Shown here: positions 1 to 64,000 of the stretch, piece after piece | How the letters are laid out: each line of letters begins with the position of its first letter | Numbering within the stretch: the stretch's first letter is position 1 | Assembly: GCA_963776915.1 (NCBI GenBank) | Contig: CAVZPE010000004.1 | Location: 513,812 to 577,811 of the forward strand | Reading direction: 5' to 3' | DNA: 64,000 bases | Origin: an uncultured Acidobacteriota bacterium | GTDB lineage: Bacteria; Acidobacteriota; Thermoanaerobaculia; UBA5066 | Notes under the pieces: model-generated | What the model saw: only the letters and a program-made list of their open reading frames with translations | Told to the model about the DNA's origin: nothing | Database searches by the model: none | Position numbers and translations under genes: made by a program

Positions 1-700
1 CGGAGACGAGGGCCGGGGGAAGGCCGGCGAGGTCTTCCTTGCGGTCGACCACGAGCCTGAAGCCGTTCGTCTCCTTCAGGAGGTTGTCGGCGAACTTCAG
101 GCCGAGGACCGACAGCTCCTGGTTGATCTCGCGGAAGCGCTTCTTCTGCTCGGGCGCGAGGTTCGCGCCGCCGCGGACGAAGTCCTTGTACGTCTCCTCG
201 AGGAGCTTCTTCTGCTCGACGGAGAGCGTCAGCTTCTCGCGCGCCTCCCAGACGGCCTTGACCCGTGCGAAGAGCTTCTCGTTCAGGAGGACGTCGTCGC
301 GCAGGGCCGAGAGCTTCGGGGCGATCTCCTTGTTGATCGCCTGGAGCGCGTCGTTCGTGTCGGCGCCCGTGAGCGCGAAGAAGACGTCGCTCACCTTCGC
401 GAGGGCGAGCCCGCCGTTCTCGAGCGCCTCCACCGTGTTCGCGAACGTGGGGGCCGCGGGGTTCGAGGCGATGGCCTCGACTTCCTTCTTCCGCTCGGCG
501 ATCCCGGCCTCGAAGGCCGGCCTGTAGTGCTCGGCCTTGATCCTCTCGAACGGCGGCATCCCGAAGGGCGTCGTCCACTCCTCGAAGAACGGGTTGGAAG
601 CGGGCGGGGCCTGCGCGGCCGCGGGAGCGGCGACGAGCAGAACGGTCACGGCGACGGCGAGACGGGAAACTGCGAGCGGCATGCGCCAGCCCTCCTTCAT
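1..700 (-). CDS. dcp: Peptidyl-dipeptidase Dcp / M3-family oligopeptidase, N-terminal ~233 aa (the rest lies beyond the left edge)
   Basis: It is absent from the ORF track because it runs off the window. My reverse translation from the ATG at 700 reads MKEGWRMPLAVSRLAVAVTVLLVAAPAAAQAPPASNPFFEEWTTPFGMPPFERIKAEHYRPAFEAGIAERKKEVEAIASNP..TFANTVEALENGG..FFALTGADTND. That is a signal peptide followed by a close match to the E. coli Dcp N-terminus as I recall it (NPF..HYRPAF..FNNTILALEQSG..FFAMT..HTND). Confidence 0.75.
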   Translation of the reverse strand, partial: MKEGWRMPLAVSRLAVAVTVLLVAAPAAAQAPPASNPFFEEWTTPFGMPPFERIKAEHYRPAFEAGIAERKKEVEAIASNPAAPTFANTVEALENGGLALAKVSDVFFALTGADTNDALQAINKEIAPKLSALRDDVLLNEKLFARVKAVWEAREKLTLSVEQKKLLEETYKDFVRGGANLAPEQKKRFREINQELSVLGLKFADNLLKETNGFRLVVDRKEDLAGLPPALVS

Positions 701-773
701 GAGACGGTCGTCCGACCTTACTCCGCGCGGCGCGCGCGCCTGATGCAGATGAAGGGAAAGGGCCCGGAAGGAG

Positions 774-850
774 TGGTACCCCCAGAGGGATTCGAACCCT
801 CGATCTCCACCTTGAAAGGGTGGCGTCCTGGGCCGCTAGACGATGGGGGC
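774..850 (-). tRNA. tRNA-Glu (anticodon UUC), CCA encoded
   Basis: The reverse complement GCCCCCATCGTCTAGCGGCCCAGGACGCCACCCTTTCAAGGTGGAGATCGAGGGTTCGAATCCCTCTGGGGGTACCA folds as a cloverleaf. It has a 7-bp acceptor stem, anticodon loop CUUUCAA and a GTTCGAATC T-loop. Confidence 0.9.
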
Positions 851-891
851 ACCCGAGGAACGGCGGATTCTAGCGGCTTTTGGCCCGCGCG

Positions 892-1213
892 TCAGTCCGG
901 CAGGACGAACGCCTGTTCGAAGCGCTTCACGATCTCCTCGACGGAGGTCGGCTTCGTCTCGGGCTTGCGCGAGAAGACGCCCGAGATCTTCTTGAGCACC
1001 GAGGGCTGGGCCTTGGGCTGCGCGGCCTGGACTTCCTTCAGGGCCTGGTGGACCTCGCGCACGACGCGCGGGTGGGGCTCGTGGTCGCTCTTGACCGAGT
1101 GCCTGAGCAGCTCGGCGTTCGAGATCCTCGGGTTCTTGCTCGTCGCGCAGGACCTCGAAGGCCTCCGCTGCCGCGCGCAGGCGGAGACTGCGTTTCGCCG
1201 GGGAAATGACCAT
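892..1213 (-). pseudogene. Small hypothetical protein (~105 aa) with one apparent frame change after ~25 codons
   Basis: A GGAGGA RBS lies 6 nt upstream of the ATG at 1213 (MVISPAKRSLRLRAAAEAFEVLRDE). High-GC3 coding then continues in another frame (KNPRISNAELLRHSVKSDHEPHPRVVREVHQALKEVQAAQPKAQPSVLKKISGVFSRKPETKPTSVEEIVKRFEQAFVLPD, stop at 892). Confidence 0.4.
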
Positions 1214-1379
1214 GGCTTGTCCTCCGGGAGCGAGAACGGGGCTCTTCGAACGGCTTCAACAGGTATGTTACGACACAGACGCCCATCTCCGGTCAAGACG
1301 GGGACAGAGACAGCGGAGGGATGGTGAGCCGGTGTCGGACTCGATCCGACGGGTGCGATGGGTCGCCCGGGTCCGCCCC

Positions 1380-2024
1380 TTACCGCGCGCTCTTCGTCAC
1401 GCCGGACGCCCCCGATTCGGGCCCGCGGTAGAGGAGGCGGACCTCGCCGACGCGGATCTCGTCGCCGTCCGCGAGACGGAGGCGGCCCTCGACGCGGCGG
1501 CTGCCGAGCCACGTGCCGTTCTTGCTCTCGAGGTCCTCGATCTCGACTTTCTCGCCCGAGACGACGAGGCGCGCATGTTCGCGCGAGACGGACGCGTGAC
1601 CGACCCAGACGCTCGAAGAGCGCTCGCGGCCGAGCAGATTTTCTCCCTCGGTCAGCGGCATCTCCTGCGTTCCCCAGACGAGGACGTGGCGGCGGGAGGC
1701 CGGCACCCCGTCCGGGACCTCGTGGACCTCGCCGTCGAACGCGTAGCCGAAGCCGTGCACGGTCCGGAGAAGCGACGACTCGTCCGCCCCGTACCCGAGC
1801 ACCTTGCGGACGTCCTTGACGAGCGCGGCGAGGCTTCCCTCGTTCACGACGACGTCGGGCCAGACGCATTCGAGGATCTCGGCCTTCGAGACCGCGTCGG
1901 GCCTCTTCGAGAGGAGCAGCTCGAGGAGCCGGAACGCCTTCGGCGAGAGACGGATCCGCCGGGGACCGCGGAAGAGAGCCCGGCGGCCCGAGTCGAAGGT
2001 CACGTCGCCGAAGCGAAGCCTCAT
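1380..2024 (-). CDS. Transcriptional regulator with an N-terminal OmpR/PhoB-type winged helix and a C-terminal FHA domain
   Basis: This is an intact 214-aa ORF. RIRLSPKAFRLLELLLSKRPDAVSKAEILECVWP..TVHGFGYAF is a Trans_reg_C-like wHTH. GRERSSSVWVGHASVSREHARLVVSGEKVEIEDLESKNGTW is a typical FHA core. Confidence 0.75.
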   Translation of the reverse strand: MRLRFGDVTFDSGRRALFRGPRRIRLSPKAFRLLELLLSKRPDAVSKAEILECVWPDVVVNEGSLAALVKDVRKVLGYGADESSLLRTVHGFGYAFDGEVHEVPDGVPASRRHVLVWGTQEMPLTEGENLLGRERSSSVWVGHASVSREHARLVVSGEKVEIEDLESKNGTWLGSRRVEGRLRLADGDEIRVGEVRLLYRGPESGASGVTKSAR

Positions 2025-2145
2025 CTCGGTTTCAGAAAAGCTTCATCAGTCTACTAGGACTTCGCGCCCCCTCCGGAGCCACCTTGTCTGCGGGTTTATC
2101 GATTTCACGCGTCCACCGCCGATCCGGGCAGAAAACGGAGGTCCC

Positions 2146-3402
2146 ATGCGTCGCCGCACCCTGCGCACTCTCCTCGTCCCGCTCGCCCTCCTCACGGCCC
2201 TCGCGGCGCCCGCGGACGTCGTGATTCCGTCCTCCGCGTTCTCGGCCGGCCGGAACGCCGCCGAGTTCCACACGGACGTTCGCGTGTTCAACCCGTCGAG
2301 CACGTCGCCCGTGCTCGTGACGCCCTTCTTCTACCAGTCGGACGTCAACGGCAACGTCGTGAACACGGTGGGCGAGCCGGCGTTCGCCGTCGGACCGCGC
2401 GAGCAGGTCTCGTTCGACAACGTGCTCCAGAGCCTCTTCCGGCAGCCGCTCGGGGTCTTCGGCCCGATCCGCTTCGTGGCGAACGCTCCGATCCTCGTCT
2501 CGTCCGGCACGAACAACGTGAACGGCTGCGGCAACGGCTCGGTCTCGGGCCAGTTCATCCCGGGAATGGACACCGGGCAGGCGCTCCGGGCGGGGACCCT
2601 CGTGCAGCTTGCGGCCAGCGCCGGCGGCGCGACCGGATACCGCTCGAACGTCGACTTCATGAACCCGGGCGGCGCGACGGCCCACGTCGCGGTGAAGATC
2701 CGCCGGGGCGACGGCAGCCAGCTCTCGTCCGGGACGTTCTCGGTGGAGCCGAACGGGCTGATCCAGCGACCGATCGACGACGGCGCCGCCTTCCCCGGCG
2801 TGGCGGGCACCACGGACACGAACCTCTGGCTCGAGTTCACGAGCGACCAGCCGGTCGTCGCGTTCGCGTCGGTCATCAACAACGCCTCGGGCGACCCTTA
2901 CGCCGTCGTCATGAGCGCCGAGCCCGACGAACCGGCGGCTGCCCCGGTCGCGAGCTACACCGTCTCGGCCAATCCGGCGCCGGGCCAGGCCGTGACCTTC
3001 ACGGACACATCTTCCAACTCGCCGACGACGCAGCTCTGGGCTTTCGGCGACGGCTCGACGGCGCTCTCCGGAGCGACCGTGCAGCACACGTACGCCGCCG
3101 CCGGGACGTACACGATCGCGCACTTCGTGACGAATGCCGGAGGCGTCGCGGGTGCTACGAAGGACGTCGTCGTGTCGGCCGCGAGAATGTATGTCTTCTC
3201 TGTTAGCGCGACGGCGAGACATGGTACGGGTCTTCACCCCCGCAAACGTGACGTGCAAGGTCGGCGTGCCGTGCCAGATCACGTGGACGATCCAGACAAC
3301 CGGGCGCACGGCGTCGCCGGGCTGGGCGGCTTCGGCGTGCTGACGTGCGATGACGGACAGCCCCTAGACAGCCATCTACGGCGACGCATCCCTGCACCGT
3401 GA
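2146..3402 (+). CDS. Secreted protein with an uncharacterised N-terminal beta-rich domain and a PKD domain
   Basis: I chose the ATG at 2146, which follows GGAG and gives a signal peptide (MRRRTLRTLLVPLALLTALAAPA). The ORF-track start at 1804 is upstream read-through. The PKD signature is YTVSANPAPGQAVTFTDTS..WAFGDGSTA..HTYAAAGTYTIAHFVTNAGG. The last ~70 codons are doubtful (see the next feature). Confidence 0.7.
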   Translation: MRRRTLRTLLVPLALLTALAAPADVVIPSSAFSAGRNAAEFHTDVRVFNPSSTSPVLVTPFFYQSDVNGNVVNTVGEPAFAVGPREQVSFDNVLQSLFRQPLGVFGPIRFVANAPILVSSGTNNVNGCGNGSVSGQFIPGMDTGQALRAGTLVQLAASAGGATGYRSNVDFMNPGGATAHVAVKIRRGDGSQLSSGTFSVEPNGLIQRPIDDGAAFPGVAGTTDTNLWLEFTSDQPVVAFASVINNASGDPYAVVMSAEPDEPAAAPVASYTVSANPAPGQAVTFTDTSSNSPTTQLWAFGDGSTALSGATVQHTYAAAGTYTIAHFVTNAGGVAGATKDVVVSAARMYVFSVSATARHGTGLHPRKRDVQGRRAVPDHVDDPDNRAHGVAGLGGFGVLTCDDGQPLDSHLRRRIPAP

Positions 3403-3490
3403 CGTTCACCCCGACGGGCAGCGGCGTGTGGACTTATTACTGCCCTTCTCGATGGGAACGATGAGCGGGACGATCACCGTCATCCCGTAG
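3190..3490 (+). pseudogene. Cupredoxin (plastocyanin/azurin-like) domain remnant split over three frames
   Basis: The fragments FTPANVTCKVGVPCQITWTIQTTG, AHGVAGLGGFGV, TVTFTPTGSGVWTYYCP and MGTMSGTITVIP* (stop at 3488-3490) lie in different frames. Together they resemble the F.P..v.v..G..V.W.n.....H.v / G.Y.YYC..H..M.G.I.V pattern. Local GC is lower. Confidence 0.4.
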
Positions 3491-3577
3491 CCGATCCACT
3501 CATCGACGCTGGAGGTCCCGCGGCATCGCGCCCTCCTTCTGCTCGTTTCGCTTCGGAACAGGAAAGGAAGTGCTGAC

Positions 3578-5188
3578 GTGAAGAACGCCACTGGACGGTT
3601 TGCGATCTCCTGTCTCGGTGCCTCGATCCTCGCCGCCGCGCTCGCCCTGCCGGCCCGCGCGCAGAAATTCTCGGAATGGTCGGCGCCGGTCAACCTCGGA
3701 CCCGTCGTGAACTCCTCCGGGGACGACACCTGCGATTCCATCTCGAGGGACGGGCTGACCCTGTACTTCGCGAAGGGCCCGGGCGAGCTCACGATGTGGT
3801 TCACGGAGCGTCCGAGCCTCGACGCTCCGTGGGCGGCTCCGCAGAAGCTCCCGGCGACCGTCAATACACCCGGCTCGAACAACTTCTGCGAGACCCTCTC
3901 CGCGGACCTGCACGCCCTCTACTTCATCAGCGACCGCGCGGGGGGCTGCGGGGGCACGGACATGTGGGTCTCGTTCCGCCGTGACACGCACGACAACTTC
4001 GGCTGGGAGGCGCCCGTCAACCTCGGCTGCCAGGTCAACAGCCCGAAGGCCGAATACCGGGTCTCGCCCTTCCAGGGCGAGGACGGGACCGAGTACATCT
4101 ACTTCAGCAGCCTCCGCTCCGGCGGAACCGGCCCGGAAGGCACGTCGGACATCTACGTGAGCCGGAAGCAGGCCGACGGCACGTTCGGGCCGCCGACCGT
4201 CGTCGCCGGGCTCAACTCGGCGGCGAACGAACAGCGTCCGAACGTCCGGGAGCGGGACGGACTCGAGATCTTCTTCGACTCGAACCGGGCGCCGGGACTC
4301 GGCGGACCGGACCTGTGGACGTCGACGCGGGCGAGCCTCTCCGACCCCTGGTCGGCCCCCGTGAACCTCGGCCCGGTCGTGAACAGCTCGGCCACGGACG
4401 CGCGCCCGTCGCTCTCCTGGGACGGCACGGCTCTCTACTTCCACTCGAACCGTCCCGGCGGCTCCGGCGGGGTCGACCTCTGGGTCACGACGCGCACGAA
4501 GCTGACGGGCTACGTCTTCCCGGCTGCCGCGAACGTCGCGGGCATGCACGGCGCGTTCTACAGGACGAGCATGAATCTCCTGAACCTGAATTCGCAGGAG
4601 ATCACGATCTCGGCGGGCCTGATGACGCCGTCCGGCGCATCGGCCTCGAAGTCCATCGTCCTGCCCGCGAACTCCTACAGGACGTACGACAACTTCCTCG
4701 AGGAGGTCTTCGGCTACACGGGCGGCGCCGGGATCTCGCTGTTCGACGCCTCGTCGACTCCCTTCGTCGCGGTGGCCGAGGTCTACACCGCGGGAGCCGC
4801 CGGAAGGCTCTCCATTCCGCTCGCGGGGCTCAACGGCGGCGACGCGGTGGCCGTTGCGGCGAGCGGCGCGACGTCGGTCGTGTCGGGCCTGCGGGTCAAC
4901 GCCGCCACGCGGGCGAATTTCGGCTGCTCCAACCTCGACCCGGTTCCGGCGACGGTTCGGGTCGACTTCAGCGCGATCACGGACGGCGCACCGGCGGCGG
5001 CGGCCACGGACCTGCCCCTGGGCCCGTCGGGGTGGCGACAGGAGGCCGTTCCCATCCCGGGAGACGACATCTTCGCGTTCTTCACCGTGACGTCGGGGGG
5101 CGGCCCGCTCGGCGTCTACTGCTACGGCGTCAACGTGGACAACGTCTCGAACGACGGCACGCTGGTCTCCGCCGTCCGCATGCCCTGA
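3578..5188 (+). CDS. Secreted TolB-like PD40 beta-propeller repeat protein with an uncharacterised C-terminal domain
   Basis: This is an intact 536-aa ORF with a GTG start and a signal peptide (ALALPARA). It has five repeats of the PD40 type (S.DG..LYF.S.R.GG.GG.DLW). The C-terminal ~230 aa are paralogous to the N-terminal domain of the 2146 gene. Confidence 0.75.
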   Translation: MKNATGRFAISCLGASILAAALALPARAQKFSEWSAPVNLGPVVNSSGDDTCDSISRDGLTLYFAKGPGELTMWFTERPSLDAPWAAPQKLPATVNTPGSNNFCETLSADLHALYFISDRAGGCGGTDMWVSFRRDTHDNFGWEAPVNLGCQVNSPKAEYRVSPFQGEDGTEYIYFSSLRSGGTGPEGTSDIYVSRKQADGTFGPPTVVAGLNSAANEQRPNVRERDGLEIFFDSNRAPGLGGPDLWTSTRASLSDPWSAPVNLGPVVNSSATDARPSLSWDGTALYFHSNRPGGSGGVDLWVTTRTKLTGYVFPAAANVAGMHGAFYRTSMNLLNLNSQEITISAGLMTPSGASASKSIVLPANSYRTYDNFLEEVFGYTGGAGISLFDASSTPFVAVAEVYTAGAAGRLSIPLAGLNGGDAVAVAASGATSVVSGLRVNAATRANFGCSNLDPVPATVRVDFSAITDGAPAAAATDLPLGPSGWRQEAVPIPGDDIFAFFTVTSGGGPLGVYCYGVNVDNVSNDGTLVSAVRMP

Positions 5189-5254
5189 GCCTCGGGCCTG
5201 GATCTCCCGAAAGAGCCGCCCTCGCGGGGCGCCATTCCCGTTTGACGATTCGAG

Positions 5255-5278
5255 GAGACCGCCCGGGCAGGCGGTCTC
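5255..5278 (+). terminator. Candidate hairpin terminator after the PD40 gene
   Basis: The stem is GAGACCGCC / GGCGGTCTC (9 bp) with loop CGGGCA, followed only by TT. The U-tract is weak. Confidence 0.4.
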
Positions 5279-5605
5279 TTCGCACGTCGGGCCGGGCTCG
5301 CAGGATCATCGCGACGGTCGTGCCGCGCCGACGCCGCCATGATGCACGTGAATCAGAGGCGCGCAGACCTTCCAGGCATGCTCCAAGTGAAGCCGTGTAC
5401 AAGTCATCCGTGTTCGATCCATGCGGGCCCTTTTGCGCCCGCGCGGATCAGGTCTGATCGCCTGCGTGCCAGAACGCGAGGCTTCGAGCGATCCCTGATC
5501 CGAGAGACCGACGGGCCATAGACTGCCAATGCCTATCGGCCTGACGGAAAGCGCCCTTGCGCCGCCGCTGCGAACGGCTCTTCGAGTCCTCCAGAGGAGG
5601 GTGGC

Positions 5606-8046
5606 GTGAATTCCGACGACGCGAAAGACAGACACGACCCCGAGCCCCGAATCGCTTCCCGACACCGCCGGACGGTTCGGCGCCCATTCGGGAGAACCGA
5701 CCGCGACAGGGGCGGCGGGACCGTCCTTCGACGAGACGCTTCCTCCGGGAACCCGGGCTGGCTCGTACGTGATCCAGCGTCCGCTGGGCCGGGGAGGAAT
5801 GGGCGAGGTCTACGAAGCGCGCGACGAACGTCTCGGGCGATGCGTCGCCCTCAAGTTCCTGCCGGTCCGTTATGCCGACGATCGCGACGCGCTCGAACGC
5901 TTCGCGCGGGAGGCGCGGGCCGTCTCGTCCCTGAATCACCCGAACATCTGCACGATCCACGACGTCGGTGACCATGGCGGCCGGCCCTTCTTCGTCATGG
6001 AGCGGCTCGAAGGCATGACCCTGAAGGATCGCATCGGGGCCGGACCCGCGCCCGCCGGACGACGTGATCGGCGTCGGCATCCAGCTCGCCGACGCGCTTG
6101 CCGCGGCGCACGCCCGGGGCATCGTCCATCGCGACATCAAGCCGGCGAACATCTTCGTGACGACTCACGGCGAGACGAAGGTGCTCGACTTCGGGCTCGC
6201 CAAGCTGATCGCCGAGCCGCGGCCGGGCGCGCCGGCGGCCGCAAAGCCGCCCGAGGCGGCGTTCGCCGGGTCCGATTTGCTGACGTTCCCCGGCGCGACG
6301 CTGGGCACGATCGCGTACATGTCGCCGGAACAGGCGCGAGGCGAGGCGGTGGACGCGCGGACCGACCTGTTCTCGCTCGGGGTCGTGCTCTACGAGATGG
6401 CGACGGGCTTCCGGCCGTTCCGGGGCAACAGCGCGGAGGCCGTGCTGGAGGCGATCAGGACGGGGAAGCCGACGTGTCCCACGGCCTCGGGTTGTCAGAT
6501 CGTGCCCGCGCTCGAGCGCGTGATTCTGAAATCCCTCGAGAAGGACCCGGCGCTGCGATACCAGTCGGCCGCCGAGATTCACAAGACACTCTCGGAGCTT
6601 CGACGGACGCGTGCGCTCAAGACCCGGCGCTGGATCGTCGTGAGCGCCGGCGCCGCGGCGGCGGCGCTCACGGCCGGCGCGTACCTCGGCCGGAGGCTCA
6701 TCTGGACTCCCGGCCGGGTGATGGTGGCCGTCCTGCCGCTCGAGGATCTCGGGAAGGATCCCGAGCAAGCCTACTTCGCCGAGGGGCTGCACGAGGAGCT
6801 CATCTCGGTCGTCGGACGGCTCTACCCGGACCGCCTCGGCGTCATCGGAAGCAGCTCGGTGCGCCAGTACACGGGAGCGAACAAGCGAATCGACCAGATC
6901 GGGCGGGAACTCCACGTGACCTATGTCGTCGACGGCAGCGTGCGCCGGGAGGGCACCCGCGTCCGGATCTCGGCGAAGCTGATCCGCGTCGAGGACAAGG
7001 TGCAGGTCTGGGCCGAGACGTACGACCGCGACCTCGTCCAGATCCTCGCCCTCCAGTCCGACGTCGCCCAGTCCGTCGCCCAGGGGATCGAGCGGACCCT
7101 CAGGCCGAGCCCGCAGGTCCGGCTCGCGCTGGCACGGCCCGTGAGCCCGCAGGCCTACGAGGCCCATCTGCGCGGAGAGGACGAGAAGGCGATCGCCATC
7201 GATCCGGGCTACGCGCCCGCGTACGCGGGTCTGGCCGGAAGCCTCTACTACCAGGGCCTGTTCGGAGCGGGCCCGCCACGGGAGATCTTCGAGAGAGTGC
7301 GGCGCGCCTCCCGGAGGGCCATCGAGCTCGACCCGACGCTCGCGGATCCCTACGCCTCTCTTGCCCTTGCCGAGATTCACACGCAGGGGAGATGGCGCGA
7401 AGCCGAGAAGGACTTTCAGCGCGCCGTCCAGCTCGAGCCCAGCAACGCCCACGTGCGCCACGAATACGCCCATTTCCTGCTCTGCCTCGGCCGAACGCGG
7501 GACTCGGCCGAGGAGTGCAGGCGGGCGGTGGAGCACGCCCCCTTCGACTCGATGGCCATCAGCTGTTTCGGCTGGCACGAGCTCCTCGCCGGTAACTTCC
7601 CGGGAGCGGTCGAACAGGCTCGCCGCGCCCTGGCGCTCGACGCCTCCAACGTGTGGGCGCTCGTCGTCATGGGATGGGGCTACGAGCAGCTCGGACGGTA
7701 TCCGGAGGCCCTCTCGACCTTCAAGACGGGGAAGGACCTCCTGCAGCTGCGAACGGCGGCCCTCGCCCACGTGCTGGCCCGATCCGGAAACCGCTCCGGC
7801 GCCGAGCAGCTTCTTTCGGGACTGCTCGAAGAGTCCAGGAGCAAGTACGTTTCGGCCTACGACATCGCGGTCGTCCACGAGGGCCTCGGGAACGTCGATC
7901 GCGCCTTCGACTGGCTGAACAAGGCCTGCGACGAGGAATCCGGCTTCATGCCGTACGTGAACACGGACCCGCGCCTGACGGCGCTGCACGGGGACCGGCG
8001 CTACAAGGACCTCCTGGGCCGGATGGGCCTCCCGTCGGTCGCGTAG
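5606..8046 (+). pseudogene. Ser/Thr protein kinase with a TM segment, a periplasmic TolB-N/CsgG-like module and TPR repeats; frame-disrupted as assembled
   Basis: ORF pieces 5769-7595 ([19 protein letters not shown]) and 6064-8046 ([26 protein letters not shown], then a TM segment and TPR) join across a frame change near 6045. The N-terminus is uncertain. GGAGG followed by GTG at 5606 is in a third frame, which suggests another change near 5650-5700. Confidence 0.75.
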
Positions 8047-8158
8047 CGTGCGCGAGCGGCGGATGCATTTGATTCAGTGAACAATTGGAGGGCGTTGGCA
8101 CCATGCAAAGCCCGGCACGCTACCTTCTTGGCGAGGGCCAGCTTCTGACGGCACGCCG

Positions 8159-11100
8159 ATGAGTTTCTCCGCCGGCGCGAAGCTCGGGCCGTTTGAGATT
8201 GAGAGCCAGCTGGGCGCAGGCGGGATGGGAGAGGTCTACATTGCGACGGACGCGCGGCTCGGGAGGACGGTGGCGCTCAAGATCCTGCCCGAGATCTTCC
8301 GGGAGGGCGAAGGGCGGAGGCAGCGGTTCGAGCGAGAGGCGAGGCTGCTCGCGAGCCTGAACCACCCCAACATCGCGGTCGTCTACTCGTTCGAGGAAAT
8401 TTCGGGTTCCTCTGCGTCTCCGGCGGCGCGGCACGTCCTCTCCATGGAGCTTCTCGAGGGCGAGAGCCTGCGGGAGGTGCTGACCCACCGAACGCCGACG
8501 ACACGACAAGTGCTTTCGTGGGGACTCCAGGCGGCGCAGGGGCTCTCCTCCGCGCACCAGAAGGGAATCGTCCACAGGGACATCAAGCCGGAAAACCTGT
8601 TTCTGACGACGGACGGCCGCCTCAAGATCCTCGACTTCGGCCTCGCCAAGCTGGTCACTCCGACGGCGGGCACGGAAGGAGGGACGGCGACGGGCCTGAG
8701 CCAGGCCGGACAGATCCTGGGGACGGTCGCCTACATGTCGCCCGAGCAGGTGGAGGCCGGGGAGGTGGACCACCGCTCCGATCTCTTCTCGCTGGGAATC
8801 GTCCTCTATGAGCTGCTGTCGCGTGCGCACCCCTTCCGGCGCCCGTCTGTCCCGGCCACGCTAACGGCGATCCTGCACGACGCACCTCTCGAGCTCTCGG
8901 TCAGGCAGCCGGGGCTCCCACCGGCCGTCGAGAGGATCGTCGGCCGGTGCCTCGAGAAAGAGCGGGAGGACCGGTTCCAGTCGGCCCGCGACCTCGCGAC
9001 GGCTCTCGAAACGGCGCTGGAAGGGGGAAAAGCGGCGGCGGCGCTCGGCGAAGTCGAGGAGAAGAGCCCGTATCCGGGGCTCTTGTCCTTCACCGAGGAG
9101 GACGCCGCGCGCTTCTTCGGCCGCGAGGCGGAGGTCGCCGCGCTCTGGAAAAGGCTGCGCGAGCGGAACCTCCTCGCGGTCATCGGACCCTCGGGGGCGG
9201 GCAAGACGTCCTTCGTCCGCGCGGGCGTGGCGGCCGCGCGGCCGGAGGGCTGGGCCGCCATCGTGACGACGCCGGGCGTCTCTCCGTTGCGCGAGCTCGG
9301 CCGGGCGCTCGGCCCCCACCTCGCGAACGACCCGGAGGCGCTCCGCGAGCTCGCGGCCTTCGAGGACGGCGAGACGGCCTTCCGGCTTCTGTCGCGCTGG
9401 AGGAGAAATCACGACGAGGCCCTCGTCGTGGTCGACCAGTTCGAGGAGCTCTTCACCCTCAACCCTCCCGAGACCCAGGAGCGACTCGCTTCGCTTCTCG
9501 GCAGGCTCGCGAACGAAGCGGGCGTCCACGTCCTCCTCTCCTTCCGGGACGACTTCCTGATGCGCTGTCTCGAGCCCGGGGCTCTCGCGCCCGTCTTCAG
9601 GGAGCTGACGCCGCTCCGCCCGATGACGCGCGAAGGGCTGAAGAGGGCGCTGGTCGAGCCGGCGCTGAGGCAGGGCTACCGATTCGAGGACGAGGCGCTC
9701 GTGGACGAGATGGTGGGCGAGGTCGAAGGGGCGCGCACCGCCCTGCCGCTCCTGGCCTTTGCCGTTTCGAGACTGTGGGAGAGACGGAAGCCCGAGCAGA
9801 AGCTCCTGACGCGCGAGGCATACGTCGAGATCGGCGGCGTGGCCGGCGCTCTGGCCCGGCACGCCGAGGAAACGCAGGAGCGGATCGGTCTCGACATGGA
9901 GAAGACCGTCCGCGAGCGTCTTCCGGAATCTGACGACCGCCCAGGGGACACGTGCGGTGCTGGACCGCGAGGAGCTCCTCTCGGCGGTGACCGACCGGGT
10001 GGCGGCGGAAGCCGTTCTGACGAAGCTGATCGACGCGCGGCTCCTGACCTCGTGGGAGACGGAGGCGGCCGAGGGCCAGCCGGCGCGTCACCAGATCGAG
10101 ATCGTCCACGAGTCGCTCCTCTCGGCCTGGCCGCGCCTCGTGCGCTGGCAGACGCAGGACGCCGACGGGGCGCAGCTGAGGGACCAGCTGCGGCAGGCGG
10201 CGCACCTGTGGGAGGAGAGGGGAAAGGCCGACGACCTGCTCTGGACCGGGACGTCGTACCTCGACTACCGGGCCTGGCGGGCGCGTTACCCGGGCAAGCT
10301 GTCGTCGCTCGAGGAGGACTTCTCGGGGTCGATGAAGGCCCTGGCGGAGCGGACGAGGCGCAGAAAGCGCGTGGCCTTCGGCTCCGTCCTCGTGGCGATG
10401 TCTGTCGTGGCGTGCGTCATGGCGGCGCTCTGGGGCCGGAGCCAGGCGGCCAGAAGGAGGGCCGAGGCGAGCAAGCTCCTCGCGCTGGCCCAGCTCGACG
10501 TCGACACCGACCCTGCCGCGGCGCTCGCGTACGTCACGAAGAGCGTGGAGCTGGACGACACGCAGGCGGCCCGGTTCTTCGCCCTTCGCCTCCTGCAGAC
10601 GGCGCCGGTCGCGAGCGAGCTGCACGGTGTGGCGGCGCCGGCGTTCAGCCCGAACGGCGAATGGCTCGCGGTCGCGCAGGAGCACGAGGATCCTTCTCCT
10701 GAATCAGGATGGCCGGCAGCCCGTCACGATCGACCCCGGCGAGCTTTCTCCAGGCGAGTGTCCAGGCGCTCGAATTCGGACGCGACAACAAGGTCCTCGC
10801 CGTCGGCTTTCGGGATGAACTCCGGCTTCTGTCGATACCCGACGGCCGTCAGATCGGACGCGTCAAGTACTCGGTGTCCACCGACGACTTGAATCATGTC
10901 CTTCAGACGCGCCTGCCGGATCGCAGGCAAGAGAGAAGGCAACCGCTGGACGTTCTTCAGGCGGCCCTGGGACCTCGGGCAACAGCAGCCGATCGGGACG
11001 CTGGACCTCTCCTCTCGGGGAATAGTCGACTTCGCGGGAGACCTCACGGCAATGGCCTACGCGCTCGGCCGGAGGATCTATGTGAGGTCATCCAGACGAA

Positions 11101-12604
11101 TGGTCTTCTCCGCCGCGTTTCCTCGGGGAGCATCCGACAGAGGTGATGGACGTCTCCTTCTCGGAGGACGGCCGGCGCCTCGCGGCGGTGGAAGAGTCCG
11201 GCGAGATCCGGATCTGGGACGCGGCGTCGGCGTCGAGCGGCCCGCTGCACGTTTTTCCGGCACCCGCCGTGATGGCGCCCGCGGGGACCAGCTCGGTCCT
11301 GTACGGCACGGCCCGATGGGTCATGAGCGACACGGCGGAGCAGGGCCGTGCGCTCTTCCGCCTCTGGGATCTGACGGCGCCGTCGGGGGCGGGGCCGCTC
11401 GTCCTCCGGACGAGGCTCTACAACTCTCAGGCTTGGGCCATGGATCCGCTGGACCGCGGATGCACGGTCGTCTTCGACACGGATCTCGCTGTTCTGGAAC
11501 CTGCCGCCCTCCCGGCCCCGCGTGTTCGAGTGGCGCGAGGGCCCGATCTGGTCCGTCGCCTTCACGGCGGACGGGTCGACCCTCGTCGCCGCCGCGCAAG
11601 AGGGTCAGCTGCGCGCCTGGCCACTCTCCGCAGAGTCAGCGTCGGCGTTCCAGGTCCTTCCGAAAATGGACACGTTTGCCATGAACAGCGCCGTTCCCAT
11701 GATCGCCGCCAGTCCCACCCGAGGAGAGGTCGTCGTGGCTGCCGCACGGGGGCAGGTCCGGGTGATGCCGATCGACGGAGGCGTGCCGCGGGAGCTGGAT
11801 GGATTTCCTAAGGAGGGGGCTTTTTGGGGGGCCGTTGCGATCTCCCCCGACGGGCGCCGGGCCGGCGCGGCTCTCTTCACGGGCCCCATGAAGGGAAAGA
11901 GGATCCATGTCTGGGACCTCCAGACCGGCGCCCTGCAGGTGTTGGAGCCCGTCCCCAAAGCCGATGACTGGTTGGAGGGCGGATTCACCGGGCTCTCGTT
12001 CGTGGACAATGACCGGATTGTTGCCACCGTCATTGGCAACGGGTTGATGCTCTTCGACCTGCGCGACGGGAAAGGGAAGGTCCTCGCGCCTGCCATCAAC
12101 GCCGGCCTTGCCATGGGACGGAGCGGGCGAGTCGGGGTCGGAACAGCTTGGGACGGGAAGAGCCCTTCGCTCGAAGTTTTCCGGTTTGGCCTCGACGGGA
12201 GCGCCCCGGTCCCGCTGCCGTATCAGGCGAGAGGGTTCGCTTCGCTGGCCCTCGATCCGACCGAGACCATCATCGCGAGCGCCGGAGCCGAGGGCACCAT
12301 CCAGGTCGGGCCGATTTCGGGCGGCGAGCCGCATCTCCTCTTCGGCCACAAGGGCGGGGTCAAACAGCTCGCGTTCTCGCCGGACGGCAAGTGGCTCGCC
12401 TCGGCGGGGGACGACCAGACCGTCCGCCTCTGGCCCGTCCCCGACATGAAGGAAGTTCCACCGCACAAGCGAAGCCATGAGGAGTTTCCTCGCGACGCTT
12501 CGCACCTTCACCAACGTTCGCGCGGTGTCCGACGCCAGTTCGCCCAACGGCTGGAAGCTCGAGACCGGACGTTTCCCGGCTGGAAGACCGCCCCTCACTG
12601 GTGA
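8159..12604 (+). pseudogene. Giant Ser/Thr kinase - P-loop STAND NTPase - TM - WD40 beta-propeller protein (~1480 aa), at least 8 frame changes as assembled
   Basis: ORF pieces 8159, 9957, 10627, 10709, 10896, 11143, 11522 and 12477 join into one protein. It has a kinase domain (GAGGMGEVY..HRDIKPENL..DFGLAK), a Walker A motif (VIGPSGAGKTSF), a Walker B-like motif (LVVVDQFEELF) and a TM segment (VAFGSVLVAMSVVACVMAAL). WD40-type repeats follow (SPDGKWLASAGDDQTVRLW), ending in the tail FPGWKTAPHW. Confidence 0.75.
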
Positions 12605-12612
12605 CCTGAAAA

Positions 12613-12689
12613 TGGTGAGCCGTGTCGGACTCGAACCGACGACCCCCTGCTTAAAAGGCAGGTGCTCTAACCGACTGAGCTAACGGCCC
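12613..12689 (-). tRNA. tRNA-Lys (anticodon UUU), CCA encoded
   Basis: The reverse complement is GGGCCGTTAGCTCAGTCGGTTAGAGCACCTGCCTTTTAAGCAGGGGGTCGTCGGTTCGAGTCCGACACGGCTCACCA. It has anticodon loop CUUUUAA and a canonical D-arm and T-arm. Confidence 0.9.
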
Positions 12690-12741
12690 GCACCAACGGG
12701 AGGAAGAGTCTATCCGACGGCGGGGGACGTCCGAAGAGGCG

Positions 12742-14085
12742 TCAGCCGCGCTGGGGAACGGGGACGTTCTTCAGCCAGGAGTCGAGGATCGTGCCGCCGC
12801 GGATGATCGTCTCCTCGCGTTTCGGGCCGGTCGACAGGATGACGACCTTCGCGCCGACGATCTCCTCGAGCGCCGTGACGTACTCGCGGGCGCGCGCGGG
12901 CAGCGCGTCCCAGCTCTCGATGCCGACCGTCGGCGTCTTCCAGCCGGGGAACGTCCGGTACACGGGCTGCGCCTTCTCGTAGTGGTCGGCGCGCGCCGGG
13001 ATCTCGCTCGCGGCGCGGCCGTCGATCGTGTACCCGGTCGCGATGCGGACCTCGTCGTGGTCGTCGAGGACGTCGAGCTTCGTGAGCGCGATGCCGTCGA
13101 GGCCCGAGACGCGGACGGAGGTCCGCGCGACGACCGCGTCGAACCAGCCGACGCGCCGGGGCCGGCCGGTGACCGTGCCGAACTCGTTTCCGCGCGTCCG
13201 GATCCGCTCGCCGACGTCGTCGTGGAGCTCCGTCGGGAACGGGCCGGAGCCGACGCGCGTCGTGTAGGCCTTCATGACGCCGACGACGGCGCCGAGCGCC
13301 GACGGCGGGATCCCGAGGCCCGTGCAGGCGCCGCCCGCCGCGCAGGACGAGGACGTCACGAACGGGTAGGTCCCGTGGTCGACGTCGAGCATGACGCCCT
13401 GCGCGCCCTCGCAGAGGAGCTTCTTGCCGGCGGCGAGCTGCGCGTTCAGCCAGGCGCTCGTGTCCGTCACGAAGCGCGCGAGCTTCTTCCCGCACTCGAC
13501 GTACGTCTCGAGCGTCTCCTCGATCGGGGCGCCCTCGACGCCGTAGAAGTGCGAGAGGACCGCGTCGTGGTGCGCGAGGACCGGGCGCGCGAGCGCGCGG
13601 AAGCGCTCGGCGTCGACGAGGTCGGCCATGCGCAGGCCGGTGCGGTTCGCCTTCGTCTCGTAGGCGGGGCCGATGCCGCGCGAGGTCGTCCCGATGTTCG
13701 CGCCGCCGAGCGCCTTCTCGCGCGCCCCGTCGAGGAGCGCGTGCGTCGGCAGGATGACGTGCGCGCGATCCGAGACCAGGAGGTTCTCCTCGATGCGGAC
13801 GCCGGCGGCGCGCAGGCTGTCGATCTCGGCGAGCATCGCGCGCGGGTCGATGACGAGTCCGTTGCCGACGACGTTCGTGACGCCCGGGCGGCAGATGCCC
13901 GAGGGGATGAGGCGGAGCGCGAAGTGGCGGTCGCCGAACCGGACGGTGTGGCCGGCGTTGTGGCCGCCCTGGTAGCGGGCGACGAGGTCGAACGACGGCG
14001 AGATGAGGTCGACGACCTTGCCCTTGCCCTCGTCTCCCCACTGCCCGCCGATGATGGCGAGGGCGGAGCCCTTGATGTGTGTCAC
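12742..14085 (-). CDS. purA: Adenylosuccinate synthetase
   Basis: This is an intact 447-aa ORF with a GTG start. It carries the motifs GGQWGDEGKGK, GHNAGH, TSRGIGPAYE and GTVTGRPRR. Confidence 0.95.
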   Translation of the reverse strand: MTHIKGSALAIIGGQWGDEGKGKVVDLISPSFDLVARYQGGHNAGHTVRFGDRHFALRLIPSGICRPGVTNVVGNGLVIDPRAMLAEIDSLRAAGVRIEENLLVSDRAHVILPTHALLDGAREKALGGANIGTTSRGIGPAYETKANRTGLRMADLVDAERFRALARPVLAHHDAVLSHFYGVEGAPIEETLETYVECGKKLARFVTDTSAWLNAQLAAGKKLLCEGAQGVMLDVDHGTYPFVTSSSCAAGGACTGLGIPPSALGAVVGVMKAYTTRVGSGPFPTELHDDVGERIRTRGNEFGTVTGRPRRVGWFDAVVARTSVRVSGLDGIALTKLDVLDDHDEVRIATGYTIDGRAASEIPARADHYEKAQPVYRTFPGWKTPTVGIESWDALPARAREYVTALEEIVGAKVVILSTGPKREETIIRGGTILDSWLKNVPVPQRG

Positions 14086-14285
14086 TTTCGAATTGTACCG
14101 GAGGAAGAGATGAATATTTCTGCTTAAGAGGGGAGAACGAGGGATGCAGTCGCGGCCGGCCGGAGCAAGGGCGCGTCGGAGCGCCGCTTCGCGGGCGAAG
14201 ACCGCTTGACAGCGGCCGGACCGCGCTCAGCTTTCCGGCCTATCGGCGGCTGCATTCGCAGCCGTCGCATCTAAGAGAAAAATCC
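14086..14285. repeat. Mosaic palindromic repeat, copy A (type-2 arms), between divergent purA and hutH
   Basis: The arms are AATATTTCTGCTTAAGAGGGG (14113) and CGCATCTAAGAGAAAAATCC (14266), in inverted orientation. The interior GC-rich hairpins include CGGCGGCTGC-ATTC-GCAGCCGTCG. About 190 nt align by eye with copy D at 37170-37360. Confidence 0.75.
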
Positions 14286-14308
14286 CCAGCTCCATTACCC
14301 GGTGCACA

Positions 14309-15841
14309 ATGCTCGCTCGTGCGATCAGACCATTCATTCTCGACGGGGACTCTCTTTCACTCGAAGATCTCTCCCGCGTCGCCTCCGGCGACGCGTCGGC
14401 GGCGCTCGCGCCGCGCGCCGCCGGGCGCGTGGACGCCGCGCGGGCCGTCATCGACCGGGCCGTCGCGGAGGACCGGGTCGTCTACGGGGTGACGACGGGC
14501 TTCGGCAGGTTCGCCGACGTCGTGATCCCCCGCGAGAAGCTCGGCGAGCTCCAGCTCAACCTCGTGCGGAGCCATGCGGCGGGGACGGGCGCCGCGCTCG
14601 GCGCGCCCGCCGTCCGCGCGGTGATGCTCCTGCGCGCGAACTGCCTCGCGAAGGGGTTCTCGGGAATCCGGCGCTCGACGCTCGAGCTCCTCCTCGCGTG
14701 CCTCGAGGCGGGCGTCCACCCGATCGTGCCGGAGCAGGGCTCCGTCGGCGCGTCGGGCGATCTGGCCCCGCTCGCGCACCTGGCGCTCGCGCTCGTCGGG
14801 GAAGGCGAGGCCGAATTCCGCGGCCGGCGCATGCCGTCCGCCGACGCGCTGCGGGAGGCGGGTCTTTCGCCCGCGGTTCTCGAGGCGAAGGAAGGCCTCG
14901 CCCTCATCAACGGGACCCAGCTCACGACGGCCCTCGGCGCCCTCGCGCTCGCGCGCCTTCTCGACCTCCTCAAGGCGGCGGACCTCGTCGGCGCCCTCAC
15001 GCTCGACGTCCTCAAGGGCACGGACGCGGCCTTCGACCCGCGCATCCACGCGGCGCGGCCGCATCCGGGCCAGATCGCGTCGGCCGCGAACCTCCGCGCG
15101 CTCCTCGCGGGGTCGCCCCTGCGCGAGAGCCACCGCCACTGCGGCGTCGTGCAGGACGCCTACACGCTGCGCTGCATGCCGCAGGTGCACGGGGCCGCGC
15201 GGGACGCGGCCGCGCACGCACGCCGCGTGATCGAGATCGAGATGAACGCCGCGACGGACAACCCGATGGTCTTCGCCGAAACGGGCGAGCTCGTCTCCGG
15301 CGGCAACTTCCACGCCGCGTCCGGTCGCCCTCGTCTGCGACCTCCTGGCGGCGGCGGTGGCCGACCTCGCGTCGATCTCCGAGCGGCGCGTCGAGCGGCT
15401 CGTGAACCCGTCGCTCTCGGGCGACCTGCCGGCGTTCCTCGTGAGGGACGGCGGCCTGAACTCGGGTCTCATGATGATTCACGTGACGGCGGCGGCGCTC
15501 GTGTCGGAGGCGAAGGCGAACGCGTTCCCGGCGTCCGTGGACTCGATCCCGACGTCCGCGGGCAAGGAGGACCACGTCTCGATGGGGCCGATCGCGGCGC
15601 GCAAGCTCGCGCGGAACGTCGACCTCTACGAGACCGTCCTCGCGATCGAGCTCCTCGCGGCCGGCCAGGCGCTGGACCTGAGGCGCCCGCTCGTCTCGTC
15701 GCCGCCCGCTCGAGGACCTGCACCGGCGTCCTGCGCGCGCGCGTGCCGTTCTGGGAACGCGACCGCGAGGCGGCGCCGGCGATCGAGGGGGCGCGGGCCG
15801 CTCTCGGCGGCCTCGGAGCGCTCCTCGCGACGCTCGGCTGA
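14309..15841 (+). pseudogene. hutH: Histidine ammonia-lyase, about 3 frame changes as assembled
   Basis: ORF 14309 is HAL-like up to GGNFHA (it carries the [17 protein letters not shown] motif). ORF 15357 continues the protein ([35 protein letters not shown]). The tail [16 protein letters not shown] returns to the first frame. The changes lie near 15319, 15706 and 15728. Confidence 0.85.
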
Positions 15842-15844
15842 TCC

Positions 15845-16833
15845 TCAGCCCAGCGAGCGCGTCCGCGAGCGCGGACGGCAGCTCGTCCGGCGGCGCCGCG
15901 CTCTCGAGGAGCGCCCGCGCGGGGAGGACGGCGAGGCCGGCCGGAAGCGCGAGGGACCGGCGCCGCTTCTCGGCCACGCGGTTGAGGAGAAGCCCGGCTC
16001 CCACGCCGCGGGCGGCGAGGCGGGCCGCGACCTCGGCCGCCGTCCTGAGGGACGAGGCGTCGGCCGACGAGGCGACGAGGAAGCGGCCCTGCGAGAGGAG
16101 GCGCGCCGCCTCGGCGCTGCGCGCCCGGAAGCCGTCGTAGAGGCCGTCGAACGCGCGGAAGAAGTCCGCGAGGTCCGCGAGGAAGCCGAACCCGAGGACC
16201 TTGTCCGCCGCGCGGAGGACGGCGGCGCCGCCGCGCGAGGCGCCCGAGAGCGCCTTGCCGAGGAGGCTGTCCGAGCGGAGGAAGAAACGCAGGGCGTCGT
16301 TCTCGAGGAGCTCGACGAGACGCGCCGGCGCCGCGAGGAAGTCGAGGCCCCGCGCCGCGGGCGGCGTGTCGAGGACGATGAGGTCGACCTCCGGGTCGGC
16401 CGCGTGCTCGTGCAGCGCTTCGACTCCCATGTACTCGAGGACGCCGGGCAGCGAGTCCACGAGGCCCGTGTAGAGGCGGTTCGAGTGGATGCGCCCGAGC
16501 GCCTCCGGGCTCGCGACGCGCGCGAGGAGGCGCTCGAACGTGGCCTTCGGGTCGATCTGGAGGGCGCGGAGGCTCCCGCCGCGCGGCAGGCCCGGCACGC
16601 GCACCGCGATGGGCTCGCCGCTCCTCGCATCGGCGGCGTCGAGACCGAGCGCCTGCGCGAGGCGGCGGGCCGGGTCCACGGTCAGGACGAGCGCCCGCCG
16701 CCCGCGCCGCGCCGCGGCGAGCCCGACGGCGGCCGAGAGCGTCGTCTTCCCGACGCCGCCGGGGCCCGTCAGGACGATCAGCTTCTCTCCGTCGAGCCAG
16801 GGGCGGAGGTCGAGGTGCGGCTGGTTCGGGGGG
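15845..16833 (-). CDS. ArsA/Get3-like P-loop ATPase (downstream member of a pair); start not definable
   Basis: The sequence reads [60 protein letters not shown]. There is no ATG, GTG or TTG between repeat B and the P-loop. The frame is continuous with the upstream ATPase through repeat B. The 3' end near 15845 is uncertain because the open frame runs on antisense to hutH. Confidence 0.6.
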
Positions 16834-17088
16834 AAGAAGAGAGGAGAGGAAGAGGAAGAGGGAGATTTGCTGAGAGGGTCCCGAGCGGAGGCGCGGCCGG
16901 AGCGCTTCGGGCGGGCGGATCGCGAGGGCTCGGGCGATTGAAGATTTTCTTCGAAGGTGGTTAGAAAGGTCGAAAAGAACGGCGATGCCGCCGCGGCGAC
17001 CGGGCCTCTGTGCTTGCCGCCCGCACCGCGCACGGGACCATTCGAAGAAGTCTTCTCTTCCTCTTCCTTCTCCTCTTCTTGCTCTTCG
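16834..17088. repeat. Mosaic palindromic repeat, copy B (composite), bridging the two ArsA-like genes
   Basis: A polypurine run (16834-16860) is mirrored by a polypyrimidine run (17055-17088). The cores are GGAGATTTGCTGAGAGGG (16862), GAAGATTTTCTTCGAAGGTG (16941) and ACCATTCGAAGAAGTCTTC (17038). Two GC-rich loops lie between them. The minus-strand frame stays open ([37 protein letters not shown]). Confidence 0.8.
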
Positions 17089-17871
17089 GCCGCTTCCTCG
17101 TCGATCTCGGGCATCTCGACCATCGGAACGCCCGTCTCCCTCTTCGGCAGAATCTCCTCTCTTCCTCCCCGTCCGACCCGGTTCACGACGACGAGCGCCG
17201 TCGCGACACCCGCCGCGCCCCTGGCGCCCGCGACGAGCTCCTCGGTTTCGGTCGCGGCGAGCTCGGCAGGCTCGGCGACGGCGACGAGCGCGGTCTTCGC
17301 CGGGTCGGAGAGGAGGGCGTCGACGTCGAGAGCGAGCTTGCGGAGCGGGCCGGCGGGGACGGTCTTCAGGATCGTGCGGGGGAGCGAGAGGAGGGAGAGC
17401 GCGTGGCCCGTGGCGGGCGCGTCGAGGACGACGAGGTCGTAGCGCGGCTCCGTGCGCGGTGCCGCGCGTCCGCTTGAGGATCTCGCGGATCTTCCCGAGC
17501 AGGAGGAGGTCGGGCAGCCCCGGCGTCGCGCGCGTGAAGAAGCGGAAGACGGGGAGGGCGAGCATCCGGTCGCCGAGGAGGCGCACCGGTGCGACGGCGT
17601 GGACGAAGTCCGTCAGCAGCGCGTCGAAGTCCGTCGTGATCCCTCGGAGTCCCTCCGCGAGCGGCGCCTCGTCGTACCCACGGTCCTCGCGGCCGAAGAG
17701 AACGGCGGCGTCGCCGCGCCCGTCGGTCGAGACGAGGAGGACCGAGCGGCCCGACCGCGCGGCGAGGGCGGCGAGAGCGGCGGCGACGGTGGTCTTTCCG
17801 ACGCCGCCTTTCCCCGAGACGACGAGGACGGTTCGGGACGCGAGGCCCCGGAGGAGATCGGGCGCGCTCAC
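17089..17871 (-). pseudogene. ArsA/Get3-like P-loop ATPase (upstream member), one frame change near 17450
   Basis: The start reads MSAPDLLRGLASRTVLVVSGKGGVGKTTVAAALA..LLVSTDGRGD. After KIREILKRT the protein continues in another frame (EPRYDLVVLDAPATGHALSLLSLP..ALVVVNRV). No stop occurs before repeat B. Confidence 0.65.
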
Positions 17872-17991
17872 GGCCCTCCCGGGTTCAGGCGACTCCCTCC
17901 CGGAATTCCTTCTCCCCTCGAAAAAGGGACATAATCGTTCACTCTAGCAGGTGGCGCCGGACCGAGTGGCGCCCCGCGAAAGGCGAGCGAA

Positions 17992-18285
17992 ATGGGCGAT
18001 TCCCTCTTCGACCAGATCCGGGCCAGGGGCGAGAGCTTCCTGACCGAGGTTTCGAACAACCTGATGGCGAACCCGGCGTTCGTCGAGGTCCTCAAGAAGG
18101 GCGTCGCGGCGAAGGAAGAGGTCGACAAGAAGGTGGCCGAGGGGCTCCGTGCGATGAACGTCGTCACGAAGAAGGACCTCCACCGGCTCGAGGCGCGCGT
18201 GGCCGAGCTCGAGAAGGAGCTCGAGGCCCTCCGGGCCCGGCCGGCGACGAAGGCCGCGCGGAAGAAGGTGGGCGGACGGCCATGA
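17992..18285 (+). CDS. Small phasin-like coiled-coil protein
   Basis: This is an intact 97-aa ORF. NPAFVEVLKKG..VVTKKDLHRLEARVAELEKELEAL resembles the PHA-granule phasin (PF05597-type) C-terminal motif. Its stop overlaps the next start (ATGA). Confidence 0.5.
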   Translation: MGDSLFDQIRARGESFLTEVSNNLMANPAFVEVLKKGVAAKEEVDKKVAEGLRAMNVVTKKDLHRLEARVAELEKELEALRARPATKAARKKVGGRP

Positions 18286-19448
18286 CGGACACGGCACCGC
18301 GCACGCCTCGCGCCCGCCGGAGCGGCGCCGGAGGGCGCGTCGTGACGTTCCCGAAGGCCGGCGCGGCCCCGGCGCGGCGGCCGAAGGTCGTCGTGACGGG
18401 CGGAGCGGGCTTCTTCGGGGCCCGGCTCGTCCGGTCCCTCCTCCTGCGCGGGGAGCACGAGGTCGTCGTCTTCGACCTCGTCCCGCCCGCCGAGATGCCG
18501 GTCGACGTCCGCCACCGCTTCCTGGACCTGAACCTGCCGTTCGCGGACGGGACGCTCTACAAGCTCCTCCTCGAGGAGAAGCCCGACGTCATCGTCCACC
18601 TCGCCCAGCTCCGCAGCCCGTCGCACCAGGCGACGTACGCCCACGAGCTGAACTCGATCGGCGCGCTCCACGTCTTCGCGGCGGCCGGCGAGGCGAAGGT
18701 GCCGCGCGTGATCCTCGGGTCGACGTCGCTCGTCTACGGCGCCCGGGGCGACAACCCGAACTTCCTGACCGAGGAGCACCCGCTCCGGCCCGACCCCCAG
18801 GACCGGTTCGTGAAGGACTTCGTCGAGGCCGAGACGCACGCGCGCGAGCACGTCCGGCGGCATCCCGAGACCGGCCGTGCAGATCCTCCGCTTCGTGCCG
18901 CTCCTCTCGCCCGAGGTCCGCGACTACCGGACGAAGCTGTTCGCGTCGCCCGTCTCGTGGACGCTCATGGGCTACGACCCGCTCGTCCAGGCGCTCCACC
19001 CCGACGACGCGGTCCAGGCTCTCCTTCACGCGCTCGACCGCCCCGAGGTCCGCGGCGTCTTCAACGTCGCCCCCGAGGGGATCCTCCCGCTCTCGACCGT
19101 GCGTCTCTTCTTCGGCTCGCTCGGCATCCCGGTGCCGCACGGCGCTCGCGTACGCGCTCTACGAGGCCGCCTGGCTCGCCGGCATCGGCGTCATGCCGGG
19201 CGTCCACGCGCACTATCTCCGCTATCTCTGCGTCGTCTCGAACGACAAGGCGCGGGACGTCCTCGGCTTCGCGCCGCGGCGCACGACGCTGGACTGCGTC
19301 CTCGAGACCGCCCGCGCCCGGTTCGGGAACGGCCGACTCGTCGACTTCGACGTCCTCGCCGACGCCGCCAGGGCCGCCGACTTCGCCTACGAGCGCCGCG
19401 TGCATCCCAGGCGAGTCGCATCGCCCGCAAGTCAGGGCGGCGTCGTGA
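18282..19448 (+). pseudogene. NAD-dependent epimerase/dehydratase family protein, about 3 frame changes
   Basis: The Rossmann motif is VVVTGGAGFFGARL in ORF 18282. The protein continues in ORF 18877 (QILRFVPLLSPEV..FNVAPEG) and ORF 19193 (HAHYLRYLCVVSNDKARDVLGF). The stop at 19446-19448 is back in the first frame and forms a GTGA overlap with the next start. Confidence 0.65.
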
Positions 19449-20446
19449 GCGCCCGCAGGACCGTTCCCGTCAAGCCGTTCGTCCCCGCCGCCGAGGCGCC
19501 GCCGGCCCTCGGGCGGGTTCGCGCCCTCCCTCCTTCCGAAGAAGGAGGACGACCTCCTCGCAGGCCCTGCTCGGGGAGGCGGCCCGCTTCCTCGACGCGC
19601 ACCGCGAGCTGAAGGGGCCGCGCGCCGCGGCCGACCTCTGGAACCTCTTCCGCCACCGCAACCGGACCCTCTCGCTCGACGACTTCGGCTACGACGAGGC
19701 CGCGGCGAAGCCCTGGCACGAGCTCTACGACTTTCTCTACGCCGTGTGGTGGCGCGTGACGCTCACGGGCGTCGAGCACATCCCGCCGCGCGGCCCCGCG
19801 CTCCTCGTCGTGAACCACTCGGGCGTCCTGCCGTGGGACGGCGCGATGGTCAAGCACGGGATCATGCGCGAGCACCCGGCGCACCGCGACGCGCGGATGC
19901 TCATCCTCGACATGTTCACGACGCTGCCCTTCCTGCAGCCGTGGCTGAGGCACCAGGGCGAGGTCCGCGCCTGCCCCGAGAACGGGGAGCGGCTCCTGAA
20001 CCGCGGCGAGCTCGTGGGCGTGTTCCCCGAGGGCGTCAAGGGCGTGGGCAAGCTCTTCCGCGACCGCTACCGGCTCGCGCGGTTCGGGCGCGGCGGCTTC
20101 GTGCGGCTCGCGCTCCGGACGGGGGCGCCGATCATCCCGGTCACGGTCGTGGGCGCCGAGGAGATCTACCCGAACCTCTTCCGGATGGACATCATCGGCC
20201 GGCCGGTCGGCCTGCCGTACTTCCCGATCACGCCGTTCTTCCCGGCCCTCGGCCCCCTCGGGCGTGATCCCGCTGCCGACGAAATGGTGGATCGACGTCG
20301 GCCGGCCGATCCCCTTCAATCACGGGCCCGAGGTCGCCGATCGCCCGATGATCGTCAACGAGTTCGCGGACCACGTCCGGACCACGCTCCAGACGATGAT
20401 CGACTCGCGCCTCTCGCGCCGCGGGAACGTCTTCACGGGGGAGTAG
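19445..20446 (+). pseudogene. PlsC-family (lysophospholipid/glycerol-3-phosphate) acyltransferase, about 3 frame changes
   Basis: The acyltransferase motifs are VVNHSGVLPWD (the HX4D block) and VGVFPEG in the ORF-18877 frame. The C-terminal piece is ORF 20264 (IPLPTKWWIDVGRPI). The N-terminus is in the ORF-19193 frame. Confidence 0.65.
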
Positions 20447-20455
20447 CGCGCCGGG

Positions 20456-21732
20456 TCAGCGGCCGCGGGCGGCCGTCATGCGGTCGAGGTCGGCTTCCAG
20501 CGTCGCGAGCGACGCGGCGAGGCGCGTCGTCGGGAGCGCGTCGGCGGTCCGCTCGTGGTGGCTCTTCACGCGGGAGCGGTCGCGCGCGCAGGCCGGCCTC
20601 AGGACGAGGCCGTGGCGTGCGAAGACCTTCTGCAGCCGCTTGAAGTCCGCGTCGAGCGTCGCCATCGTCGAGCGGTACGCGTACTCGGCGATGCGGATGC
20701 GCCCGACGTGCGCATGATGTTGCGCATGTAGCGCGGGAAGGTCCTCCGGGCGCGGCTCGAAGACGACGACGTCGGCCGCGGGGGCCTCGCGGCGGTAGCG
20801 CCCGAGCCCGTACTTGAGCCGCGAGTGAAGCGTGACGCGGAAGACCTGGTCGAGGATCGTCGGGAGGCCGCGGCGCCGAAGAGAGCCCGTCGCCGTGCCC
20901 GTTCGCGTCGCGCCGGGTGGAAGCGGACGGGCACGAGCGGGTTCACGCAGACCGTGAGGCCGCAGCGCTCGCGGATCGCGAGGGAGATGTGGGCCGTCTT
21001 CTTGACGCCGCCGTCGATGTAGTCGACGCCGTTGATCTGCACGGGGCGGTAGAGGCCGGGGATCGCGCACGACGCCGCGACCGCCTGCGAGATCGGGACG
21101 TCCTCGTGGCCGGCGCACCCGAACGCGGCCGTGTTGCCCGAGTCCAGGTCGACCGCGACGATCCGGAGCGTCCTGCCGAGCTTGCGGAAGTCGTTCGTGC
21201 GCCCGTCCTTCGTGAGCCAGTCGCGCATCCACGCCTCGAGCCCCTCGTTGTGGAAGATGCCCGAAGGCAGGAGCTGGCCGAGGGCCTGGACGAGGTCGGT
21301 GAGCGTCGTCTCGTGGCGGTTCTTGTAGTAGTCCCACGCGGCGTCCATGACCGTGAACGGCGCCTTCGCGAGGCGGCTCGCGATCTCCTCGAAGTTCACG
21401 CGGAAGAGGGCGAGATCGTCGATGTCGGTCCGCGCTTCCGCCGAGCGCGTCGCGTTGCGGAAGAGGAGCGCGGGCGTCACGCCGTTCGCGAGGAGCGCCG
21501 AGATGTAGGCCCCCGCCGAGACGCCGACGAACACGTCGAAGTCCGTGAGCGAGGCGTTCTCGAGGCGGTCCTCGAGGGCCGCGAGCGCGCCGATCTCGTA
21601 GACGGCGCCCGTGACGCCACCGCCCGCGCAGACGAGCCCGAGCTTCTTCGTGATCGGAGCGGGGAAGGGACGGAAGCGCTCGCCCGACGCATGGTCGGGC
21701 GGCAACCCGGGTCTCTCGCGGTGGATGCTCAT
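20456..21732 (-). pseudogene. Patatin-like phospholipase, about 3 frame changes
   Basis: ORF 20599-21732 carries GLVCAGGGVTGAVYEIG (oxyanion GGG), GVSAGA (GxSxG) and the catalytic-Asp region YIDGG. The C-terminus continues in the ORF 20456 frame (GLPTILDQVFRVTLHSRLKYGL...) with a short excursion (RYMRNIMR). Confidence 0.75.
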
Positions 21733-21736
21733 GGCT

Positions 21737-21774
21737 CAAAAACGAAACGGGGCGCCGTTTGGATGGGCGCCCCG
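21737..21774 (-). terminator. Rho-independent terminator after the phasin gene
   Basis: On the minus strand the stem is CGGGGCGCC / GGCGCCCCG (9 bp) with a 9-nt loop, followed by TTTCGTTTTTG. Confidence 0.7.
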
Positions 21775-21800
21775 AGTGTATCCGATCCGGTTCCGGCCGA

Positions 21801-22295
21801 TCAGCGGGCGCGTCGGGTCCTCGCGGCCGGCTTCCTCGACTTGAGCGTGTCGATCTTCCTTCCGAGGGTGTCGACCTTCGCGGCCAGGTTGCGGAGCTCG
21901 TGGCGGGTGGGGACGTTGAGGCGGTGCAGGCCCTTCTCGACGGCCGTGCCGACCTTGTCCCCGACCATCTTCGTGACGTCCTCGGCGCGGCGGGCGGCCT
22001 GCTGGCTGGCCTTCTGCACGCGCGTCTTCACGTCCTTCGTGAGCTTCTCGCCGAGGTCCTTGCCGGACTCGACGACGTCCTCGACGAACGCGCGGGGAGC
22101 CTTCGCGAACGACTCGCCCGTCTTGGCGAGGTCGCGGGCGGCGACGCGGACCGTCTTCTCGGCCTTCACGGCGGCGGTCTTCGCCTTCGCGCCGAGGCGG
22201 TCGAACTCCGTGCCGGCGTTCTTGAGCGCCTGCTTGACCGGGGTGGGGACCTCGAAGGGCAGCTTCGGGGCCGTCTTGCGGGTGGTGGTCTTCAT
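21801..22295 (-). CDS. Phasin (PHA granule-associated protein)
   Basis: AGGAGG lies 7 nt upstream of the ATG at 22295 ([21 protein letters not shown]...). The coiled-coil C-terminus [28 protein letters not shown] is typical of phasins. The start overlaps the upstream stop (ATGA). Confidence 0.7.
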
Positions 22296-22988
22296 CGGCT
22301 TTTCCTCCTGCCTTTGGCGGACGCGGAGGCGCGGCCGGGCTTGGCCGCGGCGCGCTCGCGCGCTGGTTTCCGGGAACGACTTCTTGGCGAGCGATTCCAG
22401 CTGGGCGAGGCGCGTCTTGATCTGGGCGACGTCCCGGGCGAGCTCAGGCTGGCCGCCGAGACGGCTGCCGAGGTCCCGGACGCTGCCCGTGAGGTCCGCG
22501 AGGCTCTCGCGGAAGACGAGTCCGACGTCGTCGCGCAGCCGGGCGCCCTCCTCCCACGTCACGCGGCCCTTCTCGACGAGCCCCCCGACGATCTTCTCGA
22601 TGTCCTGGCGGGCGTCCTCGATCTTCCGGGTCAGGGGAGCGAGCGTCTGGCCGAGGTTCTCCGGGCGGGCGGCCTTGCGCAGGCTCTCGGCGACGCCGGT
22701 CGCCCCGACGCGCTCGGCGGCGCCGGCGACGGTCTCGGCGGCCTCGCTGCCGGCCCTCAGGATCCGCGCGAGCGTGTCCGCGGACGCGGTCACGGGCGAC
22801 TTGCCCGACGCGAGGGCGCGGGAGAGGACCCGGGCGGTGATGTCCTCGCCCGTGTCGGCTGCGATGACCTCCAGGCGGACCCCGGTCGAGACGGCGCGGG
22901 CGAGGTCTTCGAGCGTCACGAAACGGCGTTCCTTGGCCTCGTAGAGCTTCCGGTTCCGGTAGCGGACGATTCGTCTCACGTCGCTCAT
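22292..22988 (-). pseudogene. phaR: PHA synthesis repressor PhaR, one frame change near 22375
   Basis: The N-terminus [30 protein letters not shown] is the PHB_acc_N DNA-binding motif. The tail [27 protein letters not shown] is in another frame and ends in the ATGA overlap. The 395-aa ORF in the track is a read-through fusion. Confidence 0.75.
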
Positions 22989-23077
22989 GGACGTGAAGAT
23001 AACGCGTCGCGTAATGTCTTGTCAAGGGGAAATTGTGCAACGCGTCATTCCGCGGCCCGCGGGCTAACATCCCGGCC

Positions 23078-24763
23078 ATGTCCGCACCCGCCGCCGCCCC
23101 TCCCTACGCACCTCCGGACCTGCCGAAGGGCACCGCAGAAGTCCTGCCGGTCGTGGCTCACGGAGGCCCCTTACCGCATGCTGCTCAACAACCTCGACCC
23201 GGAGGTGGCCGAGCGCCGGGAGGACCTCGTCGTCTACGGCGGCTCGGGAAAGGCGGCGCGGAACCCGGAGTGCCTCGAGGCGATCCTCCGGGAGCTCCGG
23301 CGCCTCGGGGACGACGAGACCCTCCTCGTCCAGTCCGGCAAGCCGGTCGGAGTGTTCCGGACGCACGCGGACGCTCCGCGCGTCCTCATCGCGAACTCGA
23401 ATCTGGTGCCGAAATGGGGCACATGGGACGAATTCCGTCGGCTCGAGGCGCTCGGCCTGACGATGTACGGGCAGATGACCGCGGGGTCGTGGATCTACAT
23501 CGGCACGCAGGGGATCCTCCAGGGGACGTACGAGACGTTCGCGGAGGCCGCGCGGCGGGACCTCGGGTCGGCGGACGGCTCGCTCGCCGGCCGCCTCGCC
23601 GTCACGGCCGGCCTCGGCGGGAATGGGCGGCGCCCAGCCTCTGGCGGTCACGATGTGCGGGGGCACGGCCCTCGTCGCCGAGGTCGATCCGGCCCGGATC
23701 GACAAGCGCCTCGCGACGCGTTACCTCGACCTCAGGCTCGACGGGCTCGACGCGGCGATCGACCGGGCCCTCGCGGCCCGGGACGCGAAGGAGGCCGTCT
23801 CGATCGGCGTCCGCGCTAACGCGGTGGATCTCCTCGAGCGGCTCCTCGCGCGCGGGATCGTCCCGGACGTCCTCACGGACCAGACCTCCGCCCACGACGA
23901 GCTGAACGGTTACGTCCCGCACGGACTCCCGTACGAGGAGGCGCTGAAGCTGAGGACCGCCGATCCCGAGGCCTACCGCGGCCGCGCGATCGCCTCGATG
24001 GGCGCGCACGTGAGGGCGATGCTCGCGCTCAAGCGGCGCGGCGCCGTGACCTTCGACTACGGCAACAACCTCCGCGCGGGCGCGGTCCAGGCCGGCGTCG
24101 CGGACGCCTTCGAGATCGTCGGATTCGTCCCGCTCTACATCCGGCCGCTCTTCTGCGAGGGCAAGGGCCCGTTCCGCTGGGCCGCGCTCTCCGGAGACCC
24201 TGCCGACATCGCCGCGACCGACCGGGCGATCCTCGACCTCTTCCCGGAGAACGCCGCGCTCCGCCGCTGGATCACCCTCGCCGGGCAGCGCGTCGCGTTC
24301 CAGGGGTTGCCGGCGCGGATCTGCTGGCTCGGCTACGGCGAGCGCGCGAAGGCCGGCCTGGCCTTCAACGAGCTCGTCAGGACCGGGCGCGTGAAGGCTC
24401 CGATCGTGATCGGGCGCGACCACCTCGACTGCGGGTCGGTCGCCTCGCCGAACCGCGAGACGGAGGCGATGCGGGACGGGAGCGACGCGATCGCGGACTG
24501 GCCGCTCCTGAACGCAATGTTGAACACGGCCGCGGGCGCGACGTGGGTCTCGATCCACCATGGCGGAGGAGTCGGGATCGGCTACTCGCTGCACGCGGGC
24601 ATGGTCGTCGTCGCGGACGGCACGGACGCGGCCGCCGTGCGGCTCGCAGCGCGTCCTCACGACGGACCCCGGGACGGGCGTGATCCGCCACGCGGACGCG
24701 GGGTATCCCGAGGCCATCGCCTGCGCCGAGAGGAACGGCATCCCCGTCCCGATGCGCCGTTGA
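23078..24763 (+). pseudogene. hutU: Urocanate hydratase, about 3 frame changes
   Basis: The pieces are MSAPAAAPP.. (ORF 23033), [47 protein letters not shown] (ORF 21759), [38 protein letters not shown] (ORF 23623) and [34 protein letters not shown] (ORF 24560). GGGAATGGG at about 23625 looks like a 1-nt insertion in GLGGMGGAQP. Confidence 0.85.
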
Positions 24764-27700
24764 GCGACCGGCCCCGGCGCCGCCTCGCGCTCGCGGCGGG
24801 CGCCATGGCCGGCCTCGCGCTCGTCGCGGCGATGGCGCTGCGGCTCGCGCCCGTCGGCGGCGACGCCGTCCGGGCGCGGGAGGACGGCTTCCGCGCGGGC
24901 GCCGAGCAGCAGCTCGAGCGCGACCTCGCGGACCTGCGCCGGACGGCCGAGCGCCTCCAGGCCTCGCGGGATTTCGCGGCCATCGTGGACGGCGGCGGCG
25001 CCGAGGTTCGGCCCGCGCGCCTCTTCACGCTGCTCGGCAACGCCCTGCCTCCCGGGCGCGGCTGGGGGGCCGTCTTCTTCGACCCGGCCGGACGGCCCGT
25101 CGCGTGGGCCGGCGATGCCGCCGGGCTCGAGGCCGAGCGCGGGGCGGCGACCAGCGGTGTCGTCGTCTCCTATCACGTGACGCGGGTCTTCGTCGGATGG
25201 GTCTCGCCGCGTGGCGAGAACGGCGCGCGCGGGACGCTCGTCGTGACCCGGCGTTACCCGACCGGGATCATCCGGCCCGACCTGATCGAGTACCTCGGCC
25301 TTCCGGGCGGACCCTCGCCCCTCCGCCTGAGGCTGCGCTCGGCCGAGAGTCGCGACCGGCTCTTCACGTTCTTCATCGAGCCGCCGGCCCCCGGAGTCGC
25401 GGCGGACGACGTCGCCCGCCGGCGGGCCCTCCCGGCGGCTCTCGTCCTCGGGGCGCTCGCCGTGGCGCTCGGCGTGGTGGCGCGCCGGCCGGTGACGGGT
25501 CTCGCCGCCGCCCGCTTCGCCCTTCTCCTCGGCATGCCGCGCGGCGTCTCGGAGCTCTTCGCGCCGATCCCGCCGGGAGGGTCCGTCCTCGGCCTCTTCT
25601 CGACCCCCGCGGACGTCCTCCTGACGGGCCTTCTCGCCGCCGCGGCCGCGGGCGCCCTCGCTCGCGCCGCCTCGGCCTCCCGGCGCCTCGGCTCCGCCGC
25701 GCTCCTGGCGGCGCCGCTGGCCTGCCTCCCGTGGCTCGCGGGCCGCTGGGCCGGATCGGAGCGGCCGGGCCTGTTCGAGGGAATGAGCGTCGTTCCCGCG
25801 GGCGCCGCCGCATTCGCGGAACAGACGGGCCTCATCGCGCTCTCCGCCGCCGGCCTCCTCGCGGCGGGCGCGCTCCTCTCGCGGCTGCTGCCGCGCCGGC
25901 GCCACGGCGCGATCGCCGCCCTGGCCGTCGCCGTCGCCGGAGCCGCCTTCCTGGCGTCGGGCGGGCCGATTGCCGCGCCCCTCGGCCTCGCGTCCGCCGT
26001 CCTGGCCGCCGCCGCGCTGGCGCACCGCGCGGTTCCGTCGGCGCGCGAGGACCTCCTCGCCCGCGCCTCCACGGCGGTCTTCGTCGTCGGGGCCGCGACT
26101 CTCCTCTTCGGCGCGGGGCTCGCGGACGGGGGCAGGCGCTTCGTCGATCGCGCCCTTCTCAGGGCCGAGCGCGCGGCGGCGGGGGATGCGCGCCGAGTCG
26201 GGCAACGCGTCGATCGCGCGGTGGGAGGCGCGGGTCGGCGACCCGGACCTCGAGCCCTGGCTGCCCGCCGCGGACCGGACCCACAACGACGACCTCGCGC
26301 GCGCCCTCTGGGTGCGCGGCGCCGACGCGGACTTCCCGGAGCTCGGCGACATGCTCACGATCCGCAGCCCGCTCGAGGCGACGACGTCGTCGTTCGGCGT
26401 CATGCGTCCCGGGAGCCGCGCGCCGGACGCCGTGCGGCCCGTGTCCATCCCGTCCGGGTTTCCCGGCGACCTTCCTGCACGTCGCGTGGCCGCGCGAGTC
26501 GGACCGGGATCCGCTCCTGTCGTGGGTCGCGTCGCGCGACGTCCCGGACCGCGTGGCGGCCGAGCGGCTGGAGTGGGATGCGGCGGGCCGGCCGTCCGGC
26601 CCGCGGGGCGAGAGCGTCGAGCTGCCGCCGTCCCTTCTCGCGGCGGCGCGCCGCAGGGGGAAGGCCGTCGGCGTGGCGGACACGCCCGACGGCCCGCGGC
26701 GGGTCCACGTCGAGGTCCGCTCCGGACGGCTTCGCGGGGTTCGCCGCGCCCGTGAATCCGCCCCTGACCTCGGCCGGCGAGGCGGTGGCGGCCGGGGAGG
26801 CCGCCCTCGTCCTCCTCGTGCCGGTCCTCTTCGCGTTCCGGCCCGTCCCGGCGGGGCCGGCGCGCGCGGCCGAGGTTCTTCGGGACGTTCCGCGCGCGGC
26901 TCGTCGCGCTCGTCGTGCTCTTCGGCGCCCTGCCGCTCGCCGCGAGCGTCGTCCTCGTGCGCGTGGCGCTCGCGAACCACGCGACGCGCGAGACCGGTCG
27001 TCGCGCGCGCGACCTCGTCATGGAAGGGCGCCGCGTCCTCCAGAGCGGCGAGGAGGGACTCGCGACCTCTCCGGAAGGGGAGCTGAACCGCGCCGCGGCC
27101 GTCATCGGCACGGATCTCCTGCGCTACCGCGACGGCACGCTCGTCGCCGCCTCGCGGGCGCTGCCCGGTTTCGGCGTCGATCGCGCGCGAGCGTCTCTCG
27201 GCGACGGTCGCGCAGGGCCTCGCGGAGGGGCGCCCGTCGGCCGTCGGCCGCACGGCGCACGAGCACGCCCGGGCGCCCCCCGCGTCGTCGAGGCCGCCGA
27301 GGCCCTCTCCCGCGACGGCCGTGACGTCCTCGCGGTCGTCGTCGGTGAGGACGAGGCGCTCCGTTCGGCGGCCGACGGGCTCGTCCTGCTCTCGGTCGCC
27401 GTCGCGCTCGCGGCGCTCGGCCTCGGGGGTCGCGCGGCCCTCGCGCTCGGACAGCCCCTCGAGGACCTTCTCGAGGCGACCGGGAAGGTCGGCGAGGGGC
27501 AGGCGCTGCCGCCGCTCGAGCGCCCGGAGAACGCCGATCTCGCGCGCCTCGTCGACGCGTTCGGCCGGATGTCGGCACGCGTCGAGGAGCGCACGCAGTC
27601 GCTCGCGCGCGAGCGCGCGTCGGCCGTCGGCCTCCTCGCGAACCTCACGGCGGCGGTGGTCCTCTTCCGGCGCCGGGACGGCGCGGTCCTCCTCTCGAAC

Positions 27701-28654
27701 GAGGCGGCGGACCGCATCCTGCCGGGCGGGGGCCTCGCGGAGCGGATCGGCGGCCCCGAGTGGGCGCCGCTGAGGGCCGCGCTCGACGCGGCCGCGGCAC
27801 GGCCGTCGCCGTACGAGACGCGGGTCGCCGGTCGGCGGCCCTCGCGGGAGCGCCTCTTCCGGGTGGCGATCGTGACCCTGCCGGAGGACCGCGAGGAGGA
27901 GGGGCGGGCGATCCTGCTCCTCGAGGACCTGACCGAGTTCACGCGCGCCGACCGGCTCGCGGCGTGGGTGGACGCGGCGCGCGCGATCGCGCACGACATC
28001 AAGAACCCGCTCACGCCGATCCGCCTCGCCGCCGAGCGCCTCGGGCGCTTCGAGGAGCGCCGCGACGCCGCGCCTCCCGGCGCCTTCGCCGAGATCTCGT
28101 CGAACATCCTGCGGCAGGTCGGGATCCTCACGGAGCGCATCGGGAGGCTCGGCCGGTTCGGCGATCCCGGCGGCGCTCGACCGCCAGCGCCTCGACGCGG
28201 CGGCCGTCCGCGCGCTCCTCGAGGAGGTCGCGGCCGACTTCCGGTCGCACGAGGGCCTCTCGGTGTCGGTCGAGGCGGCGGCGGACCTGCGTCCCTTCGC
28301 GGCCGACCGGCTTCTCCTGCGCGACGCCCTCACGAACTTCCTCGTGAACGCGGCCGAGGCCCTGGCCGAGCGCGGCGGCTCGGTCGTCCTGTCGGCGATC
28401 AACGCCCCGCTGCCCGGCGGGGCCCCGGGCGTGCGCTTCGCGTGCGCCGACGACGGGCCCGGGCGCGCCCGGGGGCCTCGCGGATCGCCTCTTCGAGCCG
28501 GCGTTCTCCACGAAGGCGCGCGGCTCGGGGATGGGTCTCGCCGCGGTGCGCCGGACCGTGGAGCGGCACGGCGGCGCGGTGTTCGCGGAGGCCGCGCCCG
28601 GCCCGCGGGCTCGTGATCGGCTTCACGCTCCCCGCGCTATCATCGCCTCCGTGA
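24760..28654 (+). pseudogene. Large NtrY-like membrane sensor histidine kinase (multi-TM, HAMP, PAS, HisKA, HATPase_c), at least 8 frame changes
   Basis: The TTG start overlaps the hutU stop (GTTGA). Several TM segments lie between 24.8 and 26.1 kb. The H-box is AIAHDIKNPLTPIRL and the N-box is LLLRDALTNFLVNAAEAL. The G-boxes DDGPG..GSGMGLAAVRR are spread over frames 23623, 25970, 25104, 26915, 28263 and 28531. Confidence 0.7.
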
Positions 28655-28676
28655 GAGCGGCATCCGACGCCGCGGC

Positions 28677-30183
28677 GTGCGCGCCGCGTTCCGGACGGGC
28701 ATCGCCCTGTCCTCTCGCGGTGCTCGCCCTTCCGCGTCCGGCGGCTGCCGCCGCGGGCGCGAGCCGGCGGGCGCGCCCCCGCCGACGCCCGGGGCCGCGC
28801 GGACGGACGCCCTCTTCCTCTCGGAGGCGCCCGCGTTCGTTCCGGACGACGCCGAGACCGAGCTCGGGGCGATGGGGATCGCGCGACTCTACGTCGTCGC
28901 CGCGACCCTCGGCCGGGACGGCCGCGCGACGCCCGCGCCGCCGCCCCCGGCGCCCCTGAAGCGTCCGATCGTCCTCGTCCTCATGGGCGAGGAGGGCGCC
29001 GCCTCGACGCTCACGGGCCGGGGCGCCGAGACCGGCGCCGAGTGGGCCCGCGCCGTCGCGCGGGTGCTCTCCGATTCCGGAGAGCTGGGGCCGGGTCGGC
29101 GGGCGTCCACGTGCACATCTGGCCGTCGCCCGAGCAGGCGAAGGACCTCGCGACCGCGCTGGCCGACGCTCAAGAAGTCGATCGGCGGGGCCCCGGTTTC
29201 GGTCACGCTTCCCGCCTCGGGCGAGCCCGACGGCCTGGAAGCCGCTCGCGGCGCCGCCGACGAGGCGCTCGTCTTCGCGTTCGGACGGCGCTCCGAGCTC
29301 GGCGGACGGATCGTGAGCGAGATGCCCGAGGAGTCCGCGAACGCTCTTCCCGATCCCGTTCCGCCTGCTCGTGGCGCTCGGGAGCTACGGGCGCACGGGC
29401 GACGGACGGGCGTTCGACGGAAGGATCCTCCAGGACGGGAAGATCGACGACCTCTCGGAGGACCGCGCTCTGGACTTCGAGTTCGGCCAGCAGGTCTTCT
29501 CGGCGGATCCGGGCACGGTCTACACGTTCAAGCCGCGTCCCGGGGGGCACTCGTCCCTCACGGCCGACGGCGGCTGGGCGCGGTTCCAGATCCCGACGAT
29601 GGCCGAGTGCGTGCGCGCGCTCGCGACGGCGTCGCGGTGGACCGCCCCGACCTATCTCGGGAACGTCTTTCTCGTCGGCGGCATCCCGAACGACGGATTC
29701 CTGCTCGGATACGCCGCCGTGCGGGCTCTCCTCACGGGCAAGCCGATCGAGCCGCGCCTGTCGGTGGAGGTCGAGCCCGCGGGCGCGGGTCACGGCTGGG
29801 CCGAGATCACCGTGAAGTCGACGAACACCGGGCCGTCGCCGACCGACCTCTCGCACTACAACAGCTACGTGCAGCTGCGCGTCGAGGGGGGCACGGTGGC
29901 CTCCGTGCGCGTGGGCGACTTCGACCGCTACGAGCAGCTGACGTCGCAGGCCGACGGCTACCGGCCGACGCTCCCCGGCCGGGCCGTCGTCTGCCGCCTC
30001 TTCGAGAACCTCTTCGCGCCGGGCGAGGTGGATCTCTCGGGCCCGATTCGCGTCGCCGGCGCGCATCCGCGCGTCTACGCGAGCTGGCACCTGACGGCGC
30101 CGGACGGCAAGGTCAGCCACGGACCCGAGGTCGAGGTCGCGGTGACCGCCCCTCCGAAGGCCCCGGCCTCCCGGCGACGCTAG
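28677..30183 (+). pseudogene. Hypothetical protein (~500 aa), about 3 frame changes
   Basis: Coding-like pieces are found in ORF 28677 (LYVVAATLGRDGR..IVLVLMGEEG), ORF 29042 (AGVHVHIWPSPEQAKDLATALADA) and ORF 29371 (270 aa: GSYGRTGDGRAFDGRILQDGKIDDL...). I recognise no family. Confidence 0.4.
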
Positions 30184-31173
30184 GGACCGATTCGCCCGGC
30201 GCGGAGCAGGTCCTCGGCGAGCCGCACCGCGAGCAGCGCGCCGGCGCGCCGCAGGTGGTCCGCCGCGAGGGTGAGCCGAACGCGGCGTCCGGAGGACGCG
30301 ACGTCGAGGACGAGCGTCTCGTCCCGCCCGGCGGATTCCACCGGGCCCGAGAGGTCCTCGGGATCGACGACGTCGAAGGCGCTCTTCTTCGCGCCGAAGG
30401 CCGCGCGGACGGCGGCCGCGGCCGGCGCCTCGGACGCGAGGCGCAGCTCGACCCTCAGGAAGTGGCCGTGAAAGACGCCGGTGCGGGCCGAGAGCAGGCC
30501 GAGGGGGAGGGGGCGGCCGAGGAGCGCGGAGACGTCGTCGACGATGCGGCGCTCGTAGGGCTCGGTGTCGGCGGGCACGAAGGCGTTGAACGCGCTCTGC
30601 GTGCCGAGGTACCTCCTTCGGGACCGGCCGGAACGCCGCGAGCGCGACGGCCTGCGCGAAGAGCTCGTCGAGCGCGGCTTTCCCGAGCTCGCTCGCGGGA
30701 CGGTCGATGGCGACGGTCGCCTCCGCGACCGCCCCGAGCGTGTCCACGGTCGCGATCGCCTCGGCGAGGACGAACGCGACGGGGTGCGGCAGCGCGAGGA
30801 CGTTCCCGGCCGGGAGCGCGCGCGTGACGCCGTCCCCCGAGGGTACGGCGAGCGGTCCGGCGCCGCGCGCGCCGGACAGGTCGAGGGCGAGACACGAATC
30901 CGTCCGGGTGGCGAGGAAGCGCTCCGTGTCGACGGCGGATCCGCAGAGGAACGCGACCGCGCACGTGTCGAGCGCATCCGGCGTCAGGGGAGCGACGAAC
31001 GCGACCTCGTCGTCGTCTTCCGTCAGGATCCCGCCCGGCTGCGGCGTCTGGTGGAAGAGGTGGATCTTCGAGGCGGGGAAGGCGCGCTCCTTGAGCGCGG
31101 CCCGCAGGTCCCGCCCGAGGAGGGTCGTCGGCTCGACGAGGGCGACCGGAACGCCGGGCGGGGCCGTCTTCAC
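30180..31173 (-). pseudogene. Aspartate-semialdehyde dehydrogenase-family (USG-1-like) protein, one frame change near 30610
   Basis: The GTG start overlaps the pssA stop (GTGA). The N-terminal piece comes from ORF 29203 (VKTAPPGVPVALVEPTTLLGRDLRAAL...). The C-terminal piece comes from ORF 30180 (TQSAFNAFVPADTEPYERRIVDDV..TGVFHGHFLRVELRL). The fold assignment is by eye. Confidence 0.5.
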
Positions 31174-31922
31174 GCCGCGGCGTCCTTCGGGCGGCCGCGC
31201 AGGAGTCCCGCGAGCCGCGCGAGGGGGGCCGAGGCGGCGTAGGTCACGAGGAGCCCGGCGAGCGCGTACTGCCGGAGCCAGTAGATGAGCCCGAGGACGA
31301 CCACGATGAGGAGGAAGTAGAACCGCCCGCGCCGGGTCCTGTAGTCGACGTCCTTGAAGGACCGGTACCGGAACGTCGAGACCATGAGGAACGCGAGGAC
31401 CGCGGTCGCCCCGAGGAACACGCCCCGGACGGTGTCCGTGAGCCACTCGGACGGAACGGCCCAGACGGCGCCGCAGAGGGCGCCCGCCGCCGACGGGATC
31501 GGGAGCCCGACGAAGTGGCGCTTGTCCACGACGTGGATCTGCACGTTGAAGCGCGCGAGGCGCATCGCGCCGCACACGGCGAAGAGGAACGAGACGAGGA
31601 GGCCGGCGCGGCCGAACCCGGAGAGCGCCCAGTGGTAGACGAGGAAGGCGGGCGCGACGCCGAAGGACACGACGTCCGCGAGGGAATCGAGCTGCTCGCC
31701 GAACGCCGAGGTCGATCCGGTCATGCGGGCGACGCGCCCGTCCACCCCGTCGAAGAACGCCGCGGCGAAGATGAGGATCGCCGCGTACTCGAAGGCCCCC
31801 CTGGCGGAGGCGTCGAGCGAGAGAAAACCGCAGAAGATGTTACCCGCCGTGAACAGCGCGGGCAGCACGTAGATTCCCCGGCGCACCCCGCGCCGCGGGG
31901 GAGACGAGGGGGGGTCGCCCAA
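31170..31922 (-). CDS. pssA: CDP-diacylglycerol--serine O-phosphatidyltransferase
   Basis: This is an intact 250-aa ORF. It carries the CDP-alcohol phosphotransferase motif DGVDGRVAR..G..LDSLAD and several TM segments. Confidence 0.85.
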   Translation of the reverse strand: MGDPPSSPPRRGVRRGIYVLPALFTAGNIFCGFLSLDASARGAFEYAAILIFAAAFFDGVDGRVARMTGSTSAFGEQLDSLADVVSFGVAPAFLVYHWALSGFGRAGLLVSFLFAVCGAMRLARFNVQIHVVDKRHFVGLPIPSAAGALCGAVWAVPSEWLTDTVRGVFLGATAVLAFLMVSTFRYRSFKDVDYRTRRGRFYFLLIVVVLGLIYWLRQYALAGLLVTYAASAPLARLAGLLRGRPKDAAA

Positions 31923-31930
31923 CCGGGTTC

Positions 31931-32167
31931 CTAGTGCGCCGAGATCCGCGCCCGGTGCTCGCGCGCGATCTCTTCCATGCGGTCCTTCAGGTGGAGTTTT
32001 TCCTTCTTGAGCCGCTTCTCCTCGACTTCCTCGTCCGTGGAGAGGAAGGTCTTGGTCGCGAGCTCGGCCAGCCGCCGTTCGTGTTCGTGATGGTTCCGGA
32101 GCAGGGATTTGAACTCGTCGTTGTGGCCGGCCAGTTCCTGCTTGATCTCGTCGGTCAAGGACGTCAT
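31931..32167 (-). CDS. DUF465 (YdcH-like) small coiled-coil protein
   Basis: The ORF track begins at GTG 32173. I prefer the ATG at 32167, which lies 5 nt after GAGGAGG. The sequence is MTSLTDEIKQELAGHNDEFKSLLRNHHEHERRLAEL..EEKRLKKEKLHLKDRM. Confidence 0.7.
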   Translation of the reverse strand: MTSLTDEIKQELAGHNDEFKSLLRNHHEHERRLAELATKTFLSTDEEVEEKRLKKEKLHLKDRMEEIAREHRARISAH

Positions 32168-32238
32168 CGCCACCTCCTCAAGTTACGGTGCCCCGGAGTG
32201 CCCGGGGCGGTGAGTCTGTAATCCCGGCCCGTGCGCCG

Positions 32239-32709
32239 TCAAGGCGCCGAATGCCTCATGTTCCGGACGAGGACGAGGGCGTCCTCGCCGTCCAGGTAGT
32301 AGCGGCTCCTCCGGCCGGCCTCCTGGAAGCCGAGGCCGGCGTAGAACGCCCGCGCGGACCGGTTCGAAACGCGGACCTCGAGAAAGATCTCCTCGACGCC
32401 GGTGCGGGCGGCGAAGGAAAGGACCTCGTCCATGAGAAGCGAGGCGACGCCCCGGCGCCGGTGCCGCTCGGCCACCGCGATCTTGTTGACGTGCAGCTCT
32501 CCCGCCGCGAACGCGCAGAAGACGTAGCCCGCGAGGTCGCCCTTCGGCCCGATCGCGACGCGGTTGAGCCGGTGAGCGGCGCCGACCTCCACCGCGAAGT
32601 ACTCGCGCTTCCACGGGATCGGGAACGCGGCGTGCTCGAGGGCGGCGATCGCGTCGAGGTCGATCGCGTCCGCGTCGCGCGTCGTGACGGACTCGGCCAG
32701 CGCGCTCAT
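32239..32709 (-). CDS. rimI: Ribosomal-protein-alanine N-acetyltransferase
   Basis: A 156-aa protein starts at the internal ATG 32709 of ORF 32239-33381. The GNAT motif is IAVAERHRRRGVASLLM. There is an ATGA overlap with tsaB. Confidence 0.8.
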   Translation of the reverse strand: MSALAESVTTRDADAIDLDAIAALEHAAFPIPWKREYFAVEVGAAHRLNRVAIGPKGDLAGYVFCAFAAGELHVNKIAVAERHRRRGVASLLMDEVLSFAARTGVEEIFLEVRVSNRSARAFYAGLGFQEAGRRSRYYLDGEDALVLVRNMRHSAP

Positions 32710-33305
32710 CGGAGGGCCTCGCGGGCGGCCGCGAGCTTCTCCTCGGCCGCGCTCGGCCGGCCGTAGGCGACGCGGCCCGGCTCGGGATTGGCCGCGGCGG
32801 CGAGGCGCGCGGCGGCGGAGGCGAGAGGAAGTCCCGCCCGGGCGAGGTCGACGACGGGGATCCCCGCGGCGGAGGCCTCGGCGAGGACGGCGTCCCGGGG
32901 ACGAGGCGCGGGCTCTTCCGAGAGCCTCCCGGCGTTCCGGCGCGCCGCGTGGACGTCCCCGCGCCCCGCGTCCAGGACGAACAGCACGTCGGCGGGCTCG
33001 ATGAGCGCCGCCGAGGCGGCCCGGAACGTCGGGACGAGGACGAGCGGGATTCCCCGGGCGCGCGCGAGTCCCCGCGCGAACGCGATCCCGGCGCGCAGGC
33101 CCGTGAACGAGCCCGGACCCGAGAGCACCGCGACGCGGTCGAGGTCGGCGACCCCGAGTCCCGCGTCGCCGAGCGCCTCGGCGACGGCCCGGGGCAGCGC
33201 CTCGGCGGCCGCCGCGGGCAGCGGGCGGACACGCCCCTGGCCGGCCTCGTCCGCGACCGCGAGCGCGGGACCGGGGGAGGCCGAATCGAGCGAGAGGACG
33301 CGCAT
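32706..33305 (-). CDS. tsaB: tRNA t6A37 threonylcarbamoyl-transfer protein TsaB
   Basis: This is the last 199 aa of ORF 32706-35951 (MRVLSLDSASPGPALAV..LSGPGSFTGLRAGIAFARGLA). The rest of that ORF is antisense to mutS. Confidence 0.8.
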   Translation of the reverse strand: MRVLSLDSASPGPALAVADEAGQGRVRPLPAAAAEALPRAVAEALGDAGLGVADLDRVAVLSGPGSFTGLRAGIAFARGLARARGIPLVLVPTFRAASAALIEPADVLFVLDAGRGDVHAARRNAGRLSEEPAPRPRDAVLAEASAAGIPVVDLARAGLPLASAAARLAAAANPEPGRVAYGRPSAAEEKLAAAREALR

Positions 33306-33344
33306 CGGCGAGGTGTCCCTCGATGCTAGCATCCCCGCCTTCCG

Positions 33345-35972
33345 ATGCGCGCGACGCCCATGCTCGAGCAGTACTGGGCACTGAAGCGGGAAGCGGGGGA
33401 CGCGATCCTTCTCTACCGCCTCGGGGACTTCTACGAGATGTTCTTCGAGGACGCCGAGATCGCGGCGCCGCTCCTCGGCCTCGTGCTGACGGCCCGCCAC
33501 AAGGACAGCGACATCGAGGCGCCGATGTGCGGGATCCCGCAGCACGCCCTCGAGACGTACCTCGCCCGGCTCGTGGGAGCGGGCAAGAAGGTGGCGATCT
33601 CCGAGCAGACCGAGGCGGCGGCCAAGGGGCGGACGCTCGTCGCGCGGAAGATCGTCCGCGTCGTGACGCCGGGGACGATCGTCGACCCGGAGCGGCTCGA
33701 CGCGCGCCGGCCGAACGAGATGGCCGCCGTCGCCTGGAACGGCGACGGCGCGGCCGTGTCGTCCCTCGACCTCTCGACGGGCGACTTCTCCGTCCTGCCG
33801 CTGCGCGACGCCGGGTCGCTGTCGGAGTGGCTCCTCCGCCGCGCCCCGCGCGAGCTCGTCGTCTTCCCCTCGGACCGCGAGCGGGCCGAGGCGCTCCTCG
33901 GAGCCCTGCGCTCCGGCTGGGCAGAGCCCCCGGCGCTCTCGGCGCTCGCCGCCGAGTCGCCCCGCGGCGCGAGCGCCGCCGAGCTCCTGAAGCGCCACTT
34001 CCGGACCGCGACGCTCGAGCCGTTCGGCCTCGGCGAAGGCGGCCCCTCCGTGGATGCGGCCGCGGCTCTCCTGTCGTACGCGCGGTCGACGCAGCGCTCC
34101 GACTGCGACCACGTGCGTTCGCTGCGGCACGAGACCGAGGGCGAGGGGCTCGTCGTCGACTCGGTCACGGCGGGCCATCTCGAGCTCTTTCGCTCGGCGC
34201 GCGACGGGAGCGCGAACGGCACACTCGTGTCCCTCCTCGACCGGACCGGGACGGCCTTCGGGGCGAGGACGCTGCGCCGCCTCCTCGAGCGCCCGCTCGG
34301 AAAGATCCCGGAGATCGAGGCGCGGCTGGACGCCGTCGAGGAGCTCATGGCCGACGCGGCCCGCCTCGAGGCGCTCGCGAAGGGATTCCGCGAGATCCCC
34401 GACCTCCCGCGCCTCGTCTCGCGCCTCGCGGTCGGCGCGGGGACACCGCGCGACCTCGCCGCGCTCGCGGCGGGGCTCGTCCGCGCGGGCCGCCTCGCCG
34501 GGACGCTCGACGGCGTCTCCTGCGCGCTCCTCGCGCCGGGCGGTGAGGCCTCGCCCGACGGCGTGCCCTTCGGGCTGGGGGAGTCCGTGTCGGCACGCCT
34601 CGTGGCCGAGCCGCCGCCGACGGCGAAGGACGGCGGCCTCTTCCGCGACGGCGTGGACGCGCTCGTGGACGAGATCCGGACCCTGCGGCGCGAGTCCGCG
34701 ACCGTCCTCGCGGCGCTCGAGGCCGACGAGAAGGCGGCGCGCGGGATCCCGACGCTGCGCGTGAAGTTCAACCAGGTCTTCGGGCACGTCTTCGAGGTTC
34801 CCGGCGCCGCCCGCGCCAGGATCCCGGAGGGCGCGCTCAAGCGCCAGACGCTCGCGAGCGTCGAGCGCTACGCGACGCCCGCGCTCGTGGAGGTCGACGA
34901 GAAGCTCCGCACCGCGGACGCGCGCCTCGCCGCGCGCGAGCTCGAGCTCTTCCTCGAGCTCGTCGGCGAGGTCGTGGAGGCGTCGGGCCGCATCCTCGCC
35001 GCGGCCGCGCGCCTCGGGCTCCTGGACGCGCTCGTCTCGCTGTCGCGCGTCGCCCGCGGCGCGGGCTGGTCGCGGCCACGCCTCGTCGAGGAGCCGGTCC
35101 TCGACGTGGAGGGAGGCCGGCACCCCGTCGTCGAGGCCCTGCGCCCGCGCGAGCCGTTCGTTCCCAACGACGCCTCCCTGGGAGGAGAGGGCGCGCACGT
35201 CGTCGTCCTCACGGGCCCGAACATGGGCGGCAAGTCGACGTACCTGAGGCAGAACGCGATTCTCGTCCTCCTCGCGCACGCCGGCTCGTTCGTCCCCGCG
35301 GCTTCCGCGCGCGTCGGGCTCTGCGACCGCATCTTCACGCGCGTCGGCGCGTCGGACTCGCTCGTCCGCGGGGAGTCGACGTTCCTCGTCGAGATGGCGG
35401 AGACGGCGCACATCCTGAGGCACGCGACCGGGCGCAGCCTCGTGATCCTCGACGAGATCGGGCGCGGAACCTCGACGTTCGACGGCCTCTCGCTCGCGTG
35501 GGCGATCGCCGAGCACCTCCACGACGCCGGGGTGCGACGCGTGCTCTTCGCGACGCACTATCACGAGCTCACGGAGATGGCGCTCGTGAAGCCGGACGTC
35601 GTGAACCGCACGATGACGGCGAAGGAGTGGAACGGCGAGGTCGTCTTCCTGCGCAAGGTGTCGGACGGGACGGCGGACCGCTCGTACGGCGTCCAGGTCG
35701 CACGGCTCGCGGGCATCCCGGAGCCGGTCCTCGCGAGGGCGCGCGAGATCCTCGGCAACCTCGAGCGCCACCAGCTCGACGTCGGCGGGCGCCCCGTTCT
35801 CGCCGAGCACGCGGGCGCGCCGCCCCAGAAGGACACGCAGCTCGACCTCTTCCGCGGGCAGGGCGAGCTCGTGCTCGACACGATCGGCAAGGCCGACATC
35901 GATTCCATGACGCCGCTCGCGGCTCTGCAACTGCTGGCCACCCTGCAGCACCGGCTCCGCGGGGAGGACTGA
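33345..35972 (+). CDS. mutS: DNA mismatch repair protein MutS
   Basis: This is an intact 875-aa ORF. It carries TPMLEQYWALK, GDFYEMFFEDA, the Walker A motif GPNMGGKSTYLRQ, and DEIGRGTSTFDG. Confidence 0.97.
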   Translation: MRATPMLEQYWALKREAGDAILLYRLGDFYEMFFEDAEIAAPLLGLVLTARHKDSDIEAPMCGIPQHALETYLARLVGAGKKVAISEQTEAAAKGRTLVARKIVRVVTPGTIVDPERLDARRPNEMAAVAWNGDGAAVSSLDLSTGDFSVLPLRDAGSLSEWLLRRAPRELVVFPSDRERAEALLGALRSGWAEPPALSALAAESPRGASAAELLKRHFRTATLEPFGLGEGGPSVDAAAALLSYARSTQRSDCDHVRSLRHETEGEGLVVDSVTAGHLELFRSARDGSANGTLVSLLDRTGTAFGARTLRRLLERPLGKIPEIEARLDAVEELMADAARLEALAKGFREIPDLPRLVSRLAVGAGTPRDLAALAAGLVRAGRLAGTLDGVSCALLAPGGEASPDGVPFGLGESVSARLVAEPPPTAKDGGLFRDGVDALVDEIRTLRRESATVLAALEADEKAARGIPTLRVKFNQVFGHVFEVPGAARARIPEGALKRQTLASVERYATPALVEVDEKLRTADARLAARELELFLELVGEVVEASGRILAAAARLGLLDALVSLSRVARGAGWSRPRLVEEPVLDVEGGRHPVVEALRPREPFVPNDASLGGEGAHVVVLTGPNMGGKSTYLRQNAILVLLAHAGSFVPAASARVGLCDRIFTRVGASDSLVRGESTFLVEMAETAHILRHATGRSLVILDEIGRGTSTFDGLSLAWAIAEHLHDAGVRRVLFATHYHELTEMALVKPDVVNRTMTAKEWNGEVVFLRKVSDGTADRSYGVQVARLAGIPEPVLARAREILGNLERHQLDVGGRPVLAEHAGAPPQKDTQLDLFRGQGELVLDTIGKADIDSMTPLAALQLLATLQHRLRGED

Positions 35973-35987
35973 CCTTGCGTGGGACGT

Positions 35988-36168
35988 CCGAAGAGCGACG
36001 AAGGAAGAAGAAAGAAGATTCTCTTAGAAGGTGAAGAGGGGCGTGGCTGAGTCGGGCGCCCCGCGTTTCGTGTTCGGCCTGCACGGCCCCGCGCTGGATG
36101 CGGAGGAGAGGGCCTTTTTTTCGGCGCATCCGCCTCTCGGCTTCCTCCTGTTCAAGAGAAATCTTCAA
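35988..36168. repeat. Repeat copy C: polypurine arm plus forward core (35988-36042), with the partner reverse core at 36143-36168
   Basis: The left arm is CCGAAGAGCGACGAAGGAAGAAGAAAGAAGATTCTCTTAGAAGGTGAAGAGGGG and contains the nagZ GTG start. The partner TTCAAGAGAAATCTTCAATCGCCC matches copy B (reverse complement TTCGAAGAAAATCTTCAATCGCCC). Native NagZ N-terminal codons lie between the two cores. Confidence 0.65.
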
Positions 36169-37149
36169 TCGCCCTCACAAGTCGTGTCGCTGATCGAGGA
36201 GCTGCGAGGGCTCGGGGGGGCGGGAGCGGCGCCCGCCTCCGCGGGCGCCGCTCCCGCCCCGCTCCTCTTCGTGGACCAGGAGGGCGGGACCGTGGACCGC
36301 ATCGGCCCGCTCCTCGGCGTTCCGTTCGCGTCGGCCGCGGCCTGCGCGGAGGCCGGGACGGACCGCGTGCACGAGAACGCGTACCTCATGGGCCGGGCCG
36401 CGCGCCTCCTGGGATTCGACGTGGACTTCGCGCCCTGCCTCGACCTCGGGCAGCCCGGCGCGGGCGCGGTCGTCCTCGAGGGCCGGTGCTTCGGCTTCCA
36501 CGCCGAGGACGTCGTGATCGGCGGGATGGTCTTTCTCCACGGCCTCGCGCGCGCGGGCCTCGCGACCTGCGTCAAGCACTTCCCGGGTCTCGGGCGCGGC
36601 GCGGTGGACTCGCACGCGAAGCTGCCCGTCGTGGACGCGCACGACGTCGACCTCATGGTCACGGACGTCGCGCCCTTCGCGAAGCTCGGCCGCGGGGCCG
36701 ACGGGGTCATGGTCGGCCACGCGGCGTACCCCGGCTTCGAGAACGGAGCGATCGTGCCGGCGTCGCTCTCGCCGCGGATCCACGGAATCCTGCGCGGACC
36801 CGTCCGCTTCGAGGGCGTCGTCTACTCGGACGACCTCGAGATGAACGCTCTCGAGGGGACGCTGCCCGAGCGCGCCGAGCGCGCCGCGGCCGCCGGCTGC
36901 GACGTCGTGATCCTCTCGAGGACGTTCGAGGCCTACGCCGAGGCGGTCGCCCGCGTGGACGCCCTCGGCCCCGATGCCGCCCGCGCCGGGCGTCTCGACG
37001 CCCTCCGCCGCCGCGTCGCGGGCGCCCCGCGCCCGCGGTTCACCGAGGAGGCCTGGGCGAAGCTCGCGGAAGAGGCGGCAGCGTTCGGGGAGTTGATGTC
37101 GAAGCCGAGAGAGAAGAGAAGAGACGAAGACTTCGGAAGATTTTCTTAG
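36031..37149 (+). CDS. nagZ: Beta-N-acetylhexosaminidase (GH3, NagZ-like)
   Basis: This is an intact 372-aa ORF. LDAEERAFFSAHPPLGFLLFKRN, DQEGGTV and KHFPGLG are GH3 N-terminal domain motifs. The last 16 codons and the TAG stop lie in repeat D. Confidence 0.85.
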   Translation: MKRGVAESGAPRFVFGLHGPALDAEERAFFSAHPPLGFLLFKRNLQSPSQVVSLIEELRGLGGAGAAPASAGAAPAPLLFVDQEGGTVDRIGPLLGVPFASAAACAEAGTDRVHENAYLMGRAARLLGFDVDFAPCLDLGQPGAGAVVLEGRCFGFHAEDVVIGGMVFLHGLARAGLATCVKHFPGLGRGAVDSHAKLPVVDAHDVDLMVTDVAPFAKLGRGADGVMVGHAAYPGFENGAIVPASLSPRIHGILRGPVRFEGVVYSDDLEMNALEGTLPERAERAAAAGCDVVILSRTFEAYAEAVARVDALGPDAARAGRLDALRRRVAGAPRPRFTEEAWAKLAEEAAAFGELMSKPREKRRDEDFGRFS

Positions 37150-37370
37150 AAGGGAGAAGAGAGGAAAGAGGAAGATTCTTCTGCTAAGAGCGGCCGCTTC
37201 TCGCGGCCGCTCCGGAACGAATCTGTGCGCGCGCCGGGCTGTCAAGGGCGCGCTTCGCGCGCCGCGTAGCGGCCGAAGGCCCTTGACAGCGCGCCGCGCG
37301 CCCATCTTTCCTCGGCGGCGGCTGCGCATGCAGCCGCCGATAGCAGAAGAAATCTTCTCTTCTTCTCTCT
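37106..37370. repeat. Mosaic palindromic repeat, copy D (long form), between convergent nagZ and ssb
   Basis: The outer arms are GAGAGAGAAGAGAAGAGACGAAGA and TCTTCTCTTCTTCTCTCTTC. The cores are GAAGATTTTCTTAGAAGGGA (37136), GGAAGATTCTTCTGCTAAGAGC (37170) and GCAGAAGAAATCTTCT (37343). The interior hairpins are GCGGCCGC-TTCTC-GCGGCCGC, CTGTCAAGGGC...GCCCTTGACAG and CGGCGGCTGC-GCAT-GCAGCCGCCG. Confidence 0.85.
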
Positions 37371-37796
37371 TCAGAACGGGACGTCGTCGTCCGCGTCGCC
37401 GCCCTCCGGCGCCTCCGGCGCCGCAGCAGTGACGCCCGAGCTGGAGCCCGCGTCGGGCCGGCCGCCGAGCATCTTCATGTCGCGGGCCTTGATCTCCGTC
37501 GCATAGCGCTTCTGCCCGGACTCCTTGTCGTCCCAGCTGCGCGTCTGCAGCGAGCCCTCGATGTAGACGAGGCGGCCCTTCGACAGGTAGCGCTCGCAGA
37601 TGCTCGCGAGCTTGTCGAAGGCGATGACCGTGTGCCATTCGGTCTTCTCCTGCTTCTGCCCGCTGGCGCGGTCGTTCCACGTCTCGGTCGTCGCGACCCT
37701 CAGGCGCGCGATGGGGACGCCGCCGGTCGTGGCGCGCATCTCGGGGTCGGCGCCCAGGTGGCCGATCAGGATGACTTTGTTGACAGAACCAGCCAT
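37371..37796 (-). CDS. ssb: Single-stranded DNA-binding protein
   Basis: A 141-aa protein starts at the internal ATG 37796 of ORF 37371-39446. The sequence is NKVILIGHLGADPEMR..EKTEWHTVIAF with the acidic tail DADDDVPF. Confidence 0.9.
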   Translation of the reverse strand: MAGSVNKVILIGHLGADPEMRATTGGVPIARLRVATTETWNDRASGQKQEKTEWHTVIAFDKLASICERYLSKGRLVYIEGSLQTRSWDDKESGQKRYATEIKARDMKMLGGRPDAGSSSGVTAAAPEAPEGGDADDDVPF

Positions 37797-37835
37797 GGCT
37801 CCTCCGATGGGCCCGGATCCTACAATCCCCCCGGC

Positions 37836-39401
37836 TTGAGCGACACGCGGAACCTCGTCCGGTCGACCTGGGGCATCACCGCGTGGGCGGTGCTCTCCCG
37901 GCTGGCGGGCGTCCTGCGCGACGCGACGATCGCCCGGTTCCTCGGGGCCTCGGCGTCGTCGGACGCGTTCTACACGGCGTTCCGGATCCCGAACACCTTC
38001 CGCGCGATCGTGGGGGAGGGGGGCCTGCCGGGGGCCTTCGTGCCCATGGCCAAGAAGGTCGAGCGCGAGCGCCCCGGCGAGGAGGGCGCCTACGCGGGCC
38101 GGATGCTCCTCCTCCTCGGCTGCGTCCTCGTCGGGCTCGTGGCCGTCGGGATCCTCCTCGCCGAGCCGATCGTCGCCCTCTTCGCGAGCGGCTTCCGGTC
38201 GACACCCGGCAAGTTCGAGCTGACGGTCCTCCTGACGCGGTGGATGTTCCCGTACGTCCTCCTCGTCTCGGTGGCCTCGCTGTTCGAGGCCTACCTCAAC
38301 TCGAAGGGGTTCTTCCAGCTCTCCGCCGCGACTCCCATCGCGTGGAACCTCTCGATCGTGGCGGCCGCGTGGCTGCTCGCGCCCGCGGGCGTGCCGCCGC
38401 TCACGGCCCTCACGGCCGGGGTCCTCGTCGGGGGCACCATGCAGGCCGCGCTGCAGGGGCCCGCGGTCCGCCGGCTCGGCCTGCGGTTCGAGGGATCGCC
38501 GTTCCGGGACCCGGAGGTGCGGAGCACGGCGCTCCGGATCGCCCCGCGCCTCTACGGCGCCGGGGTCGGGCAGCTCTCGTTCCTCGTCTCGAGCCGCACG
38601 CTCGCGGCCCTCGGCGACGCGTTCGTGACCTACAACTTCTGCGCCTTCCGCCTCGTGGACTTCGTCCTCGGCGGTTTCGTCGTCTCCCTCACGCGCACCG
38701 TCCTTCCCTCCCTGTCCGAGCAGGCGCTCGGGAAGGACCGTTCGGCCTACAAGGCGACCGTGGCGTTCGCCCTGCGCCTCATCGGGTTCGTGACGATCCC
38801 GTCCATGGTGGGCCTCATGCTCCTCGCCGCGCCGATCGTCGACGTCGTCTTCCGGCGCGGGCGGTTCGCGGAGGGAGACGTCACGAAGACGGCGCTCGCG
38901 GTCGTGTTCTTCGCCCTCGGGCTCTACGCGGCGGCGGGCGTGAAGATCGTGACGCAGGCCTTCTACGCGCTCCACGACACGCGGACGCCGGTCGTCGTCG
39001 CGACGTTCGACCTCGCCGTGTTCTGGACGCTGTGCGTCTGGCTCGCGAAGCCCATGCAGCACGCGGGCGTCGCCCTCGCGACGTCGGCGGGGTTCTGGAT
39101 CAACTTCCTCCTCCTCCTCGCCCTCCTCTGGCGGCGGCTCGGGTCGCTGGGCGGGCGCGTCGTGATCGCGGCGCTCGCGCGCCTTCTCCTCGCGAGCCTC
39201 GGGATGGGGGGCGTCGTGTGGCTCTTCGCGCACCGGCTCGTGCCGTACGACTTCCGGTGGGTCTTCCTCGCGCGCGCGGGCTGGGTCGCGGGCGCGGCCG
39301 CGCTCGGCGCGGCGGCGTTCCTGGCGTTCGCGGCGCTGCTCCGCGCGCCGGAGGTCGGGGAGGCGCTCGGCGCCCTGGGGCGGAAGAGGGTGCCGTCTTG
39401 A
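37836..39401 (+). CDS. murJ: Lipid II flippase MurJ
   Basis: I chose the TTG at 37836, in frame with ORF 37632, giving MSDTRNLVRSTWGITAWAVLSRLAGVLRDATIARFLGAS..DAFYTAFRIPN. The protein is polytopic throughout. Confidence 0.85.
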   Translation: MSDTRNLVRSTWGITAWAVLSRLAGVLRDATIARFLGASASSDAFYTAFRIPNTFRAIVGEGGLPGAFVPMAKKVERERPGEEGAYAGRMLLLLGCVLVGLVAVGILLAEPIVALFASGFRSTPGKFELTVLLTRWMFPYVLLVSVASLFEAYLNSKGFFQLSAATPIAWNLSIVAAAWLLAPAGVPPLTALTAGVLVGGTMQAALQGPAVRRLGLRFEGSPFRDPEVRSTALRIAPRLYGAGVGQLSFLVSSRTLAALGDAFVTYNFCAFRLVDFVLGGFVVSLTRTVLPSLSEQALGKDRSAYKATVAFALRLIGFVTIPSMVGLMLLAAPIVDVVFRRGRFAEGDVTKTALAVVFFALGLYAAAGVKIVTQAFYALHDTRTPVVVATFDLAVFWTLCVWLAKPMQHAGVALATSAGFWINFLLLLALLWRRLGSLGGRVVIAALARLLLASLGMGGVVWLFAHRLVPYDFRWVFLARAGWVAGAAALGAAAFLAFAALLRAPEVGEALGALGRKRVPS

Positions 39402-39416
39402 CCGTCCCGCCGCCGC

Positions 39417-39435
39417 CTTATATGGTTGCCATATG
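39417..39435 (+). promoter_or_regulatory. Candidate vapBC operator / -10 region
   Basis: ATATGG-TTG-CCATAT is an inverted repeat that overlaps a TTATAT hexamer and the vapB ATG. RHH antitoxins commonly autoregulate at palindromes of this kind. Confidence 0.35.
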
Positions 39436-39666
39436 GCGACGCTCAAGACGACCGTCTACCTGGACAGCGACGACTACCGGAGGCTGAAGGCGATCGCGCG
39501 GGAGGCCGGCCGCGCTCCCGCGGAGATGGTCCGCGAGGCCGTGTCGGAGTACGCGAGGCGCCACGGACGCAGGCGCCTGCCGAAGAGCCTCGGGGCCGGA
39601 CGCGGTGCGACCGACGACGGCGGGACCCGCGCCGAGGAGCACCTCGCCGGATTCGGCCGTTCCTGA
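39433..39666 (+). CDS. vapB: Ribbon-helix-helix (CopG-family) antitoxin
   Basis: This is a 77-aa ORF. KTTVYLDSDDYRRLKAIAREAGRAPAEMVREAV is an RHH motif. It overlaps the PIN toxin gene by 1 nt (TGATG). Confidence 0.75.
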   Translation: MATLKTTVYLDSDDYRRLKAIAREAGRAPAEMVREAVSEYARRHGRRRLPKSLGAGRGATDDGGTRAEEHLAGFGRS

Positions 39667-40079
39667 TGATCGTCGCCGACACGGGGGCCGTGTACGCGCT
39701 CGTCGATTCGAGGGAACGCCATCACCGCGTCCTTCGAAGGCTCTTCGAGTCCGATCCGGACGCCTGGGTCCTGCCGTGGGCCATCCTTCCGGAGGTGGAC
39801 TACCTGGTGGGAAAACGCCTCGGACAGAAGGTCGAGGACGAGTTTCTCGAGGATCTCGCCGAGGGGCGCTTCGCGGTCGCGTGGGGGGACGAAGACGATC
39901 TTCGGGAAGCTCGCCGGATCTGCGCGCGCCACCGGGCGCTGAAGTTCGGGCTCGTCGACGCGACCGTCATGGCCGTCGCCGAGAGGCTGAAGGCGAACGC
40001 GATCGCCACCCTCGACGTGCGCGATTTCGGCGCCGTGGCCCTGAAGGGCTCGCCGAAGCTCTATCCCCGCGATCTCTGA
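39666..40079 (+). CDS. vapC: PIN-domain toxin VapC
   Basis: The protein starts at the internal ATG of ORF 39426 (MIVADTGAVYALVDSRERHH..EVDYL..GLVDATVMAVAERL). The conserved acidic residues are at typical PIN positions. Confidence 0.75.
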   Translation: MIVADTGAVYALVDSRERHHRVLRRLFESDPDAWVLPWAILPEVDYLVGKRLGQKVEDEFLEDLAEGRFAVAWGDEDDLREARRICARHRALKFGLVDATVMAVAERLKANAIATLDVRDFGAVALKGSPKLYPRDL

Positions 40080-40084
40080 CGCGG

Positions 40085-40120
40085 GAAACGAAAACGCCCG
40101 CCGGCGAGACCGGCGGGCGT
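40085..40120 (-). terminator. Rho-independent terminator (minus strand) between vapC and the secreted-protein gene
   Basis: The stem is ACGCCCGCCGG / CCGGCGGGCGT (11 bp) with loop CGAGA, followed on the minus strand by TTTTCGTTTCC. Confidence 0.7.
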
Positions 40121-40142
40121 CGGGGATCAGAGGGAACGGGGA

Positions 40143-41106
40143 TCAGTGCCCGTCGAGGCAGCCCTTCTGGCCGCTGCTGTTCGGGTAGCCGGTGCCGGCC
40201 GTGTAGGCCGCGTTCGACCACTCGCCCTGCAGCTTCCACGAGGTGCCGCCCGAGAACGAGACCGACGGGACGTTGAACGTCCAGGCGCACTTGTCGCCGT
40301 TCTCGGCGCCCGAGGAGTCGAACCAGCCCGTGCCGCGGGGATCGGTCATCGCCTCGGAGAGCTCGTGCGCGGAGACGTTCGCGAGGGCCGCGAGACCCTG
40401 CGAATGCGTCGTCGTCGTGTCCTGCGGGTCGCAACCGGCGTCGCCGTCGAGGTTGAAGAAGAACGCGAACTGGATCGGAACGCCGTTGCAGCTTCCCCAG
40501 CTGTGCCACGCGCAATATCCGGCGTGCCCGCGTTTGACGTCCGTGTAGACCGGGTAGTAGCCGTTCCGCCACGGGACTCGAGATCGTCTTGCAGACTTCT
40601 GCGAGGATCGGTGCGGTCCGGCTGCCCCCGGTCGCCGTCGAGAAGTCGAGATGGCGGCCGTTGAACTGGGACGCCGCGGTCACCTGGCCGTTGCTCCCGC
40701 TGTACTCGGTGGAGGTCTTCGCGTAGTTGCTCCCGCCGAAACCCTGGTAGAACGAGTCGAGGCCCGTGACCTTGTCACCCGCGAAAGTACCCACGTTCCA
40801 GCTCGGCCCCCAGAAGATGCTCTCGACGGCCGAGGAAACCATGATCGGGCCGTTGTGCCAGGTCATGTTCGGCGATCCGCCGCCTCCGGGCCTCCTGAGC
40901 GCCTGCCGCCCGGCGGCCTTCGCGTGCTCCTCGCGCGTCAGGAAGATGACCGTCGGCGCGTCGGTCGGCGCGCCCTCCACGTCCGATGCGGCCACGGTGG
41001 TGTCCGCGTCGCCACTCACGGCGCGCACGTCCTCCGCGAACGCGGGCGCGGCCGCGAGGGCGAACGCCGCCACGAGGGCCAGGACTGGAATCTGCCCCTT
41101 CTTCAT
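40143..41106 (-). pseudogene. Secreted hypothetical protein (~320 aa), one frame change near 40577
   Basis: The signal peptide is MKKGQIPVLALVAAFALAAAPAFA, preceded by an AGGAGGA RBS. After ...CKTISSP the protein continues in another frame: WRNGYYPVYTDVKRGHAGYCAWHSWG..SAHELSEAMTDPRGTGWFDSSGAENGDKCAW..CLDGH*. Confidence 0.55.
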
Positions 41107-41284
41107 GGAATCTCCTCCTGAACGGACCGGTATCTCGCCGTGAATTGGCTCGACGGACGGGCAGCGAGTACCCCGACCGAGGCCCCGGTTGCTTGCTGGA
41201 CCTGTACGCTAACAGAGAGCAAGACTCTCTCTCAACGGAAATCCCGATGACGCGGCGGAGCAAAGGCGGCGCGTCAGGAGCCCG

Positions 41285-42193
41285 TCAGATCAGCTCGAGC
41301 GGGATCGGGGCGAAGCAGACGACGAAGATGAGGAGCACCGCGGCGGCGACGAGCTTGCGGCGGAAGTCGAGCGGCGCGTCCTCGTCGAGGACGGGAGGGT
41401 GCCGGAGCCCCGTGAAGAGCGTGAACGCGACCCAGATCCACCAGCCCGGCCAGTGCAGGCCCATGAACGCGAGGACGATCAGGAGCGGGATCGCGATCGT
41501 CCGCTGCCAGCGGCCGAACACCGCGTAGATCGCGTGCCCGCCGTCGAGCTGCCCGAGCGGAAGGAGGTTCAGGGCGGTGACGAACAGGCCGAACCAGGCC
41601 GCGATGAAGACCGGGTGCTCGATCGCGTCGGCGCTCGTGAACGTCGTCCCGAGGACGAGCTTCTGGAAGAGCGTCACGAGGATCGGGTAGCGGAACAGGA
41701 TCGTGCCCTCCGACAGGACGGGGGAGGGGTTCGGGCGCGTGTGCGCGATTCCCCACGCGAGGAGCGGCAGCGCGACGACGAACCCGGCGATCGGGCCCGC
41801 GACGCCGACGTCGAAGAGCTGGGCCTTGTTGCGGATCGGCTCGCGGATCCGGATGAACGCGCCCATCGTGCCGACGAGCGACGGGAACGGGATGAAGTAC
41901 GGCGGCGACGCGTCGATGCCGTACCGGCGGCACATGAGGTAGTGCCCCATCTCGTGCGAGAGCAGGATCAGGAGGAGCGGAACCGAGAACGTGATCGCCC
42001 CGCGGAACAGGGCGCCGAGCGTCGCGGCCGTGTCGCCGCCCGGCGCGAGGAGGCTGGGCCGGAAGTTGACCGCGAAGTTCGCCCCGACGTACGTCGTCGT
42101 CCCGAAGGTGAGGACGAAGAGGAGGACGTGCAGCCACCACCGCTCGCGGCGCCGCGGCGCGGGTGCCGCCGCCCCGGACGGACCGACGGGCAC
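41285..42193 (-). CDS. Site-2 protease family (M50) membrane metalloprotease
   Basis: This is an intact 302-aa ORF. It carries the HEMGH motif, the NLLPLGQLDGGH motif and several TM segments. Confidence 0.85.
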   Translation of the reverse strand: MPVGPSGAAAPAPRRRERWWLHVLLFVLTFGTTTYVGANFAVNFRPSLLAPGGDTAATLGALFRGAITFSVPLLLILLSHEMGHYLMCRRYGIDASPPYFIPFPSLVGTMGAFIRIREPIRNKAQLFDVGVAGPIAGFVVALPLLAWGIAHTRPNPSPVLSEGTILFRYPILVTLFQKLVLGTTFTSADAIEHPVFIAAWFGLFVTALNLLPLGQLDGGHAIYAVFGRWQRTIAIPLLIVLAFMGLHWPGWWIWVAFTLFTGLRHPPVLDEDAPLDFRRKLVAAAVLLIFVVCFAPIPLELI

Positions 42194-42194
42194 T

Positions 42195-42530
42195 TCAGGA
42201 GCGGGCGGCGGGAGCGGGGGAGTCGTGGCTCGGCTCCTTCGATTCCGGTTCTGCGGGCCCGGTCATGTCGCGGAGCTCCTTGCCGGGCTTGAAGCGGATC
42301 GTGAAGCCGGGCGGGATCTGGACTTCCTCGGTCGGGCGCTTGGGGTTGCGGCCGATGCCGCGCTTGCGGGGCTTGACGAGGAACACGCCGAAGCCCCGGA
42401 GCTCGATGCGCTCGCCGCGCGTGAGGGCCTGGCGCATGACGTCGATGATCGTCTCGACGGCCAGCGTGGCCTTCTGCCGCGGCACGTCGGCCGCCTCGGC
42501 GACGCCGTTGATGATGTCGTTCTTGATCAC
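42195..42530 (-). CDS. HU/IHF-family DNA-binding protein (IHF-like)
   Basis: This is an intact 111-aa [47 protein letters not shown] is the HU/IHF beta-arm signature. Confidence 0.8.
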
Positions 42531-42589
42531 GTGTCCGCGGAGTCTACCCGGTCCCGCCCATCTCGTTCAAATCGAGCCCGTTAGCACCG

Positions 42590-43840
42590 TCAGAGGTGGT
42601 TCAGGCGGTTCTTGAGAAGGACGATTTCGAGCCCCGTCGCGGCCATCGAGGCCAGCCGCTTGAGGGCGGGCACCGACGGGGCCTTGGCGCCCTCGGCGGC
42701 CTCGCCGTAGAGGTACACGACCGTCTTCCCCTTGAGGTTGACCGGGACCACGGCCACGAGGCCGAGGCCGTCCGAGCCGAGGGCCTCGAGCGCCGCGGCC
42801 GTACCGGGCAGGTCGGGCTGCGGTCCGACGTAGAAGCCTTCGGTGTTGCGGAGCGTCGCGAAGACGGACGGCTCGGTGTCGGGCAGGCGGAAGCGGCCGA
42901 AGCTCTCGTGCGGCGCGGGCTTCGCGGCCCATCCGGAAACGTGGGCCGGCTGCGCGATGAAGAGCGCCGCACGCTTCACGTGCCGGAGCGCGTCGTCGAG
43001 GATCGCGTCGGCGACGTCGTCGCGATGGCGCGCGGCCGAGAGCCGCGACAGGAGGCGTTCCTCAGCCGCGGCCTCAGGGGTGGGCTCGGGGCGCTCCGGA
43101 AACTCCATGGACTCGGGCTGCGGGTCCAGGACCTCGAGCGGGTCCTCGAAGATCTCGGGCTCCGCCCGGCGGCGCAGCGCGGACGCCGCGAGGGTCGCCC
43201 CCTCGGCCTGCCACGGGTCGCCCTCGTCCATGCGCCGGAAGCGCTGCGGATAGGGCGAGAGGATCTCGGGCGGCGGAGGCGGCGCCGGCACGACCCGGAG
43301 GTCGGGCTTGCTCTTCGCGCGCCCGATCTTCGGCTGCGTCGGCTCGTCCGTGTCGTCCTTCTTCCGGGACCCCACCTCGCGCAGGTACGCGGCGGCCGAC
43401 AGGTAGCGCGGCTCGACGTCGGCCGCGTAGAAGCGGTAGAGGAGCGCGTAGATCCGGACCTCGAGGGCCGCGTGGGGCGCGATCCGGAAGCCGGTCAGCG
43501 CGGCGAGCTCGTCGAGGGCGGGGAGGTCCTTGGGGTCGCGCATCGCGACGGAAAGCACGCGCCCTTCCTTGCGAAACGGCACGGCGTGCAGGCGCTGGGC
43601 GACGCGCCCGGGGACGAGCCTCAGGACGTCCGAGCGGATCGACTCGAGGGACTCGGGAACGGCCGGAGGCACGCGGCTCTGCACGGCGAGGCCGTGCGCG
43701 ACGACGTCCTCCGAGGTCTCCTCCTCGAGGAGCGCCGTGCCGAAGCGCCCGCGCAGCCGGCCCTGCCGGAGGACGGCGCGCTGCCGCTGCTCTTCGGTGA
43801 TGAGCTTGCTCTCGACGAGGAGGTCCCCGAGACGCGGCAT
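42590..43840 (-). CDS. GspE/MshE N-terminal (T2SSE_N) domain protein
   Basis: A 416-aa protein starts at the internal ATG 43840 of ORF 42590-44353. [46 protein letters not shown] fits the T2SSE_N pattern. The C-terminal half is unassigned. Confidence 0.55.
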
Positions 43841-43894
43841 GCGAATGTTTCTCGACGAAAGTTTACACCGCCGAGGACGCGTAGAATCGCCGCC

Positions 43895-44308
43895 ATGAGC
43901 GAGCGTCCCATCCGCGTTCTCGTCGCGAAGCCCGGTCTCGACGGGCACGACCGCGGCGCCAAGGTCATCGCCCGGGCGTTGCGCGACGCGGGGATGGAAG
44001 TCATCTACTCGGGCCTGCGCCAGACGCCGCAGCAGATCGCCGCGGCCGCCGTCCAGGAGGACGTCGACGTCGTCGGGCTCTCGATCCTGTCCGGCGCGCA
44101 CAACGTCCTCGTGCCGGAGGTCCTCGCGGCGCTCGAGGAGCGCGGCGGCGAGGGCATCGCGGTCGTCGTGGGCGGGATCATCCCCGAGAAGGACATCGCG
44201 CCGCTCAAGTCGAAGGGCGTGCGGGAGGTCTTCCTGCCGGGGACGAGCACGTCGGCCACCGTCGACGCGATCCGCCGCCTCGTGGCGGAACGGGCCGCGG
44301 CGTCCTGA
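43895..44308 (+). CDS. Cobalamin (B12)-binding domain protein (acyl-CoA mutase small-subunit type)
   Basis: The protein starts at the internal ATG of ORF 42596 ([38 protein letters not shown]). It has the DxHxxG B12-binding motif and the GG..P motif. Confidence 0.8.
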
Positions 44309-44360
44309 TCGCCTCCGCGCGCCTCCCGGGCCGGGCGCGCCGGGCCCGTACAATCCGTCC

Positions 44361-45974
44361 GTGAGCGAGACCCTCGTCTCGAAGCTCTCGCCGTCGGACG
44401 GCGAGTTCCAGGAGAACGCCGCCCATCACCGGGCCCTGGCGGCGCGCCTGAAGGAAGAGCTCGCGAAGGCGCGCGAGGGCGGAGGCGAGAAGGAGCGGCA
44501 GAGGCACGTCTCGCGCGGCAAGCTCCCCGTGCGCGAGCGGATCGAGCGGCTCCTCGACCCCGACACGGCGTTCCTCGAGATCGCGCCGCTCGCGGGCCAC
44601 GGGCTGTACGACGGCGCCGCCCCGGGCGCGGGCCTCGTGACGGGCATCGGCAGGGTCGAGGGCCGCGCGGTGATGATCGTCGCGAACGACGCCACCGTGA
44701 AGGGCGGCACGTATTACCCCGTGACGGTCAAGAAGCACCTCCGCGCGCAGGAGATCGCCCTCGAGAACCGCCTTCCGGCGATCTACCTCGTGGACTCGGG
44801 CGGCGCGTTCCTCCCGCTGCAGGCCGAGGTCTTCCCGGACCGCGATCACTTCGGGCGCATCTTCTACAACCAGGCGCGCATGAGCGCCGCCGGCCTGCCG
44901 CAGATCGCGGCCGTGCTCGGCTCGTGCACCGCGGGGGGCGCGTACGTTCCGGCGATGTCGGACGAGACCGTCATCGTGAAGAACCAGGGGACGATCTTCC
45001 TCGCGGGGCCGCCGCTCGTGAAGGCCGCGACCGGAGAGGACGTGACCGCCGAGGAGCTCGGAGGCGGCGACGTCCACACGCGCCTGTCGGGCGTCGCGGA
45101 CCACCTCGCGGACGACGACGCGGACGCGCTCGAGAAGGTGCGCGGCATCGTCGCCCACCTCGCCGCGCCGCCCCCGCCGCCTCCCGCCCGCATCGCGCCC
45201 GAGGAGCCGCGCTACCCGGCGGAGGAGATCTACGGGGTCGTCCCCAAGGAGACGCGGCGGCCCTACGACGTGCGCGAGATCCTCGCGCGCGTCCTCGACG
45301 GGTCGCGGTTCCACGAGTTCAAGCCGCGTTACGGCGCCACGCTCGTGACGGGTTTCGGCCACGTCTCCGGCTATCCGGTCGCGATCCTCGCGAACAACGG
45401 CGTCCTCTTCTCGGAGTCCGCCCTCAAGGCGACGCACCTCGTCGAGATGGCCTGCCAGCGCGGCGTCCCGCTCGTCTTCCTCCAGAACATCACGGGCTTC
45501 ATGGTCGGCCGCGCGTACGAGCAGGGCGGGATCGCGAAGGACGGCGCGAAGATGGTCCATGCCGTCGCGAACGCCGCGGTGCCGAAGATCACGCTCCTCG
45601 TCGGAGGCTCCTTCGGCGCCGGGAACTACGGAATGTGCGGACGCGCCTACCAGCCGCGCTTCCTCTTCACGTGGCCGAACGCCCGCATCAGCGTCATGGG
45701 GGGCGAGCAGGCCGCCGACGTCCTCGCGACCGTCAAGGACGACCAGCGCGTCCGCGAAGGGGGTCCGCGGATGACCGACGCCGAGCGCGCCGCGTTCCGC
45801 CGGCCGACGCTCGAGAAGTACGAGGCCGAGGGGAACCCCTACTACGCGACCGCCCGGCTGTGGGACGACGGGATCGTCGACCCGGCAGAGACGCGGCGCG
45901 TCCTCGCGCTCGCCCTCGCGACCGCGTTCCGCGCGCCGGGCGGGGAGACGCGGTTCGGCGTCTTCCGGATGTAG
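44361..45974 (+). CDS. mccB: Methylcrotonyl-CoA carboxylase, carboxyltransferase (beta) subunit
   Basis: This is an intact 537-aa ORF of the carboxyl-transferase family ([45 protein letters not shown]). It lies in liu-type context with a hydratase, a biotin carboxylase and an HMG-CoA lyase. Confidence 0.85.
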
Positions 45975-45978
45975 ACCG

Positions 45979-46817
45979 ATGAAACGCGCTCTCCTCGCCT
46001 CCGCGCTCCTCCTCGCCGCCTCCCGCCTCCGCGCAGACGCGCGTGACGTGCGGCACGGTCGACGCGCTCGAGGTGACGTCCCTGACGCGGACGAGGGTCA
46101 CCGCCTTTCTCCGGACGAAACTTCCGGACGCGCCCGCCGGCGCGAAGAGTTTCTTCGAAGGGAAGATCGAGCTGGCGAACACGATCCTGCCGGTCGGGCA
46201 GCCGGTGACGTTGCTCGTGCAGCACGTTGCGGAGGGCCACGAGGCCGTCTTCCTCGTCGATCTCGAGCTGTCCCGGGTTCCCGCCGAGCTCGTCGCACGA
46301 CTCCATTCCGCCGCGCTCGATTTCACGCTCGAAGGAAATCTCCGGACCTCCGCCGGCGCGACGCCGCACCCCGTGTGCGCCGCCGGCGTCCTGCGCGTCG
46401 GGACGAACGACATCCGGGCGGTGGGCCCCGTCGGCCAGGACTTCGCGAGGTTCTCCGGCGTGCGCTTCGCGCGGAATCTCCCTCGCCGAGACGCAGGGCG
46501 AGGCGTCCGTGGTCATCTACAACCCGCTGTCCTTCGCGCTCGACGTCAAGGACCTCGTGTACGAGATCCGCGCCGGCGACCGCAGGGTGGCGTCCGGCGA
46601 GCGCCACGGGATCCGGATCTACCCCGGCCGCGAGACTTCCGTCGACCTCCCGGTCGTCGCGGGCAATGCCGACCTCGCCGCCGCCCTCGCGGGCGCCGCC
46701 CTTTCGGGCGGGCGCGTCGAGGGACGGCTCGTCGCGACGATCTCCGTGAAGGTCGGAAAGGACCAGGTCATGACCGTTCCGCTCAACCTCCCCGGGGCGA
46801 TCCAGGTGGTGCCGTGA
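45979..46817 (+). pseudogene. LEA_2 / WHy-like lipoprotein, two frame changes (about 46040 and about 46480)
   Basis: The pieces are MKRALLASALLLAAS.. (ORF 45979), TCGTVDALEVTSLTRTRVTAFLRTKL.. (ORF 46043) and ETQGEASVVIYNPLSFALDVKDLVYEIRAGDRRVASG..MTVPLNL (ORF 46227). The family call is by eye. Confidence 0.45.
46144..46343. repeat. Inverted core pair inside the LEA_2 gene
   Basis: GAAGAGTTTCTTCGAAGGGAAG lies at 46144 (coding KSFFEGK). GCTCGAAGGAAATCTCC lies at 46327 (coding LEGNL). Both are AT-rich patches in GC-rich coding sequence, in forward-then-reverse orientation. Confidence 0.5.
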
Positions 46818-47614
46818 GCGCCCCGAAGATCCTGCTCGAGAAGTCGCCCTCCGACCCGCGCGTCGCGCGCCTCGTCCTCAACCGGCCCGAGACCCGCAAC
46901 GCCTGGGACGGCGAGACCGTCTCGCTGCTGCAGCGCGCGCTCCGCGACCTCGCCTCGGACGAGTCCGTGCGCGTCGTCGAGCTCTCGGGCGAGGGGCCGG
47001 CCTTCTGCGCGGGCGCCGATCTCGACTGGATGAAGCGTGTCGCGAATTTCACGATGGAGGAGAACCGGCGCGACTCGGCGGAGCTCGCGCAGCTCTTCCG
47101 GGCGCTCGACGAGCTCGACAAGCCCGTCGTCGCGCGCGTGCAGGGCGCCGCGCTCGGCGGCGGGACCGGCCTCGTCGCCGCGTGCGACGTCGTCGTCGCG
47201 GCCGAGGGCGCGGTCTTCGGGACGACGGAGGTGCGCCTCGGGATCATCCCGGCCGTGATCTCGCCCTACGTGGTCCGCAAGATCGGCGCGTCGCACGCGC
47301 GCGCGTGGTTCCTGACGGGCGAGCGGGTCGGAGCCGAGGAGGCGCGCCGCGTCGGCCTCGTCCACCACGTCGTCCCGGAGCAGGATCTCGGCAAGGCCAC
47401 GAAGGCCGTGATCGACGCGATCCTCCTGGGCGGGCCCGCGGCCGTGGTCGAGGCCAAGCGCCTCGTCCACACGGTGTCGACCCTGCCCCTGCGCGAGGCG
47501 ACCGCCTGGGCCGTCCAGCGGATGGCGGAGCGGCGCGGCTCGCACGAGGGCCTCGAAGGCCTGAAGGCCTTTCTCGAGAAGCGGCCCGCGAGCTGGACGA
47601 CGAAGGGCTCGTGA
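46814..47614 (+). CDS. liuC: Enoyl-CoA hydratase (methylglutaconyl-CoA hydratase-like)
   Basis: The GTG at 46814 overlaps the upstream stop (GTGA). The crotonase motifs are FCAGADL and GAALGGGTGLVAACD. Confidence 0.8.
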   Translation: MSAPKILLEKSPSDPRVARLVLNRPETRNAWDGETVSLLQRALRDLASDESVRVVELSGEGPAFCAGADLDWMKRVANFTMEENRRDSAELAQLFRALDELDKPVVARVQGAALGGGTGLVAACDVVVAAEGAVFGTTEVRLGIIPAVISPYVVRKIGASHARAWFLTGERVGAEEARRVGLVHHVVPEQDLGKATKAVIDAILLGGPAAVVEAKRLVHTVSTLPLREATAWAVQRMAERRGSHEGLEGLKAFLEKRPASWTTKGS

Positions 47615-49600
47615 CGCGCGGGCGGCCCTTCCGGCGCGTCCTCGTCGCGAACCGCGGCGAGATCGCAGTGCGCGTCGTCCGCGGCTGCCGCGCGGCGGGC
47701 CTCGCGTCGGTGGCCGTGTACTCCGAGGCGGACCGGAACGCGCGCCACGCCGCGCTCGCCGACGACGCCGTCGAGATCGGCCCGGCGCCGGCCCGGGAGA
47801 GCTACCTCTCGATCCCGAGGCTCCTCGCGGCGGCGAAGAGCGACGGGCTGCGACGCCGTGCATCCCGGCTACGGCTTCCTGTCGGAGAACGCGGACTTCG
47901 CGCGCGCGGTCGAGGAGGCGGGGCTCGTCTGGATCGGCCCTCCGCCCGAGGCGATGGAAGCGATGGGGAGCGAAGATCGCATCGCGAGAGAACGGATGAG
48001 AGCGGCCGGCGTCCCCGTCGTGCCCGGCGCGCTCATCGCCGGGTTCGAAGAGGACGAAGAGAGAGAGAAGATTTCTTCGAATGGTAAAGAGGGCGGGGCG
48101 CGCGGTGGCGCCGCTCGGCGCGCGGCGGGGCAGCCCGCAACCTCTGGCACCTTCAAAGAAATCTCTTCTTCTTCTTCCTCTTCCTTCAAAGAAATTCTCT
48201 CTCTGGGTCTTCCCGTCGTCGTCAAGGCTTCGGCGGGAGGCGGCGGCAAGGGGATGAGGGTCGTCCGCTCGTCTGCGGAACTCTCCGAAGCCATTTCTTC
48301 CTGCCGCCGCGAGGCGGCGGCGGCGTTCGGGGACGCGACCGTTTACGTCGAGAAGTACCTCGAGAATCCGCGCCACGTGGAGGTCCAGGTCTTCGGCGAC
48401 TGGCACGGCAACGTCGTCGCGATCGGCGAGCGCGAGTGCTCGCTCCAGAGGCGTCACCAGAAGGTCGTCGAGGAGTGCCCGTCTCCGGCCGTGACGCCGG
48501 AGCTGCGCGCGCGCCTCCTGAAGGCCGCCGTCGACGCCGCGAAGGCGGTCGGCTACGTGAACGCCGGGACGGTGGAGTTCCTCCTCGCGCCCTCGGGCGA
48601 GTTCCATTTCCTCGAGATGAACACGCGCCTGCAGGTCGAGCACCCGGTCACCGAGGAGGCTTTCGGCGTGGACCTCGTCCTCCTCCAGCTCGCCGTCGCG
48701 GCGGGGGAGAAGCTGCCGCCTCTCCCGTCCGTCCCGATCCGCCATGCGATCGAGGCGCGGGTCTACGCGGAGGATCCCGAGGCGGGGTTCCTGCCTCAGG
48801 CGGGGCGCGTCCTCCTCTATCGCGAGCCCTCGGGACCCGGCGTGCGGGTGGAGTCCGGCCTGGCCGAGGGCCAGGACGTCGGCGTCCACTACGACCCGCT
48901 GCTCGCGAAGGTCGTCGCCTCCGGCGCGACGCGCGACGAGGCCCGGCGGCGCCTCGTCGGCGCTCTCGGGGAGACGGTGATCCTCGGCGTCTCGACGAAC
49001 GTCTCGTGGCTGCGCCGGCTCCTCGAGACGCCCGAGGTCGCAGCGGGGGCGATCCACACGGGCCTCCTCGAGACTCTCCCCGTGCCCGCGCCTCCGGCGC
49101 CGCCCGACGAGGCGTTCGCGGCGGCCGCGGCGGCGCTCGTCCGGAGCGGCGCCCTCCGGTCCCGGCGGTCCCGTCCTCGCCGACCCATTCGACGGCCGGT
49201 TCCGGACCGGAGGCGGCGCGTGAGGCTCCGCGAGGCGGCGACGGGGGCGTCGCGCGAGGTCCGTCCCGGCGGGATGCCGCGCGGAGCCTTCGCCGCGCGG
49301 GACGGCGAGGTCGCGTGGGTCTTCCTCGGCGGCGAGACGTGGCGCATCTCGAAGGCGCCGGCCCGGGCCGCCCGCGCGGCGGAGGAGGAGCACGCCCTCA
49401 CCGCTCCGATGCCGGGCAGGGTCTCGGCCGTGCGCGTGTCCGACGGGCAGGCCGTGGAGAAGGGCGAGGTCCTCGTCGTGCTCGAGGCCATGAAGATGGA
49501 GCACGCCGTGAGGGCCCCGCGAGCCGGAATCGTCGCGCGACTCGCCGCCGAGCCCGGGAAGATGGTGGGGCTCGGGGACGTTCTCCTCGACGTCACATGA
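47611..49600 (+). pseudogene. mccA: Methylcrotonyl-CoA carboxylase alpha subunit (biotin carboxylase + BCCP), about 3 frame changes plus an in-frame repeat insertion
   Basis: The GTG at 47611 forms a GTGA overlap. It carries FRRVLVANRGEIAVRV (ORF 47182), HPGYGFLSEN..KASAGGGGKGMRVV..EMNTRLQVEHPVTE and the biotinyl site EAMKME (ORF 47858). The frame changes lie near 47850, 49145 and 49215. Confidence 0.85.
48044..48203. repeat. Palindromic repeat, copy E, in-frame inside mccA
   Basis: The left arm is GAAGAGGACGAAGAGAGAGAGAAGATTTCTTCGAATGGT. A GC-rich loop follows. The right arm is CACCTTCAAAGAAATCTCTTCTTCTTCTTCCTCTTCC, and CCTTCAAAGAAAT is duplicated. The translation is EEDEEREKISSNGKEGGARGGAARRAAGQPATSGTFKEISSSSSSSFKEILS. 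Confidence 0.85.
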
Positions 49601-50516
49601 GCGCGGGCTTCGTCACCGTCGTCGAGGTGGGACCGCGGGACGGTCTCCAGAACGAGGCCGCGGTCGTCCCGGCGGACGTGAAGGTCGCGTTCGTGGACGC
49701 GCTCTCGGCCTCGGGCCTCTCCGTGATCGAGGCGACGGCGTTCGTCTCGCCCCGGTCGATCCCGCAGCTCGCGGACGGCGAGGACGTCTTCCGGCGCATC
49801 GCGAAGCGGCCCGGCGTCCGCTATCCGGTCCTCGTCCCGAACGAGAAGGGTCTCGACCGCGCCGAGGCCGCGGGCGTGCGCGAGATCGCGGTCTTCACGG
49901 CGGCCTCCGAGACGTTCAACCGCCGGAACGTGAACGCCTCGATCGAGGAGTCCTTCGCCCGCTTCGCGCCGGTCCTCGCCCGGGCGGCGGCGGGGGGGAT
50001 GCGCGTGCGCGGTTACGTCTCGTGCGCGTTCGGCTGCCCGTACGAGGGTCCGGTCTCCCCGGAAGCCGTCGCGCGCGTGGCGGCGCGCCTGTTCCGGATC
50101 GGCTGCGCCGAGGTCTCCGTCGGCGACACGATCGGGATCGGCGTCCCGACGCAGGTTCCGGACGTCGTCGGGCGGACCGTGGAGGCGGGCGTTCCCCGTC
50201 GACCGCCTCGCGCTCCACTTCCACGACACGCGGGGGACCGCTCTCGCGAACGTCGTCGAGGGCCTGCGCGAGGGCGTCCGGATCTTCGACTCGTCCGCGG
50301 GCGGGCTGGGCGGGTGCCCGTACGCGCCCGGCGCGGCGGGAAACGTCGCGACCGAGGACCTGCTGTGGCTCCTCCAGCGGATGGGGTACGAGACCGGCGT
50401 CGACCTCGAGGCCGTCGCGGAGGCGTCGCGGGCCCTCGCCCGCGTCGACCGGGAGGCGTCCCGTCTCGCGCGTGTTCCAGGCCCTCGAAGCGGCAACGGC
50501 CCGGCGCCCGGTGTAA
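49597..50516 (+). pseudogene. hmgL: Hydroxymethylglutaryl-CoA lyase, two frame changes (about 50205 and about 50445)
   Basis: The ATG overlaps the mccA stop (ATGA). The sequence runs VVEVGPRDGLQNE.. (inside ORF 48436), then LALHFHDTRGTALANV..GGLGGCPYAPGAAGNVATEDL (frame of ORF 50381). The tail VSRVFQALEAATARRPV* is in ORF 50022. Confidence 0.85.
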
Positions 50517-50530
50517 ACTCCTCGCCAACC

Positions 50531-51655
50531 ATGCCCTCGCGCATCCTTCTGGCGGACGACAGTCTGACCATCCGCAAGGTGGTGGAGCTGACCTTCTCGG
50601 GCAGCGAGTTCGAGCTCAAGGCGGTCGGCAACGGCGACGAAGCCGTCGCCCTCCTCGCCGACTTCGAGCCGGACATCGTCCTCGCGGACGCCGTGATGCC
50701 CGGCCGGACCGGATACGAAGTCTGCGAAGAGGTGAAGCGCCGCCCGGGCGGGCGCTTCGTGCCCGTCGTCCTCCTGACCGGCACGTTCGAGCCGTTCGAC
50801 AAGCCGCGCTCGGAGCGCGTCGGCGCGGACTCCGTCGTCACGAAGCCGTTCGATTCGCAGGGCCTCGCGGCCCTCGTCCGGGATCTCGTCCGCCGCGCGG
50901 GCGAGGCGCGGGCGTCCGCTCCCCCGGAGCCGCCCCCCGCTCCCGAGCCGCCGCCTCCTCCTCCTCCGCCCGACGCGGAGGTGGGGGAGAACACGGACCC
51001 GACGTTCTCGGGCGCCGAGCCGTTCTACACGGCGCCCCTGGCGGTGCAGGCACCGCCTCCCACACCGGCGCCGGTCGAGGACATCTTCTCGACGACCGCG
51101 ATCCCCGTCTTCTCCGGGATCGAGGCGACTCCTCCTCCTGCTCCCCGCGCGAGCGGCGAGTTCGAGCCTCCGACCGAGCCGATCTCTCCGGTTCCGCCGC
51201 CGCCCCCGCCGCTCGCGGGCGAGCGCGGGTACGAGATGAACCTCGAGGGCCTCGACGACACGCCCGAGCCCCAGCGCCGCGATCTCGACGAGGACATCGC
51301 CGCCTTCGAGCAGTCCGACCGGGGCCAGACGCGCCGGCCCGAAGCGTGGGAGACCCTCGCCGCGCCCGCGGAGAGCACGCCGTCGCCGGAGACGGCCCAC
51401 TCGGAGCTGGAGGCGCTCGCGGCCGAGGCGAGCCTCACGGACCTCAAGAGCCTGATCCCCGACTCGGCGCCGATGGCGTCTCCGGCCGGATCCTCCGCCG
51501 GGCCGCTCTCGGACGCGGACATCGACCGCATCGCGCGCCGCGTGCTCGAGCTCGGCGGAGAGCGCGTCGTGCGCCGCATCGCCTGGGACGTCGTCCCGGA
51601 GCTGGCCGAGCGCCTCGTCAGGGAGCGCCTCGAGGAGCTCGAGAAGGCCGACTGA
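50531..51655 (+). CDS. Response-regulator receiver protein with a Pro-rich linker and a conserved C-terminal domain
   Basis: The protein starts at the internal ATG of ORF 50381. ILLADDSLTIRKVV..DIVLADAVMPGRTGYEV..VTKPF is a CheY-like receiver. No DNA-binding domain is evident. Confidence 0.7.
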   Translation: MPSRILLADDSLTIRKVVELTFSGSEFELKAVGNGDEAVALLADFEPDIVLADAVMPGRTGYEVCEEVKRRPGGRFVPVVLLTGTFEPFDKPRSERVGADSVVTKPFDSQGLAALVRDLVRRAGEARASAPPEPPPAPEPPPPPPPPDAEVGENTDPTFSGAEPFYTAPLAVQAPPPTPAPVEDIFSTTAIPVFSGIEATPPPAPRASGEFEPPTEPISPVPPPPPPLAGERGYEMNLEGLDDTPEPQRRDLDEDIAAFEQSDRGQTRRPEAWETLAAPAESTPSPETAHSELEALAAEASLTDLKSLIPDSAPMASPAGSSAGPLSDADIDRIARRVLELGGERVVRRIAWDVVPELAERLVRERLEELEKAD

Positions 51656-51663
51656 CACGGGAG

Positions 51664-51682
51664 GCGCGGCCGCAGGCCGCGC
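51664..51682 (+). terminator. Hairpin after the response-regulator gene
   Basis: The stem is GCGCGGCC-GCA-GGCCGCGC (8 bp). It is followed by a T-containing tract that runs into the heptamer repeat. Confidence 0.45.
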
Positions 51683-51689
51683 TCCGGGG

Positions 51690-51862
51690 CTTTCGGATTT
51701 CGGATTTCGGATTTCTTAGAAGGGTGAGTGGGGCTGCGGCTCGACCGCCGGCGCGGCGGTCACTCGGCCGCCTCGATCCCTCTTCACCTTCTAAGCAATC
51801 CTCGGGTCCTCGCTTTCCCTCTTCCTCCCCTCATTCGAAGAAATTCTCCTTTCCGATATCCT
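51690..51862. repeat. Repeat copy F upstream of valS, preceded by a 7-nt tandem repeat (ATTTCGG x3-4)
   Basis: The tandem tract is CTTTCGG ATTTCGG ATTTCGG ATTTCTT. The forward core is TTAGAAGGGTGAGTGGGG, followed by a hairpin loop (GACCGCC-GGCGC-GGCGGTC). The reverse core is CCCTCTTCACCTTCTAAG, followed by a polypyrimidine run and CTCATTCGAAGAAATTCTC. Confidence 0.8.
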
Positions 51863-51871
51863 CGGCAGCCT

Positions 51872-54532
51872 GTGAAGGAGCTCGAGAAGACCTTCGACCC
51901 GTCCACCTTCGAGATGCGCTGGTACAAGGCGCAGGAGGAGGCCGGTGTCTTCCGTCCCGAGTCCGCCGGCCGGGACGCCGAGCCGTTCACGATCGTGATC
52001 CCGCCGCCGAACGTCACGGGGCGGCTGCACGTCGGTCACGCGCTCGGGCGGACGCTCGAGGACGTCCTGTGCCGCTGGCGCCGCATGCAGGGGCGCGCCG
52101 TCCTCTGGGTCCCCGGCGTCGACCACGCCGGCATCGCGACGCAGATGGTCGTCGAGCGCGACCTGAGGGAACGGACGGGCCAGTCGCGCCACGACCTCGG
52201 CCGCGACGCGTTCGTCGCGCTCTGCCGCGAGTGGGCGGACGCGCGCCGCGGAGACATCCTCGACCAGATCCGGCGGCTCGGCTGCTCGTGCGACTTCACC
52301 CGCGAGTACTACACGCTCGACGCGATCCGCTCGCGCGCCGTCCGCTTCGCGTTCACGACGCTCTACGAGCAGGGCCTCGCCTATCGCGCCGAGCGGCTCG
52401 TGAACTGGTGCCCGAGCTGCGCGACCGTCCTCTCCGACCTCGAGGTGAACCACGTCGAGACGTCCGGGCACCTGTGGTCGATCGCGTACCCCGTGGTGGG
52501 CGGCGGGGAGGTCGTCGTCGCGACGACGCGGCCCGAGACGATGCTCGGCGACACCGCGGTCGCCGTGCACCCCGACGACGAGCGCTACGCCGGCGCTCGT
52601 CGGCAAGCGCGTGACGCTTCCGCTGACGGGCCGGACCATCCCGGTGATCGCCGATTCCTTCGTGGAGAGGGAGTTCGGGACGGGGATCGTCAAGGTGACG
52701 CCCGCGCACGATCCGAACGACTTCGAGGCGGGCAGGCGCCACGGGCTCGACCTCGTGACCGTCATCGGGTTCGACGGCCGGATGACGCCGGCCGCCGGCG
52801 CCGCGTACGCGGGCCTCGAACGCGCCGAGGCGCGCAAGAAGGTCCTGCGGGACCTCGAGGCGCAGGGCCTGCGCCGGGGCGAGAAGAGCCACCTCGTGCC
52901 GCTCGCGCGCTGCCAGAGGTGCGACACGATCGTCGAGCCGCTCGTCTCGATCCAGTGGTTCGTGAAGATCGGCCCTCTCGCCGCCAAGGCGGTCGAGGCG
53001 ACGGAGAGGCGGGAGACGACCTTCACGCCCGAGCTCTGGAAGAAGACCTACGACGAGTGGATGCGGAACATCCGCGACTGGTGCATCTCGCGCCAGCTCT
53101 GGTGGGGACACGAGATCCCGGCCTGGTACTGCCCGGACGGCCACGTGAACGTCCCGAAGCCGGGCGCGGACGACCCCACGGCGTGCGCGACGTGCGGCTC
53201 GGCCGCCCTCGTGCGCGACCCGGACGTGTTCGACACGTGGTTCTCGTCGTGGCTCATGCCGCTCTCCGTGTTCGGCTGGCCCGCGAAGACGGCGGACTTC
53301 GAGCGCTTCTATCCGACGAGCGTTCTCGTGACGGGCTTCGACATCCTCTTCTTCTGGGTGGCCCGGATGATCATGGCCGGCACCTGGTTCGACGGGCGGG
53401 CGCCCTTCCGGGACGTGGTCCTGCACGGCCTCGTGCGCGACGAGAAGGGCCAGAAGATGTCGAAGACGAAGGGCAACGTCGTCGACCCGCTCGAGATGTG
53501 CGACGAGTTCGGGGCGGACGCCGTGCGGTTCACGCTCGCCGTCCTGTCCGGCACGGGCCGCGACCTCCCGTTCGGCAAGTCGCGCGTCGCGGGTTACCGC
53601 GGCTTCGCGACGAAGGTCTGGAACGCCGCGCGCTTCGCGCTGCCCCTGATCTCGGAAGGAGCGTGCGTGGACGCGCTCGAGTTCCGTTCCCTCTCCACGG
53701 TCGACCGCTGGATCCTCGCGCGGTTCTCGGACGCCGCGAGCCGCGTGGGCGCGTCCCTCGAGGCCTGCCGCTTCGACGAGGCGGCGCACGCGCTCTACCA
53801 GTTCTTCTGGTCCGAGTTCTGCGACGGCTACGTCGAGATGATCAAGCCGGTCCTCCGCGGCGCCGACGTGCCGGAGGCCGAGAAGGCGCGGACGCGCGGC
53901 GTCCTCAAGCGGGTGCTCCTCGACTCGCTCGCGCTCCTGCATCCGTTCATGCCGTTCGTGTCCTGCGAGATCCGCGAGGCGCTGAACGGGGACGGCCTCG
54001 GCCTCGCGACGGCGAAGTTCCCCGAGCCGGACCCCGACTGGAAGGACGACGCGGCGGTGAGGTGGTCGAGACTCCTGCGGGCGATCGTGACGCGAGTCCG
54101 GAACCTGCGCGCCGAGCACGGCCTCGCGCAGACCGAGGCGCTCGCGGTCGGCCTCGAGCTCCCGCAGGACCCCTTTCAGAGGGAAATGCGGCGTCACGTC
54201 CCGCTCCTGAGCCATCTCGCGCGGCTCAGCGCCGTGGAGATTTCTTCGAGGTGGAATTGGCCCGGAGCGCATCGCGACGTCGTCGCGGAGATCGGGATCG
54301 TCGTCGAATTGCCTTCGAAGAGAGATTTCTTCCGAAGACAGGGAGAAGCTGCGAGCGCGACGTGGAGCGCCTGCGCGCCGAGGCGGCGAAGATCAGAGCG
54401 CGGCTGGCCGACCAGAGCTTCCTCGCGCGCGCTCCCGCACCCGTTGTCGCGAAGACGAAGCAGCAGCTCGAAGAAATCTCCGAACGGATCGCGCGGCTCT
54501 CCGGCAACCTCGTGGGGACTCCGGACCGGTGA
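51872..54532 (+). pseudogene. valS: Valyl-tRNA synthetase, two or more frame changes (about 52590 and about 54340)
   Basis: The GTG at 51872 gives MKELEKTFDPSTFEMRWY. The sequence carries PPPNVTGRLHVGHAL (HIGH motif), TRPETMLGDTAVAVHPDD, then ORF 52611 (GTGIVKVTPAHDPNDF..KMSKTKGN, the KMSKS motif). The coiled-coil tail returns to the first frame. Confidence 0.9.
54237..54340. repeat. Inverted core pair G inside the valS C-terminal region (a further core lies at 54466-54480)
   Basis: GAGATTTCTTCGAGGTGGAATTGG lies at 54237. GAATTGCCTTCGAAGAGAGATTTCTTCCGAAGA lies at 54305. They flank native-looking codons (PGAHRDVVAEIGIVV). The second valS frame change lies at the right core. Confidence 0.6.
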
Positions 54533-55353
54533 GCGGCGGCGGCGCTCCCGTCCCGCCCGCGGCGTCCCCTCTCGGGTCGCTCGCTCCCCTCGGCGGGAGG
54601 CGCTTCGTGCGTCTCCACAATCTCATCTTCGTCCGGACGACGCCGTCCACGAACGATCTCGGGAAGATCATCGTCGAGCGCATGCTCGCCGAGAGCGAGG
54701 AGATCCGCCTCACGGTGATCGTCGCGGGCGAGCAGACCGCCGGGCGCGGGCGCGCGGGCCGGCCGTGGACGTTCGTGCCCGGCGCGCTCGCCCTCTCCGC
54801 CATCGTGCCCTGGCCGGAAGGCCCCGGGCGCGTCCGGCTCCCGATCGAGACCGGCATCCTCCTGGCGCGCGGCCTCGCGGCCGCGTTCGGGATCGAGGTC
54901 AGGGTGAAGTGGCCGAACGACCTCCTCGTCGGGCGGAAGAAGATCGGCGGCCTCCTCGTCGAGGCGCGGTCGAACGACGAGGGCGAGGGCTGGGCCGTGG
55001 TCGGCTTCGGACTGAACGTCCGCGGAACGCGAGCCGACCTCGACGCGCGCGGCCTGACGGACGCGACGTCGCTCGAGGCGTGCGGCGTCGCGCCCACGCT
55101 GCTCGAGGGCGAGGAGCCGCTCGACGCCGTGCTCACGATCCTCGACGAGGGGATCGGCGAGCCCTGCACCGACCCGCTCCCCGAGGCGTTCGCGGCCGTC
55201 TCGGCCCACGCGCCCGGCGACAGCCTCACGGTGGACGACGGCACCCGGACCCGCAAAGGGGCGTTCGCGGGCGTCTCGCCCGAGGGCTTCCTGCGCCTCG
55301 CGACCGAGAGCGGCGACGAGACGCTCGTGTCGGGGGACGTCGTCCTCTTCTGA
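54529..55353 (+). CDS. birA: Biotin--[acetyl-CoA-carboxylase] ligase (no HTH domain)
   Basis: This is an intact 274-aa ORF whose GTG start overlaps the valS stop. It carries the motifs GEQTAGRGRAGRPW and KWPNDLLVGRKKIGGLLVE. Confidence 0.85.
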   Translation: MSGGGAPVPPAASPLGSLAPLGGRRFVRLHNLIFVRTTPSTNDLGKIIVERMLAESEEIRLTVIVAGEQTAGRGRAGRPWTFVPGALALSAIVPWPEGPGRVRLPIETGILLARGLAAAFGIEVRVKWPNDLLVGRKKIGGLLVEARSNDEGEGWAVVGFGLNVRGTRADLDARGLTDATSLEACGVAPTLLEGEEPLDAVLTILDEGIGEPCTDPLPEAFAAVSAHAPGDSLTVDDGTRTRKGAFAGVSPEGFLRLATESGDETLVSGDVVLF

Positions 55354-55354
55354 C

Positions 55355-56155
55355 ATGGAGGCCCCGGAGCTCGACGAGTCCACGTACGCGACGAGAGTCG
55401 AGGACGCCTTCATCGCCGAGCGCGGCACGCCCTTCCTCCTCTCGCCGAAGGACTGGACGCTCATCCGCGGCTGGCGCGAGGGCGGGATCCCGGTGGACAC
55501 CGTGGTCCGGGCCGTGCGGGAGGCGTTCGAGAAGCGGCGCGCGCGCGGCCAGGCCGGCAAGATCTCGTCCATCGCGTACTGCGCGAACGCCGTCGAGGAG
55601 CTCTGGGAGATGGAGCGCCGGGGCCTCGTGGGCAAGGCCCACGAGGCCCCCCCGGCGGGCGCGAACGCGCCCGCGAGAGGAGAGAAGTCTCTTGCTTTGC
55701 TCTCGGATCGTCTGCGCGCGATGAGCGACGCTCTCGCGACCATGGACGGCGCTGAAGATCTTCTTAGAAGGGTGAGTGGGGCCGGGGCGGCGGGCAGCGC
55801 CGGTGCGGCTCCTCGAGCGGAGGGCGCCCCAAACACCTTCGAAGAAATCCCCCTCTTCTCGTCCCTCCGAAAGTCGCTGAGCTCCGCCGCCTCGAAGATC
55901 GAGGCGCTGCCGCGCGATCTTTCATTCGAAGAATCCGAAGAGAAGCTCTCCGTGATCGAGGCGTCGCTCGTGAAGTCGGCCCTCCGCGTCCTGCCGTCCG
56001 AGCAGCAGGCTCTCGTCGAATCCCGCGTGTCCTCCGCCCTCGGCGACGTCGCCGGCGTGTCGCCCGCGGTCGTCGAGCGGATGCGCCGGGCGCTCACGCG
56101 CCGCGAGGTGCGCCTGCTCCTCGGCCTGCCGGCCCTCACGCTCCTCCATGGCTGA
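55355..56155 (+). CDS. Hypothetical protein with a conserved N-terminal domain; the C-terminal half carries repeat H
   Basis: This is an intact 266-aa ORF. The N-terminus AFIAERGTPFLLSPKDWTLIRGWREGGIPVDTVVRAV looks like a conserved uncharacterised family that I cannot name. Confidence 0.55.
   Translation: MEAPELDESTYATRVEDAFIAERGTPFLLSPKDWTLIRGWREGGIPVDTVVRAVREAFEKRRARGQAGKISSIAYCANAVEELWEMERRGLVGKAHEAPPAGANAPARGEKSLALLSDRLRAMSDALATMDGAEDLLRRVSGAGAAGSAGAAPRAEGAPNTFEEIPLFSSLRKSLSSAASKIEALPRDLSFEESEEKLSVIEASLVKSALRVLPSEQQALVESRVSSALGDVAGVSPAVVERMRRALTRREVRLLLGLPALTLLHG
55754..55860. repeat. Palindromic repeat, copy H, in-frame inside the 55355 gene (an extra core lies at 55919-55940)
   Basis: The forward core is GAAGATCTTCTTAGAAGGGTGAGTGGGG, and its last 22 nt are identical to copy F. 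A GC loop follows. The reverse core is CACCTTCGAAGAAATCCCCCTCTTCTC. The translation is EDLLRRVSGAGAAGSAGAAPRAEGAPNTFEEIPLFS. Confidence 0.8.
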
Positions 56156-57520
56156 GGTCCGCCCGGGCGACGCCCTCGAGGCTCTCGTCGAGCGCGTCGT
56201 GCCCGGGGGCGAGGGGCTCGCGCGAACGGAGGGCGTCGTGACGCTCGTGGCGGGCGGCCTGCCGGGGGACCGCGTCCGGCTGCGGGTGGAGGACGCGTCT
56301 CCCCGCCTCATCCGGGGTCGCGCGGAGGAGATTCTCGAGGCGGGCGAGGCGCGCCGCCCGGACGCCGACGTCTGCGGCCTCGCGCGGAGCGGCGCCTGCG
56401 GCGGCTGCGACTGGCCCGCTGCGCGGCCGGAGCACCATCGCGCGCTCAAGACCGAGCTCGTCCTCGACGCGCTGCGGCGGCTCGGCGGCCTCACCGCGGC
56501 CGACCTGCCCGAGCCGCGCTGGCTGGGTTCCCCGCCGAACTACCGCCTCCGCAACCGGCTGCACCTCGACCGCGAGGGGCGCCTCGGCTTCTTCGCGCCC
56601 CGCTCGAAGGCGGTCGCGGACCTCGAGGGCTGCCAGATCGTGTCGAAGCCCTTCCTGGAGCGGCTCCCGGCGCTCCGGGACCACCTTCGCTCGATGGGGC
56701 CGATGGAAGGGGAGCTCTTGACCCTGGAGTCGCGCGACGGGAAGACCCTGCTCGGCGAGTTGCGGCTCTCGGCGGGTGACGGTCTGCAAATTTCTTCGAA
56801 GGTGAAAGAGAGAGGGAGAGGGCCGTTCGACGGGTTTCGCGTCGTCGATGCGGGTGGGCGGCTGCTCGCCTCGGACGGTCCCTCGTCGCTTTCCATCGAG
56901 GCAGGCGGCGCCTCGTTCGACGTGCCGGTGTCTTCCTTCTTTCAAGGAAATCTCTTTCTCCTCGATTCGTTCCTCGAGGAGATCCGGACGGCGCTTCGCG
57001 CCGGAAGAGAAGAGAAGATTTTCCTAGAAGGGAAGAGGGGGGAGGCGCGCGCTTGCGCGCCGTGGATCTCTATGCGGGCGTCGGGTTCATGACGCGCCCT
57101 CTCCTGGAGCTCGCGGCCGAGATGGGAGGCGGCGAGGTGACGGCCGTCGAGATCGACCCGGCGTCGTCCCATTCACTTTCAAAGAATCTTCAGGCCTGGC
57201 AGAAGGAGGGCCTGCCCCTCGCGCGCTCGATCCGAGCCTCCGCTGAATCCTTCTTCCACTCGAAGAAATCCGAATCTTCGGTCTCTCTTCTCCTCGCGGA
57301 CCCTCCGCGCGCCGGCCTGTCGCCCGAGGTGCGGAAGGGGCTCCTGCGGCTCGCGCCGCCGCGCGTCCTGATGGTGTCCTGCGACCCGCCGACGCTCGCC
57401 CGCGACCTCGCGGCGCTGAAGGAGCGCTACGCGGTGACGCGCCTGACGCTCCTCGACCTCTTCCCGCAGACCCACCACGTCGAGACGGTGGCCTTGCTCG
57501 CCGCGCGTCCGATCGGATAG
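56148..57520 (+). pseudogene. 23S rRNA (uracil-5-)-methyltransferase RlmD/RumA-like (TRAM, Fe-S Cys cluster, SAM MTase), one frame change near 57040
   Basis: ORF 56148 carries CGLARSGACGGCDW and SSFFQGN. ORF 57053 carries VDLYAGVGFM, LLADPPRAGL, MVSCDPPTLARDL and DLFPQTHHVETV. The join falls in repeat I-3 at a G6 run. Confidence 0.8.
56788..57293. repeat. Cluster I: five core copies inside the rlmD-like gene
   Basis: The five cores are AAATTTCTTCGAAGGTGAAAGAGAGAGGGAGAGGG (56788), CTTCTTTCAAGGAAATCTC (56936), GAAGAGAAGAGAAGATTTTCCTAGAAGGGAAGAGGGGGG plus the GGCGCGC-GCTT-GCGCGCC hairpin (57004-57060), CTTTCAAAGAATCTTCAG (57175) and CCACTCGAAGAAATCCGAATCTTCGGTCTCTCTTCTCC (57256). Confidence 0.7.
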
Positions 57521-57529
57521 AAGCCGCGC

Positions 57530-59955
57530 ATGAGGCGCTCGTGGTCGCCCGGGGCGGGCGCGCCCTCGCTGCCGGCCGCGTTCGCGATCGCCGCGGGCAT
57601 CGCCGCGGCCGTCTCCTTCGCGGTCCCGCCGTCCGCCGTTCGCCGGCGGCGCGCTCGCTCGTGGCGTCGCTCGCGGGAATCGCCGCGGGACGGGCGCACG
57701 GCCGCGCCGCGGCTCTCGGCGGCCTCGTCCTCGCTGCGGCCGCGGGCTTCTGGTCGGCCCGCGCGCGCTGGCTCCTCCCCGCCGGCCGGGCGGAGGCCTC
57801 GGCCCGCGCCGCGATCGCCGAGGCGCTCGCCCGCGACGCGGAGGCGGGCGGCGCGCTCGTGGAGGTCGTCGGACGCGTCGACGCGCCGTGGTCGCCGAGC
57901 GGCTCCCAGCGCCGGACCCGGCTCGACGTGGAATCGGCGGAATGCGGCGGAAAGCCCCTCGCGCTCGACGCGCCCGTCGCCCTCGTCGTCGCCGGCGAGA
58001 CCGACCCGTCGCCCATCGCCGAGGTCGGGGACCTCGTCCGCGTGAAGGGGACGCTGCGCCTGCCCGAGCAGGGCGGCCCCCGCCGGGCGCCCGTCGACCT
58101 GCCGGACCAGCCTCACCTGCTCCTCAAGAGCGGCGCCCAGATCGAGAGGATCTCCGGCCCCTCCGGCCCCTTCGCCGCCGTGCAGCGCGCCCGCGCCGCC
58201 GTCAAGCGCCGCCTGCGCGCGAACCTCGCGGGCGCGCCCGACGCGGACCGCACGGCCCTCGCCCTGCTCCTCGCGTTCGTCCTCGGCGAGACGCAGGACC
58301 TGCCGCTCGCGGCCGTCGGGGCGTTCCGCGACGGCGGCGTGGCCCACATCGTCGCGATCTCGGGCCTGCAGGTCGCGCTCGTCGCGGCGCTCCTCGGTTT
58401 TCTCGCGCGCAGGGCGGGAGTCTCGCTCCGGGCGCGCGACGCGATCGTCCTCGGCGCGGCTCTCCTTTTCGCGATCTTCGCCGGCGGCCGGCCGCCCGTC
58501 TGGCGGGCCGCGCTCATGATCGGCCTCTACCTGGCGGCGCGCCTCCTCGGACGGCCGACCTCGCCGGAGCACGTCCTCGGGTTCTCGGCGTGCGCGATCC
58601 TCCTCGCCGACCCGTCGGCCCTCTTCGACGTCGGCTTCCTCCTGACGTTCGCGGCCGTCTTCGGTCTCGCCGAATTCGGCGCGCCGGCCGTCGTCGCGCT
58701 CCGGAACCGGGGCGTGCCGGCGCCCGTCGCGGACGCGATCGGGGCGACGCTCGGGGCCGAGCTGGCGGTGCTGCCGATCCAGGCCTTCGTCTTCAACGTG
58801 GTTCCCTTCGTCGCCCTGCTCTCGAATCCGTTCATCGTGCCCCTCTCGGGCGTCTTCCTTCTCGCGGGCCTCGCGCTCCTGCCGCTTCTCCTCGTGTCGC
58901 CCGCCGTGGCCTCCTCCGCGATCGTCCCGCTGCGCCTGCTCTCGGACCTGCAGTTCGGGATCCTCGACGCGCTGGACCGGCTGCACGCCGTCCGCGTCGT
59001 CCCGACGCCGCCCTTCGCGCTCGCGGTGGCGGCGGCGGGTCTCCTCCTGGTCGCGGGCCTCGCCGCGGCCCGGCCCGTCCGCCGGGCGGCCCTCGCGGGC
59101 GGCCTTCTCGCGGTCGGGACGATCGTCGGCGCGTCCTCGGCCGCGGCGGCCGAGGGCACCGCCGTCCTCCGGTCGGTGGACGTCGGACAAGGGGACTGCT
59201 GGCTGCTCGTCACGCCGCGGGGACGCGTTCTCGTCGACGGCGGCGGCAGCCCCGACCGGGCGTACGAGTTCGGGCGGCTGCGCCTCATCCCGAAGCTCGC
59301 GGACCTCGGCGCGGTCGCGCTCGACGCCGTGATCCTCACGCACCCTCACCCGGACCATACGCGCGGCCTTCTCGCGGTCCTGTCGTCGCTGCCGGTCGGC
59401 CGCGTCGTCCTGCCGCGCGCCGCGCCGCGGAACGTGTTCCTCGACGAGTTCCTCGCCGTCGCGACGAGGCGGCGCCTCGTCCTCGAGCGGCTCGGCGCCG
59501 GGGAACGCTTCGAGGCGGCGGGCCTCGCCTTCGACGTGCTGCATCCGCCCGACGAGGCGTACGCCCGCGCCCGGGAGAACAACGGCTCGCTCGTCCTGAG
59601 GGCCCGTGTCGAGGGGCGGACCCTCCTCCTGACGGGCGACGTCGAGGCCGCGGCCGAGCGCGATCTCGTCGCGTCGCGCGCGGACCTCTCGGCCGACGTG
59701 CTGAAGGTCCCGCACCACGGGAGCCGGACGTCGACGACGCCGGAGTTCCTCGCCCGCGTGTCCCCCCGGATCGGGCTCGTCGGGGTCGGCCGGCGAAACC
59801 GGTTCGGCCATCCCGCGCCCGACGTCCTGGCGCGCCTCGCCCGCGCCGGCGTGCGCGTCTTCCGCACGGACCGGGACGGGGACGTCGCGCTGACGCTCGC
59901 GGCGGGACGCATTCTGCCGGCGTTCCCCGAGTCCGTCGCGCGGGTGCGTCCGTGA
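57530..59955 (+). pseudogene. comEC: DNA internalisation competence protein ComEC/Rec2 (with a metallo-beta-lactamase domain), one frame change near 57640
   Basis: The ATG at 57530 (ORF 57530: MRRSWSPGAGAPSLPAAFAIAAGIAAAV) joins ORF 57541. That ORF carries the competence domain and the MBL motif ILTHPHPDHTRG plus KVPHHGS. Confidence 0.85.
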
Positions 59956-60911
59956 GCGGGCCCGGGGGCGTCCTCGCGATCCTCGGCCCGACGGCGACGG
60001 GAAAATCCGAGCTGGCCGTCGCCCTCGCCGAGCGGCTCGGCGGCGAGATCGTGTCGGCGGACGCGTTCGCCGTCTACCGCGGGTTCGACGTGGGGACCGC
60101 CAAGCCGGGGCCCGAGCTGCGCGCGCGCGTGCCGCACCACCTCGTGGACGCGCGCGAGCCCACGGAGCCCTGGAGCGCGGGAGAATTCGCCGCCGAGGCC
60201 CGGCGGCTCTGCGGGGAGATCCTCGCACGCGGTCGGCTTCCGATCCTCGCGGGCGGAACCGGCTTCTACGTTCGCGCGTTCTTCGGCGGCCTCTTCGAGG
60301 GCCCGCGCCGGGACGACGCCGTCCGCCGCGCCCTCGAGGCCGTCTCGGCGCGGCGCGGGCCGGGCTCCCTCCGGCGGATGGTCTCGCTCCTCGACCCGGA
60401 GACCGCCGTTCGCCTCGCGGACGCCGACACCTCCCGGGCGATCCGCGTGCTCGAGATCCTGTTCCTCTCGGGCGTCCGCCCGTCCCGGCTCTTTCGCGAG
60501 CGGCCCGGCGCGGCGTGGACGCGGCCGGCGGTGAAGCTCCTCCTCACGTTGCCGCGTGCGGACCTCCATGACAGAATCTCGGAGCGATTCCGAACACGCT
60601 TTGTGACCGCGTTCCCGCATGAGGTCCAGGGTCTGCTCGCCGCCGGCGTGCCGGTCTCGGCGCCCGCGTTCTCGGCCATCGGGTATCGTGACACCGCTGC
60701 GTTCCTCGAAGGAACGCTCTCGGAAGCCGAGTGGAAGGAGCGGATCCTGAGGGACACGCGCCGGTACGCCAGGAGACAGGAGACCTGGTTCCGAAGGGAA
60801 CCGGGCCTCCTGCCGGTGTCGGCGAAGCGCCCCGACCTCGTCGATTTCGCGGAGCGCCTCGCGCGCCCGCTTCTTGCTTCTTCTCCGGGGAGCGAAGGGA
60901 GCCTTGCATGA
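59952..60911 (+). CDS. miaA: tRNA dimethylallyltransferase
   Basis: The GTG overlaps the comEC stop (GTGA). The sequence reads LAILGPTATGKSELAVALAERLGGEIVSADAFAVYRGFDVGTAKP..PILAGGTGFY. Confidence 0.85.
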   Translation: MSGPGGVLAILGPTATGKSELAVALAERLGGEIVSADAFAVYRGFDVGTAKPGPELRARVPHHLVDAREPTEPWSAGEFAAEARRLCGEILARGRLPILAGGTGFYVRAFFGGLFEGPRRDDAVRRALEAVSARRGPGSLRRMVSLLDPETAVRLADADTSRAIRVLEILFLSGVRPSRLFRERPGAAWTRPAVKLLLTLPRADLHDRISERFRTRFVTAFPHEVQGLLAAGVPVSAPAFSAIGYRDTAAFLEGTLSEAEWKERILRDTRRYARRQETWFRREPGLLPVSAKRPDLVDFAERLARPLLASSPGSEGSLA

Positions 60912-61168
60912 TCGGACCGCCGAAACCGCCCATCAACGTCCAGGATGGGTTTTTCTATCAGCTCCGGAAGGACAACACCGTCGTCGAGGTGACGCTGCTC
61001 TCGGGACGCACGCGGATCGGACGCATCCGCCGCTTCGACAAGTACGCCGTGGTCGTCGAGGTCGATGGCCGCGAGGAGATGATTTACAAGCACGCGATCG
61101 CGTCGGTGGCCTCGACCGGGACGAACGTCCCGTCCGTGCCCCCGCCCGTCCGGACTCCCGCGGTTTGA
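60908..61168 (+). CDS. hfq: RNA chaperone Hfq
   Basis: The ATG overlaps the miaA stop (ATGA). INVQDGFFYQLRKDNTVVEVTLLSGRTRIGRIRRFDKYAVVVEVDGREEMIYKHAI contains the Sm1 and Sm2 (YKHAI) motifs. Confidence 0.8.
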   Translation: MIGPPKPPINVQDGFFYQLRKDNTVVEVTLLSGRTRIGRIRRFDKYAVVVEVDGREEMIYKHAIASVASTGTNVPSVPPPVRTPAV

Positions 61169-62175
61169 CGCGCCGGCTCGCCTTCGCGCTCGCCGTCCTC
61201 GTCGGGGTGGCCGCGGGGTGCGCGACGGCGCCGCCGAGGGAGGATCCGGTGGTCGTCCGCGCCCGCGAGACCGCGGCGCGCGCCGAGACCGCGGCCGCCG
61301 AGGGCCGGCTTCGCGACGCGCTCGACGGGTACCGTGAGGCCGGCCGCCTCGCTCCGTCGGACGCACGCTACGCCGCGCGCGAGAAGGAGCTGCGGGACGA
61401 GATCGTCGTCCGCCGGGCCCGGGAGGCCGACGAGGCCCTGAAACGGAAGGACGTCGCCGCGGCCCGGCGCGCCGCGCTCTCGATCCTGGAGGTCGACCCG
61501 CACGCCGCGGCCGGGTACCGGGCGCTCGCGAAGGCGGCGGAAGCCGAGGGCTCCCTCGACGACGCCTGGTCCGCCGCGAAGCGCGCGCACGAGAGCGATC
61601 CCGCGGATGCCGCGCTCACGGAGTCCCTCGCCCGTCTCGCCACGAAGACGGGGCGCTGGGCGGAGGCCGAGTCGCTCTACACGGAGCTCGGCAGGACGGA
61701 TCCGGCGTTCTGCGAGAAGGCCGCCGCCGCCGGATTCGAGTTCCGGGTCCAGAATCTTCCGGCGCCGGCGCGGAGGGCGGCTTTCTCGCCGCGCCTGACG
61801 CGCGCCCAGCTCGCGGCGCTCCTCGTCGAGCTCTCGCCGGAGGTGCGCGAGGCCGGGATCCCGCCGGGGGCCGACGTCGCCGTGGACGTCGTGGACCGGC
61901 CGGAGCGCGCGGCCCTCGTGCGGACGATCGGGCTCGGGTTCTTCCCGGTGTCGCGGGACACGCACCTCGTCGGCCCGGACGTTCCCGTCTCGCGCCCCGA
62001 GATGGCGTCTCATCTCAGGAGGCTCGCCGCGCTGGCGGGCGGCGAGCTCCCGTGCGCCGCGTCTCTCGCCGAGTGCGGCATACTTCCGGAAGGGTCCCGG
62101 CAGGTCAGCGGGCGGGAAGCGGTGGCCGCGATCGAGGCGACCCTGCGGATGGCCCGCCCAGGAGGATCGCGATGA
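61165..62175 (+). CDS. Lipoprotein with TPR-like repeats
   Basis: The TTG overlaps the hfq stop (TTGA). The signal peptide and lipobox read LAFALAVLVGVAAGC. An Ala-rich helical-repeat region follows. Confidence 0.55.
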   Translation: MTRRLAFALAVLVGVAAGCATAPPREDPVVVRARETAARAETAAAEGRLRDALDGYREAGRLAPSDARYAAREKELRDEIVVRRAREADEALKRKDVAAARRAALSILEVDPHAAAGYRALAKAAEAEGSLDDAWSAAKRAHESDPADAALTESLARLATKTGRWAEAESLYTELGRTDPAFCEKAAAAGFEFRVQNLPAPARRAAFSPRLTRAQLAALLVELSPEVREAGIPPGADVAVDVVDRPERAALVRTIGLGFFPVSRDTHLVGPDVPVSRPEMASHLRRLAALAGGELPCAASLAECGILPEGSRQVSGREAVAAIEATLRMARPGGSR

Positions 62176-62858
62176 ACGTCACGGAGCTCTTCTCCAAGGT
62201 CCCACTCTTCGAGGGGATCGCGCCGGAAGACCGTGTCGCCCTCGCGAAGGCCGCGGCGCTCCGGACGTACCGGCGCGGCGAGACGATCGTCGAGCAGGGC
62301 GAGCCGGGCGACGCGTTCTACGTGATCGTCAAGGGCCGGGTCGCCGTCGCGATCGTCGCCCCCGACGGCCGCGAGGTCGTCCTGAACTCCCTCGGCGAGG
62401 GCGACCACTTCGGCGAGATGGCGCTCCTCGACGACGCCCCGCGGTCCGCCAGCGTGATCGCCCAGGAGAAGTCCGAGCTCGCGATCCTCTCGCGCACCGT
62501 CTTCTTCGACCTCCTGAAGTCGAATTTCGTCCTCACGCGCGGCCTCCTCGGGGCGTTCTCGGCCCGGCTGAGGCGCGCGAACGCGACGATCGAGGGACTC
62601 GCCTCGCTCGACGTGAAGGCCCGCCTCGCCCGCTACTTCCGCGAGCTCGCCGAGACGCGCGGGCGGAAGGCCGGAGGCGGCTGGTCGGTCGTCGTGCGGC
62701 CGTCCCAGCGCGAGATCGCCGACACGATCGGCTCGTCCCGCGAAACCGTCTCGCGCACGATGTCCCAGATGGCGGTCGAGCAGCTCATCGTCCCGAAGGG
62801 CAAGGCCGTGTACGTCAGGCTCGAAGGGGGCGACGCGGGCGTGGCGCCGTCCGCCTGA
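62172..62858 (+). CDS. Crp/Fnr-family transcriptional regulator
   Basis: The ATG overlaps the upstream stop (ATGA). The cNMP-binding motif is GDHFGEMALLD..RSASV. The C-terminal HTH is SQREIADTIGSSRETVSRTMSQM. Confidence 0.85.
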   Translation: MNVTELFSKVPLFEGIAPEDRVALAKAAALRTYRRGETIVEQGEPGDAFYVIVKGRVAVAIVAPDGREVVLNSLGEGDHFGEMALLDDAPRSASVIAQEKSELAILSRTVFFDLLKSNFVLTRGLLGAFSARLRRANATIEGLASLDVKARLARYFRELAETRGRKAGGGWSVVVRPSQREIADTIGSSRETVSRTMSQMAVEQLIVPKGKAVYVRLEGGDAGVAPSA

Positions 62859-62868
62859 GGGGAAGCCC

Positions 62869-63459
62869 GTGGAGCTTCGCCCCTGGACGCTGCCGAACTT
62901 CCTGACGTTCGCGCGGCTCGCCGCCCTCCCGTTCCTCGTGATGGCGATCCTGGACGGCCGCGCGTGGGCGTCGCTCGTGATCTTTCTCGCGGCCGCCGTC
63001 ACGGACATCGTGGACGGATACCTCGCGCGCCGGTTCTCGATGGGGTCTCCGCTCGGGGCGTGGCTGGATCCGATCGCGGACAAGCTGTTCCTCGTCTCGT
63101 CCTTCGTCGTCTTCGCGCTCCCGGGGACTCCGACGTCCGTGCGGATCCCGATCTGGCTCCTCGTCCTCACGATCTTCCGGGACCTCCTCATCCTCGTGAC
63201 CTGCCTCGTGCTCTTCCTCGCGCTCGGGATCCGGTCCTTCCCGCCGTCGGTGCTGGGAAAGCTCACGACGTTCCTCGAGGTCTCGACGGTCACCGCGATC
63301 CTGCTCGCGAACGTGGGGCGCCTCGAGCCCGTCGTCGCGACCGTCTGCATGTGGCTCGTCGCCGCCTTCGCGACCGTCTCGGCCCTTCACTACTCGTGGC
63401 GGGTCGTCACGCAGCTCCCGCGCGGCCCGCACCCGCCGGCCGCCGCGGCCGCCCCATGA
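62869..63459 (+). CDS. pgsA: CDP-alcohol phosphatidyltransferase (PgsA-like)
   Basis: This is an intact 196-aa ORF. It carries the motif DIVDGYLARR..G..LDPIADK and several TM segments. Confidence 0.8.
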   Translation: MELRPWTLPNFLTFARLAALPFLVMAILDGRAWASLVIFLAAAVTDIVDGYLARRFSMGSPLGAWLDPIADKLFLVSSFVVFALPGTPTSVRIPIWLLVLTIFRDLLILVTCLVLFLALGIRSFPPSVLGKLTTFLEVSTVTAILLANVGRLEPVVATVCMWLVAAFATVSALHYSWRVVTQLPRGPHPPAAAAAP

Positions 63460-63737
63460 GCCCCGCCGGCCGGCTCTTCCGGCGCCGCGGTGCGGCGCCG
63501 CCAGCGCTGCGCCTCCTGACGCGCCCCGGCTGTCATCTCTGCGACGAGATGAAGACGAGGGTCGCCCCGATCGTCGCCCGCCTCGGCGGCGCGCTGACCG
63601 AGGTCGACGTCGATTCGGATCCCGGGCTCTCCGCGCGGTTCGGCCTCGAGATCCCGGTCCTCCTCGACGCCGAGGGGCGGGTCGTCGCGAAGCTCCGCGA
63701 CGGCGCCGAGCGGATCGCGAAGCGTCTCGGGGCCTGA
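63456..63737 (+). CDS. Glutaredoxin-like small protein (DUF836-type)
   Basis: The ATG overlaps the pgsA stop (ATGA). It has a CxxC motif (RPGCHLCDEM), and the sequence LEIPVLLD is typical of this family. Confidence 0.65.
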   Translation: MSPAGRLFRRRGAAPPALRLLTRPGCHLCDEMKTRVAPIVARLGGALTEVDVDSDPGLSARFGLEIPVLLDAEGRVVAKLRDGAERIAKRLGA

Positions 63738-63758
63738 GCGGCCCAGAATGCGGGGACG

Positions 63759-64000
63759 ATGAGGCTCCCGGCGGCCGCGCTCCTGCTCCTCCCGGCGCTC
63801 GCGGGTCCGCTCCGCGCCGAGCGCCTGCCCGTCCAGCGCCACGGCGTCGCGGAGGGCCTCGCCGAGGAGACCGTCACGGCGCTCCTGAAGGACTCGCGCG
63901 GCTATCTCTGGGTGGGCTCGCTCAACGGTCTCAGCCGGTTCGACGGCGAACGTTTCCGCGTCTACGGCGCCGGGGACGGACTCCCGAAGCCGCGCATCTT
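63759..64000 (+). CDS. Secreted/periplasmic two-component-regulator propeller (Reg_prop) protein, N-terminal fragment (continues past the right edge)
   Basis: It is not in the ORF track because it is open at the edge. The signal peptide is MRLPAAALLLLPALAGPLRA. It is followed by VAEGLAEETVTALLKDSRGYLWVGSLNGLSRFDGERFRVY, the Reg_prop repeat pattern. Confidence 0.6.
   Translation, partial: MRLPAAALLLLPALAGPLRAERLPVQRHGVAEGLAEETVTALLKDSRGYLWVGSLNGLSRFDGERFRVYGAGDGLPKPRI

Follow-up and report, generated by a model that had tools for sequence, protein, structure and literature searches.

Why does a roughly 160-base palindrome lie in frame inside a gene for leucine breakdown, and is it a recent arrival, an inherited feature, or an artifact? 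The question arises from a 64,000-nucleotide stretch of DNA of an uncultured Acidobacteriota bacterium (Thermoanaerobaculia; GCA_963776915.1, contig CAVZPE010000004.1, positions 513,812 to 577,811), hereafter the window. An earlier note, based on the sequence alone, described the palindrome as an in-frame insert in the biotin carboxylase gene mccA and likened it to Rickettsia palindromic elements (RPEs). The observation is confirmed, and the sequence and translation given in the note are correct. Its interpretation is only partly supported: a repeated palindromic element read through in frame in a central metabolic enzyme is RPE-like behavior, but the palindrome is an old, inherited member of a lineage-wide family of paired DNA motifs.

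The host gene (47611..49208, + strand) encodes a methylcrotonyl-CoA carboxylase (MCC) alpha-type biotin carboxylase (BC), followed by BCCP at 49232-49597. Biotin_carb_N, ATP-grasp, and Biotin_carb_C domains are recognized by Pfam, the P. aeruginosa MCC alpha subunit (3u9s) is matched with an E value of 2e-141, and the top Foldseek hits of the predicted structure are MCC alpha subunits. A tblastn search with the proteins of L082 (L numbers denote recovered loci) and the syntenic loci place the gene in an operon with the order MccB-LEA_2-ECH-BC-BCCP-HMG-CoA lyase, where the neighbors are a carboxyltransferase, an enoyl-CoA hydratase, and HMG-CoA lyase, consistent with leucine catabolism. Pfam splits CPSase_L_D2 exactly at the palindrome. 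The expanded linker (48029..48202, + strand) comprises 58 codons between VPVVPG and LGLPVVVKA, and the palindrome itself (48047-48204) lies in frame between VPVVPG and LGLPVVVKASAGGGGKGM. 3u9s has 11 residues where this ORF has 52, outgroup orthologues have a 15-16-residue linker against 62 here, and the nearest outgroup and all solved structures fall between 11 and 18 residues. The excess is therefore about 41-47 residues. In the structural model, pLDDT is below 50 for residues 50-108 of the ORF, whereas the core is confident, which places the additional residues in a predicted disordered loop at the start of the ATP-grasp lid (B) domain.

The palindrome is imperfect. Its inverted arms are 48047-48068/48162-48183 (22 nt, 82% complementary) and 48062-48081/48185-48204 (20 nt, 85%). 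The arms contain 40-48% G+C in a 72% G+C window and share a 13-nt core, ATTTCTTCGAAGG, which occurs 12 times in the window with up to 2 mismatches, against 0.02 expected. An outer purine-rich tract of the left arm (GAAGAGGACGAAGAGAGAGAGAAG, 48047..48070) is poorly conserved between orthologues (0.60 identity). It is followed by the left arm proper (48071..48093; nhmmer hit 48059-48092), which consists of the core ATTTCTTCGAATG and the inner arm GTAAAGAGGG and encodes (K)ISSNGKE. A G+C-rich center (48094..48139) separates it from right arm 1 (48140..48171; nhmmer hit 48141-48171), formed by ACCTCTGGCA and the core CCTTCAAAGAAAT and encoding TSGTFKEI. The same 21-mer of this arm occurs at the non-mcc loci L093, L094, and L097. 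A pyrimidine tract encoding a Ser run (48163..48182; GC skew -0.67) leads to right arm 2 (48180..48207; nhmmer hit), which overlies the helix preceding the VVVKA strand (residues 107-114 in the model). A 9-nt stretch of right arm 2 is specific to the window relative to L082 and L084. The earlier note reported a directly duplicated core at 48149 and 48183; CCTTCAAAGAAAT lies at 48150-48162 and 48183-48195, so the first position was one base off. This repeat is not a target-site duplication but a second copy of the right arm, overlying the native helix FKEILSLG.

The note also stated that the frame is preserved without a stop, which is true across the insert only. As assembled, the gene is read in three frames, owing to a one-base insertion at about 47844 (47844..47848, + strand; an extra base in GACGGGC), which splits the N-terminal domain between two frames, and a two-base deletion at about 49142 (49140..49144, + strand), which makes BC appear to run on towards BCCP, although relatives have separate BC and BCCP genes. 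These shifts could suggest that the palindrome is a mis-join or fold-back chimera, or that the gene is dead. However, about 10 such frame switches occur in the neighboring 20 kb, including in the essential gene for ValRS, which points to sequencing or assembly errors rather than decay. The same insert is also present in dozens of independent assemblies from JGI, ENA, and NCBI, in short-read k141-type contigs as well as in Mb-scale contigs with "contig_N" names. An artifact or pseudogene is therefore very unlikely.

A discrete insertion in this genome, as implied by the earlier note, is not supported either, and the insertion is neither private nor recent. The same insert, with a homologous center, is present in at least 41 of 120 Thermoanaerobaculia orthologue clusters, down to about 58% protein identity (cluster P0065). 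About 45 further clusters carry in-frame deletion derivatives, of which 10 are partial forms with different junctions and about 35 retain the right arm only. The short forms are nested among the full forms, indicating independent trimming on many occasions, although the roughly 26 presence/absence flips on the tree could partly reflect allele exchange or re-insertion at a retained arm. Every linker length in the 17 recovered loci is a multiple of 3. The note had proposed that an equally long, similar linker in orthologues across distant taxa would refute it, and the outcome is mixed: orthologues in other phyla and the nearest outgroup lack the long linker, whereas orthologues across the whole clade have it.

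Two further points lay beyond the reach of the note. First, the arms are constrained at the nucleotide level. Across 10 orthologues, identity is 0.885 in the left arm and 0.852 in the right arm, against 0.61 in the center, which has diverged to the level of synonymous sites, 0.615 at flanking four-fold sites, and 0.77 over the whole CDS. Third codon positions of the left arm are 100% identical, against 0.85 at first and second positions, even though 62% of them are A/T against an 11% background and the codons are rare. Locus-specific arm variants are shared by orthologues, which argues for vertical inheritance under purifying selection rather than homogenization. This pattern bears on whether the long linker is a protein-level adaptation, such as a regulatory or interaction loop, with the palindrome as a side effect. 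The frame conserved in all orthologues and the helix encoded by the right arm, which precedes the nucleotide-binding strand, are compatible with that view. However, the peptide is predicted to be disordered and of low complexity, it has been lost or trimmed in about half of the clade, its third codon positions are better conserved than the first and second, and the same DNA motif is read in other frames in unrelated genes and also lies in spacers. A protein-level explanation is thus improbable.

Second, the same arms elsewhere arise by replacing native codons rather than by insertion. In LEA_2 (46144..46343), a left arm (46144-46166) and a right arm (46316-46343) replace G+C-rich codons in clade A only, without a change in length. 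In the TRAM/U5-methyltransferase gene (56779..57291), a left arm (56779-56811) pairs with a right arm lying on the catalytic FFQGN motif (56926-56974), with a second left arm at 57007-57040 and a right arm at 57250-57281. FFQGN is encoded TTC TTT CAA GGR AAT in 8-9 of 9 clade genomes, but TTC TTC CAG GCG AAC in the outgroup, again with no length change. Arm-like A/T-rich patches (EISSKV / KKEISSED) are found in the ValRS C-terminal region (54234..54348). Across genes, the left arm is read as ISS(K/N)(V/G) in three genes but as FFEG or LLRR in others, while the right arm is mostly read as TFEEI.

The remaining members in the window show the extent of the family. An intergenic member with a left arm, center, and two right arms lies between the response-regulator gene and ValRS (51689..51865), and an in-frame left arm, center, right arm, and second right arm occur in the gene between BirA and the methyltransferase (55746..55949), where the insert is absent in L082 and L083. 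A family palindrome of about 250 nt (z -5.6) is located inside an ArsA-like ATPase reading frame (16834..17087), and arm pairs (z -6.8) mark the start (35990-36183) and the end (37107-37381) of the glycosyl-hydrolase-3 gene (35990..37381). A profile of the arm (about 35 nt, consensus GAACGGAGAATTTCTTCGAAGGTGAAAGA) gives 14 hits in the window and 78 hits of at least 15 bits in 0.36 Mb of clade loci, but 0 in 1.43 Mb of MCC loci from other phyla and 0 in the syntenic outgroup L105. The control loci came from a scan of genome contigs with the protein alignment, which was saturated by ubiquitous biotin-carboxylase motifs and returned only distant phyla. Rfam assigned no family, with only sub-threshold miRNA-precursor-like hits to the hairpin. 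A scan of viral contigs with a 16-mer gave 69 single hits, about the number estimated by chance, and was uninformative. Literature searches for the motif, for Thermoanaerobaculia repeats, and for acidobacterial MITEs found nothing relevant.

Some copies behave as if they were once mobile. The spacer before ValRS has a clean empty site in L083 and filled sites in five genomes, and the insert between BirA and the methyltransferase and the left arm at TRAM residue 290 are each present in some genomes and absent in others. Comparison of the filled and empty sites defines the ends as ATTTCTTAGAAGG ... TTCGAAGAAAT(TCTC), about 150-170 bp apart, in agreement with the terminal inverted repeats and size of a MITE (50-500 bp). 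However, no target-site duplication is present there, only a TTTC microhomology, and BLAST between window copies aligns only the arms and inner arms. No transposase with matching ends was found in the syntenic ~20-kb loci or in the eight ORFs scanned at window 12.7-19.4 kb, a small part of the genome; around the 14-18 kb copies, only purA, histidine ammonia-lyase, an ArsA-like ATPase, and an epimerase were recovered. A MITE origin is therefore an inference. A purely selfish, decaying relic that landed in frame in a tolerant loop would account for the small, palindromic unit, the polymorphism at other loci, the repeated deletions in mccA, and the synonymous rate at which its center evolves. Nevertheless, this explanation is unlikely, because the arms are more conserved than the enzyme's own coding sequence and because insertion cannot produce arms by codon replacement over native, even catalytic, sequence.

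The arrangement of the arms offers additional clues. All nine window pairs are convergent (left arm then right arm) and 76-250 nt apart, in genes and spacers alike. This geometry, with 20-35-bp inverted repeats of shared consensus, would also fit intragenic invertons, in which a recombinase flips the enclosed segment and recodes the protein. However, the distinct inner-arm sequences have the same orientation (left TGGTAAAGAGG, right CCTCTGGCACC) in all 10 full mccA orthologues, some pairs enclose essential native sequence (TRAM, ValRS) where inversion would destroy the protein, and no recombinase was seen in the loci examined, which makes invertons very doubtful. Alternatively, the arms may be copies of a short genome-wide signal kept or spread site by site, such as a motif resembling a DNA uptake sequence or HIP1, or the binding site of a nucleoid or regulatory protein, with pairing incidental. 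The in-place origin in LEA_2, ValRS, and TRAM, the conservation at orthologous positions in coding DNA, and the sharply defined core, in which 13 positions carry most of the information and which is the most over-represented k-mer in the window, speak for this view. The almost invariable occurrence as convergent pairs rather than as independent single sites, the extra DNA with G+C-rich centers in the mccA, BirA-methyltransferase, and intergenic copies, and a density of about 1 per 4.6 kb, lower than that of classical uptake sequences, speak against it, and it is considered unlikely.

As RNA, 48036-48216 folds into one long hairpin of -80.6 kcal/mol, only modestly better than shuffled sequence (z -2.4; 6 of 200 shuffles fold as well). 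The arms close the minimum-free-energy fold in mccA, LEA_2, and TRAM, and in the 20-bp TRAM stem 95% of cells are paired across 10 orthologues, against 54-79% when the partner columns are slid. However, RNAalifold on 10 mccA inserts and pair counting on the TRAM stem show conserved pairing with almost no compensatory change, because both arms are invariant, so that pairing itself is not proven to be the selected property. G.U and A.C mismatches are balanced in mccA, and the G.U excess in TRAM is confounded by coding constraint; these counts do not discriminate between RNA and DNA.

Taken together, the palindrome is best explained, with a confidence of roughly 0.55 for the explanation as a whole, as one member of a family of paired inverted arms found only in this Thermoanaerobaculia lineage, and it is probably a selected nucleic-acid feature rather than junk. 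The analysis establishes that the unit of left arm, G+C-rich center, and right arm entered the biotin carboxylase gene once, before the clade diversified, that it has been inherited vertically and trimmed many times, that an open frame runs through it in every orthologue recovered, that the extra residues, predicted to form a disordered loop, are dispensable because many orthologues have lost them, that the arm nucleotides are held constant far beyond what coding requires, and that the same arms are written over native codons in other genes. Translation of the element into protein, its beginning as a mobile, MITE/RPE-like palindrome, and the status of the added peptide as a tolerated by-product are inferred. 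Also inferred is that the arms persist because the two arms of a pair act together as a signal, most likely by base-pairing into a long hairpin in the mRNA or in single-stranded DNA, or alternatively by binding a sequence-specific factor; no function, whether in RNA processing or stability, pausing, topology, or recombination, has been demonstrated. A bolder and more tentative reading is that the signal, a sequence-specific long-range hairpin or a two-site protein target, is lineage-wide and selected, and is installed by these bacteria inside coding sequences in two ways, by inserting extra in-frame DNA, as in mccA, or by recoding native codons, including a catalytic motif. In this view, the mccA palindrome would be a functional cis-element embedded in an enzyme gene and the 45-residue loop its by-product.

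In-frame palindromic repeats are textbook only for Rickettsia, where they are treated as selfish DNA that proteins happen to tolerate. Here, the same behavior appears in an unrelated, G+C-rich, free-living phylum, with repeat ends that are conserved more strictly than the enzyme carrying them and that are written over native codons elsewhere. If this holds genome-wide, it is a clear case of a second, non-protein code layered on coding sequence in bacteria, and the natural deletion series in a well-understood enzyme would give a tractable system that could show what such embedded hairpins do. In practice, it also warns annotators that 40-50-residue low-complexity loops in these MAG proteins are repeat-derived.

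Among known systems, RPEs (Ogata et al. 2000, as summarized in PMC10969869) are likewise palindromic repeats of about 100-150 bp that are dispersed in the genome, inserted in frame in unrelated metabolic genes and read through, shared by related species at orthologous sites, and located where the added peptide is compatible with the fold. In-frame members without a stop occur here in mccA, the gene between BirA and the methyltransferase, TRAM, and the ArsA-like gene. The host, however, is a 72% G+C free-living acidobacterial lineage, so the resemblance is a functional analogy and not membership; only the arms are shared between copies, the arms are under nucleotide-level constraint, and they are also written over native codons without insertion, which is not known to have been described for RPEs. 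Bacterial MITEs that fuse in frame with host ORFs (intragenic ERIC, Coxiella QMITE, and Anabaena MITEs; PMC10969869, PMC5896051) are similarly small, A/T-richer elements with terminal inverted repeats, presence/absence polymorphism, possible hairpins in transcripts, and occasional in-frame fusions. The present copies differ in having no detectable target-site duplication, no homologous internal sequence, and no parent IS identified in the loci searched, and in being very old and orthologous with conserved ends. REP/REPIN elements mobilized by RAYT transposases (PMC3733652) are also short conserved palindromic units that occur as inverted, hairpin-forming pairs, are vertically inherited and long-lived, and have proposed roles in mRNA stability and DNA topology. 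However, REPs are extragenic, 20-40 nt, and tagged with GTAG or CGTC, whereas the arms described here carry no such tag, are frequent inside genes, and are separated by long and variable spacing. Finally, the DNA uptake sequences of Haemophilus (USS) and Neisseria (DUS) and cyanobacterial HIP1 share with the arms a short, lineage-specific, over-represented motif that is found in coding DNA, arises in place by substitution, is conserved at orthologous positions, and sometimes occurs as inverted pairs, but here the unit is a convergent pair, even inside genes, some copies carry extra DNA, and the density is lower.

The window has a G+C content of 72.1%, and the observation in the earlier note of a palindrome at 48044-48203 holds, with the sequence and its translation exactly as the note gave them. 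A repeat search found inverted arms at 48047-48068/48162-48183 (22 nt, 82% complementary) and 48062-48081/48185-48204 (20 nt, 85%), together with the direct repeat CCTTCAAAGAAAT at 48150-48162 and 48183-48195. The arms are 40-48% G+C and display a strong purine/pyrimidine asymmetry. As RNA, the region folds into one long imperfect hairpin of -80.6 kcal/mol, which is only modestly better than shuffled sequences (z -2.4). The real evidence against chance is recurrence, as the 13-mer, allowing up to 2 mismatches, occurs 12 times in the window against 0.02 expected. The only Rfam matches in the window are two tRNA genes at 777-850 and 12616-12689 (minus strand). No Rfam family and no paper in the literature searched describes this motif.

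The host gene contains Biotin_carb_N, CPSase_L_D2/ATP-grasp, Biotin_carb_C, and Biotin_lipoyl domains according to Pfam. Its best solved relative is the P. aeruginosa MCC alpha subunit (3u9s, E 2e-141), in which 11 residues (140-152) correspond to 52 residues of the query (58-111). Foldseek comparison of the structural model also ranks MCC alpha subunits first. The neighbors are typical of leucine catabolism and include a carboxyltransferase, a LEA_2 protein, an enoyl-CoA hydratase, the biotin carboxylase (BC), BCCP, and HMG-CoA lyase. The LEA_2 (WHy-type) gene, at 45983-46810 in the window, is an unusual operon member and is conserved between the carboxyltransferase and the enoyl-CoA hydratase throughout this clade (loci L081-L090 of the relatives).

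As assembled, the BC gene is broken by a +1 indel at about 47844, compensating +1/+2 indels at 47972/47991, and a -2 indel at about 49142. A tblastn search with the proteins of the closest relative shows about ten such frame switches in 20 kb, including in ValRS. Relative to intact orthologues, the switches at 37800-59500 fall in LEA_2, BC, HMG-CoA lyase, ValRS, the TRAM methyltransferase, ComEC, and a hypothetical gene (other examples are 46470, 50194, 50441, 52590, about 57000, and about 57640). An artefact is one of the rival explanations for the palindrome. The frame switches are read here as errors of an uncorrected, indel-prone assembly and not as gene decay, and ORF-based annotation of this contig will be unreliable. 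At 49155-49600, BC appears to run on into the biotinyl (BCCP) domain in one ORF. However, this apparent fusion follows a 2-nt deletion, and in nine relatives BC and BCCP are separate, overlapping, intact genes. Only P0065/L104, an orthologue cluster and its locus, has a true fusion.

The insert is not private to this genome. The closest proteins are from Thermoanaerobaculia MAGs, and many of them carry a homologous insert in the alignment, ...EEHEEKISSNGKE-[variable, Arg/Ala/Gly-rich]-PAASGTFEEI.... The linker was classified in all 120 cluster representatives. Of these, 41 have the full form (at least 45 residues), including P0065 at 58% identity, whose DNA shows a left arm, a center, and a right arm. 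Ten have partial forms with many different junctions, for example KISLNG|TFKEI and KIS|FKEI, and about 35 keep only the right-arm-encoded SGTF(K/E)EILSLG. In contrast, all the more distant orthologues have a native linker of 15-16 residues, (S/T)HDLSPEGLAxVG. In the orthologue protein P0050, the linker carries two left-arm peptides in tandem (KISASERERGETKISSNAEEG), which indicates local duplication of an arm. On NJ trees, the short forms are nested among the full ones, and the centers of the full forms are alignable across subclades. Thus, the simplest history is one old gain followed by many in-frame deletions, although some allele exchange cannot be excluded. Every linker in the 17 recovered DNA loci is a multiple of three in length.

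The mccA palindrome belongs to a dispersed, lineage-specific family. Low-G+C islands in the window almost all carry the same motif, and an nhmmer model built from the arms converges on GAACGGAGAATTTCTTCGAAGGTGAAAGA, with most of its information in ATTTCTTCGAAGG. At a score of at least 15 bits, the model finds 78 arms in 0.36 Mb of clade DNA, whereas none is found in 1.43 Mb of MCC loci from other phyla or in the syntenic outgroup locus L105. The family is denser than this count suggests, as additional A/T-third-position islands with arm-like cores (TTTCAAAGAAT, TTTCGAAGAAT) that the model missed lie at 57162-57204 and at column 362 of the TRAM alignment (HSLSKNLS). In the window, the arms always come as convergent pairs (left arm then right arm) separated by 76-250 nt, and they lie both in spacers and inside reading frames. 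An inverton is a rival reading of such pairs that is judged unlikely. The copies share only the arms and inner arms, not the centers. A family palindrome of about 250 nt at 16834-17087 (RNA fold z -5.6) lies inside open frames that match an ArsA-like ATPase on the minus strand and may be another in-frame intragenic copy.

The spacer between the response-regulator gene and ValRS (RR|ValRS) has a clean empty site in L083, the locus of one relative (GGATTCGG|CTTTCCGATATCC), against filled sites in five genomes. This comparison places the element ends at the 13-nt core, with no target-site duplication. At 51690-51712, three tandem copies of GGATTTC directly abut the left end of this intergenic element, while relatives have one copy. 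This could be slippage at the element junction or a trace of the insertion mechanism. Additionally, the insert in the gene between BirA and the methyltransferase and a single left arm at TRAM residue 290 are each present in some genomes and absent in others.

The arms are constrained at the nucleotide level. Across ten full mccA inserts, mean pairwise nucleotide identity is 0.885 in the left arm and 0.852 in the right arm, but 0.61 in the center and 0.60 in the outer tracts. For comparison, it is 0.615 at four-fold sites of the next 200 codons (0.555 between clades; chance 0.41) and 0.77 over the whole coding sequence. By codon position, the left arm is 0.85, 0.85, and 1.00 identical. Third positions are therefore invariant, although 62% of them are A or T against a background third-position A+T of 11%. 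A scan of 11 genes in 9 genomes shows that the A/T-third-position islands (0.40-0.68) are largely the arm sites. One such island across orthologues lies in conserved native BC sequence at 48279-48302, 100 nt downstream of the insert, where A/T-ending codons (GAA GCC ATT TCT TCC, encoding EAISSC) contain a left-arm-like ATTTCTTCC that may be another arm written in place. Orthologues also share locus-specific arm variants, GAATGGTAAAG in mccA and GAAGGTGAAAG in TRAM, which indicates vertical inheritance under purifying selection rather than homogenization between copies. This constraint counts against the rival reading of a neutral relic.

In other genes, the arms are written over native codons. 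In the TRAM/U5-methyltransferase gene, the partner of the left arm lies on FFQGN, a catalytic motif of RumA-type methyltransferases. This motif is encoded TTC TTT CAA GGR AAT CTC TTT in 8-9 of 9 clade genomes, whereas the arm-free outgroup has TTC TTC CAG GCG AAC CGG TTC. In LEA_2, clade A has AAG ATT TTC TTC GAA GGG AAG ATC and, 60 codons downstream, CTC GAA GGA AAT CTC. Clade B and the outgroup have G+C-rich codons at both places, and the left-arm replacement involves no indel. ValRS shows the same pattern, EISSKV against VVAPKV. Simple insertion cannot produce this, which needs either selection, a drive for the motif, or short-patch conversion. An uptake-sequence-like or protein-site motif is a further rival explanation.

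In the minimum-free-energy folds of mccA, TRAM, and LEA_2, the two arms pair and close the domain. In the 20-bp TRAM stem, 95% of cells are paired across ten orthologues, against 54-79% for slid controls. However, compensatory change is almost absent because both arms are invariant, and the G.U versus A.C asymmetry is uninformative. These data therefore do not distinguish selection on pairing from selection on the sequence itself, or RNA from DNA as the relevant molecule. At the protein level, the AlphaFold model of the window ORF has a confident ATP-grasp core, while residues 50-108, the insert, have pLDDT below 50. The second right arm encodes the helix (107-114) that leads into the VVVKA strand. 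The insert therefore sits in the loop that enters the lid (B) domain and is predicted to be a floppy surface excursion. A protein-level role for the loop is another rival reading, but the natural deletion series shows that the insert is dispensable.

Taken together, the favored reading, at a confidence of 0.55, is that the element is an old palindromic repeat, possibly once mobile, whose paired arms are now maintained as a nucleic-acid signal, and that the extra peptide is a tolerated by-product. The age of the mccA insert, its repeated trimming, the open frame, and the conservation of the arms are regarded as shown, whereas translation of the insert, past mobility, the signal role of the arms, and the by-product status of the peptide are inferred.

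The interpretation in the earlier note, which called this RPE-like behavior in a central metabolic enzyme, is partly supported. The label describes the behavior well (RPE features as summarized in PMC10969869), but membership in RPE, MITE, or REP families is not established. There is no target-site duplication, the copies share no internal sequence, no transposase was found in the loci and reading frames scanned, and there is no GTAG or CGTC tag. The strict conservation of the arms and their creation in place go beyond what is known to have been described for RPEs.

Follow-up and report, generated by a model that had tools for sequence, protein, structure and literature searches.

Positions 54237-54486 of the window, the 64,000-nucleotide stretch of DNA that we analysed, form the 3' part of a valS gene that is ordinary and conserved among orthologues; they comprise the coiled-coil tRNA-binding arm and, before it, the linker that follows the anticodon-binding domain. 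We are fairly confident of the explanation as a whole: a conserved valS was overprinted with a word of its genus, its DNA gives no evidence of flipping, and its frame changes are most likely insertion errors of the assembly. The features of the gene, by position in the window and strand, were as follows.

51872-54532, forward strand: valS (valyl-tRNA synthetase), from translations and the Pfam domains tRNA-synt_1, Anticodon_1 and Val_tRNA-synt_C
52589-52593 (about 52591), forward strand: extra base, TACGCCGGCG where relatives have TACGC-GGGC, from an alignment with six orthologues; first frame change
54167-54188, forward strand: island 0, GGACCCCTTTCAGAGGGAAATG, resembling the reverse core and coding GPLS(K/E)EM; CTT and GAA in 24 of 25 orthologues
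54236-54253, forward strand: core 1, GGAGATTTCTTCGAGGTG, coding VEISS; left arm of an 18-nt inverted repeat
54254-54311, forward strand: native ValS segment (..NWPGAHRDVVAEIGIVVEL), between the anticodon-binding domain and the tRNA-binding arm
54312-54321, forward strand: CCTTCGAAGA, i.e., the 8-nt palindrome CTTCGAAG plus an extra base at about 54321; second frame change, from B to C
54322-54337, forward strand: core 2, GAGATTTCTTCCGAAG, coding EISSE in frame C
54350-54355 (about 54352), forward strand: extra base, CTG-C-GAG-CGC where relatives have CTG GNN CGC; third frame change, from C to A
54353-54529, forward strand: coiled-coil tRNA-binding arm, Val_tRNA-synt_C (Pfam PF10458, E=1e-10)
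54464-54481, reverse strand: core 3, CAGCTCGAAGAAATCTCC, coding QLEEIS; right arm of the 18-nt inverted repeat

The sequence-only reading had placed a forward core at 54237 and a third core in the coiled-coil tail, and both were found: GAGATTTCTTCGA occurred exactly at 54237-54249 (+), coding VEISSRWNW in the frame used by that reading, and as its exact reverse complement at 54468-54480 (-). The strongest inverted pair joined 54236-54253 with 54464-54481 (18 nt, 94% complementary, 210 nt apart) and sat wholly inside valS. Cores 1-3, together with island 0 as a fourth conserved AT-rich island, all fell in valS coding sequence, and none was extragenic. A "reverse-plus-forward" core had also been proposed at 54305-54337. 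Its forward part was real, being a copy with two mismatches at 54322-54334; core 2 is the core with one additional C between TTC and GAA, and 11 nt of it are perfectly complementary to core 3. The supposed reverse part (54311-54320) was only the palindrome, which has 7 nt in common with the real reverse core and was limited to two lineages, the window and a relative referred to as G005; the other orthologues had CCGAAGAAAGAG. Similarly, the peptide ELPSKRDFFRR was correct in the frame of that reading, and once the extra base at about 54321 was allowed for it became ELPSK-EISSEDREKL, in agreement with the genus consensus. The bracketed segment PGAHRDVVAEIGIVV had been taken for native ValS, and alignment with ValS orthologues upheld this: the segment was conserved in all same-genus orthologues, and 54254-54311 was still recognisable in sister genera.

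The valS cores proved to be true members of a dispersed family, lying on native ValS coding sequence, and the copies observed bore out that cores also occur singly. In the window, 13 matches to the core with up to two mismatches were found against 1.6 expected, a number that none of 100 shuffles reached. The whole genome (4.49 Mb) held 62 exact copies and 308 with up to one mismatch, or about 1 per 15 kb. At the same threshold, each of 25 same-genus Thermoanaerobaculia genomes held 73-308 copies, and the number was 2-12 in each of 16 genomes from the order's other genera; a control with the reversed pattern gave 0-2 copies. The two orientations of the 308 copies were balanced (149 vs 159). Copies in the sense and antisense directions of genes showed no clear bias (17 vs 26), a weak count that was the only use made of the coding/intergenic classing of all cores by the GC3 model, a classing that is unreliable because the model takes AT-rich units as non-coding. 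The extended consensus consisted of a purine-rich flank, AGATTTCTTCGAA and then gGtGaAgaGG. Close pairs followed a strong order rule, with "+ then -" in 43 of 84 cases and "- then +" in 1 of 79. A restriction-site effect at TTCGAA was considered and rejected, as the hexamer was not enriched (833 observed vs 825 expected).

Alignment with relatives bore on how the word had entered valS. The 25 same-genus orthologues were gap-free and of equal length over 264 nt. ValS of the sister genera (66-72% identity) was equally long, used ordinary GC-rich codons here and had no gaps at cores 1, 2 and 3; that is, the host gene was not lengthened relative to orthologues without the word. At core 1 the sister genera had GTCGCCCCGAAGGTGGAC, again of the same length, coding VVAPKVD where this genus codes EISSKVD, and at core 3 they had CAGCTCGAGGAGCTG. 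As read from these aligned sequences, the valS cores are substitutions over native codons and not insertions. Rare codons were kept in the cores: ATT and TCT of core 1 occurred in 19 and 23 of the 25 orthologues (76% and 92%, against genome usages of 2.7% and 1.9%), CTT and GAA of island 0 in 96% (against 3.0% and 9.0%), and CAA, GAA and GAA of core 3 in 17 of 25 each. Core 1 was recognisable in 25/25 orthologues, of which between about one third and one half had an eroded core 3. The frequency of A or T at third codon positions was 0.475 in the four islands and 0.141 outside; none of 20,000 block permutations matched this, the islands having been picked after inspection of the data.

We propose that a genus-specific word, (A/G)GATTTCTTCGAA(GGTG), was written onto valS four times, in exact or near-exact form, through base substitution, probably in the common ancestor of this Thermoanaerobaculia genus. 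The length of the gene would have stayed unchanged while a few residues were replaced (VVAP to EISS, ELSAEE to EISSED and EELAAR to EEISER). The words appear to have been preserved ever since in codons that are hardly used elsewhere, from which we infer that the nucleotide sequence itself is kept, either through selection or through a biased conversion or uptake process. Our best guess is that a genus-specific factor may read each word by its sequence and not as a helix. Cores 1 and 3 as an 18-nt inverted repeat would then be in line with the "+ then -" pairing rule of the family.

Other accounts of the word were weighed against overprinting by substitution. In one of them, the cores would be the decayed remains of a palindromic mobile element (RPE-, MITE- or REP-like) that once entered valS in frame. 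The family does contain complete hairpin units inside genes and in frame, e.g., at 48044-48203 of the window, with purine-rich terminal arms around a GC-rich, variable centre, and element ends typically show the "+ then -" order. Nevertheless, we regard such an origin as improbable: valS has gained no length, genus and sister-genus proteins being gap-free across all three cores; rare synonymous codons kept across 25 species are not expected of relics; and core spacings from 300 to 6000 nt showed no recurrence, giving no sign of an autonomous element with core termini. A search for Y1_Tnp/RAYT (PF01797) gave no match in the own genome or in 22 of the 25 genus genomes; PF01797 matches were common in other genera without the word. 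Rickettsia palindromic elements are dispersed palindromic repeats that are tolerated in protein-coding genes and translated (reviewed in PMC10969869). The core family resembles them in its dispersed palindromic repeats and in the full hairpin units that stand in frame in other window genes, whereas insertions of these elements lengthen the host protein and the valS cores replace native codons at unchanged length. The family likewise shares with REP/BIME/REPIN sequences, which are mobilised by RAYT, short dispersed words that lie mostly in inverted pairs with hairpin potential; however, REPs are extragenic, whereas the valS cores lie inside essential coding sequence, and RAYT, which mobilises REPs, is missing from the own genome and most of the genus. 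We also give little credence to a functional stem, in which cores 1 and 3 (or 2 and 3) would pair in mRNA or single-stranded DNA, e.g., as a processing or stability signal before birA. The minimum-free-energy fold did pair core 1 with core 3, and 80.8% of alignment cells paired in register against 27-56% with a slid partner. However, shuffled alignments averaged 81.4% pairing, the covariation score for cores 1 and 3 was 0.072 against 0.071, and cores 2 and 3 likewise showed no covariation beyond shuffles. The unequal erosion of core 3 and core 1 also argues against a stem, as does the RNA fold of 54225-54495, whose z-score was -1.07 and which 28 of 200 shuffles equalled. An Rfam search of 51500-55000 returned a single insignificant chance match.

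A drive like that of uptake sequences (USS in Pasteurellaceae, DUS in Neisseriaceae), in which preferred uptake or conversion spreads a word into tolerant coding positions at no benefit to the host, is unlikely. It is favoured by a genus-specific word in 73-308 copies, by equally frequent orientations, by the lack of clear sense bias, and by overprinting via substitution at poorly conserved residues with an altered peptide, as reported for uptake sequences (PMC2817400). To judge from sequence, the core appears to share with USS and DUS a short lineage-specific word in both orientations, whose excess includes coding regions; it also shares the substitution into coding regions at tolerant residues, with a change in the local peptide as its result, and the occurrence at orthologous positions across the lineage with inverted pairs among them (PMC2817400). 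However, USS and DUS occur about once per kb, with 1,471 copies in H. influenzae and 1,892 in N. meningitidis (PMC2817400), and the core did not approach this density, being at least about 10-fold sparser. The core word is also longer (13-22 nt), with purine-rich flanks, and its "+ then -" pairing is extreme (43 vs 1); a simple uptake word predicts neither the pairing rule nor the flanks. Selection on the DNA word is not separable here from an uptake-sequence-like drive.

The sequence-only reading had likened the inverted cores around a short coding segment to intragenic invertons. Under this account, a recombinase would flip the DNA between inverted cores, either 54250-54311 or the 216-nt interior between cores 1 and 3, and so recode part of ValS. 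Such recoding intragenic invertons are already known (Chanin et al., 10.1101/2023.03.11.532203). valS resembles them in that its repeats, the 18-nt arms with 94% complementarity, are wholly intragenic, in that the interior is a multiple of three (exactly 216 nt, or 72 codons, in intact orthologues), and in that recoding would be stop-free, the flipped form being open in 5/5 genomes tested; the strong "+ then -" rule of the family also fits. We rejected openness of the flipped frame as evidence because an antisense frame sharing third codon positions is open by composition; it is thus expected, and long antisense ORFs cover the region. The pair chosen by that reading fared worse, since its arms share 7-8 nt and occur in two lineages only, and its interior in the intact G005 gene is 65 nt, not a multiple of three, so that a flip yields an in-frame stop. 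The region was in forward orientation in 25/25 genus orthologues and, of 14 matched metagenome contigs, in the 13 that carry valS, as judged from consensus assemblies, in which a minority orientation might not show. The inverted junction of the better pair, GTGGAGATTTCTTCGAG|CTGCTGCTTCG, had 0 matches, and the native junction was present in 14 metagenome contigs. A search of the own genome, which is 82% complete, for the resolvase/invertase domain of the serine family (PF00239) gave no match. In addition, a flip would wreck the tRNA-binding arm of an essential enzyme, and recombination among about 300 identical sites scattered over the chromosome would scramble it, whereas the compared genes stood in the order of a relative with an intact valS (G001). 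Unlike known intragenic invertons, valS showed a second orientation in no assembly and came with no serine invertase, and its arms are two of about 300 family members instead of a dedicated site pair. We found no evidence of flipping of the DNA between cores 1 and 3 in the assemblies examined and consider an inverton very improbable.

Comparison by tblastn with the intact ValS of G001 and G009 showed that valS is read in three frames, i.e., A to about 52590, B to 54320, C over 54322-54351, and A again from 54353 to the TGA stop. Each of the three frame changes was a 1-nt insertion relative to intact orthologues. The first, at about 52591, lay in ordinary GC-rich sequence with no core nearby. 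A single change at about 54340, coincident with the right core, had been suggested earlier; it resolved into two 1-base insertions, at about 54321 and 54352. Nor did a link between frame changes and cores hold, given the distance of the first valS shift from any core and the lack of enrichment of frame switches near cores genome-wide; within 100 nt, 9 were observed against about 30 expected, a shortfall probably due to the GC3 model taking AT-rich units as non-coding. Stop-less frame switches, the three in valS among them, numbered about 1,227 in the genome, 1,023 of them (83%) being +1. The assembly (81.6% complete) consists of 34 contigs, on which the rate ranged from 0.05 to 0.56 per kb. 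At least 10 more cases in the window were confirmed against intact G001 proteins, and the 13 confirmed shift sites had no shared or slippery motif. Several of the relatives are Microflora Danica MAGs, which are Nanopore-only assemblies with one round of Medaka polishing (PMC12313526), and the present assembly is probably also long-read. The three valS frame changes most likely reflect insertion errors that long-read metagenome assembly left uncorrected.

It is hardly credible that the frame changes are biological, whether as programmed ribosomal frameshifting at or near cores or as signs that valS is a decaying pseudogene. The three insertions do sum to +3, leaving the N- and C-terminal parts in one frame, and contig C33 carries a second valS copy. 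This copy is broken as well, however, and the 25/25 orthologues are uninterrupted at these sites. The correct frames are stop-free with 70-90% identity to relatives, one valS shift stands in plain GC-rich sequence, and switches of the same +1 bias occur on all contigs, with many housekeeping genes affected. Programmed frameshifting is marked by a conserved shift site and a slippery or stimulatory motif, and valS had neither. In both valS copies of the bin (on contigs C4 and C33, 72% identity), the purine tract that directly precedes core 2 carries an indel. This shared position favours a biological shift and could count against the artefact reading, pointing to a context-specific cause. The assembly carries about 1,200 single-base insertions that are most likely assembly errors; therefore, any "frameshift" in it should be distrusted.

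valS shows with unusual clarity how a dispersed repeat word can come into a gene by substitution and not by insertion: it is an essential gene with a single function, its 25 orthologues are gap-free, and its length is equal in sister genera. The word changed amino acids and was then kept in codons used at less than 3%, which is evidence for a sequence-level constraint atop the protein code, hosted by an uncultured acidobacterial genus known from MAGs only. valS also supplies a defined probe of 18-22 nt (the 22-mer GAGATTTCTTCGAAGGTGAAGA) for seeking a factor that reads the word. We tentatively suggest, with the balance still against it, that the AGATTTCTTCGAA(GGTG) word could act across the genus as a recognition signal and have rewritten even essential proteins, serving a DNA- or RNA-binding factor or an uptake or conversion drive. 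If so, the word would have turned VVAP of ValS into EISS and been retained at silent sites since the origin of the genus, and it would represent a new "second code" on top of coding sequence, in which overprinting like that of uptake sequences is joined to a strict grammar of inverted pairs.

The feature studied is the 3′ end of valS, in the window C4:513812-577811 of an assembly of 4.49 Mb and 34 contigs (71% G+C; completeness 81.6%, contamination 4.5%), whose nearest relatives are Thermoanaerobaculia (Acidobacteriota) MAGs. Pfam assigned tRNA-synt_1 and Anticodon_1 to valS, with Val_tRNA-synt_C at 54353-54529, indicating that cores 1 and 2, two of three copies of an AT-rich repeat word, lie past the anticodon-binding domain and ahead of the coiled-coil tRNA-binding arm and that core 3 lies within the arm. 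In the window (54510-54532) and in most relatives, the stop of valS and the start of birA overlap (GTGA), whereas in the relative genome G001 (L003/L054, G001:C18) an extra G near the valS end abolishes the TGA, giving a 1310-codon valS-birA fused open frame. The features are as follows.

51872-54532, + strand: valS
54167-54188: fourth island, a conserved AT-rich stretch in valS
54236-54253: core 1, with exact GAGATTTCTTCGA at 54237, + strand
54322-54337: core 2, copy of GAGATTTCTTCGA with 2 mismatches at 54322
54464-54481: core 3, with exact GAGATTTCTTCGA at 54468, - strand
~52591: extra single base, TACGCCGGCG vs TACGC-GGGC of orthologues, in plain GC-rich sequence
~54321: extra single base vs orthologues, AAG-A-GAG-ATT
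~54352: extra single base vs orthologues, CTG-C-GAG-CGC
Contig C33, 29246-30372 (L021): second valS copy, 72% identical to the first over a 310-residue query

The window contained 13 matches to GAGATTTCTTCGA at ≤2 mismatches vs 1.6 expected, and the whole genome contained 62 exact copies of AGATTTCTTCGAA and 308 at ≤1 mismatch. Word copies numbered 73-308 in each of 25 same-genus genomes and 2-12 in 16 other-genus genomes of the order; a control with the reversed pattern gave 0-2 copies per genome. The extended consensus consists of a purine-rich flank of ~25 nt, AGATTTCTTCGAA and gGtGaAgaGG. Among neighbours within 300 nt, the order "+ then -" was found in 43 of 84 cases and "- then +" in 1 of 79, with 5 for each same-orientation class. 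Cores 1 and 3, with starts 229 nt apart, are one of these 43 close pairs and form the best inverted repeat of the region (18 nt, 94% complementary, 54236-54253 with 54464-54481). Beyond the window, at C4:362349-430022 on the same contig, Ser/Thr kinase paralogues are clustered; every one has a + core coding for LPEDFFEGEE and, at a distance of exactly 97 nt, a - core coding for IYSFEEIP. The native segment RFEREAKLLASLNHPGIAAIY lies between the two cores, and beyond the - core comes a low-complexity tract rich in pyrimidines. On metagenome contig Ga0302319_10002538 (L145), the 23-nt word GTGGAGATTTCTTCGAGTGTGAA was found within an unrelated gene (..LKGVEISSSVNGASLGDD..) that looks amidohydrolase-like, indicating that the word and its GVEISS reading recur outside valS.

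We aligned 25 intact same-genus valS 3′ ends to assess how the words arose. The 264 nt across cores 1-3 contained zero gaps, and sister genera (66-72% identity in adjoining ValS) had equal length with ordinary GC-rich codons at the cores. Core 1 reads ..AVEISSKVDI.. (GAGATTTCTTCGAAGGTGGAC) in the genus vs ..SLVVAPKVDL.. (GTCGCCCCGAAGGTSGAC) in sister genera, core 2 LPKKEISSEDRE vs LPKKELSAEEEA, and core 3 QLEEISER (CAACTCGAAGAAATC) vs QLEELAARR (CAGCTCGAGGAGCTG). The words therefore arose by substitution, not insertion, at the base of the genus, altering several residues. RPE-type in-frame insertion, the behaviour of the family at other loci, was ruled out for valS because the length is unchanged. 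The words have since been kept, at silent sites, with codons that are rare in this genome. Among orthologues, core 1 used ATT in 76% and TCT in 92%, the fourth island used CTT and GAA in 96% each, and core 3 used CAA, GAA and GAA in 68% each; genome-wide, ATT accounts for 2.7% of Ile, TCT for 1.9% of Ser, CTT for 3.0% of Leu, GAA for 9% of Glu and CAA for 1.6% of Gln. The mean third-position A/T was 0.475 in the four islands vs 0.141 in the rest of the alignment, and none of 20,000 block permutations was as high, with blocks picked after inspection. At 54246-54260, the window has TCGAGGTGGAATTGG (SRWNW) vs TCGAATGTGAATTGG (SNVNW) in the nearest relatives, a difference that may reflect two further assembly errors, a deletion offset by an insertion, rather than real substitutions.

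What is kept is the sequence and not a helix. In the 25-sequence alignment, 80.8% of cells pair between cores 1 and 3 vs 81.4% with partners shuffled among sequences, indicating that the complementarity follows from both sites copying one word. The covariation score was 0.072 vs 0.071 shuffled, and cores 2 and 3 likewise showed no covariation beyond shuffles. Core 3 is eroded in about one-third to one-half of orthologues, and core 1 is still recognisable in 25/25. The RNA fold of 54225-54495 was not unusually stable (z = -1.07), and Rfam gave no significant match in the region.

The sequence-only reading had likened the layout, a core at 54237 and a "reverse core" (at 54311) around a native ValS segment, to that of intragenic invertons. 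The "reverse core" is just an 8-nt palindrome, CTTCGAAG, in the window and one other lineage (G005), with CCGAAGAAAGAG in other orthologues; the intact G005 interior is 65 nt, not a multiple of 3, and its flip creates an in-frame stop. The pair of cores 1 and 3 encloses exactly 216 nt, and its flipped form has no stops in 5/5 genomes. This openness is expected from composition alone: flipped and sense frames have their third codon positions in common, and ~95% of such positions are G or C genome-wide. The region is overlapped by antisense ORFs ~640 codons long. The forward orientation was found in 25/25 genome orthologues and in all 13 valS contigs among 14 matched metagenome contigs. In the metagenome and genome collections searched, the inverted-junction pattern had no match, against 14 for the native junction, and the resolvase/invertase family had no match in the source genome. 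The initial observation is partly confirmed: the cores are real, but nothing in these assemblies supported an inverton, even as a minority orientation, and the proposed link between core and frame change was not supported either.

In that link, the frame change coincided with the right core, read as ELPSKRDFFRR; this is a misreading, since the third frame between ~54321 and ~54352 codes for EISSEDREKL, the exact genus consensus. A GC3-based frame model gave 1,227 coding-to-coding switches without a stop at the junction (0.05-0.56 per kb across the 34 contigs), 1,023 (83%) of them in the +1 direction, with no enrichment near cores. With intact G001 proteins as queries, tblastn confirmed no fewer than 10 additional shifts, in window genes other than valS and in contexts without a common motif. 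Frame shifts are not special to valS. They are patchy (14273-24760 vs 33330-51652): nearly all genes at ~14-29 kb are split into two or three frames vs G001, and those at ~33-51 kb are mostly intact. Several relatives are Microflora Danica MAGs, from a project whose assemblies were Nanopore-only, with a single round of Medaka (PMC12313526); in one of these MAGs (G006; 6 contigs, estimated completeness just 53%), the valS tail comes out in the wrong frame. We infer that the present assembly is also long-read. The extra bases are therefore most likely an uncorrected insertion artefact. The second valS copy, which bears cores 1 and 2, is broken as well, with 1 nt deleted from the same purine tract ahead of core 2; we take this one remaining coincidence to reflect the tendency of low-complexity sequence to collect errors. 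A second valS gene is absent from all other genomes of the genus, and contamination is 4.5%; two related organisms may thus be mixed in the bin.

Solo genic copies of the word were sense in 17 cases and antisense in 26, a rough count without clear bias. RAYT was absent from 22/25 genus genomes, and no autonomous element bounded by core words was found. Y1_Tnp (IS200/RAYT-type transposase) occurs, often in several copies, in most other-genus genomes of the order, all from genera without the core word. In the whole genome, AAGCTT (HindIII site) occurred 105 times vs 421 expected under a Markov model, and TTCGAA and GAATTC were at expectation; the deficit suggests restriction-site avoidance.

As an alternative to recognition by a factor, an uptake-sequence-like drive may maintain the word. 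Among published systems, the word behaves most like USS/DUS, which build up within coding sequence via substitution at poorly conserved residues, altering peptide content (PMC2817400). However, the density of the word is at least 10-fold lower, and uptake sequences do not share its purine flanks or its strict rule of "+ then -" pairing. The valS cores are genuine and ancient copies, overprinted on the gene, of a repeat word found throughout the genus; a putative genus-specific factor would recognise each copy as sequence, on DNA or RNA.

Follow-up and report, generated by a model that had tools for sequence, protein, structure and literature searches.

The window, by which we mean the whole stretch of 64,000 nucleotides that was analysed (C4:513812-577811), belongs to a Thermoanaerobaculia genome of 4.49 Mb in 34 contigs, with a GC content of 71%. 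The repeat described here consists of short arms that occur alone or as facing pairs, and three of its copies in the window, D, F and H, are treated in detail. Copy D lies at the end of a Glyco_hydro_3 (nagZ-like) ORF (36184-37149), copy F lies upstream of valS (51872-54532), and copy H lies inside a conserved gene next to the gene for a rumA-like m5U methyltransferase (56148-57520), which itself has five arms or arm-like patches. A ComEC homologue is encoded just downstream (57661-59955); the genome has a second ComEC on contig C33, DprA on C7 and two secretins. The features that the text refers to are the following.

37133-37164, + strand: arm of copy D, first core base 37143; the nagZ-like ORF reads its TAG frame
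51703-51734, + strand: left arm of copy F, intergenic, first core base 51713, with the same 22-mer as copy H
51776-51807, - strand: right arm of copy F, first core base 51797, forming a strong hairpin with the left arm
51821-51852, - strand: additional solo arm of the TTCGAATG variant, after copy F and before the GTG of valS at 51872
55355-56155, + strand: host gene of copy H, conserved hypothetical, 266 aa, between birA and the rumA-like methyltransferase gene
55751-55782, + strand: left arm of copy H, composed of the purine run GAAGAT, the core TTCTTAGAAGG (first base 55761) and then GTGAGTGGGGC
55783-55824, + strand: GC-rich interior of copy H, translated AGAAGSAGAAPRAEG
55825-55856, - strand: right arm of copy H, TTCGAA variant, first core base 55846
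56782-56813, + strand: arm in the rumA-like gene, TTCGAA variant in the TAG frame, ATT TCT TCG AAG GTG AAA GAG = ISSKVKE
56928-56959, - strand: arm over the native FFQGN of the methyltransferase, core 56949, TCC TTC TTT CAA GGA AAT CTC TTT
57011-57042, + strand: arm in the rumA-like gene at a gain/loss site, core 57021, with a 1-nt frame change in its purine run

Copies F, H and D

Copies F and H share an identical 22-mer, TTCTTAGAAGGGTGAGTGGGGC, which is found at exactly two sites of the window (51713-51734 and 55761-55782, both on the + strand) and is expected at none by chance. The initial annotation had recognised both sites, placing each of them one base too low. As it had noted, two of the three sense frames of the 22-mer are closed (TTC TTA GAA GGG TGA and TCT TAG), and copy H is read in the open one, CTT AGA AGG GTG AGT GGG (LRRVSG), by the ORF at 55355-56155 on the + strand, which translates the copy as ...AEDLLRRVSGAG.... 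One antisense frame of the 22-mer is closed too, by a TAA. The whole left arm of H is read as GAA GAT CTT CTT AGA AGG GTG AGT GGG (EDLLRRVSG), in the frame called S1 below. The right arm is read antisense as ACC TTC GAA GAA ATC (TFEEI), and a TTAGAA core at that place would give a TAA. We folded F and H: F forms a strong hairpin (z = -3.6), and H has z = -0.5 and no strong hairpin.

For copy D, the TAG at 37147-37149 is indeed the stop of the nagZ-like ORF. For copy F, the TGA at 51725-51727 had been said to lie in the frame of valS and to close read-through from upstream. The first part is correct, with the GTG of valS at 51872, 147 nt downstream, but the second finds no support in the genome-wide data given below, which have no frame bias. 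The same TGA also shares its frame with the stop (51653-51655) of the upstream response-regulator gene, and its frame match to valS is a 1-in-3 coincidence.

All gene positions come from our own codon-statistics caller, applied to a frameshift-rich assembly. A caller that looks for genes from start to stop covered 73% of the genome, a low value because of these frameshifts, and was replaced by frame segments (87%). In the window, valS requires three frame changes, near 52594, 54318 and 54350. Relatives have a single intact frame, and here the halves of valS align to adjoining parts of the tRNA-synt_1 profile. An arm-like patch that encodes EISSED contains two of the changes. The rumA-like gene is interrupted by one frame change, of 1 nt, within the purine run (57006-57014) of the arm at 57021; its orthologues are one ORF of 445-466 aa in 9/9 relatives, if an upstream read-through in L008 is ignored. 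The frame changes in both genes are probably consensus indels.

The repeat family in the genome

Each arm represents a half-site of a repeat family that is very abundant and confined to one clade. A position-matrix scan of the genome gives 1,214 arms at a score of at least 14 bits. At this score, about 29 positions are expected by chance in an order-3 Markov simulation, compared with 1,471 raw matches and 1,214 after filtering. The matrix was seeded on 346 genomic copies of TTCTTAGAA; we used the first matrix, which holds the register, as the iterated version drifted to a generic purine/T-run motif. The related loci discussed below come from metagenome-assembled genomes of Thermoanaerobaculia/Acidobacteriota. 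In a literature search, we found no paper on this repeat in Thermoanaerobaculia.

Arms are balanced between the strands, with 614 on the + strand and 600 on the - strand. There are 424 facing (inverted) pairs, with a usual spacing of 80-200 nt, and 366 arms are unpaired; counted simply as facing arms within 400 nt of each other, the pairs number 429. The arm sites are clustered (the CV of their spacing is 1.28, compared with 1.06 +/- 0.05 for random placement).

Each arm is built from a polypurine run, the core TTCTTNGAAGG and a G-rich tail, and the family consensus can be written as a polypurine run followed by (A/T)TTTCTTNGAAGG and TGAAGAGGGG. Among the arms whose core is otherwise intact, 401 have A at the variable base N, 298 have C and 117 have T. 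The main-family consensus, GAAGGTGAAGAGGGG, has an open sense frame different from that of the 22-mer in H and F. The variant found in these two copies, GGGTGAGTGGGG, defines a subfamily: the 22-mer occurs four times in the genome, the 18-mer nine times and TTAGAAGGGT(A/G)AG 32 times. We see that the core is dyad-symmetric (CTTC-TTN-GAAG); its C variant is the perfect palindrome CTTCGAAG, with TTCGAA within it.

Two further observations concern loci outside the window. The near-identical ORFs C24:21850-23505 and C25:35342-36997 have the same solo arm (YKRFLRKGAS) and could be paralogues or duplicated contig ends. At C1:14381-15844, a MeaB GTPase domain and a glyoxalase/epimerase domain share a single open frame, and a repeat pair lies exactly where they meet; two genes may have fused via a stop-free repeat, or a stop may have been lost.

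Frame usage of intragenic arms

Taken alone, copy H says little about frame selection, because any intact ORF must read its copy open. For the genome-wide table, a unit was considered to be in frame if its two flanks are coding on one strand and in one frame and no stop separates them. The frames were judged by the codon statistics of the 240 nt on either side of the repeat, not by whole ORFs. Their labels combine S (sense) or A (antisense) with a number for the place of the first core base in its codon, counted from 0, so that in S1 the first T of the core is the second base of a codon. By this definition 37 pairs and 26 solo arms are securely in frame, that is, 100 of the 1,214 arms.

Arms per frame (n = 100): S0, 17; S1, 18; S2, 15; A0, 10; A1, 22; A2, 18

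These numbers are compatible with a uniform use of the six frames (p = 0.45, with a range of 0.10-0.45 over five settings of window and threshold), bearing in mind that the two arms of one pair are not independent. All nine combinations of sense and antisense frames are present among the 37 in-frame pairs, H being S1 with A2. The six frames give six different peptides, namely FLEG, LRR, SSK, LLR, PSKK and FEE.

We also calculated the numbers expected if arms inserted at random and a stop filter then acted, drawing arms from the intergenic-like pool and retaining them only if open. The expected numbers from S0 to A2 are 18, 12, 11, 24, 24 and 11, and this expectation is rejected (p = 0.004). 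The three frames that are prone to stops contain 51 of the 100 arms, compared with 34 expected (p = 0.0007).

The initial annotation had seen in the frames of H, F and D the mark of purifying selection on in-frame insertions, and had added that intragenic copies spread randomly over the frames, or frequent stop-bearing copies inside otherwise intact genes, would speak against this. The first of these is what we find: genome-wide, the intragenic arms are random over the six frames. Of the second there is no sign, the same-frame junctions with a stop being 29, below chance. The interpretation is partly supported: in-phase stops are avoided, but there is no preferred frame.

Arm variants are matched to the frame

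While all frames are used, they are not used by the same arms. Core positions 0-4, 6-8 and 10 have 73-100% consensus in all six frame classes (87-100% barring three cells). At position 5, A is present in 57% of the pool, in 94% of the S1 arms, in 7% of the S2 arms and in 6% of the A2 arms. An A at the base that would complete a stop is seen in 1/15 arms in the TAG frame and in 1/18 in the TAA frame, compared with 57% of the intergenic-like pool, a reference that may include intragenic arms misfiled through assembly indels. Neither of the two exceptions contains a stop, and both differ elsewhere in the core. At the TGA positions, the consensus falls in S1 only.

The same can be seen for whole variants. 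The TTCGAA-type arms are found mostly (24/34) in S2 and A2, where TTAGAA is forbidden (p = 0.001), and never in S1, where 40% would be expected (p = 1e-4). In contrast, there are 17 A-type arms in S1, compared with 6 expected, a threefold excess (p = 7e-6). Selection against in-phase stops is plainly visible in the sequences of the arms. The informative result is this matching of variant to frame under a constraint at the nucleotide level, not a selection of frames.

Stops at gene ends

At 404 arms, a gene reads into the arm. The TAG of an arm ends 23 ORFs (the nagZ-like ORF among them), and another 12 ORFs are closed by a TGA or TAA that lies 11 bases into the core; copy D belongs to these approximately 35 cases of a gene that takes its stop from the arm it reads into. 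For genes that end just before an arm, we were not able to find any frame preference (57/47/47, p = 0.52). A role of the arm stops as back-up stops behind upstream genes was rejected for this lack of frame bias.

Among co-directional junctions, 29 in the same frame hold a stop, compared with 108 in different frames. The former are fewer than expected by chance, not more, and we therefore rejected a class of genes disrupted by nonsense copies. The excess of different-frame junctions fits assembly indels.

Copy H and its host gene in related genomes

The 266-aa product of the host gene of H has no Pfam match. The ORF is a real gene, with orthologues in nine related genomes at 63-80% identity. 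The left arm is found at the same place and in S1 in 9/9 orthologues, as CTT AGA AGG or with the variants CTT GGA, CTG AGA and CTC AGA. All ten species have it in S1, so H is no recent arrival that by luck fell into a suitable frame. The full palindrome is present in the window and in L001-L004, and L005 and L006 have part of the stem or interior. In L007-L009 the interior is missing, and we see only the left arm and a weaker facing patch at FEESE. The length of the H interval varies between species (81, 96, 114, 174 and 183 nt), always as a multiple of 3. Two further patches of the host gene, at EKSLALLS and at SFEESE (55922-55945), resemble arms more weakly and have conserved codons ending in A or T.

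The codons of the arms are unusual for this genome, which has 94% GC at third positions and in which AGA makes up 1.3% of the Arg codons, CTT 3.5% of the Leu codons and TTT 3.8% of the Phe codons. In the host gene of H, 61% of the codons in the arms end in A or T, compared with 10% elsewhere in the gene. Synonymous divergence is lower in the arm codons (19/171) than in the other codons (296/1231, p = 8e-5). Copy H is old and inherited, and its DNA is constrained.

Insertion and overprinting

Both insertion (or gain and loss) and overprinting occur among the intragenic arms, and the rumA-like gene has examples of each. At the site near 57021, L004-L007 and L009 have an empty allele (LRGLSPRRAVDLY), and L002, L003 and the window have an arm in S1; in the filled allele, GLSPR is replaced in frame by AGREEEDFLRRKEGSGAPL. 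At this empty-versus-filled site, the one site examined, there is neither a target-site duplication nor a TA target.

A different picture is seen at 56949. The residues SSFFQGN are invariant, and nearly all ten species retain their codons TCC TTC TTT CAA GGA AAT, rare ones included. A weak local phmmer match (E = 0.15) places FFQxN opposite FFQTN of an m5U methyltransferase of known structure (PDB chain 8z62_A). Among the phmmer searches against the PDB, with the full-length protein and with an 87-aa query, most matches skip the FFQGN region, and the 8z62_A alignment is the only one to cover it. The arm at 56949 is an overprint on native residues and not an insertion. The SLSKNL arm of the same enzyme likewise retains its rare codons in nearly all ten species. 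It is read in an antisense frame, and its variable base is free among species (TCA, TCG, TCC), so the force on the motif does not act on every position. The S2 arm at 56782-56813 has TCG or TTG among the orthologues, and TAG in none. This arm and one in valS (54237-54260), both in the TAG frame, encode the same peptide, ISSKV, and are conserved in relatives.

For the hosts of pairs in the genome, we scanned 20 of the 63 host proteins with Pfam. Approximately four pairs lie inside domains without any added length (PseudoU_synth_2, Acyltransferase, DHquinase_I and probably AMP-binding). Of the others, approximately six lie in insertions of 16-66 aa and approximately seven in linkers or at domain ends.

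Possible explanations

We think it probable that two constraints act together, one that keeps the DNA of the motif and one that keeps the frame open, with the arm variant fitted to each gene. A force at the nucleotide level would hold the motif near its consensus everywhere, also in genes and in spite of very rare codons, and purifying selection would keep the host ORFs open. What is seen agrees with this: no frame is preferred, all six are used, and N and the downstream GGTGA are altered exactly where an in-phase TAG, TAA or TGA would arise and are kept elsewhere. The left arm of H has had the reading (E/D)(F/L)L(R/G)(R/K) from a time before the divergence of the ten species, and the interior of the element has grown or shrunk in whole codons. 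Our best guess is that the force consists of copy-and-paste of the hairpin unit combined with short-patch gene conversion in which other copies are the donors, or with biased repair from them; recognition by a dimeric DNA-binding protein may contribute as well, the core being dyad-symmetric. This explanation leaves over the strong preference for A in S1. Moreover, the 22-nt identity of distant loci and the discrete subfamilies would fit ordinary copy-and-paste elements equally well. One may go a step further and regard the arm as a functional or self-driving DNA signal, written by substitution or short-patch conversion and kept against the codon bias across genera. We consider this possible but rather doubtful. 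If it were true, the integrity of the ORF would be the sole limit on where an arm can be placed, and the signal would be what uptake sequences or the cyanobacterial HIP1 are elsewhere, but in a high-GC Acidobacteriota lineage and with a putative reader protein.

The explanation closest to the initial annotation is that a mobile palindromic element inserts at random, that copies with an in-phase TAG, TGA or TAA are purged and that copies in an open frame survive. The in-frame copies are indeed almost free of stop-forming bases in phase, clear intragenic sense copies of GGGT(A/G)AG are all in one open sense frame, and in-frame gain and loss between species are seen at the rumA site and in the interior of H. 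There is also a precedent, since MITE species with an open frame are found in genes and those with stops in all frames are intergenic (PMC2229807). On the other hand, such a filter should give frames in proportion to their openness and fewer arms in the stop-prone frames, contrary to the frame table, and it does not predict the concentration of TTCGAA-type arms where TTAGAA is forbidden, nor their absence from S1. The arms that lie over native, family-wide residues without added length, the empty and filled rumA alleles without a target-site duplication and the presence of the H arm in all ten species compared argue against it too, and we regard insertion with a filter as unlikely.

A signal similar to uptake sequences would arise by molecular drive and without transposition: mutation or recombination that improves the motif would be favoured, and coding constraint would pick the variant for each frame. 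The equal orientations, the dyad pairs that make up most intergenic copies and the coding copies in six frames, native residues included, all agree with this, and equal orientation, dyad pairs and coding copies in several frames are known for USS and DUS (PMC2817400). The genome also encodes the competence proteins named above, which is not diagnostic, as such genes are widespread. Uptake sequences are described as more evenly spaced (PMC2817400), unlike the clustered arm sites. The unit is longer, with about 45 nt, its pairs enclose a GC-rich hairpin of 40-150 nt, and there are discrete subfamilies. Finally, the codons of the coding copies are very rare, which is the reverse of the frame preference of USS. 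Taken together, an uptake-like signal appears quite improbable. There could also be a problem with the data, such that the intragenic arms are chance AT-rich patches or wrong gene calls and H is not translated. The gene calls are our own, and several frame changes are needed in valS and one in the rumA-like gene. Against this stand the excess of arms over the chance expectation, the conservation of the H host ORF and its arm in nine independent assemblies and the rare codons at the same sites in nearly all ten species, so that an artefact is hardly credible. The combination of a motif kept at the DNA level with frames kept open is the explanation that we favour.

Relation to known repeat families

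The families that come nearest are the Rickettsia palindromic elements (RPEs) and, where overprinting is concerned, the DNA uptake sequences. RPEs (Ogata et al. 2000, summarised in PMC10969869, PMC2229807 and PMC1779305) are hairpin-forming interspersed repeats of approximately 100-150 bp that are found between genes and in frame inside conserved genes. The arms similarly lie both between genes and inside intact ORFs, which for H is confirmed in orthologues, and as with the RPEs of Rickettsia some insertions are old and lineage-wide, with the host proteins intact. Compared by description only, RPEs have one conserved peptide in one frame, and here we find six frames and six peptides instead of a conserved peptide in a single frame. 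Furthermore, the conserved unit here is an arm of 20-45 nt that also occurs solo and over native residues, and the RPE host has an AT-rich reduced genome, unlike the free-living Acidobacteriota lineage with its 71% GC.

With the USS of Haemophilus and the DUS of Neisseria, the family shares a short motif with a copy number in the hundreds to thousands, equal orientations and dyad pairs, as well as coding copies in several frames that are written into pre-existing codons (Findlay & Redfield 2009, PMC2817400). It differs from them in its clustered spacing, longer motif, subfamilies, GC-rich interior and rare codons, and its host lineage is not known to have an uptake bias.

For the MITEs Correia/NEMIS (107 bp versus 155 bp), ERIC and YPAL, stop content decides on intragenic residence (Delihas 2008, PMC2229807), and as in the present family these repeats give neighbouring genes new C-termini and stop codons (PMC2229807). 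Inverted arms are a MITE trait that we find here as well; a target-site duplication is another, and it was absent at the single site examined, in rumA. In contrast to these MITEs, the present family adapts its sequence to each frame and is not confined to open frames.

Abundant short palindromic units in facing pairs, mostly intergenic, are reminiscent of REP, BIME and REPIN sequences, which RAYT transposases mobilise. REPs are described as extragenic, whereas at least 8% of the arms are translated here. A search for RAYT (Y1 transposase, PF01797) gave no match in this genome, which is 81.6% complete, and gave matches in the control genomes.

In summary, the stop-content rule is already known from MITEs, and in-frame palindromic repeats are classic in Rickettsia. 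The present family differs in its use of all six frames, in its solo arms and in that some arms lie over native residues.

There are practical consequences for annotation, as the arms make patches of rare codons, alternative stops and likely assembly indels, by which gene callers can be misled. If both constraints do act as we suppose, the family would be a clean natural example of overlapping codes, in which approximately 20 bases are preserved in six translations. The overlap would span catalytic motifs of essential enzymes, in a genome with 94% GC at third positions. The family allows the force at the nucleotide level to be measured relative to codon and protein selection, and its arms mark thousands of sites at which the protein or process reading the motif might be found, in a soil lineage that has been little studied.

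Follow-up and report, generated by a model that had tools for sequence, protein, structure and literature searches.

A genus-specific nucleic-acid signal written over the codons of an RlmD-family methyltransferase gene in uncultured Thermoanaerobaculia

Bacterial coding sequence is usually viewed as a protein code overlaid by codon bias. In a 64,000-nt stretch of DNA from an uncultured member of the Thermoanaerobaculia (hereafter the window), a gene for a 23S rRNA m5U methyltransferase carries a second, sequence-specific layer over a conserved enzyme. This layer is written in codons accounting for about 5–11% of their synonymous sets, and it persists throughout the genus. The questions raised by the locus are what the layer is, how it came to lie within the gene, and what maintains it.

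The rlmD gene and its five motif copies

The host gene, rlmD, lies on the forward strand at 56148–57520, and its assignment draws on Pfam, NCBIfam, PDB relatives, and orthologues. Pfam matches both TRAM, an N-terminal domain (PF01938, E = 1.4e-7, residues 5–58), and tRNA_U5-meth_tr. The assembly splits the gene into an ORF at 56148–57092 (frame 0) and another at 57053–57520 (frame 2), and both halves match NCBIfam rumA/PRK13168. The PDB relatives of the product are 5xj1, 1uwv, and 2bh2, the C-terminal half aligning with the first two. The checklist used for the RlmD/RumA family comprises FFQ.N, SAM motif I (D-L-Y-x-G-x-G), DPPR, the nucleophilic Cys in SCDP/SCNP, and the H-V-E base. All catalytic-domain motifs are present in the translations, as SSFFQGN, VDLYAGVG, ADPPRAG, MVSCDPPTLARD, and THHVETV. 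Taken separately, the halves score 55 and 88.9 bits against TIGR00479, below the equivalog cut-off of 183.55 that would assign U1939 specificity, the frame break preventing a score for the whole gene. The predicted product is a member of the RlmD/RumA family, assigned at the level of the family and not of the target base.

Within this gene lie five copies of an AT-rich motif, WTTTCTTMGAAGG, with about 13 conserved bases per arm and purine-rich flanks. Core 1 is a forward arm (56787–56822, core ATTTCTTCGAAGG at 56790–56802) that continues into a purine tract and encodes LQISSKVKERGRG. Core 2 is a reverse arm, on the minus strand (56931–56963, core CTTTCAAGGAAAT at 56939–56951); it has pyrimidine flanks and encodes SSFFQGNLFLL, directly over the conserved FFQ.N. 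Core 3, again forward (arm 57019–57045, core 57019–57031, TTTTCCTAGAAGG plus GAAGAGGGGGGAGG), occupies the linker that joins the central domain to SAM motif I. Its outer flank is the purine tract GGAAGAGAAGAGAAGA (57003–57018). On the same strand come a G6 run (57037–57042), read in frame as GAG GGG GGA (E-G-G), and a GC hairpin, GGCGCGCGCTTGCGCGCC (57044–57061), made mostly of native codons (ARLRA) shortly before VDLYAGVG. The remaining two are reverse arms: core 4 (57170–57193, core CTTTCAAAGAATC at 57176–57188) encodes HSLSKNLQ, and core 5 (57246–57295, core CACTCGAAGAAAT at 57257–57269, then a pyrimidine tract) encodes ESFFHSKKSESSVSLLL shortly before DPPR motif IV.

A position weight matrix (PWM) trained solely on copies outside ORFs and outside the window (345 in all) gives cores 1 to 5 scores of 35.7, 24.0, 30.1, 17.5, and 23.2 bits; 0.97% of random 60-nt windows score at least 10 bits. 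The original prediction, that five copies of a window-wide repeat sit in this gene and that the one at 56936 spells the conserved FFQ.N in rare codons, is borne out: FFQGN is written TTC-TTT-CAA-GGA-AAT. The NL/NLQ peptide to which it also drew attention does recur, although trivially, as one reading frame of the reverse core.

The motif extends far beyond rlmD. The window holds 27 matches where 4.1 are expected, and the host genome 545 copies at no more than one mismatch, against 3 for a reversed control. All 25 congeneric Thermoanaerobaculia genomes carry 138–545 copies, a roughly four-fold range, equally on both strands, whereas the reversed control yields 0–5 per genome. Outside the genus, 23 relatives hold 1–24 (3–24 in 16 genomes of other families and 1–6 in seven nearer relatives). 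The cores are clustered and mostly outside genes, about a third being inside ORFs. Genome-wide, those in ORFs are spread over all six classes of frame and orientation (17–48 copies per class), as counted on crude stop-to-stop ORFs filtered on GC3 that cover 60% of an error-rich assembly. Most window cores are found at orthologous sites in another genome, G013. An Rfam scan of 35000–58500 matched no family; its two hits, ALIL (27 bits, cut-off 50) and a flavivirus xrRNA, fell below threshold and are put down to chance. A literature search found no described Thermoanaerobaculia repeat family. The patches in rlmD are old copies of a genus-specific nucleic-acid signal, lodged within the reading frame of a gene that looks functional.

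One of these patches coincides with the point at which the reading frame is lost. The loss falls in the purine tract at 57003–57018, which is one base shorter than in a second-strain copy on contig C33 of the same assembly and in the orthologue L001. The original prediction had placed a frame slip in the G6 run. This is not borne out: the identical G6 run is in frame on C33, as EEGGGARLRAVDLY, the orthologues L012 and L001 agree with the C33 frame, and L012 has a similar G-run in frame. Downstream of the purine tract, frame 2 reads EDFPRREEGGGARLRAVDLYAG, in agreement with L012 (EDFLRREEGGGRPFHALDLYAG) and the C33 copy. In all 22 intact congeners, rlmD is a single open frame. Moreover, the window breaks frame at no fewer than 12 places when compared with a close relative, and 10 of these breaks lie in ordinary GC-rich sequence outside the cores; the split of rlmD is therefore most likely a one-base assembly error in the purine tract, and a biologically meaningful slip is weakly supported.

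That the break is real seems very improbable, whether rlmD is taken as a pseudogene that arose recently in this strain or as a gene expressed through slippage in the purine tract or programmed frameshifting. It is true that low-complexity purine tracts are able to slip in vivo and that two of the 12 window breaks (rlmD and valS) fall on cores, which cover about 1.7% of the window (binomial p = 0.017). Against this, the second-strain copy reads through in frame as the intact congeners do, and valS, which is essential, has two breaks of its own. The overall pattern is what indel errors left uncorrected would produce (low-complexity runs also attract more of them), in a genome 81.6% complete in only 34 contigs whose relatives include a long-contig MAG series. 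AT-rich patches combined with many frame breaks could mislead gene callers and distort pseudogene counts.

Overprinted codons and inserted sequence

To regard the copies in general as insertions proves wrong. Relative to a repeat-free sister lineage, cores 2 and 4 leave the number of codons unchanged, and cores 1 and 5 raise it by about two. In codon alignment, the region of core 2 reads SSFFQANRFLLD in the sister lineage, at the same length and in common codons, FFQ(A/G)N being written TTC-CAG-GCG/GGG-AAC(-CGC) with no indel. The region of core 4 is ADLVANLAAW there, also of the same length and in GC-ending codons. Since there is no change in length, cores 2 and 4 are overprints on native sequence and not insertions. 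The original prediction was open to refutation by identical nucleotides at these sites in repeat-free relatives; the relatives instead use TTC-CAG-GCG/GGC-AAC. The alignments thus indicate that cores 2 and 4 arose by rewriting of native codons, while cores 1 and 5 replaced native segments with about two extra codons, the core 5 region exceeding its sister and outgroup counterparts by two to seven codons.

Core 3 alone sits, by the same alignments, in an indel-prone linker. The linker measures 69–138 nt in congeners, always a multiple of 3, and at the site of 57003–57045 holds 0–69 extra bases. The arm is missing from eight congeners, the sister lineage, and the outgroups, and its history requires about four state changes on a poorly resolved gene tree. 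Hence the copy at 57004–57060 is extra sequence relative to all of these, as had been proposed, except that the hairpin at 57044–57061 is mostly native: its codons R-x-R-A-(V/L)-D have homologues in orthologues that lack core 3. Core 4 is retained in congeners without core 3.

The overprinted bases are strongly conserved. Cores 1, 2, 4, and 5 score at least 10 bits at the same codons in 20–21 of 22 congeners (20 for core 1 and 20 for core 5) and in none of 12 sister or outgroup sequences; core 3 does so in only 5 of 22. At core 2, TTT-CAA-GGA-AAT is retained in 16–21 of the 22; ATT and TCT of core 1 are common to 86–95% of orthologues, and at core 4 CTT is common to 100% and AAT to 91%. These A/T-ending codons are rare, TTT, CAA, GGA, and AAT having shares of 4.8%, 5.8%, 11%, and 7.8% in their synonymous sets. 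The fraction of third positions with A or T is 0.50 in cores and 0.15 elsewhere, and in the alignment most third-position bases are A/T in 23 of the 43 columns inside cores but in 20 of the 384 columns beyond them (Fisher p = 5e-15). A/T-ending codons are common to 60–100% of orthologues inside cores, compared with only 0–23% outside. Synonymous codon identity was dropped as a measure of conservation because codon bias alone gives 0.61, and the A/T third-position test and a recoding test with the PWM took its place.

In the recoding test, the same peptides were recoded by genomic codon usage and the fraction reaching the observed motif score was recorded. For cores 1, 2, 4, and 5 this gave P < 5e-5, < 5e-5, 2.5e-4, and 0.009, with controls at 0.45–0.95. 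The observed scores of cores 1 and 2 come close to the ceiling set by the encoded peptide (35.7 bits out of a possible 37.2, and 24.0 out of 28.6). Mismatches to the motif fall where F, Q, G, or N must stay, and every position left free by the protein matches it. A translational pause at rare codons was rejected as an explanation, as the sites match, in both orientations, a matrix trained on non-coding copies. Because almost every congener retains the arrangement in the face of a strong GC3 bias, the core bases are themselves subject to selection, or to an ongoing sequence-specific drive, in addition to the protein code; the data fit selection as well as templated conversion or a drive of the uptake-sequence type.

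Paired arms and their possible role

The genomic arrangement of the cores is strictly ordered. Of 337 adjacent forward-then-reverse pairs, 284 span no more than 300 nt (mode 77, typically 63–200 nt apart), compared with only 15 of 319 adjacent pairs in the reverse-then-forward order. The interiors of the pairs are mostly unrelated, apart from one loose cluster that includes kinases, and in rlmD, valS, and 18 kinase paralogues the arms bracket native coding DNA. Within pairs, the resemblance of one arm to the other is at chance level except at the M position of the motif (odds ratio 2.7, p = 0.001). The spacing has no 10.5-nt helical periodicity, and intergenic pairs have no bias of context, since divergent, convergent, and tandem spacers hold them in background proportions.

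Taken as a whole, the best explanation is probably that of paired nucleic-acid signals kept by selection or drive over the codons of rlmD, with a function that can be proposed from their arrangement. One tentative proposal, to which we give somewhat less than even weight, is that the arms act as forward-then-reverse pairs of oriented DNA recognition sites for a putative lineage-specific factor. Each arm would be read against the consensus and not against its partner, and rlmD would simply host two such pairs and one extra arm. Counting against this reading, a fixed forward-then-reverse order combined with variable spacing is a feature more of hairpins or transposon ends than of ordinary operators.

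Inverted arms at variable distances would also suit an RNA hairpin. The arms in a transcript could pair into a long stem around 60–150 nt that offers a site for RNase III, stabilises or attenuates the mRNA, or slows translation. Every forward arm is complementary to every reverse arm, core 2 is paired with either core 1 or core 3 in minimum free energy and RNAalifold models, and the correlation at the M position, modest as it is, would fit. RNAalifold keeps the pairing of core 1 with core 2 in all 23 sequences; this is uninformative because both arms are invariant. Several observations make an RNA element unlikely. The reverse-then-forward order would form a stem equally well, yet it is almost absent (15 against 284), and covariation is lacking at the other positions and in the flanks. 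On the sense strand, mismatches of the G-U type do not exceed those of the A-C type (29 vs 32; 102 vs 123). Divergent promoter spacers contain pairs no less often than other places do, core 4 persists without core 3, and Rfam, as scanned above, offers no matching family. Slightly less probable still is a sequence drive without cellular function, either through preferential DNA uptake and recombination, as with the uptake sequences DUS and USS, or through templated conversion by quasipalindrome template switching, with protein constraint filtering the sites. Uptake sequences can accumulate through molecular drive alone, and template switching corrects quasipalindromes. In accord with drive, the motif is lineage-specific and present in hundreds of copies on both strands and in all six frame classes, copies were made in place by substitutions at protein-free sites, and the two rlmD arms that lie in extra sequence (cores 3 and 1) stand opposite arms made by rewriting native codons (cores 4 and 2). 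Uptake signals, however, do not need strictly ordered pairs; template switching predicts a pair-specific similarity that is nearly absent and is unable to hold a common consensus across 22 species. A related and equally doubtful idea is that a lineage-specific system writes and maintains an oriented signal of about 13–45 nt over pre-existing DNA, codons of catalytic motifs included, by an in-place process other than transposition, for example templated conversion or a biased-uptake type of drive that works on ordered pairs of arms. Were this so, bacteria would have a hitherto unseen form of dual-coding signal or genome-wide sequence drive.

Two further explanations treat the arms as mobile or invertible DNA. 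The copies might be neutral, slowly decaying relics of a selfish MITE- or RPE-like element inserted in frame into permissive loops of rlmD, much as RPEs insert in frame into Rickettsia genes (PMC10969869). Core 3 is indeed extra sequence in a variable linker, core 5 adds two to seven codons, copy number differs among congeners, and the interiors of intergenic units turn over fast. At cores 2 and 4, which overlie conserved motifs, the indel-free alignment with repeat-free relatives largely refutes such relics. The third-position A/T bases persist in 20–21 of 22 species while other A/T-ending codons are not common to them, most window cores occupy orthologous sites in G013, and neither an autonomous element with these ends nor a target duplication accompanies the arms, so that relics are a very improbable account of the whole. 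The least probable explanation, which we give hardly any weight, is that the arms are sites for an invertase that flips the enclosed coding segment and so turns rlmD, along with many other genes, on or off. As inverted repeats, the arms do have a common consensus and surround arbitrary segments, native coding DNA among them. Neither rlmD segment is inverted in any orthologue (22 species), though, four orthologous units compared with G013 all align forward, and a flip inside valS, an essential gene, or one spanning the SAM-binding motif would be destructive.

Comparison with known systems

RPEs are a palindromic repeat family of Rickettsia, found between genes and in frame inside unrelated housekeeping genes in a manner compatible with protein function (PMC10969869). 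Like them, the rlmD motif is a lineage-specific palindromic family, both intergenic and in frame, and core 3 behaves accordingly. RPEs, however, are insertions of about 150 bp, each contributing a conserved peptide that is read in a single frame. In rlmD, four of the five copies bring either no additional codons or about two, over native and even catalytic residues, and the motif is read in all six frame classes with only the ~13-nt core and its low-complexity flanks conserved and an arbitrary interior. An RPE-like in-frame insertion was rejected on these grounds, only core 3 being extra (0–69 nt). A MITE was likewise rejected: inverted arms are present, but the interiors are mostly unrelated, and filled and empty core 3 sites show no duplication.

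REP, BIME, and REPIN elements also comprise hundreds of short repeats, mostly extragenic, in inverted doublets of about 70–130 nt. The present motif differs in that its arm is not a GTAG-tagged hairpin, about a third of the cores lie in ORFs, and the interiors of copies are unrelated. A search for the cognate RAYT gene (PF01797, Y1 HUH transposase) found it in only three of the 25 core-bearing genomes, but in many core-free relatives; it is missing from G000 and 21 other congeners. A REPIN/REP-RAYT system was rejected on this absence, despite the inverted doublets. A search for a multi-copy long element bounded by arms found only kinase paralogues and the second-strain contig. Intragenic invertons, too, have inverted repeats with a common consensus that bracket native coding DNA; here there is no inverted state in the 22 orthologues or four compared units, and no recombinase is linked to the pairs.

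DNA uptake sequences (DUS of Neisseria, USS of Pasteurellaceae) are lineage-specific motifs of 10–13 nt that occur in hundreds to thousands of copies on both strands. The present motif is likewise lineage-specific, over-represented on both strands, frequent in genes via codon choice, and conserved between related species, in a genus known from MAG records only. It differs by its ordered forward-then-reverse pairs 63–200 nt apart and by its AT-rich composition with purine tracts. HIP1 of cyanobacteria is a single, highly iterated 8-bp perfect palindrome without established function. It resembles the present motif in being over-represented genome-wide, in entering coding sequence via codon choice, and in being conserved at orthologous positions, but it is not an oriented 13-nt core with flanks in ordered pairs. 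If the arms are binding sites or drive signals, they would represent an undescribed genome-wide system with hundreds of sites in an uncultured, widespread soil lineage. Its scope would be comparable to that of uptake sequences, REP elements, or HIP1, with the difference that its ordered pairs tolerate native genes between their arms.

The core motif in rlmD and across genomes

The gene at 56148-57520 encodes a protein with TRAM and m5U-methyltransferase domains of the RlmD/RumA family (Pfam, NCBIfam; PDB relatives 5xj1 and 1uwv). In the assembly it is divided into two ORFs, 56148-57092 (frame 0) and 57053-57520 (frame 2), and its catalytic residues are intact. The GC content of the window is 72%, and rlmD holds five AT-rich patches, each of which fits a core found across the window, approximately ATTTCTTMGAAGG and flanked by purine-rich sequence. 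All five expected cores are present: core 1 at 56790-56802 (+), core 2 at 56939-56951 (-) over the FFQGN motif, core 3 at 57019-57031 (+) in the linker before SAM motif I, core 4 at 57176-57188 (-), and core 5 at 57257-57269 (-). At up to three mismatches the window contains 27 core matches versus 4.1 expected from shuffles.

The same 13-mer is dispersed throughout the genome (4.49 Mb in 34 contigs, 71% GC), which carries 545 copies at up to one mismatch and three of a reversed control. All 25 congeners carry 138-545 copies, equally on both strands. Counts fall to 3-24 in sixteen genomes from other families of the order, and to 1-6 in seven nearer relatives found via their rlmD. Copies follow a set order: among 337 adjacent forward-then-reverse neighbours, 284 are within 300 nt of each other (mode 77), versus only 15 among 319 reverse-then-forward neighbours. 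The interiors between paired arms (an arm being one core with its flank) have a high GC content, and for the most part those of different units are unrelated. About one third of cores fall within ORFs supported by GC3, and some 16% of pairs are contained entirely in one such ORF. Since cores in ORFs occur in each of the six frame and orientation classes, the repeating entity is a nucleotide motif and not a peptide; the recurrent NL/NLQ peptide once proposed is merely one frame of the reverse core.

Several individual units can be described. The ORF at 55355-56155 contains a complete forward-reverse unit (55759-55848) read in frame (...LLRRVSGAGAAGSAGAAPRAEGAPNTFEEIP...), and the interior of its orthologue in the relative G013 differs in length. 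Outside the window, 19 core pairs have a spacing of exactly 93 nt, and 18 of them occur in paralogous Hanks-type Ser/Thr kinases (C4:358299-430021 and 618001-629834, and contigs C13, C15, C16, and C20); the forward arm encodes PEEFFEGEER, the reverse arm YSFEEIP followed by a poly-Ser tract, and the two enclose an RFEREA...LNHP segment. At 36111-36255, overlapping a reverse arm near nagZ, Rfam gives a weak hit to the ALIL pseudoknot (E=0.0016; 27 bits, where the gathering score is 50) that is probably due to chance.

Cores conserved over native codons

The 22 intact congeneric rlmD orthologues are all single open frames, with 65-86% amino-acid identity. A position matrix was trained on 345 core copies lying neither in ORFs nor in the window, with a threshold of 10 bits, a score attained by just 0.97% of random 60-nt windows; cores 1, 2, 4, and 5 pass in 20-21 of the 22 congeners, in 0/6 sister-lineage sequences, and in 0/6 sequences of other families. 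A or T occupies the third codon position in 50% of core columns versus 15% elsewhere, and A/T-majority third-position columns number 23/43 in cores versus 20/384 outside (Fisher p=5e-15). The window's A/T-ending codons are common to 60-100% of orthologues inside cores and to 0-23% outside. Almost every species of the genus keeps the arm bases in the same codons, against strong GC3 pressure. Beyond the named cores, two other A/T-ending codons, GAA in MEGEL (56706-56711) and GGA among the last codons (57515-57517), are common to 82-91% of orthologues; additional partial matches to the motif, or translation-end effects, may account for them.

The FFQGN motif is written TTC-TTT-CAA-GGA-AAT, in rare codons as predicted: TTT, CAA, GGA, and AAT account for 4.8%, 5.8%, 11%, and 7.8% of genomic use within their sets of synonymous codons, and each persists in 16-21 of 22 congeners. 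Here the core is mismatched exactly at the bases fixed by F, Q, and G, and all free bases match it. The repeat-free sister lineage, whose RlmD is 49-55% identical, has SSFFQ(A/G)NRFLLD at core 2 (TCC-TCG-TTC-TTC-CAG-GCG-AAC-CGC-TTC-CTC-CTC-GAC) and ADLVANLAAW in GC-ending codons at core 4, both without any change of length relative to the window's rlmD. Identical nucleotides in repeat-free relatives would have refuted the original prediction; the sister lineage uses other codons at both cores, and the observation therefore survives.

With the exception of core 3, the cores are overprints and not insertions. Relative to the sister lineage, cores 2 and 4 add no codons, and cores 1 and 5 take the place of native segments with a gain of about two codons. 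When the same peptides were recoded by genomic codon usage, the observed motif score was reached with P<5e-5 for cores 1 and 2, P=2.5e-4 for core 4, and P=0.009 for core 5, versus 0.45-0.95 for six control segments of rlmD. The observed scores approach the maximum that the protein allows (35.7/37.2 at core 1; 24.0/28.6 at core 2). Core 3 is the sole core that behaves as extra sequence. From FLEEIR to DLYAG, eight congeners have 69 nt, the sister lineage 81 nt, and the others 81-138 nt, all of these lengths being multiples of three. A poorly resolved gene tree requires roughly four state changes, of which at least one is a loss placed within filled lineages. The gene provides clean evidence that copies of a repeat family overwrite native codons, even catalytic ones, without being inserted, and that they are preserved at the nucleotide level; their role is putative.

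Frame breaks and probable assembly errors

Past the purine tract at 57003-57018, frame 2 of the window reads EDFPRREEGGGARLRAVDLYAG, in agreement with the congeneric orthologue L012 (EDFLRREEGGGRPFHALDLYAG) and with a second-strain copy on contig C33 of the same assembly (REDFLRREEGGGARLRAVDLYAG). The frame slip had been placed at the G6 run (57037-57042). This is not the site, because C33 reads an identical G6 run in frame and the window's purine tract is one base shorter than that of C33; the frame is lost in the tract. C33 itself is a 38-kb contig duplicating this part of C4, with all cores present in its rlmD (C33:26300-27800) at about 84% protein identity, and therefore the MAG includes another, related strain or species (4.5% contamination).

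The window was searched by tblastn with ORFs from a syntenic 68-kb region of G013. At least 12 frame changes occur in 64 kb, including two in the essential valS; of the 12, 10 are in ordinary GC-rich sequence. Genes at 895-1225, 14268-15787, 18312-19414, 20459-21777, 22371-24760, and 51842-54520 are matched in two to four frames. The valS changes are at 52593 and 54300-54345. The second falls on a reverse-plus-forward core (CCTTCGAAGAGAGATTTCTTCCGAAG), beyond which a different frame carries the rest of the protein, with its conserved C-terminal coiled coil (CERDVERLRAE...). The C33 copy has a separate break at residues ~146-150, and the genome is only 81.6% complete though in 34 contigs. Together with the open frames of congeners and C33 past the tract, these breaks and the incompleteness bear the signature of uncorrected indel errors, and the frame changes indicate that such errors are widespread in the assembly. 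Two of 12 breaks lie on cores, above the cores' ~1.7% share of the window (p=0.017); consensus errors concentrate in low-complexity runs. In genome G006, the rlmD orthologue contains two TGA codons in frame and is shifted over a stretch that spans the SAM-binding region; G006 is probably another error-rich assembly, as it is only 53% complete in 6 contigs. Overall, the original prediction was partly right: its observation is real except at the G6 run, and its interpretation holds in part.

Possible role and likeness to known systems

We favour, tentatively, the reading that arms are putative oriented, paired DNA recognition sites for a lineage-specific factor. Each arm would be matched to a shared consensus instead of to the other arm of its pair, because arm-to-arm likeness within a pair is no more than chance (except at an A/C position, odds ratio 2.7), sense-strand mismatches show no bias of G-U over A-C, the distribution of pairs over divergent, convergent, and tandem spacers follows the background, and core 4 is kept in congeners that lack core 3. 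The near absence of the reverse-then-forward order points the same way, and it also weighs on the next-ranked explanation, an RNA stem, which would fold equally well in that order and is unlikely. Drive without cellular function, by an uptake-sequence-like process or templated conversion, ranks after the stem and is rather improbable. Neutral relics of selfish insertions would fit core 3 only. A real frameshift in rlmD and intragenic invertons are minor possibilities beside the recognition-site reading.

Among known repeats, RPEs are insertions that add a peptide, and they resemble the core in being in-frame, lineage-specific, and palindromic (PMC10969869). However, the peptide-adding insertion that defines an RPE is absent from four of the five rlmD copies. 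REP/REPIN elements share the inverted-doublet form, but 22 of 25 congeners lack the RAYT gene that defines them. Of the features of a MITE, a conserved interior, target duplication, and an autonomous partner were looked for and none was found, and a literature search returned no paper on a published repeat family of this kind in Thermoanaerobaculia. Uptake sequences and cyanobacterial HIP1 are motifs accommodated inside genes through codon choice. They are closest in behaviour to the core motif, although they do not have its ordered pair architecture.
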